Shown piece by piece: positions 1-32,534 of a DNA stretch of 32,534 nucleotides (the first letter of the stretch is position 1; each line of letters opens with the position of its first letter). Below the pieces are notes generated by a model. The model did no database searches, was not told where the DNA came from, and was given only the letters and a program-made list of their open reading frames with translations. The translations under genes and the position numbers were made by a program. Source of the DNA: Nemertoderma westbladi (Eukaryota > Animalia > Xenacoelomorpha); the NCBI GenBank assembly GCA_032718475.1, contig JAUCBJ010004821.1:1-32534 (forward strand), given 5' to 3'.

Positions 1-1179
1 ACTTGTACTTCTTGGTGATGGGTACGAAATTTGGTGCTAGCACCAAAAGTTGTCAAATTACGCCGAAAAATACAAGTAGCAATGATCTGCCATATTTGAA
101 ATGAATTCCATTAGAATCAGCGCCCTAGAAAACCTGAAAATGTGAATTTATAGCATCGTATAAGTGAATTAAAAATGTTGTGTTCTAACTGAAAAGTGCT
201 GGTTACTTGTTTTTTTCATTTTTTTCCTACGCGTTGGGGACTAAACAGCCATTTATGGTAATCATATCATTTTTAAATATTTTCCAATGTATTTTGCGTC
301 CCAGAAAACCTGTATTGAAAAACAATTAGCCGAAAAATGTGTGACGGGATCCGAGAATCCCGACTGGTGTTGTTTATGTACGCGTCAGCCGCACCGTGTG
401 ATGGAAAAGGAATTTGTTGTTCCGACGTTCTTAATAATATAGATATATATGTGATGTACAGATGTAAATACAATAGCAGATAGCAACTGGTTATATGTTA
501 ATAGACCAGTAATATGGGTGACGGCGGTGACGGTCTTAAACTGTCACCGTACTGCCATGACTGTACTGAGATAACTGAGCGACTGAATAACACCGACCAG
601 TAATATACTACACTACCTTTGGCCGTGTTACTCAGCTGATGGCCTGCTGTCCCCCCATTGGCCGACAACCTAATTCTCGCCCTGAACATTGTGGGAGTGT
701 TTCCCCCCCCCCCCCCCCCCCCCCCCCGCTGCTGTTACTCTCTCTCCTTGAGGTACCTTGACCTCTAACCTCTATTGTGTGAGGCCCTTTGGGGTTTGTC
801 GTCCCCGTTGCCGTTTATTGGGGGTGGTACGAGGTTGATTGGCAATCAACCTCGTGCTTCCCAATATTGCTTAAAGGCCCTGCTTTCCCACTTATTGGGG
901 TTGGTGAGGCGGAATTGAATACGCTCACAAAATGTAACTTTCAAATTTTGTGAAAATTGTGCACTACTTGTAATTTTGGTGCTGTAATATTACCACCCCA
1001 GTACATTTTTTCGAAAATCTTTTTTCGGTCGGATCCACACTAGTGATACCTACGTACAAACAAAAAATCAGACGTTTTCGTTAATATTTGTAGATTTTAG
1101 AGGGAGGGGTCAATATGACCCCCCCCCCCCCCCCCCCCCGGTATTTTGTACAGCATTTTATAGCCCGGTACTAATAGGG
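1..1179. mobile_element. Non-autonomous piggyBac-like (TTAA) MITE, copy A; left part lies outside the window; interrupted by a solo LTR
   Basis: Ends ...CCCGGTACTAATAGGG followed by TTAA (1180-1183). Positions 1-339 plus 935-1179 are colinear with 15172-15745 of the complete copy B (roughly 93-95% identical by eye). Confidence 0.9.
340..929. mobile_element. Solo LTR (~590 bp) inserted in MITE copy A
   Basis: Termini TGTGA...TCACA with a 5-bp TSD AAATG (335-339 and 930-934). Absent from the same position in MITE copy B (GCCGAAAATGTAAC, near 15500). Confidence 0.85.
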
Positions 1180-1929
1180 TTAAGGATTTATGTAATAAAA
1201 TTTTTCCTAGGCTTAAAAATACGTTACCTTAATGAATGCAGAAATAATTAGCGCAAATTTTGATACATGTTTGAACGTGTTAAACCAAAGTAGCTACATT
1301 TCATTGCAGTTAATGTAAATGTTGGTTTCTTAAAAAAAGTGAAAGTATTTTGTTCTCATGTAAATTTATCGCATTTAAAAAATAAAAGTGGCGATATATT
1401 TGTATTTAAATTAATCGCCGGTCTTCCCTCTATAAGAATAATGTTCATTTGAAAAAATTGATTGCATTTATATTCAACCAGAGGGCCCAACATAGAGTTA
1501 GGTAGGGGTCGGCTAGCTAGCTTGTTTTTGGCCTGTAGTTCTAGAATGCAATTTAGCTATACCGATCACCAACTGTGTTCTGACGTCTAACATGGTCCTC
1601 CATCCAAAAATAATAGTCTCGTTAATTTACCGAAGGTATTGCGCTTAACGCCGCCAGAGCCCGTACTATAAAGAATTATATCAAAATATCAATTTGTTGT
1701 AAAAAAGTGGTCTCTTTTTGAATGGCCTCAAAAAGGCCGTGTATATATAGTAGGCCATGCGAGCGTTATATAATATGCTATATCTCAAAAACGGCACGAC
1801 AGATTTGGAAAAAAAAAAATTTTCTGCAGCGGTTTTCTGTCAGCCATATCTATCGTTTTATAAAATAAAAAGATTGCCTCCAGGGGTCGTATGATACATT
1901 TGTCCTTCCGTGTATATTTAGTATTCCAT

Positions 1930-4790
1930 GACCCAACACAACCCCCAACCCACGCTGCCTCATCCCCACCCGCTTTGACACAAGTGTCTCTGCAAGGTGT
2001 TTCATGAACATCTGAGTTTCTGCCCCCAAACACCATCAGTTGAGCACACGAGAGGAGTGAAGTACATACAGCGTGTCTCGCATGGCTCCTGATAGTGGGC
2101 CTACTTGACACGTTCCCTTTGGGTGAGTAAGGTCTCAGCAGAGGCATTTGATCGAACATAGGAATTAGCGTCGAGATTTATAATCGAAATGTCGAAAGAT
2201 ACCACAACCTGGTTCGCCCAAACACCTCTAGAGACCATATCTGCCCTCATTCCATCGACTGCTCGCCCATTAGTGTCCAGGTGACATCCAGACAAGGTGA
2301 CCTCCCACTTAACATTGGATGAGCCAAAGGCCTCCGCAAGGAGGTCTCTAAAGATGTCCCTAACCTCATCATGCCGACGAATAACCAGGCCTCTAACCTT
2401 ACAGCTAATGGCATGTGCTGTGCTAAACGCATCACCGCACCTCTCACAATTAACGGGAAGGTCAGGCGGTGACAGGCCATAATGCAGAGCGAGGCCATTA
2501 CGGAATGAGTGTGGGTGTAGATCAGTGTTGTCAATCGGCGATGGTTGGGCTGTGAGCCAGCTACCAGTCTTGTACTGTGCTGCCCGATTTACTGTACAAC
2601 GCTGGTCCGGAGGAAGATCCATGAGTGCCTCGACGAATTGGGCTTTGTATGGTCTTCCTACATTCTTTAAGGGCCTCGTTGAGCAAGCATTGTGGTCTGC
2701 CACAAGTAACTCCCTGCAGTTCTTGATGAACTCCGCAACCTTTGTTGTGCCTAGTGATGATGCAAGGTGTGAGGGTCCACAACGAATAAGAGGATCCCTG
2801 ATCCCCAAGCTGCCATGTCAGACAGGAAGAAGCAGTAGAGGTTCGAGTGTTTGACTGGGAGTAGATCCAAACAGAGCTGGAGCATATTGGTCAACTAGGC
2901 CGGAACGAATCGGTGTAAGTTCTCACTCTTTTGGATTGCACACCCAAAGGAAATATTCCGACTGTAATATTCTGACTGTAGGCAATGTGTTAGAGCAGTG
3001 TGAGCCATCTGGGGGAACTGAGTAGCGACCTCCGATAGAACCCTGGTGGAGTGTGTCCAGCCAGACACCTGCAAGGAAATCATTCCTACCAGCAGAATCA
3101 CCAACATAGCCTCCAAGAAAACAGTGGACGGACACCACTGCGCACACACACTGCATCTTCAAGCCCAGGTTTAACAACCAGCTGACATTTGAAGGTTTGG
3201 CGAAATACCCAATTGAAGACCCCAAGTGCTGGAGTTCCTGGAGCCAATTGTACACTGCCTGTAGTCGGCCGACTGCAGAGGCATCGTCCGCATACCAGCA
3301 TTGACAACGGTCTTCCATTGGAGCTGGAAGAGCTGTTGATTCCTCAGCAGATTGCTGCGATATTGTACCTTGTATCGATGCTGAAGCCATGGGGTACATT
3401 TCAGAATCTGGACAAGTCTTTGGGAGCTCCACTGAAACGGGAGAATCTGCATCTGGGTGCACCGCAGAATTTGGAGAAGCTGCAGTTAACACCACAGAAG
3501 AGGTGGTAACCTCCAGAGAAGAGTTTCACCGAAAAGGATGACACTGTTGGGAGAGTTGTTGAAAATGTACAAAAACTAGTTAGTGCCTCTGAAATGGGAG
3601 AAAAAGTTTCGTTTTCTGTTGAAGCAAGAGAAAACACTGGGAGTTCCACTGAACCAGGAGAAACAGAAGGGAGCACTGTTGAAAATGGAAGAGACTTAGT
3701 GAGAGCCCATGAAAAAGGATAATCCACTGAGAATGCCGTTAGAACTGGAGTTTCCATTGTAGGAATAGCTGAATTGGTGGGGACATCACCGGGAACAACA
3801 CGTAAGGCTTGGCTTAAAGGAAGCGAGGTGCACCCATAAACACCCATGGCAAGAGGGTCACCCTGAGTGAACCCCACCTTACTCCACAGGGGCAGATTAT
3901 CCTCTGCAAGATAGAGTGTCGCATGTCCATTGTAGGCATTGAACATAAAACGGGAGCACCTATGCCGGCAGTTCCACAGTGCCACAGAATGGCTGATTGA
4001 ATTGAAAGCATTTCAGGCATCCACGAGCAACATACAACCCGACTGCTCTTCCTCAAATAACTACGTCATTGAGTGCACCTCATGTCAGTATTGGTTGTCA
4101 AAACCATGCAATTAGCGAGGAGTCTGTAAGGTACCTCTCCAATTCCAATTGGTCGCACACCCGGCTTCTTGTCTAAAGCTATCAGTCTACAAGCACGTAG
4201 GGCATGAATTTCACCCCAGGGCACTACTGTGTTCGCTAAACGTCGAGCAAGGGCTGCATAAGCTTCCCGTAGCCGGGAACTGTGGGTATCGTAGCGTGTA
4301 AGCAGCGAATGCCAAAACTCTGCATTGCCTCGCATATTTTGGGCAACTTTCAGCACAACCTGGGCTGTGATATCGACATCCTCGAAAGAAGACCTGCCTT
4401 GTTGGTCGCAAAAACTTATCAGGGAGGCGAGATTGGATCAGGGTGATTTGCTTCCAGCACCTGCCAGACGGAGACCCCTGCTCTCTGGCCTTCTGCCTGT
4501 GAGTTTGGGTCAAGGACCCCACCACCATCCCGATCAGTAACCCCCCTGAGTGCAGCAGGGTTCTGGAAGGTAAGCACCTTATGATTGAATATGCGGGCAG
4601 CATCGTGAGTGGAAGATCTTCCAGAATTTCTACGTGATGAGGTGAACTTCATGTTACAACGCTGGGCGTCCCAAATCAACTGCTCAAATTCCACATGTTC
4701 CCACATACCGAAGCGGCGTAATATGGTTCTCCGTATGTCGGCTCCCTTATAAACCTGTGGATCTCGTTGGAAAATCACGGCAGCAATTAC
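1930..4790 (-). pseudogene. Decayed, truncated CRE-clade non-LTR retrotransposon (RT, CCHC zinc knuckle, restriction-like endonuclease)
   Basis: Frameshifted ORF fragments give, in order: RLIALDKKPGVRPIGIGEV, QGDPLAM, WYADDAS, CERCG..STAHAISC...RRHDEVRD, RADMVSRG..FDISI, then FTPLV.STDG past the stop at 2101. These motifs are typical of CRE/RLE elements. Many stops and frameshifts; boundaries are approximate. Confidence 0.85.
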
Positions 4791-5709
4791 ACTATATTAC
4801 AAATATATTACAAATACACCATATTCTAGAACATTTTGTTAATCCCAATCGTAGCAGTGCAACAATGCAATAACTCTATAATCATACTATTACATAGCTA
4901 TTCATACATAAACAAAGTGTTCCAGATTATGGTGTATTTGTTAAATAGAATGACATAGCCACGCCCAGGTGCAAAACCATGCAAGAATTAAACGCTCATA
5001 TCTCAGCTATTTTATGACGAAATTCAGATTGTGATGCATATTTGGAATCCTTGCGTGGCCAGCTTTCCAATTGCTATATGGTTTAAGAGTAGAACTCTTG
5101 TAACTTGTACAATATCGGCTGAGACACCTTTTTCAAATGCTTGTAGTTAAAGAATGAAAGCGAAAATAATAACTATATATGGCATTGTTCATAAAATAGC
5201 ACTTTATAGCGTCACGGCATGAAATAATAGAATGACGGCCTTTTTCGTTTTCTATAGGTAAACCTATAAACGTGTGAGTTTTTCTTTATAAATAAATAAT
5301 TTAGAGCTATTTTCATTATCTTATATTATTTATCCGTGGAAAATAACTAATTGTAATACAAGTACTGGTTTTACGGTGATTGTCGAATATTTATAAATAA
5401 ATCAATATACAGTATATCCCTATTACAGATGAATTGCGTAGATAGAATATATACTCGCGCACAAGAGCGCAAACCAGTTACACTGGCATTTATTTATCAA
5501 TAGAATAAAAGTCCAAATTCAAATTTAAAATGATGGTACAATATAAAACAAACAGATATTGATAAAAAAAATATATATTTAATTGATGTTAAAATATTCC
5601 AAGATTCGCTTGTGTTTTTGTTTAAAATTCAGACCTAACACGCTATATGTCACCTTAATAAAAGATACGGTTAGAGTTTCTTGCATTGTTAGAGACCCCG
5701 GCCTTATTT

Positions 5710-5848
5710 CTAATTTAACCAAGTTCGTGTGATAAAGACCATTGAGCAAATTTGACAGTGATGGTATCGGAAATTAATTGATGCCGACTTGTATGTGCTT
5801 CCCAATCCTTGATATTTAAGCTTCTTATTCTCAAGTAGTAATATTAAT
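5710..5848 (-). pseudogene. 3' continuation of the RTE-X-like LINE ORF split by the BEL insertion
   Basis: Removing 5854-21848 and one AATAC joins ...RSIQKV (right flank) in frame to LLILLLENKKLKYQGLG...TRTWLN*, open for about 46 codons. Confidence 0.6.
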
Positions 5849-5853
5849 AATAC

Positions 5854-7047
5854 TGTTCGCGCTTTCAGACCTTTAGCAGTTTAACCTGCCAAATTTAGAT
5901 GTCTTCTAGATTATAAATCGACTTTAGCCTATGAAGAGTATTGGATACACTACATTAGCCGAAGCCAGTCTATGCGCGACCATTCACCAGCTGGATATAC
6001 CCGGGAGACTGGATTCGGAAGCTTTGACCTTATTGCGGTGTAGGCCTACTGTATTATTCGACTGATCGTTAATATATAATTTCTGACAAATATTATTAAC
6101 TTTCGGGAAATATTAACAGTTCCTTTAGGACGTGGCGCTCTAAATATGTAAACAGAGTTATGACTTATACTAGACACAACGGGATGGCTATGGATTCACG
6201 TATAAAGCGCATTCTTTAGGAGATGCTTTGTTATCAGTCACAATCATGCACACTACCACACAATGCTGCACACCGATCTGCCGACCTTCACTAATTTTAG
6301 TCACATATAGAGAGAACAACAACCGACTCATGTAGTGCCTATGAAATAGCATTAGATTCACTCCAAAACCACTTTAATGTAAGTCGCAATTGTTATATGT
6401 AACCGATCTCTCTAACCTTCAGTATATCAAGAAGATTGGGGTTTCTGATTATTGATCGATATTATCCAAATATAACAATATTCCATCAACTGATATAATG
6501 AATAACCGACAGTAAATAGCAGTAAAAATGAGGTGTTTGTAGTTGACAATATGATTTGACACACTGACTTGTGATTAGTTTGTGTGGCGTTTGATTAGAT
6601 AACAGATATACGTTTCTATGATCAAGCCTACTAATGTTTGGCTAAAGCCTGAAAACATAGAGATTCCAAAGCCGGTCTTCTGGCTGTGGACAAAATACAC
6701 ATACTGACTCAATTGCATGAGTTTCTGTATACAATCTCCAACACAGAGTCAAAAAGCGCTCTGATTGGCCGACCGAACAAAGAGAGAACAGAGAACAAAT
6801 AAATGTTACACGTGAACATATCAGCTGTTAGATGTCGTCATGGTAACTACACTGTGTCAAGAAGATTTTAGCGTATTGCGACATAAAATTGCTAGTTATG
6901 TCCGCTAAAGTACACATACAGAAGAAATGGCTTTTTATGTCCACTAAAACACCGGTACAGTAAGGAAACGGCTTTTTATGTCCGTTAAACCAACTACAGA
7001 GTACTTTGCGGGGAAAATAACCAGCTAATTCCGCAAAAGCTTTTACA
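5854..7047 (-). repeat. 3' LTR of the BEL element (1194 bp)
   Basis: TGTTCGCG...TTTTACA; direct repeat of 20651-21848 with about 12 substitutions and 2 small indels by manual count. Confidence 0.97.
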
Positions 7048-7055
7048 CCGCTCCC
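7048..7055 (-). promoter_or_regulatory. Polypurine tract (GGGAGCGG)
   Basis: Short purine-rich stretch directly upstream of the 3' LTR on the element's sense strand. Confidence 0.6.
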
Positions 7056-7125
7056 AGAAAATGGGATTTAATTCTATAAAATATAAAAAATCACAGTTTC
7101 TAAAATATAGAAATACTCTAAACAG

Positions 7126-8485
7126 TTAGTCTTTCTTACGCGGACGGCGTTTACGCAGTTTTTTGAGGCTAGCAAGAGTCCTTTTCTCTTTGGGGGGAGC
7201 CACTTTACTAGGAGGGCTATAACTCCTGGGCGAAGGGTGCAATACAATTGCATCGGAAGGTTTAGGGTTACGGTCGATGTCTCGTCCATTTCGATATGCT
7301 TCTCCTCGAGCTGATTTTCCTCCGCTTATCGTTGGATGCGTTCGTCCAAAACTCTTGCGGAGAATAGGGTCGTCCAAGTTCGATATCTTCTTAGAGATTC
7401 TGAATTTCCTGATCGAACTGAGATAAAGTTAATTCGTTTACCGCTTGGACTTGTTGCTGCAATTTATGTTTCTCTAAATAATTGTAGATTCCTTTTTCGA
7501 TCTTTTGACGAATAGTGTCCAACGCGTTTCGTACAACTCTCTCCTCCGCCTCGGTGACAGGTTGTATCTGGTTAAACAGGGACGATGATACGGGTGAATG
7601 GCGATATTAGATGTCCGCGTCCCAATCCGACTAGGTAAGATGGGCGAATATTTAGGGAGCCCACAACCGGAGTGCCACCGACTAACTGTTCGGGTAACAT
7701 TAGATCTTTGAACAGTGAGTACGGTTCGGGAGGATCCGTGATACTATTAGGATCAAGAGTCTGAGGTCTAACTAGGGAATGAGGAGGTCTGACCGAGTAT
7801 TCCGGAACTCTGATCATAGGTTTATTTAAGGATCGTTTGAATCGAGCGAGCGTAGGTGATACATCGAACAAGTTTCGCTCGAAACTCCCGTAAATATAGC
7901 GAGTAAAACCGTGTTTAAAGCAACGTCTCCGCAGATGTTTATGTCTTTCCGTTTGTTGGTTGGGTCTTGGGCATTCATCGCAATAATACCAAAGACGCAC
8001 GTCTTGTAGGGGAAACGAGGGTGATATTTATTCGGTTTTACAACGTTTCTCTCAAGAATTCCAAATATATGTTGGAGTTACTGCGTTTATCCGGTTCTTT
8101 AACGTCTTCTCTTTCGAGTCGATTTCGAATAGAATTTTCGCATTTGATTTTCAGTTTATCGTTCCGACTCCGCTGGGTAGGATACTCAAAACAGTACCAT
8201 ATCCCTTTCGGTGTCGACATCGTCCGTATCGTGTAAATCGATAGGATGACCAGTAGTTAAGAAGTCCATATGTGTACCATTACAATGCGTATAGCGAGCA
8301 GTGAATTTTCGATAGTCCAATCCACGCGTAAGTTGCTCCTGGGACATCGGCGGTTCGATATAACGACCATCGTCCTCCGTAGTAGTTGGACTAGCGTCAC
8401 TGCGTATTAAGCTATCAACAAACGCTTGCAACGGTAGAGTATATTTCTCCCTGATACCAAGATCATCTTCTATCAACTGAGTCAT
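7126..8485 (-). pseudogene. Decayed extra ORF (ORF3) of unknown function in the env position of the BEL element
   Basis: Chain of same-strand ORF fragments from ATG 8485 (8186-8485, 8038-8220, 7572-8000, an unlisted coiled-coil-like frame at ~7400-7600, 7126-7377) ending in the basic tail KKLRKRRPRKKD. No homology recognised. Confidence 0.5.
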
Positions 8486-10122
8486 AGCTGCTATATGAGT
8501 TTATCAATATTATAATTAGTTATAATTAGGCTAGCGGGCGTCGCTGCCTATCCCTCTCGGCCCCCGGACAGCGCAAGATCCTCAGCGCTGGTGTACTTTC
8601 GCCGATGTGCCTATCGCCAACGTCGTAGCTGCACAACGACCACAACAACCAGCGCGAGTCACTCCACCATCCGTCCCAAAGGCTTAGATTTACTTCAGGT
8701 TCTTACTGGAGAGTTAGGGCTACTTTCACAATTGCGACTCGCTACTGTAAACACACTTTAGTAGTAACATTCACCTATAAACGCACAAATTCCACACAAC
8801 TGTCACAAATCGCACACATTCGGGCCATTTGTCCGTTAGTCAGTGCCTTCCAGAATGCCACGTTATTATTGGGTATCCTGGGATACTAGCAGTGAGCTAT
8901 TTTATTCCTTATGCTATTCAATGGGGCAAGCCCTTCAACTCACTTCTAATTCTAGCGTGGTTGTTGCCATGGTGACATTATGGAAAGCTAGCAGTAGAAT
9001 TAGGGTAATTCTCATGCATACAGATCTGGGATGCTATTTAATAGTAATTCTTTAATTGTCAATATTCCTCTTTATACATGATTTTATGAATTTTATCGGC
9101 TATTGACTATATATTGGAGATTCTCGCACACTAATACACTTAATATGGTGAATCTCCGCTCCCATGATCTATTAATTTATGGAATTTTGGGAATGTTATA
9201 AATTGTATAAAAATGACAATTTATCAAATTCATTAAAAGATATGAATTTAAATTTATTCCCGTAAATTTTATTATTTAATATTAAATAGACACAATTTTA
9301 TTCCAGAACATGTCTGGGGACTAGGATCCTTGATTCTAGGAAATTGGTCTTTTTAAGAATATCGGTAAGTGCTACGATATCTTAATAGACTAGAATTTTA
9401 AAGGATCTAAATTTTGACAGATTTTGTAAATATTAATAGTTAATATTTAAGATGGGCACCAGTTTATTCCAGAACATGTCTGGGGACGTTAACCACTGAT
9501 TCTAGAATTTTGTCTTTTAAGTATATCGGTGGGTGCCGCGATATCTTAATCGACTAGAATTACAGATGGTCAAAGGGTTTAACAGATTTATTTTGCGTTT
9601 TACGCTACTGTTAAAGGGACATCACGCTACTATATGTATTATTTAATATACGGTATGAGAGCAATATCGCAAGAAGCAATGTCAGTGAGAAGAGGCAAGT
9701 CGTTTCCAAGGTCTACCCAGAGCTTGGTTTAGCCGAGACACGAGGATCTGAATTTTGCATTCCTAATACTCTACTTAACCAATAATACTTGAATATAGTA
9801 GGAGCTTTATTGTACTTTAATAAGTACGGATATTTCATCTTACTGTAGTTACGTATTTGTAATGTAATACGGACAACGGACAGTAAGGAAAGAGAAAAAT
9901 AATTATTTCTCGCCGTCGCTGTAAATATATAATATATAAGTAATTAAGTAAGTAATAAACACTAATATATATTGCACTAATCTACTAAATAATCGCTAAA
10001 ATAACATTCTACTAAATAAAATTAAAGAAAACGATTATAATAAAATTACATAATAATACATACATAAATATAAAATAATAAGAATATAAAATAATATAGT
10101 CACACACCCACTCCAGACGTCG

Positions 10123-13100
10123 TTACGTTGGGGAGTCCCTGGATGTTGGTTGGATTAGGGAGGTGGTCGTGGGAAGAGTATCTTGCTTTCCATAGTTTCC
10201 GGAGAGTTCTCTGTCTCTTTCCAGTAAACATAAACGACCAACTGGGCGATTGAGCTGCTGTGTCTCGAAGACAATTCCCGGTTTCTTGAAGTTACGTCGC
10301 ATGACGACGAGTTCTACCGATCGCACCAAACATCATCCGAGATGTGAGTCTCGATGATACGACCTGTCTGCCACCTCTTACGTGGAAGATCTGAATCCAC
10401 AATAAGGACCATGTCTCCAGCGCTGACGTTTTCTTGCTGCGCAAACCACTTAGTTCGAAGTTGTAGCGTGGGCAGATAATGTTTTTCGAAATGGTCAGCG
10501 AAACGACGGGATAACAACTGCATAAGTTGCCAAGTTTGCCGGCAGTATTCGTCTCCGTCTGTAATTTCCGATCGTGGGAGCATGGCTACAGGTTTCTTCA
10601 GTAGGAAGTGCGCGGGTGTTAGCGCTTCCAGGGAATCGGGACTCGAGGAGACTGGCATAAGCGGTCTCTCGTTGAGATAGGAGGCGATTTCCTCCATTAA
10701 CATCCGAAAAAGTTCGTCGGTGAGATACGCGCGGCATGGCACTATGAAGTGAAATGCGGTCTTCATGCTCCTGATTAATCTCTCCCAACTTCCTCCCCAC
10801 CAAGGGGCGTCGGCGGCGTTGAAGGTCCAGCTAGACGCTGTTACCCTTAGCTGATCGTCCACCTGTCTTTGGTTCCAATCTTTGACGTAAGCTTTGATTT
10901 CATTGTTGGCACCAATGAAGTTCGTTCCCTTATCAGATCTCATCGTGCTAGTTCCAAAGCGAGTGATCTGTCATCGTAAGCTCAATAAGAAGCTGTTGGT
11001 AGATAAATCGTTCACCATATCGAGATGGATAGCTCTACAAGTCATACAAACAAAGATGACACACCATCTCTTGACTATAGTCCTAGCACGATATACTTCA
11101 ATAGGGCCAAATAAATCTACACCGGTATTAGTAAAGGGTGGTTCATAGAAGCTTACTCGTTCCCTAGGTAATTCTGCCACTCGCTGTGTTAAAGGCCTAC
11201 TGAATGCTTTCCTACAGGGTATGCAGTTCCTAAGAACTTGGTTCAGAGCTCTACGGGGTTTATAAAAATAATAGCGAGTTCGAATTTCGCTAAGAACTCG
11301 TTCTCTACCAGCATGATAAAGTTTGCTGTGAACATCTACAATCATCTTGATTTGTATTTCAAGATTTCTAATGAGTATGGGAAACTTGGTGTCAAAGGAT
11401 AATGGAGCATTAGTTAATCTTCCTCCAACACGTATCAACCCATCTATCATTGTGCTAGAGAAACAATCCCTTAAGCGCATCTGTGGATTTCTCAACAACA
11501 GGAAATACTTATCGGAATCCTCATAGCAGTGCAGGAGTTTCAGCATCTGCTTGTTGGTTTCTTCATGCTCCTGATAACTGATCTTCTCCTTCAGAAACCT
11601 GTCAGATATCTTATATTTGGGAAGATCTTTAACAACATGGACCTGATGGGCCTGCACAGATGTCAGTGGAGCGGTATCACTATTGGTCTTTGCCCTGGAG
11701 TAATGATGATGAAAACATCGTTTTAAATATGTAACGGCTTTACAGAGCCGGTTCCAGGAACTGTAGTGATATATCGCTCTCTGCAGGAGAGGTGAGAGTC
11801 ATTGCGAGACGTCTGGTATTCCAGATTTCCAATCCCTCTCTCTGATTTCAACAACAGACTTATTTGTGGCTATGGGTTTCGGATCCAAAGTGTCGTCTCC
11901 GGAAGTGTGTAGTACAGACAGATCTACTACGGGTTTAAATAACTTCGATTTACTCACCTGAGTTTTAGGTTTGACTTTCTCCGCTCCCTTGGCCTGTCTA
12001 ATCTCTGCCGTAGTAAGATGGGGAGGCCATTCATTCTCTTCTTTGCTTAGGAAGTCGGGTCCACCTAACCAGTCTGGAGTATCTATCAGTTCTTGTGGAG
12101 TTGCTCCCCTGGAGGCGATGTCTGCTGGATTAATTGTTCCGGGGCAATGTCTCCATTGATCCATCTTCGTGCGACTAAGTATAATGGCTACTCTGTTGGT
12201 AACGAAGACGCTGAACTGACAGACTTCATTGGTTATATACTCCAACACGAGTAAAGCAGCGGTCCAATAGACAGTTTTCTCCAGTGGATATTCAATCTGT
12301 TCTGTTACATTCCAGCCGATGGCTGTAGCGTATAGAGCCGCTTTTAACTCCGCTCGAGGAACTTTCAACTTGTTGTTTATCAATGCCTTAGAGGTAACCA
12401 AGGCGACTTTGATTCCATCCGGAGTTTCCACTCTTAGGTAGGCTACTATACCTATTCCCATATCGCTGGCGTCTCCAAACACATGGAGTTGATAGGAATA
12501 CGTAGGGAGAACATGACCAAAATATGAACGGGAAATTATAAAGTTCTCGATGGCTGGTAGAGAATCTTCCCATTTCATCCACTTCTTTAATAATTCTCCC
12601 TTAAGTGGATCGTCCCATGAGTGGTTTTCAAGCCACATTTGTTGTACTAAACTCCGAGCAATCAATATAACTGGGCTAATAAATCCCAATGGATCGAAAT
12701 AAGTGCACAGGATACTTAAACAAATCCGTTTAGTCCGAACTGGATTATCTCGCTGTTTTAGCTGGAAAAACAGGATATCTCTCTCTGTGTCCCATTTCAA
12801 ACCAAGTGTCTTGGTCTCTGGAAGATCATCTTTGATTAGGTCTAGGTCTTTCGCTCCTCGATCTTCTACTGGGATCGATTCCAGAAACTCACGGGAGTTG
12901 CTGGTGAATTTAGTTAATCGAAATCCACCTCTTTTTAAGCACTCTACCGTTCCTTTGGCGACATCAATGGCTTCTTCCACAGATGGAAGGGACTTTAAAT
13001 TGTCGTCCATGTATATATCCCGTTTGATGTTGTCGATCACCTCTTTTGAGAAGGCGTCCCGGTTGTCATCGGCAGTGGTGCGCACCACTGATCAGGCGTT

Positions 13101-13253
13101 TGAAGGGCTTGAGATGATCCCAAAAGCCTGGATTTTCATCCAATACTCCACCGGTTTCTGGTTGAGGTCTCCTTCAGGCCACCACAGAAATAGTAGGCTG
13201 TCTCGATCCCTATCCAGCGCCTTGACTTGTAAGAACATGCCTTCTATATCGGA
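10123..13253 (-). pseudogene. pol: BEL pol, 3' part: RT core (YMDD), RNase H, integrase
   Basis: SDIEGMFLQV..FLWWP..FG..SSPS; DIYMDD; LHVFGDAS..PRAELKAA..NPADIASRG; integrase HHCC (HSKLYHAG..CIPC), DLFGP, SDKGTNF, SWERL. In-frame TGA stops at 13089, 11799 and 10971; frameshift near 10325. Confidence 0.95.
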
Positions 13254-14190
13254 TCAGATCAGTATACGATGGTTCGACAACATTTGTGTCTACTGTTGAC
13301 GGTGATACAGAACCATTTGAAGTGTTATGGGGCATCCTCCAAGGAGACACACTTGCACCATTCTTGTTCATTATTGTGGTTGACTATGTTCTACGCATGT
13401 CCTTAGATCATCATAATGATGATGGGGTGATGATAACTCCACCTACTGGCTCCAGAAGACGAGGAAATCCTGCCAAGTACCTAACTGATCTAGACTTTGC
13501 TGATGACTTAGGAGTACTCTCAGAATCATTAGAGGGAGCCCAACGGCTCCTCAGCTCATTAGAACATGCTGCTTCTAGTGTTGGTCTTTTTATTAACTCC
13601 AGAAAGACCAAAATTCTGACAGTTAACTTTGAAAGTCCTCAGCAAGTCTCTGATCGGATGAGCATAAGCTCAAACGATGGTATGCTTGAGCATGTGGACG
13701 ACTTCTGTTACCTGGGATCATGGATCCGGAAGTCAGATGAGGACCTTCGAATACGTAAGGGAAAGGCATGGGCAGCCTTGAATAGGCTTTCCAAGATTTG
13801 GAAATCACCGAGAATTAATCGGAAACTTAAGGTCCGATTATTTAGAGCAGCAGTAGTTCCAGTACTCCTCTACGGGAGTCCATGCTGGGCTCTAACTGCT
13901 GATGACACCAAATCTCTGGATGGCACATTCACAAGAATGCTACGCCGGGTTCATTGTGTCAAGTACAATGCACACATCTCCAACCAGACACTATATAACA
14001 TTGGAGGTGTCTCATTGGTTCCCCCAAGCTTGACACTAGAACAAAATCGCCTCCGCTTTGCAGGACATTGCTTTCGCCGTGAGGACCAGCCAGTGCATAA
14101 TCTTGTACTTTGGCAGCCTCATGGAGTGAATAAGCATGGTGGACAGCCCATGACTTTCTTGAGACGCATCTTAAAGGACACTGGCCTTAA

Positions 14191-15745
14191 CCCTATTAAA
14201 CCCGGGGGGGGGGGTCAATATGACCCCTCCCGTGGTTTTTTTATTATAATTCTGAAACAAACGCAGTTGGGAATCTGAAATTTTATGACTTTTCCTAAAA
14301 ATCTATTGTCTTCCTAGTTGTGAAAACCGTTTTCAAAAATATTGGGTACTTTTCGAGTTATAGCACCATTTTTTAACCCTACTTTTGGCACTTTTTTTGA
14401 GACGTTTTTTGAAAATTACATTTCATTAAATATGAATTGTAACATCTCTATTTTTGATTTACACCGGTTTTTTGGTGTTAGAAATTGGATGGAATTCATA
14501 TAAATTGATTTAGAAATTTCAAACTTGTTTTTTTCGGTGGGTGCCAAATTTTGGTGCCAGCACCAAATTTTGAAATATGTCAATTTTGTAAATTGATTGT
14601 TTGAAACTTGTTTTTTACGCAATTGGGGTTTTTTGGGGTTCTGGATTCGATTAAATATATACGAGTTGCACCAAGCGTATCAAACTTGTATTTTTCGGTG
14701 CTGTGTGCAAATTTTGGTGCTAGCACGAAATTTTGAAAATCCATTCAATAGATAAAATTGCTTGTGACAATTTATTTCTTGCGTTTTAGAGGTTTATGGC
14801 TGTTCTGAATTCAATGGAATATATAATTATCGAACTAGACATCTCAAACTTGTATTTTTCGGATGTGGGTGCAAAATGTGGTGCTAGCACCAAATTTTGA
14901 AAACCATCAAATATATCAATTGATTGTGTCACCTTGTTTCTTGCGTTATACGGGTTTGTGATGGTTCTGAATTCAATGGAATCAGTAAAAATTTTATAAG
15001 AGTCCTCAAACTTGTATTTTTCGCCGGTGGGTGAAAATTGTTGTGCCAGCACCAAATTTTGGAAAATATGCAAATTGATCAGTAGATAGTATCACCTTGT
15101 TTCTTGCGTTATACGGGTTTATGAGGGTCCTGAATCCGATGGAATCAATAAAAACAGCACTGGACATCGCAAAATTGTACTTTTTGGTGATGGGTACGAA
15201 ATTTGGTGCTAGCACCAAAATTTGCCAAATTACGCCGAAAAATACAAGTAGCAATGATCTGGCATATTAGAAACGTATTCCATTAGAATCAGCGCCCTCG
15301 AAAACCTCAAAATGTGAATTTATAGCATCGTATAAGTGAATTAAAAATTTTATGTTCTAACTGAAAAGTGCTGGTTACTTGTTTTTTTCATTTTTTTCCT
15401 ACGCAGAGAGGACTAAACAGCCATTTATAGTAATCATATCATTTTTGAATATTTTCCAATGTATTTTGCACCCCAGAAAACCTGTATTGAAAAATAATTA
15501 GCCGAAAATGTAACTTTCAAATTTTGTGAAAATTGTGCACTACTTGTAATTTTGGTGCTGCAATATAACCACCCCAGTACATTTTTTCGAAAATTTTTTT
15601 TTTCGGTCGGATCCAGACAAGTCATACCTACGTACAAACAAAAAATCAGACGTTTTCGTAAATATTTGTAGATTTTAGAGGGGGGGGGGTCAATATGACC
15701 CCCCCCGGTATTTGTACAACATTTTATAGCCCGGTACTAATAGGG
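14191..15745. mobile_element. Complete non-autonomous piggyBac-like MITE, copy B (1555 bp)
   Basis: TTAA TSD (14187-14190 and 15746-15749), terminal inverted repeats CCCTATTA...TAATAGGG, subterminal GnGTCAATATGACCn quasi-palindromes at both ends, no ORF. Confidence 0.92.
14440..15290. repeat. About five internal ~163-bp tandem repeats of the MITE
   Basis: Core GGTGC(T/C)AGCACC recurs at 14553, 14716, 14880, 15042 and 15205 (spacing 162-164) with conserved AAACTTGTA/TTTTTCGG flanks. Confidence 0.85.
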
Positions 15746-15887
15746 TTAAAGATGCGGATGATCTAGCAAATGTCATGGGTGATAGGGAGTTGTGGTGGTG
15801 CAATTTTGTTGACAAGCCGGCACAGCATTCTTAAAAATGCCGCTGCAATGCAGCATGCCGATCCTAGTAGTAGTAGTCTATATCGGA

Positions 15888-18800
15888 GGCGAAAACGATT
15901 GAATATTGTCATAATCTTAAGAGTATTCCCAACAAGGATTGGAGTAAGTTGGGTCCTGGTAACAACTCGGAATTAAGGGATTGGCCCATGTAGAGGGCGG
16001 AGCCGTCGAATACTACTCGTACCTCATGAGGTTTACCAGGTTTGGGAACGTAATGATGTGTTAAATAGTACGTTCTTTCAGTTAGGGGTGTTCCTTCCGG
16101 TACTCGCTCCGCATATCCCTTATTAATAAATTTCTTCAACTGAGTCTGATACATTTCTTTAGCTGAAGCATTTGCCGTAAGGCGTCGATGTAGTTGAGCA
16201 ATTCTTTTCTCCGCCAAGGGTCGGTTGTTTATGAATTTTGGTTCTCGCTTTCGGAAAGGTAGACCGATTTCATATCTACCTTGATCTTTAAGAAAACGTG
16301 TGGTTGTCCCCTGGATCTGCTTGGCTCTTTCTTCTTCTACCGATAGGGCCTTATCGTAGGAATTGGGCTCCACAGCCTCTTGAGTAAAGAATCGTACGGC
16401 GTGTTCATCTCGAGTTTTCGCGTTATATCTCTCGATTACGTCATTCAGTTCGTCGTTATAGTTGACTTGTCCTGATGGACGAATGACTTGACATAGGTTC
16501 ACTTGGTTTTGCCAAGTCTCGTTTTCCGTAAGGATATCGATTGTATTCTCTTCGTCGAAGAGCTGATGGATATCGTCATTATCCGAGGAGTATGGTGTTC
16601 CCTCAGTTGGGTCGTCAACTTCACTGCTCTCCACTTCCCATTCACTTAATTGATATACCTGTTCTTTTGGTAATCTTTCCATAAGGGTTCTACGGGAAGG
16701 GCCAGTAAAGTACCAACCTACTCTAGTTCTTCCCGCATAGACTTGTAATGGTTGTGGTTGAGCAGGCCGTTTCTCCAATGTCTCAAGCGCTTCATGCGCA
16801 TTTTGGCCGATGAGTATTTGCACTCCAGGGTAATCCGTGTTGAATCTAGGTATATTAAGCTGCTGGGTGGAATCGTCCTCATCCCAGTTATAAGGTTCTA
16901 CTTGGTTGGTAGCGAAGTTCTTTATCTCCACCATTTTTACTGACCTTATACTATGTTCTCCTGGTTCATCCTGGGGGGGTGGACAACGCACCTACATAAT
17001 AATCAGCTATTACTGTAGATTTCCAAACCTGCATAATTCCTGACATGTTTAACTTAGTTCGGAACTTGGGTTGTCCAGCAAAGATGTCTTCGGCTAGTTC
17101 TTTGTCGATGAATGTTCCTGTGCTACCGGAGTCAAGGAGGGCGTTCACTGTATAACTCCTTTTAAGTCCGTGGACCCTTAACTGTACTACTGGAAATTCT
17201 CGGATTCCTACATTGGAAGTTGGTGCTTTCCAAGATGGTTGTCGGTCAGAAGTAGTTAGGGGGAGCTCGCTGTCGGTGTCCTTTTCATACGTAAGTGCTC
17301 GATACACTGCGGTATTTATCAGGTAACAGGATTCGTTTTCGTCGGAGAATTCGTCCGTATAGAATCCTTCCATCTCAGAACTTTGGTCAGTGTCGTTCAC
17401 ATCACTGAATTGGACATGTAGTTCGGACTCACTTACCTGACTCGGGCTGTTTCGATCGAATTCAGTGTGCAACAAGATATGATGTTTTACGCCGCACTTT
17501 GCACACCTTGCGTCGGAATAACAGGTTCGCCGTTGGTGTCCTCGTCTGAGGCAATTATAACACAACCGCTTGTCCCACATGACCTCACGTCTGTCCTTTA
17601 GTGATTTCCTCAGGAATTCATCACACGCACTTAAACAGTGGGTACCGTCACACAGCACACATTTTGGTTTGATGTTACTTACCTTACTTTGGGTAACGTT
17701 GTGCACACTCGTTCTTTCCTCGGGCTTTCTTACATGAATTCTCTTAGGAGATGTAGGAGGAGTTTTTCTTACCTGTTCTCTCCTGTCATTGGTTCGAGAC
17801 TTGAATTTACTTACGTCCTTAGGCGTTTTATTGACATAATAAGATCTTTCAGTGTCTTTCCCGCTGTCTTCTTCTTGAGAAGCCTGGCTTTCGCCGTCGT
17901 CGGTATAACACACTGGTGTTACTTTTCTCCTAGAAACGGGTTTCTCACTTACCTTGTTTTCCGGTGTCTTCTCTCTGGACTGCTTTAGGAGCTGTAATTT
18001 TACTTCTCCATCTAAGGATGACATGAGATCAGCCATGGTAGGGTCTCGTCTTTGATGTTCCATCATATATAACACTTTCTTATCCCAGCGTGTACCTACT
18101 CCACCCTTAGGTAAAGTAGAGGCCACAGCTCCAATAACCATAGAACTCTGATATTCATGAGACTTACCTAGCCAATCTAATTGTCTACAGATCTCCTGAA
18201 TTTCATCGGAAAACTCTATAATCCCGCTGCTAATGAATTTTCAGGGCGCTACCAATTTTGCATACAAATACCTAGCTATGTTATTCCTATTACCATACCT
18301 GATGTTTAGGGTATTCCAAACTTGTCTTAATCCATCTGGATGTCCAATAAACTTTAACGCCATTAACTTGGGAGATCCTTCCAAGCACTCGATGAGGAAT
18401 CTAAGTTTCTCTCCGTTAGATAGCACAGAGTTCTGTATGTTATCTTTGTAATATTCATTAAAAGGTAACCATTTCATCTCATCTCCATTGAACTTGACGA
18501 TCTCTCCCACCTTTACCGCTTGACGGGCTTCGGTTCTAGCCATTTGACGCGTAAAACTTTCTTGGGCCATCGTGTTATTTAATATCGAGTTATCGGTATA
18601 TAAATTTCTCGGATTATTATCAAGTCTATATGGAATATCATTGTCAACAGGTTTATAATTACCCTTAATAGGGTTTACTATAGGAGTTTCCACTTCACTA
18701 GCAGTATATATGCGTGTAGGCTCCACACCTTGCGCATGAAATACTTCAGACCTAACAGGTTGACACATTGTTACAGGGGGTGGTGGTATACCCTTTTGTG

Positions 18801-19866
18801 TATTTACTAATTTATCGCGTTCTAATGCGATACTCTGCTGCACTTCTTGCAACTCTAACCTACTTTCCCTTACTGTTCCTTTAAACTGATGAACAGTCTC
18901 CTGCATCTGCCCGAGCAGGAGATTCATCCCCCGCCGCCCCTCATCCACCCACTCGACCGCCGAAGCGGGAGCCGCCAACGTAGTAGCGGGTAGACGAGGG
19001 ACGACGGGCGACAAATCATTGATCTTTCGCTCGGAGTCCAGGACAGGAACTGTCTCAGGGGTTGTTTTGTGGGGCACAGGTAGTTTCGTGCTGTGCAAAG
19101 GGAATTTAGAGGTAGGTTCTGGGAGTACAGGTGTCTCTATCACCGAAGGGGTGGCTTCGAGAACAGGCCTAATTATTTCAGGTTCATCTACTATAGTAGG
19201 GAGTCTTTCTAATCTAATAATTTGGTCTGTGGGTTCTGTACTACCTAAGTCTACACTATCCAGTTGCATTCTCACCTCAGGAGGTAACGTCCGCTTGAGC
19301 ATCCGTCTACGTCCGCTTGAACGAGATTTATTACCTCTACCTTCGGGATCTCTCATATCACCTTCATCGGAGGAGGCAAATCCCTGTCTTCTGGAAGTAT
19401 ATCGACTCAGTAACCGCATCTGAGCTGCAACCATAGCTGTCCTCCGTTTCTTCAAGTATTCCTGTTCTGCCCGAAGTTTTTCCAGCTCTAGTTGGGTGGT
19501 CTCTTCAGATGCTCTTAGTTCTGCTTCTGCCACTGCTATCTTTCTTTCCGCTTCTGCCGCTGCCGCTTTTCTTTCCGCTTCTATTGCTGCAGCTGCCGCT
19601 TTTCTTTCCGCTTCTGCCGCTGCAGCTGCCACTTTCCTTTCAGATTCTATTTGCCGTGGCTTTAATTGTCTATCCTTAACCAGCCTAGGGTCTGACACTA
19701 CTACTGAAGGGATGACCTTTCCTACAGTAGGGGACTTGGACTTTGGTCTGGGATGTTCTATACTTTGATCTTGGTCACAGATCCTTTCAAGACACTGTCC
19801 AATCCTAAGACTCATTCTAACACCTTCCAAAAGACTATCTGACAGTGCCCGTTTTGTGTCAGACAT
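15888..19866 (-). pseudogene. gag: BEL gag, aspartic protease and RT N-terminus (5' part of a single gag-pol ORF)
   Basis: ATG at 19866; AAAEAERK coiled-coil repeats; KFNGDEMKWLPF (DUF1759-like); three Cys-His boxes CVLCDGTHCLSAC, CYNCLRRGHQRRTC, CAKCGVKHHILLH; LLDSGS protease motif; YYLTHHYV..KPHEVRVVFDGSA..SLNSELLPGPNL. Frameshifts near 18245 and 16975. Confidence 0.95.
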
Positions 19867-20004
19867 GTTTGTTTGTACAGTTGAATGCCTACTGCTATAT
19901 TACAGTTAAAGCAAGTCTAGTAATTCAGTATCACCGTTAGCCTAGTAATTAATTACCGATACTGTTACTCAGTGTAACGTGATATATATATATATAATAT
20001 ATTA

Positions 20005-20260
20005 GAATACCGGTATACACTTATAGTATATATATAAGTATTATTACAGACTAGGTTTGTCACAGAATACCGGTATATAATTTCAGCACAACTATATATA
20101 TAAATATATAATAGGCCTATCGTGAATACCGGTATACAGCTTACACTTATAGTACATATAAGTATAATTATGGACTAGAATTAATTACAGAATACTGGTA
20201 TAATTTCAGCCTAAATTTATAGAAATAAATATAAAAAGCCTATCGTAAATACCGGTATGT
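20005..20260. repeat. Five ~60-bp leader repeats, each centred on the palindrome ATACCGGTAT
   Basis: Palindrome at 20007, 20067, 20126, 20192 (C>T variant) and 20249; alternating A/B unit types. Confidence 0.8.
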
Positions 20261-20639
20261 CAATTATTTTAGAATAATTGAATTTCTGAATTTTAGGGGT
20301 TACTTGGTTACTTTACTTTACCTTATTACCGTTATTTAAGCAGTAGTCCAACTGATATTAAGACCTAATTGTTGTATGGCAGGCCTACTATTTTATAAAT
20401 TGGTTTGAGTTGATTTATAATATATATATACCCGTATAATGGGTTTTGTCAATATTTGAAATAAATGTTATTATTTCTGGGAAGTTATTTCCGGGTGGTT
20501 AGGAAGTTAGGCCTACTGGGTACCGGTTGACCGGTACTTCAGCTTTATTGCCTACTGCAATACAGAAGCAATAACCGTTATTGTTCTTACCAGAACAATA
20601 TTAAACTGTATTTATTGCCTACACTGCAATCAGAAGTTC

Positions 20640-20650
20640 ATATCTGTTAT
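20640..20650 (-). promoter_or_regulatory. Non-tRNA primer-binding site candidate ATAACAGATAT (self-priming type)
   Basis: Abuts the 5' LTR, lacks TGG, and is the exact reverse complement of the sense-strand LTR 11-mer at 21403-21393. Confidence 0.7.
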
Positions 20651-21848
20651 TGTTCGCGCTTTCAGACCTTTAGCAGTTTAACCTGCCAAATGTAGATGTC
20701 TTCTAGATTATAAATCGACTTTAGCCTATGACGAGTATTGGATACACTACATTAGCCGAAGCCAGTCTATGCGCGACCATTCACCCGCTGGATATACCCG
20801 GGAGACTGGATTCGGAAGCTTTGACCTTATTGCGGTGTAGGCCTACTGTATTATTCGACTGATTGTTAATATATAATTTCTGACAAATATTATTAACTTT
20901 CGGGAAATATTAACAGTTCCTTTAGGACGTGGCGCTCTAAATATGTAAACAGAGTTATGACTTATACTAGACACAACGGGATGGCTATGGATTCACGTAT
21001 AAAGCGCATTCTTTAGGAGATGCTTTGTTATCAGTCACAATCATGCACACTACCACACAATGCTGCACACCGATCTGCCGACCTTCACTAATTTTAGTCA
21101 CATATAAAGAGAACAACCGACTCATGTAGTGCCTATGAAATAGCATTAGATTCACTCCAAAACCACTTTAATGTAAGTCGCAATTGTTATATGTAACCGG
21201 TCTCTCTAACCTTCAGTATATCAAGAAGATTGGGGTTTCTGATTATTGATCGATATTATCCAAATATAACAATATTCCATCAACTGATATAATGAATAAC
21301 CGACAGTAAATAGCAGTAAAAATGCGGTGTTTGTAGTTGACAATATGATTTGACACACTGACTTGTGATTAGTTTGTGTGGCGTTTGATTAGATAACAGA
21401 TATACGTTTCTATGATCAAGCCTACTAATGTTTGGCTAAAGCCTGAAAACATAGAGATTCCAAAGCCGGTCTTCTGGCTGTGGACAAAATACACATACTG
21501 ACTCAATTGCATGAGTTTCTGTATACAATCTCCAACACAGAGTCAAAAAGCGCTCTGATTGGCCGACCGTACAAAGAGAGAACAGAGAACAGAGAACAAA
21601 GATATGTTACACGTGGACATATCAGCTGTTAGATGTCGTCATGGTAACTACACTGTGTCAAGAGGATTTTAGCGTATTGCGACATAAAATTGCTAGTTAT
21701 GTCCGCTAAAGTACACATACAGAAGAAATGGCTTTTTATGTCCACTAAAACACCGGTACAGTAAGGAAACGGCTTTTTATGTCCGTTAAACCAACTACAG
21801 AGTACTTTGCGGGGAAAATAACCAGCTAATTCCGCAAAAGCTTTTACA
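20651..21848 (-). repeat. 5' LTR of the BEL element (1198 bp)
   Basis: Direct repeat of 5854-7047 with TG...CA termini. Contains a sense-strand CCAAT box (GGCCAATCAG, 21564-21555) and ATTAAA (21172-21167). Confidence 0.97.
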
Positions 21849-21853
21849 AATAC

Positions 21854-23390
21854 CTTTTGGATGCTTCGGTTAGGACAGCTAGATATTCGTATAATGATCG
21901 CCAGAATTTCCCGGAATATTTGCATTCGGAGAGGCATTGTTTGTGAGAGCTCGTGGATTACCTGATTGTTGGCATAGCAACCCAAGTGCAAGATCCCACG
22001 TATAACCTTTCGGTAAGTAACGTCAACTCCATCTCTGTCATGTTCAGAAAGCTTGTGAACCCAGATTTTATCTAGGGGGCCTAGATAAAATCTCGTGCTG
22101 TATAGAATCTTTGGCACAGCATTTGAAGTCCAAAGCTTTGCTTAAACTAAATCACTCTGGTGTCCAACTATGGCGGTGAAACTCGTTGGCAATTCCATAC
22201 AAGATGCTGTCAATTTCTCCCCTCAATTTGTCTGAAGTCGAAAAAATCTTAATTCCAAGAAATTTGATTTGGTTGCAAGGTATTAGAAGTTTACCATTAA
22301 TATTTACTACATTCGATTCTTCGAATTTACTTGATATACAAATCCATTTAGTTTTGAACTGCTCCATCTCCAGATCTATTTTAGAAGCGCCGTCTTTCAA
22401 TATTTTGGCCAGCCTTGTGATGTCTTCCTTATACGTTGTAAGGAGTAAATAGTCGTCAGCATAGCACACTGCTCCTAACCACAATGAAGAGATCGTACAT
22501 CCAATCTGAGACTTCTCCATTTCATACATAATGTCTGATGTATATAAGTTAAATAGTAGAGGCGACACAATTGACCCTTGCTTGACCCCATTGGATAGTG
22601 AGAAACCTTTAATGTCTACAAGGTTATCGAATTTACAATACATTATAGTTACATTGTAATAACTCATTAACAATAGTGTTGTGTATGGGTCTAAATATTC
22701 CGAGAGTTTTCTGAACAGCTTCTCGTGATTTACGCTGTCAAATGCGGAAGCTATATCCATTTGGCAGAGGTATATTGGTACCTTCCTCTCGCGATAGTAT
22801 TCAATACTTTCTAGAATCAAAGATATTACAAGGTCGGCTCCATTTTTTTTCCCTATATGCTGTCTGCAACCCATGAGTTTTTAGGCCTGTGAAAGTTGTT
22901 ATCCTGTATGCTATTACTCCCTCCAATACTTTTCCAAACACACTTACGCTTGATACTGGCCGATAAGATGATGGTTGTTGTGCATCCCTTCCTCCACCTT
23001 TAAAGATACTGCTGATTATAGTTTTGGTTTTGATTTGGTTTAGTGCCATGGTTACCTTTCTCAGATTACTTTTCGATATAAAGTTCCTCAGTCTCCGAAT
23101 ATTCCTCCTTGCCTCCTTAAAAGCAGTGCCATAAGGATCTTTATCTTCCTTCCTCTTATTATTATGAACTCTTACGTTCTTTGTTTGTTTTCTATGGTTG
23201 GGTTTATATAGTTGGGTGGCTAATGTCATCCGGTAGGCCACGCGTGAAGATCACAAATAACCCATACAGTCATGATAGTTGACCCCTAAGTTGTCTAAAA
23301 ACACATGTTGGCAATCGTGAAAGTTATGCTGGGTACATGTTTCCATGGCAACTAGTATTTTGTGAGATTGGTATTGGTATTTAAAATGCC
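21854..23390 (-). pseudogene. Decayed APE-type LINE RT, RTE-X-like; 5'-truncated at the satellite border
   Basis: YRPVSSVSVFGKVLE, DIASAFDSVNH, GVKQGSIVSPLLFNLY, IGCTI..GAVCYADD, KFLGI; frameshifts and an apparent internal deletion upstream of YRPVS. Clade assignment is tentative. Confidence 0.8.
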
Positions 23391-23392
23391 TT

Positions 23393-26300
23393 GCGCTGGG
23401 CTGGTGTCAATCACTGATACCAACGTTATCTGGTGCTGGGCTGGTGTCAGTCACTAAGTGGTACCAACGTTATGTGGTGCTGGGATGGTGTCAGTCACTA
23501 AGTGGTACCAACGTTATCTGGTGCTTGGCTGGTGTCAGTCACTAAGTGGTACCAACGTTATCTGGTGCTGGGCTGGTGTCAGTCACTAAGCGGTACCAAT
23601 GTTATCTGGTGCTGGGCTGGTGTCAGTCACTAAGTGGTACCAACGTTATCTGGTGCTGGGATGGTGTCAGTCAATGTTATCTGGAGCTGGGAGCTGGGCT
23701 GGTGTCAGTCACTAAGCGGTACCAACGTTATATGGTGCTGGGCTGGTGTCAGTCACTAAGTGGTACCAACGTTATCTGGTGCTTGGCTGGTGTCAGTCAC
23801 TAAGAGGTACCAACGTTATCTGGTGCTGGGCTAGTGTCAGTCAACGTTATCTGGCGCTGGGCTGGTATCAGTCACTAAGTGATACCAACGTTATCTGGTG
23901 CTGGGCTGGTGTCAGTCAACATTATCTGGTGCTTGGCTGGTGTCAGTCACTAAGTGGTACCAACGTTATCTGGTGCTGGGCTGGTGTCAGTCACTAAGTG
24001 GTACCAACGTTATCTGGTGCTGGGCTGGTGTCAGTCACTAAGTGGTACCAACGTTATCTGGTGCTGGGCTGGTGTCAGTCACTAAGTGGTACCAACGTTA
24101 TCTGGTGCTGGGCTGGTGTCAGTCACTAAGTGGTACCAACGTTATGTGGTGCTGGGCTGGTGTCAGTCGCTAAGCGGTACCAACATTATCTGGCGCTGGG
24201 CTGGTGTGAGTCACTAAGTGGTACCAACGTTATGTGGTGATGGGATGGTGTCAGTCACTCTGTGGTACCAACGTTATATGGTTCTGGGATGGTTACAGTC
24301 ACTAAGTGGTACCGACGTTATGTGGTGCTGGGATGGTGTCAGTCACTAAGTGGTACCAACGTTATGTGGTGCTGGGATGGTGTCAGTCACTAAGTGGTAC
24401 CAACGTTATCTGGTGCTGGGCTGGTGTCTGTCACTAAGTGGTACCAACGTTATCTGGTGCTGGGCTGGTGTCAGTCAACGTTATCTGGCGCTGGGCTGGT
24501 GTCAGTCACTAAGTGGTACCAACGTTATCTGGTGCTGGGCTGGTGTCAGTCACTAAGTGGTACCAACGTTATCTGCGCTGGACTGGTGTCAGTCACTAAG
24601 TGGTACCAACGTTATCTGAGCTGGGCTGGTGTCAGTCACTAAGTGGTACCAACGTTATCTGGTGCTGGGATGGTGTCAGTCACTAAGTGGTACCAACGTT
24701 ATCTGGCGCCGGGCTGGTGTCAGTCACTAAGTGGTACCAACGTTATCTGGTGCTGGGCTGGTATCAGTCACCAAGTGGTACCAACGTTATCTGGTGCTGG
24801 GCTGGTGTCAGTCACTAAGTGGTACCAACGTTATGTGGTGCTGGGATGGTGTCAATCACCAAGTGGTACCAACGTTATCTGGCGCTGGGCTGGTGTCAGT
24901 CACTAAGTGGTGCCAACATTATGTGGTGCTGGGATGGTGTCAGTCACTAAGTGGTACCAACGTTTTGTGGTGCTGGGCTGGTGTCAGTCACTAAGTGGTA
25001 CCAATGTTATGTGGTGCTGGGATGGTGTCAGTCACTAAGTGGTACCAACGTTATCTGGCGCTGGGCTGGTGTCAGTCACTAAGTGGTACCAACGTTATCT
25101 GGCGCTGGGCTGGTGTCAGTCACTAAGTGGTACCAACGTTATACTGGCGCTGGGCTGGTGTCAGTCACTAAGTGGTACCATCGTTATGTGGTGCTGGGAT
25201 GGTGTCAGTCACTAAGTGGTACCAACGTTATCTTGCACTGCGCTGCGCTGGGCTGGTGTCAGTCACTAAGTGGTACCAACGTTATACAGCGCTGGGCTGG
25301 TGTCAGTCACTAAGTGGTATCAATGTTATGTGGTGCTGGGATGGTGTAAGTCACTAGGTGGTACCAACGTTATCTGCGCTGCGCTGGGCTGGTGTCAGTC
25401 ACTAAGTGGTACCAACGTTATGAGGTGCTGGGATGGTGTCAGTCACCCAAGTGGTACCAACGTTATGTGGTGCTGAGATGGTGTCAGTCACTAAGTGGTA
25501 CCAACGTTATCTGGTGCTGGGCTGGAGTCAGTCACTAAGTGGTACCAACGTTATGTGGTGCTGGGATGGTGTCAGTCACTAAGTGGTACCAATGTTATCT
25601 GGCGCTGGGCTGGTGTCAGTCACTAAGTGGTACCAACGTTATCTGCGCTGGGCTGGTGTCAGTCACTAAGTGGTGCCAACGTTATGTGGTGCTGGGATGG
25701 TGTCAGTCACTAAGTGGTACCAACGTTATCTGCGCTGAGCTGGTGTCAGTCACTAAGTGGTACCAACGTTATCTTGCGCTGGGCTGGTGTCAGTCACTAA
25801 GTGGTACCAACGTTATATGGCGCTGGGCTGGTGTCAGTCACTAAGTGGTACCATCGTTATGTGGTGCTGGGATGGTGCCAGTCACTAAGTGGTACCAACA
25901 TTATCTTGCGCTGCGCTGCGCTGGGCTGGTGTCAGTCACTAAGTGGTACCAACGTTATACGGCGCTGGGCTGGTGTCAGTCACTAAGTGGTATCAACGTT
26001 ATGTGGTGCTGGGATGGTGTCAGTCACTAAGTGGTACCAACGTTATCTTGCGCTGCGCTGGGCTGGTGTCAGTCACTAAGTGGTACCAACGTTATGTGGT
26101 GCTGGGATGGTGTCAGTCACCCAAGTGGTACCAACGTTATGTGGTGCTGGGATGGTGTCAGTCACTAAGTGGTACCAACGTTATCTGGCGCTGGGCTGGT
26201 GTCAGTCACTAAGTGGTACCAACGTTATCTGAGCTGGGCTGGTGTCAGTCACTAAGTGGTACCAACGTTATCTGGTGCTGGGCTGGTGTCAGTCACTAAG

Positions 26301-27130
26301 TGGTACCAACGTTATCTGGTGCTGGGCTGGTATCAGTCACTAAGTGGTACCAACGTTATCTGGTGCTGGGCTGGTGTCAGTCACTAAGTGGTACCAACGT
26401 TATGTGGTGCTGGGCTGGTGTCAGTCACCAAGTGGTACCAACGTTATCTGGCGCTGGGCTGGTGTCAGTCACTAAGTGGTGCCAACATTATGTGGTGCTG
26501 GGATGGTGTCAGTCACTAAGTGGTACCAACGTTATGTGGTGCTGGGCTGGTGTCAGTCACTAAGTGGTACCAACGTTATGTGGTGCTGGGATGGTGTCAG
26601 TCACTAAGTGGTACCAACGTTATCTGGCGCTGGGCTGGTGTCAGTCACTAAGTGGTACCAACGTTATCTGGCGCTGGGCTGGTGTCAGTCACTAAGTGGT
26701 ACCAACGTTATACGGCGCTGGGCTGGTGTCAGTCACTAAGTGGTACCATCGTTATGTGGTGCTGGGATGGTGTCAGTCACTAAGTGGTACCAACGTTATC
26801 TTGCACTGCGCTGCGCTGGGCTGGTGTCAGTCACTAAGTGGTACCAACGTTATACAGCGCTGGGCTGGTGTCAGTCACTAAGTGGTATCAACGTTATGTG
26901 GTGCTGGGATGGTGTAAGTCACTAAGTGGTACCAACGTTATCTTGCGCTGCGCTGGGCTGGTGTCAGTCACTAAGTGGTACCAACGTTATGAGGTGCTGG
27001 GATGGTGTCAGTCACCCAAGTGGTACCAACGTTATGTGGTGCTGAGATGGTGTCAGTCACTAAGTGGTACCAACGTTATCTGGTGCTGGGCTGGAGTCAG
27101 TCACTAAGTGGTACCAACGTTATGTGGTGC
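23393..27130. repeat. 44-bp satellite array, block 1
   Basis: Consensus GCTGGGCTGGTGTCAGTCACTAAGTGGTACCAACGTTATCTGGT in head-to-tail tandem. Confidence 0.98.
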
Positions 27131-28680
27131 CCCAGGTAGCACAGGACGTCCACGAAAGAAATTGAACGTTCATATTTGGTACTTTTTTTATGCGAATCTG
27201 AACATCAATGAAATATTGTTCAAAATAGGTAAAAATTGCTGACGTTGTGAGTAATTTACCAAATTGTGACGTTCACATTAGGTAATTTAACGTCCTAACT
27301 TTAAAGAAATTGAATATGTACCAAAACAAACGAATATTGAACGTTCAAATTGCGTCCAGTTATGCGTTCATTTCTTTGTACCTAAATATGTACGTTGTTT
27401 GAACATTTATGAACGTTCAAACATAATTTACTTTAACTTGTTATGTCAATGGCATGTTCAAACTTGTTCGTGATACAATTATCTGACTATTTATTATTGT
27501 GCAATTATTTTTTATGTTGGTTAGCCTACTCCTTGTATGGTTGGTGTGGTTCCGCTTAGTTATATCTGGACTAATGGTTCATTCTCAATACAAAACAATT
27601 ACTTTAAGTAATCGAAAAATTATTCACACAACAAAACATTGATAACCAATACAATGCTGACGCATTTTTAAACATTTTAAACAACAAATAACATCAAAAT
27701 TAGACAAAGGTGATTCTACTGATTACTAAAGCTAATACACTAGTACTATGTCACGAAAAATTGTAATAAAATTATTAGAATATATTAGGCCTATTGAACC
27801 AAGAAAATATCAAACAAAGAAAACCGCAAAAGTTTGTCTATTTTGATACCAACTGACCAAATACCATTACATTTTGTTGAGATAAATCGGATATATGGGC
27901 GTTGGAATGTTCAAACTTCTATCATGCGTAGGGTAATTTTTTTAATCGCAAAACATTATTTTTTATTTTACAAATTTATCATATTATATAAACCTTTCTT
28001 ACGTTTCAATTGCTTTTTGTATGTATTATTGCCTTATTGCATAGATACAAAATTTCAAATATCAATTATAAGGTCATAAAATTAATTAATTTTTTTAAGA
28101 TTCATCAATATGAATAATCTATTTTGGCTGGAAATAAGATAAAATACAGAAATCTAACTAATCCAATGTGAATTTGTGGATCATCACCATAATATATCAT
28201 GGATACTCTTATATCACTATCGATTAAATAATTTCATATATACTCTGATGCTTCCTTCTCTAAATGTATAGGGTATTGTAGGTGTAGGGCCGTAGGATAG
28301 GGTGTAGGGATTGGATAAGGTAGGCTAACCCCCCCCCCCCCCCCCCTCCCCTCTCTACACAGAACATGCACCAACAAACAGTGATTGGTTGGTCTCACGT
28401 TAAATTTTTACGTTTATTCAACCTAATATGGACCTATAACACACCAGAAATGAACGTCTAGTGAACACGTCATTTGAACATAGATTGCCTGTGGTCTCTT
28501 TTACGTTCAATTGCCCGTTCATATTACGGTACTTCTGACGGCCAACTTTGAACTATTGAACGTTTAGCATCAATAGCATCTTATGGGAGAAATACAACGT
28601 CATATGAACATAAATCCAGAACGTCTGGACGAATAATGAACGTAAATTTACCGTAAATTTACGTATTTGTGCTACCTGGG
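27131..28680. mobile_element. Non-autonomous CMC/EnSpm-like DNA transposon (1550 bp) inserted in the satellite
   Basis: 13-bp TIR CCCAGGTAGCACA / TGTGCTACCTGGG, 2-bp TSD GC (27129-27130 and 28681-28682), many subterminal GAACGT/ACGTTC motifs at both ends, AT-rich non-coding interior. Confidence 0.85.
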
Positions 28681-30761
28681 GCTGGGATGGTGTCAGTCAC
28701 TAAGTGGTACCAACGTTATCTGGCGCTGGGCTGGTGTCAGTCACTAAGTGGTACCAACGTTATCTGGCGCTGGGCTGGTGTCAGTCACTAAGTGGTACCA
28801 ACGTTATCTGGTGCTGGGCTGGTGTCAGTCACTAAGTGGTACCAACGTTATCTGGCGCTGGGCTGGTGTCAGTCACTAAGTGGTACCAACGTTATCTGGT
28901 GCTGGGCTGGTGTCAGTCACTAAGTGGTACCAACGTTATCTGGCGCTGGGCTGGTGTCAGTCACTAAGTGGTACCAACGTTATCTGGTGCTGGGCTGGTG
29001 TCAGTCACTAAGTGGTACCAACGTTATCTGGCGCTGGGCTGGTGTCAGTCACTAAGTGGTACCAACGTTATCTGGCGCTGGGCTGGTGTCAGTCACTAAG
29101 TGGTACCAACGTTATCTGGCGCTGGGCTGGTGTCAGTCACTAAGTGGTACCAACGTTATCTGGTGCTGGGCTGGTGTCAGTCACTAAGTGGTACCAACGT
29201 TATCTGTGCTGGGCTGGTCGTCACGTCCAACGTTATCTGGCGCTGGGCTGGTGTCAGTCACTAAGTGGTACCAACGTTATCTGGCGCTGGGCTGGTGTCA
29301 GTCACTAAGTGGTACCAACGTTATCTGGTGCTGGGCTGGTGTCAGTCACTAAGTGGTACCAACGTTATCTGGTGCTGGGCTGGTGTCAGTCACAACGTTA
29401 TCTGTGCTGGGCTGGTAGTCACTAAGTGGTACCAACGTTATCTGGCGCTGGGCTGGTGTCAGTCACTAAGTGGTACCAACGTTATCTGGTGCTGGGCTGG
29501 TGTCAGTCACTAAGTGGTACCAACGTTATCTGGTGCTGGGCTGGTGTCAGTCACTAAGTGGTACCAACGTTATCTGGTGCTGGGCTGGTGTCAGTCACTA
29601 AGTGGTACCAACGTTATCTGGTGCTGGGCTGGTGTCAGTCACTAAGTGGTACCAACGTTATCTGGTGCTGGGCTGGTGTCAGTCACTAAGTGGTACCAAC
29701 GTTATCTGGTGCTGGGCTGGTGTCAGTCACTAAGTGGTACCAACGTTATCTGGTGCTGGGCTGGTGTCAGTCACTAAGTGGTACCAACGTTATCTGGTGC
29801 TGGGCTGGTGTCAGTCACTAAGTGGTACCAACGTTATCTGGTGCTGGGCTGGTGTCAGTCACTAAGTGGTACCAACGTTATCTGGCGCTGGGCTGGTGTC
29901 AGTCACTAAGTGGTACCAACGTTATCTGGCGCTGGGCTGGTCAGTCACTAAGTGGACCAACGTTATCTGGCGCTGGGCTGGTGTCAGTCACTAAGTGGTA
30001 CCAACGTTATCTGGCGCTGGGCTGGTGTCAGTCACTAAGTGGTACCAACGTTATCTGGCGCTGGGCTGGTGTCAGTCACTAAGTGGTACCAACGTTATCT
30101 TGCGCTGCGCTGGGCTGGTGTCAGTCACTAAGTGGTACCAACGTTATCTGGTGCTGGGCTGGTGTCAGTCACTAAGTGGTACCAACGTTATCTGTGCTGG
30201 GCTGGTGTCAGTCACTAAGTGGTACCAACGTTATCTGGTGCTGGGCTGGTGTCAGTCACTAAGTGGTACCAACGTTATCTGGTGCTGGGCTGGTGTCAGT
30301 CACTAAGTGGTACCAACGTTATCTGGCGCTGGGCTGGTGTCAGTCACTAAGTGGTGCCAACGTTATGTGGTGCTGGGATGGTGTCAGTCACTAAGTGGTA
30401 CCAACGTTATCTGGTGCTGGGCTGGTGTCAGTCACCCTAAGTGGTACCAACGTTATGTGGTGCTGGGCTGGTGTCTGTCACTAAGTGGTACCAACGTTAT
30501 CTGGTGCTGGGCTGGTGTCAGTCAAAGTTATCTGGCGCTGGGCTGGTGTCAGTCACTAAGTGGTACCAACGTTATCTGGTGCTGGGCTGGTGTCAGTCAC
30601 TAAGTGGTACCAACGTTATGAGGTGCTGGGATGGTGTCAGTCACCCAAGTGGTACCAACGTTATGTGGTGCTGGGATGGTGTCTGTCACTAAGTGGTACC
30701 AACGTTATCTGGTGCTGGGCTGGTGTCAGTCACTAAGTGGTACCAACGTTATGTGGTGCTG
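28681..30761. repeat. 44-bp satellite array, block 2
   Basis: Same monomer, in register across the MITE insertion. Confidence 0.98.
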
Positions 30762-31888
30762 TGTCGGGGTTAGTGACCGCTATGGGTCATATGGGTAAAA
30801 CTGTGAGGACCTGGCGAATATATCTCCCCGTAGATAATACACCAGGCGAGTAGCGGCCCACTGGTTGGCTTGGATCTCCAGCCCGACTGCCCGATGTGCA
30901 GTGCAGCAGCCTAGAGTCAGCGCAGCGTCACTGGTTCACGCGCACGATTTGTGAGGCTGGGGATGTGTTTGGTTCAAACTCTTACAGCGGGCTGCTAGGG
31001 ATCTGGCTATGGGGATAAGGATGTGAAAATTGCAGAGTGGTTCATTGTATAAAAATGTATCTATAATATCTTATAAGCAGAATAAGCCTAGAAACTAATG
31101 TCCCACATTTACATTTACAAACATAACAATATTGAAAATAACAGAAAGGTGACTTACTGGCATTTAATAATCTGCACAGCACAATGCAAACCCAGCACAA
31201 CAGACCAGAGAGACACGGCTTCCAAAGTTTGTAATTTATTAGATTCTCCAAACTGCTCACGCTGACAAAGAGATAATAGCACCATTGAACAACAGAACTG
31301 CATTTGAATATAGTTCGTGCGTGCGTGAGCGCGTGCGTGAGGATGTGCGTGAGCGCGTGCGTGAGCGCGTGCGTGAGGATGTGCGTGAGCGCGTGCGTGA
31401 GCGCGTGCGTGAGCGCGTGCGTGAGCGCGTGCGTTAGCGCGTGCGTTAGCGCGTGCGTTAGCGCGTGCGGTAACCAAATTAAGTGACCGCTATGACTGTA
31501 GGCCTTAGATGGCCAAAGTACTGCACTGCTAAATACATGACAGCACAAACCGACAAGCTAGCTACCTACATACTGACAACGTGAATTAATGACACCTGAG
31601 AAATAGAGTGTACTATACTTATGGGAGCTACTCTGTACAGAGGTCAACCTGTTGTATGAAGTGTAACATTAAACTAAGTATAAACCCCTGCTATTGGCTC
31701 GGCTATTAATTATCGAGTTTGTTAGGCGCCGGAACCAAAGCTAAAGGCTACCTCTAATCAGAGCAGATATAATCGCACAATAATATTATGGGTCTAGGAC
31801 TTCGTTGCTAAGTAGATATCACCAGTAAATATAAATGGAATGCATATTAGTTCGCGAAAAGCTTATTGGAGAGAGGATGGACAATACA
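30762..31888. mobile_element. Solo LTR (~1127 bp) inserted in the satellite
   Basis: TGT...ACA termini and 5-bp TSD TGCTG (30757-30761 and 31889-31893); removal restores an intact monomer. Confidence 0.8.
31316..31469. repeat. 12-bp minisatellite (GCGTGCGTGAGC)n
   Basis: About 12-13 tandem units with GAGGAT and TTAGC variants. Confidence 0.95.
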
Positions 31889-32534
31889 TGCTGGGATGGT
31901 GTCAGTCACTAAATGGTACCAATGTTATCTGGCGCTGGGCTGGTGTCAGTCACTAAGTGGTACCAACGTTATCTGCGCTGGGCTGGTGTCAGTCACTAAG
32001 TGGTGCCAACGTTATGTGGTGCTGGGATGGTGTCAGTCACTAAGTGGTACCAACGTTATCTGGCGCTGGGCTGGTGTCAGTCACTAAGTGGTACCAACGT
32101 TATCTGGCGCTGGGCTGGTGTCAGTCACTAAGTGGTACCAACGTTATCGGCGCTGGGCTGGTGTCAGTCACTAAGTGGTACCAATCGTTATCTGGCGCTG
32201 GGCTGGTGTCAGTCACTAAGTGGTACCAACGTTATACGGCGCTGGGCTGGTGTCAGTCACTAAGTGGTACCATCGTTATGTGGTGCTGGGATGGTGTCAG
32301 TCACTAAGTGGTACCAACGTTATCTTGCGCTGCGCTGCGCTGGGCTGGTGTCAGTCACTAAGTGGTACCAACGTTATACGGCGCTGGGCTGGTGTCAGTC
32401 ACTAAGTGGTATCAACGTTATGTGGTGATGGGATGGTGTAAGTCACTAAGTGGTACCAACGTTATCTTGCGCTGCGCTGGGCTGGTGTCAGTCACTAAGT
32501 GGTACCAACGTTATGTGATGCTGGGATGGTGTCA
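31889..32534. repeat. 44-bp satellite array, block 3 (runs off the window)
   Basis: Same monomer; variant order resembles 25560-26110. Confidence 0.98.

Follow-up and report, generated by a model that had tools for sequence, protein, structure and literature searches.

How does a BEL/Pao retrotransposon prime minus-strand DNA synthesis when no tRNA primer-binding site (PBS) follows its 5' LTR? The question is raised by an element of Nemertoderma westbladi located on contig JAUCBJ010004821.1 (GCA_032718475.1), of which positions 1 to 32,534 were analysed (32,534 nt, hereafter the window). Members of the Belpaoviridae are described as having genomes of 4.2-10 kb, LTRs of up to 1.2 kb, a polypurine tract of ~10 nt and a PBS of 18 nt complementary to tRNA-Arg or tRNA-Gly, and their replication is called poorly understood (PMC8742986).

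The window contains one BEL/Pao LTR element, located on the minus strand and comprised of the following parts.

21849..21853, minus strand: target-site duplication GTATT, upstream copy
20651..21848, minus strand: 5' LTR, 1198 nt, TG...CA, beginning TGT and ending GCGAACA
16966..19899, minus strand: gag (DUF1759, Cys-His motifs) and protease region, with an in-frame stop at 18243-18241
15867..16991, minus strand: pol upstream of the insertion (start of the RT region), in a frame different from that of the gag-protease ORF
13270..15866, no strand assigned: nested insertion of ~2.6 kb interrupting RT, with a LINE-like RT fragment on the plus strand and a 163-bp tandem array
10314..13268, minus strand: pol past the insertion, with the remainder of RT, Peptidase_A17 (Pao), integrase H2C2 and DUF5641
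7048..7055, minus strand: short purine-rich tract, 8 nt, 7/8 purines, abutting the 3' LTR and resembling the tracts of relatives
5854..7047, minus strand: 3' LTR, 1194 nt, TG...CA
5849..5853, minus strand: target-site duplication GTATT, downstream copy

The LTRs differ by 11 substitutions over 1191 aligned positions (0.9% divergence), and the element is a young, recent insertion. Pfam searches returned DUF1759 (E-value 2e-6), Peptidase_A17 (4e-35), DUF5641 (1e-15) and Integrase_H2C2, with an aspartyl protease match below the cut-off and no match to a chromodomain in the element. Given these domains and the full-length relatives that are collinear with the window in tblastn alignments, the proteins are those of BEL/Pao, the identity given in the preliminary description. 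A search for homologues yielded 427; all 120 of those listed carry PF05380 and show 33-42% identity, and those named are from aquatic animals. The downstream part of pol contains in-frame stops at 11801-11799 and 10973-10971; with the stop in gag, the three in-frame stops and the 2.6-kb insertion within RT indicate that this copy is defective. The element resembles the Belpaoviridae in LTR size, in its gag-PR-RT-RH-INT order with Pao-type Pfam domains and in its metazoan-type relatives, and its short purine tract may correspond to their polypurine tract of ~10 nt. It departs from their profile in having no tRNA PBS and in its span of 16.0 kb (~13.4 kb minus the nested insertion) as opposed to 4.2-10 kb, and is treated here as an atypical variant that carries BEL/Pao proteins.

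Other features were observed in and around the element. The nested insertion also holds a repeat common to positions 3-336 and 929-1187 of the window. The ~3 kb between integrase and the 3' LTR (7126-10100, minus strand) are AT-rich and include a tandem pair of 164 bp. Short ORFs in this stretch (8186-8500, 7572-8027 and 7126-7428, minus strand) have no Pfam match and are possibly a decayed extra gene. A 123-bp tandem pair occupies 20016-20258 in the leader. A LINE-like RT fragment lies at or adjoining the insertion site (21629-22880, minus strand; RVT_1 at 22152-22880), a 44-bp satellite of more than 150 copies fills 23395-30761 and 31890-32534, a 12-bp array lies at 31319-31469, and three ORFs of 200-238 aa at 2101-4012 (minus strand) have no Pfam match. 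No match was obtained in the window with ARAGORN or Rfam.

Pairing with the CCA 3' end of any mature tRNA needs TGG at the PBS. TGG is absent after the LTR, and the site therefore differs from the 18-nt tRNA-complementary PBS of the ICTV profile. The LTR is followed without a gap by an 11-mer for which the LTRs themselves provide the complement.

20640..20650, minus strand: 11-mer ATAACAGATAT at the PBS position, without TGG and directly after the 5' LTR
21393..21403, minus strand: 11-mer of the 5' LTR proposed as self-primer, perfectly complementary to the 11-mer at the PBS position
6599..6609, minus strand: the same LTR 11-mer in the 3' LTR

In the whole window the exact reverse complement of ATAACAGATAT occurs only at 21403-21393 and 6609-6599, and the loop between the LTR 11-mer and the PBS measures 742 nt. 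The preliminary description had reported the lack of TGG, the gapless 11-mer after ...GCGAACA, its exact LTR complement and a loop of about 740 nt, all of which are borne out by the window sequence. Its estimate for a chance match, roughly 3e-4, was too low: the exact 11-mer was found in 27 of 20,000 dinucleotide-shuffled LTRs, and a match of at least 11 was reached in 14 of 4,000 shuffles when offsets of 0-4 were allowed. Within the element, 6 of 13,591 other interior positions have an 11-mer complement in the LTR. A single match of such rarity is suggestive, and in a large scan insufficient alone.

Retention of the pair was assessed among other copies of the family with contigs from four public runs mapped on the region, only contigs at least 80% alike being considered; two of the runs, X1 and X3, come from separate studies that share an organism code. 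In the three runs covering 21389-21416 (X1, X3 and X4) no substitution reached 3% of depth in that interval, the one change being a single-base deletion at 21407, outside the LTR 11-mer. Run X5, possibly RNA, has no cover at 21394-21470 and was set aside for the reading of start sites and introns; none of the runs listed is on record as RNA, which has no bearing on expression. Immediately downstream of the 11-mer in the sense direction depth falls sharply; here three variants carry other sequence over the adjoining 40-70 nt and return to the reference at 21391, 2 nt from the 11-mer. At the other site, an X3 variant has different sequence at 20541-20639 and matches again from 20640, which is the last base of the PBS. 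Since variants rejoin beside both 11-mers, the 11-mers persist where adjoining sequence turns over. No variant at 20640-20650 was present among the 40 of 436 rows shown, and the LTR-PBS junction is covered at high depth by contigs of other family copies. The invariance is not confined to the 11-mer: 21458-21505 is likewise without a substitution row, and no variant row falls on 21558-21562, the positions of a CCAAT box. No compensatory change of the pair was seen in the contig variants of the family. Summed depth in X1, which is not a measure of copy number, was ~0.4-1.5 million over the PBS and U5 versus 20,000-57,000 over the LTR 11-mer, and many PBS-bearing copies may differ at the LTR 11-mer region. 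A separate observation is that depth over U5 and the leader (19854-20469 and 20624-21316) is 10- to 50-fold higher than over the promoter and LTR 11-mer region (21317-21700) or the start of gag; the high-depth region may represent a very abundant non-autonomous or promoter-swapped subfamily.

Covariation of post-LTR 10-12-mers with each family's own LTR had been proposed as a check, and this was pursued in an alignment-based scan that yielded 80 metagenome loci (the best 80 among 470 confirmed in the portion of the collection covered) and 14 loci on genome contigs; viral contigs gave no confirmed relatives from 121 pattern matches. The LTR end was inspected in 30 of the 94 loci, the other 64 having no readable 5' LTR end, and was fixed by LTR-to-LTR alignment in the same or a sister locus for 12 families, although the end in L044 rests on a 74% alignment and that in L045 was picked by eye. 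In 9 of the 12 families the sequence starting 0-4 nt past the LTR end is an exact 10-14-nt complement of the family's own LTR, with letters that differ by family. In 7 of these 9 (split type) the full complement forms only once a predicted intron with canonical GT-AG ends is removed, the introns in the LTRs being 77-451 nt. The families and their match lengths are listed below by locus.

L005/L092: split type, 12
L009-L011: split type, 11
L068/L071: split type, 11
L080: split type, 12
L082/L084: split type, 11
L014/L015: split type, 14
L042/L045: split type, 11
L060: contiguous type as in the window, 10
L044: contiguous type as in the window, 11
L091: without exact complement (8 exact, 11 with one mismatch, by eye)
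L024 and L051/L070: TGG-type with a long tRNA-like TGG site, without complement, score 4

The match lengths cluster at 11, the length known from Tf1. With the post-LTR sequence shuffled, scores as high as the observed one arose in 0-3 of 300 trials for each positive family tested this way, in 8 of 300 for L091 and in none of 500 for the L014/L015 family; L045 was outside the shuffle tests. The offset was widened from 3 to 4, and the splice patterns were set, while the relatives were being inspected. When each post-LTR sequence was scored against every LTR in a 13-by-13 cross table, values of at least 10 were obtained in 10 of 13 own-LTR cells versus 1 of 154 between-family cells. The relatives include a compensatory change: L082 and L084 differ at three adjacent PBS bases together with three complementary LTR bases at the end of the first exon, and the score is 11 within each locus but 8 when the two LTRs are exchanged. 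Split matches of 10-11 nt next to ACA or a like terminus were also seen in four more families with a known LTR start and an inferred end (L016, L035, L064 and L069/L073); since each has other matches of at least 10 elsewhere, they are secondary evidence. The L015 site begins with TGG yet is self-complementary, indicating that TGG alone is no mark of tRNA use; three loci labelled TGG from the motif only (L025, L033 and L008) stand outside the 12 families.

A splice-built primer was rejected for the window element itself, in which the best split match is 7 nt. It is an intron-less form, and most readable relatives would need removal of a GT-AG intron. A repeat pair in L094 was dropped, as it belongs to a different nested LTR element; that element (L094:921-5640) lies upstream of the BEL/Pao match, apparently in opposite orientation, and has a putative half-tRNA-like site. 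The BEL/Pao contigs L081-L094 are binned in bacterial MAGs, most likely as host contamination.

The position of the window element among these relatives was examined in a careful tree of 24 rows built on the RT-RNase H region, with unnamed relatives only. The window row has an end branch of 1.79 and falls in a 5-row group (89/93, unstarred) with three TGG-type rows and one unlabelled row; a wider, starred 9-row group also contains a self-complementary relative, split-type L015. Split, contiguous and TGG labels are interleaved on the tree (6, 3 and 4 changes), two of the TGG labels and that of L008 being from the motif only. The placement of the window is unsure, and the nearest sampled rows appear to be TGG-type. 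Because a self-complementary relative is present only in the wider starred group, the covariation comes mostly from other branches at ~40% identity. As read from these alignments, it shows a self-priming signature that is widespread in BEL/Pao, and does not imply inheritance by the lineage of the window.

The leader was folded, and the LTR was inspected for signals bearing on where transcription starts.

20829..20842, minus strand: predicted helix B, upstream arm, pairing with 20630-20617 (13/14 Watson-Crick)
20617..20630, minus strand: predicted helix B, downstream arm, 3' flank of the PBS
20764..20776, minus strand: predicted helix A, upstream arm, pairing with 20668-20654 with an internal loop (folding only)
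20654..20668, minus strand: predicted helix A, downstream arm, 5' flank of the PBS
21558..21562, minus strand: CCAAT box
21497..21501, minus strand: initiator-like TCAGT, candidate start, 98 nt upstream of the LTR 11-mer and 57 nt after CCAAT
21424..21428, minus strand: initiator-like TTAGT, second candidate start, 25 nt upstream of the LTR 11-mer
21167..21172, minus strand: ATTAAA, candidate poly(A) signal, the only AATAAA/ATTAAA in the LTR, 220 nt downstream of the 11-mer

The 13 pairs of helix B were reached in 17 of 3000 shuffles and in 2 of 336 interior windows, in a test devised post hoc. The 11-bp duplex is worth -10.5 kcal/mol, and opening both 11-mers costs 4.4 kcal/mol. In nested folding of an 860-960-nt leader the duplex had a probability of 0 from each of three start points. 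Since helices A and B enclose the PBS, pairing with the primer would cross them as a pseudoknot, which nested folding cannot represent; without the helices the duplex is still not favoured. In the relatives the loops are only 45-196 nt (80 in L015) versus 742 nt in the window element, and the duplex in cis is predicted with a mean probability of 0.31-0.99 on leaders trimmed to start at the primer. Folding gave both flanking helices in none of 10 relatives. Two local hairpins directly follow helix B (20600-20545), and the leader repeats part of the downstream arm of that helix.

A CCAAT box upstream and an ATTAAA downstream of 21403 had been noted before, and are confirmed at 21562-21558 and 21172-21167; no TATA box was found in the 130 nt upstream of the LTR 11-mer. 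The further reading, in which transcription begins at 21403 and the leading 11 nt of the transcript serve as primer, is not supported. The initiator-like motifs TCAGT and TTAGT lie 98 and 25 nt upstream, and in the split-type relatives only 3-6 nt of the complementary segment precede the intron, such that a start at the 5' end of the primer would require a first exon of 3-6 nt. From these observations we infer an upstream start and an internal primer, unlike in Tf1; transcription probably starts upstream of 21403. A possible 55-nt intron with a GTATGT donor and a pyrimidine-rich CAG acceptor lies upstream of the 11-mer at 21498-21444 (minus strand). An intron that would shorten the 742-nt loop was also sought: candidate sites exist, and no matching joint was present among the 15 of 35 joints shown. 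Such an intron would also tend to vanish from daughter copies, and it is not supported.

These results point to a mechanism in which the family likely primes minus-strand DNA in cis with a piece of its own LTR RNA in place of a tRNA. Transcription would start in the 5' LTR at 21403 or, more probably, ~25-100 nt upstream of it. The predicted helices A and B, which join U5 to the flanks of the PBS, would shorten the loop and keep the PBS open, and the LTR 11-mer would pair with the PBS as a pseudoknot resembling the 'pretzel' of Tf1. Cleavage at the 3' end of the duplex, a task of the element's RNase H if Tf1 is a guide, would leave a 3'-OH at 21393, from which RT would copy U5 and R and then jump to the 3' LTR. 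This mechanism builds on four observations: the anatomy of the element, the exact match, the fact that copies retain it, and the recurrence of the pattern in relatives. The preliminary description had proposed tRNA-independent self-priming; that core gains real support from the comparisons, with the 11-mers kept among copies and the signature present in 9 of 12 related families, and the detail of a primer formed by the start of the transcript does not. It made no mention of the defects of this copy, of the complements that most relatives build across an intron or of the two helices beside the PBS.

The pairing could also take place in trans, the primer being a short LTR transcript or the copy of the 11-mer in the 3' LTR. 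The presence of the 11-mer in both LTRs agrees with such a source, as do the long loop and the zero probability under nested folding, and in 7 of 10 relative loci AATAAA or ATTAAA lies 0-25 nt past the complementary segment, which could give short or 3'-end RNAs ending nearby. The only such signal of the window is 220 nt downstream, however, the flanking helices suit a structure in cis, and the relatives' duplex is predicted to form in cis; a primer in trans is considered unlikely. A host RNA, such as an internal tRNA fragment, would be the primer if the pairing were a regulatory or packaging structure or a coincidence. The required primer ends CUGUUAU, which may resemble the anticodon loop of tRNA-Asn; this counts in favour of a host RNA, as do the TGG-type rows nearest on the tree. 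The PBS sequences of the self-complementary relatives speak against it, being numerous, unrelated and matched in each case by the LTR of the same element only, since one host tRNA set would not track them, as does the duplex beginning 0-4 nt from the LTR end, where the primer must end to yield the integrase end. Priming by half-tRNAs does exist in some Ty1/copia lineages, yet among plant elements it is confined to Ty1/copia in the accessible portion of PMC6317226. On this evidence a host RNA is if anything slightly less probable than a primer in trans.

Least probable, and quite improbable in itself, is that the match arose by chance and that this defective copy has lost a genuine tRNA PBS by deletion or decay. 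The three in-frame stops and the 2.6-kb insertion are what such a copy could show, and a match is expected by chance at a rate of 1e-3 to 4e-3 per element with very many windows scanned. Against this, the junction is deeply covered in other copies with no variant at 20640-20650 among the rows shown, one variant preserves the PBS as far as its final base, the LTR 11-mer stays invariant although a hypervariable stretch adjoins it, and 9 of 12 related families share this anatomy. Priming in cis from the LTR thus remains the preferred reading.

Self-priming of this kind is known from other superfamilies. In the Tf1/sushi group an 11-nt LTR segment is complementary to the sequence right after the 5' LTR and no tRNA PBS is present, according to the accessible part of PMC7175516, and the 'pretzel' of Tf1 contains two further duplexes between the PBS flanks and the LTR (bioRxiv 2022.12.06.519325, in its accessible part). 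The element resembles Tf1 and Tf2 of Schizosaccharomyces pombe, Tj1, Tosmo1-3 and the Tf1/sushi group in having an 11-nt LTR complement at an LTR-adjacent PBS and no tRNA PBS. As possible counterparts of the 'pretzel', both flanking helices are predicted in the element, and the crossing central duplex is beyond nested folding. In contrast to Tf1/sushi elements, which are Ty3/gypsy chromoviruses, it has BEL/Pao domains and no chromodomain, and is not a member of that group. It further differs from Tf1, which primes with the 5'-terminal 11 nt of its RNA, in a primer that is probably internal and in its 742-nt loop, and its relatives mostly need splicing to build the segment, a feature not described for Tf1/sushi in the portions of the sources at hand. 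The accessible parts of PMC6317226, PMC7175516, PMC4600332, PMC2864245 and PMC5341516 describe self-priming in Tf1/sushi and predict it in Tcn1 and in the copia lineage TAR. For the TAR lineage (Houba and Osr-1, plant Ty1/copia) and the Tcn1 clade the prediction likewise comes from complementarity (PMC6317226, same portion), and indicates that self-priming recurs outside Tf1; these are plant or fungal copia and gypsy elements with proteins unrelated to those of the window element. The string ATAAC, given in the preliminary description as the start of the Tf1 PBS, was not found in two papers on self-priming that were searched for it.

No report of self-priming or of splice-built primers in BEL/Pao was found in the openly accessible literature searched; a prior mention may exist in supplements, subscription papers or entries of Repbase and GyDB. 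Among BEL/Pao surveys, the main text of PMC3118150 has no occurrences of the terms sought, that of PMC554778 mentions PCR primers only, that of PMC6238403 has no PBS, primer or tRNA, and that of PMC8220671 has a general mention; the accessible parts of PMC3601003, PMC6934838 and PMC3286476 add nothing on priming in BEL/Pao. The element would represent a known mechanism in a superfamily described as tRNA-primed, a function that we infer from sequence. On balance, self-priming seems to be common across the BEL/Pao elements of aquatic animals and interleaved with tRNA priming, mostly with an internal primer of 11-14 nt assembled by splicing; the window element would be an intron-less form that bridges 742 nt by a Tf1-like pseudoknot and evolved independently of Tf1.

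If this is correct, self-priming would occur in all three superfamilies of LTR retrotransposons, and BEL/Pao elements would have changed the type of primer, tRNA or self, on more than one occasion. The BEL/Pao elements in which annotation tools find no PBS would then also be explained. For native RNA the mechanism makes an exact prediction: cleavage should fall 3' of 21393, and strong-stop cDNA should carry a primer that comes from the LTR. Replication of the relatives would depend on splicing within the LTR, and their mobilisation would thereby be tied to RNA processing by the host.
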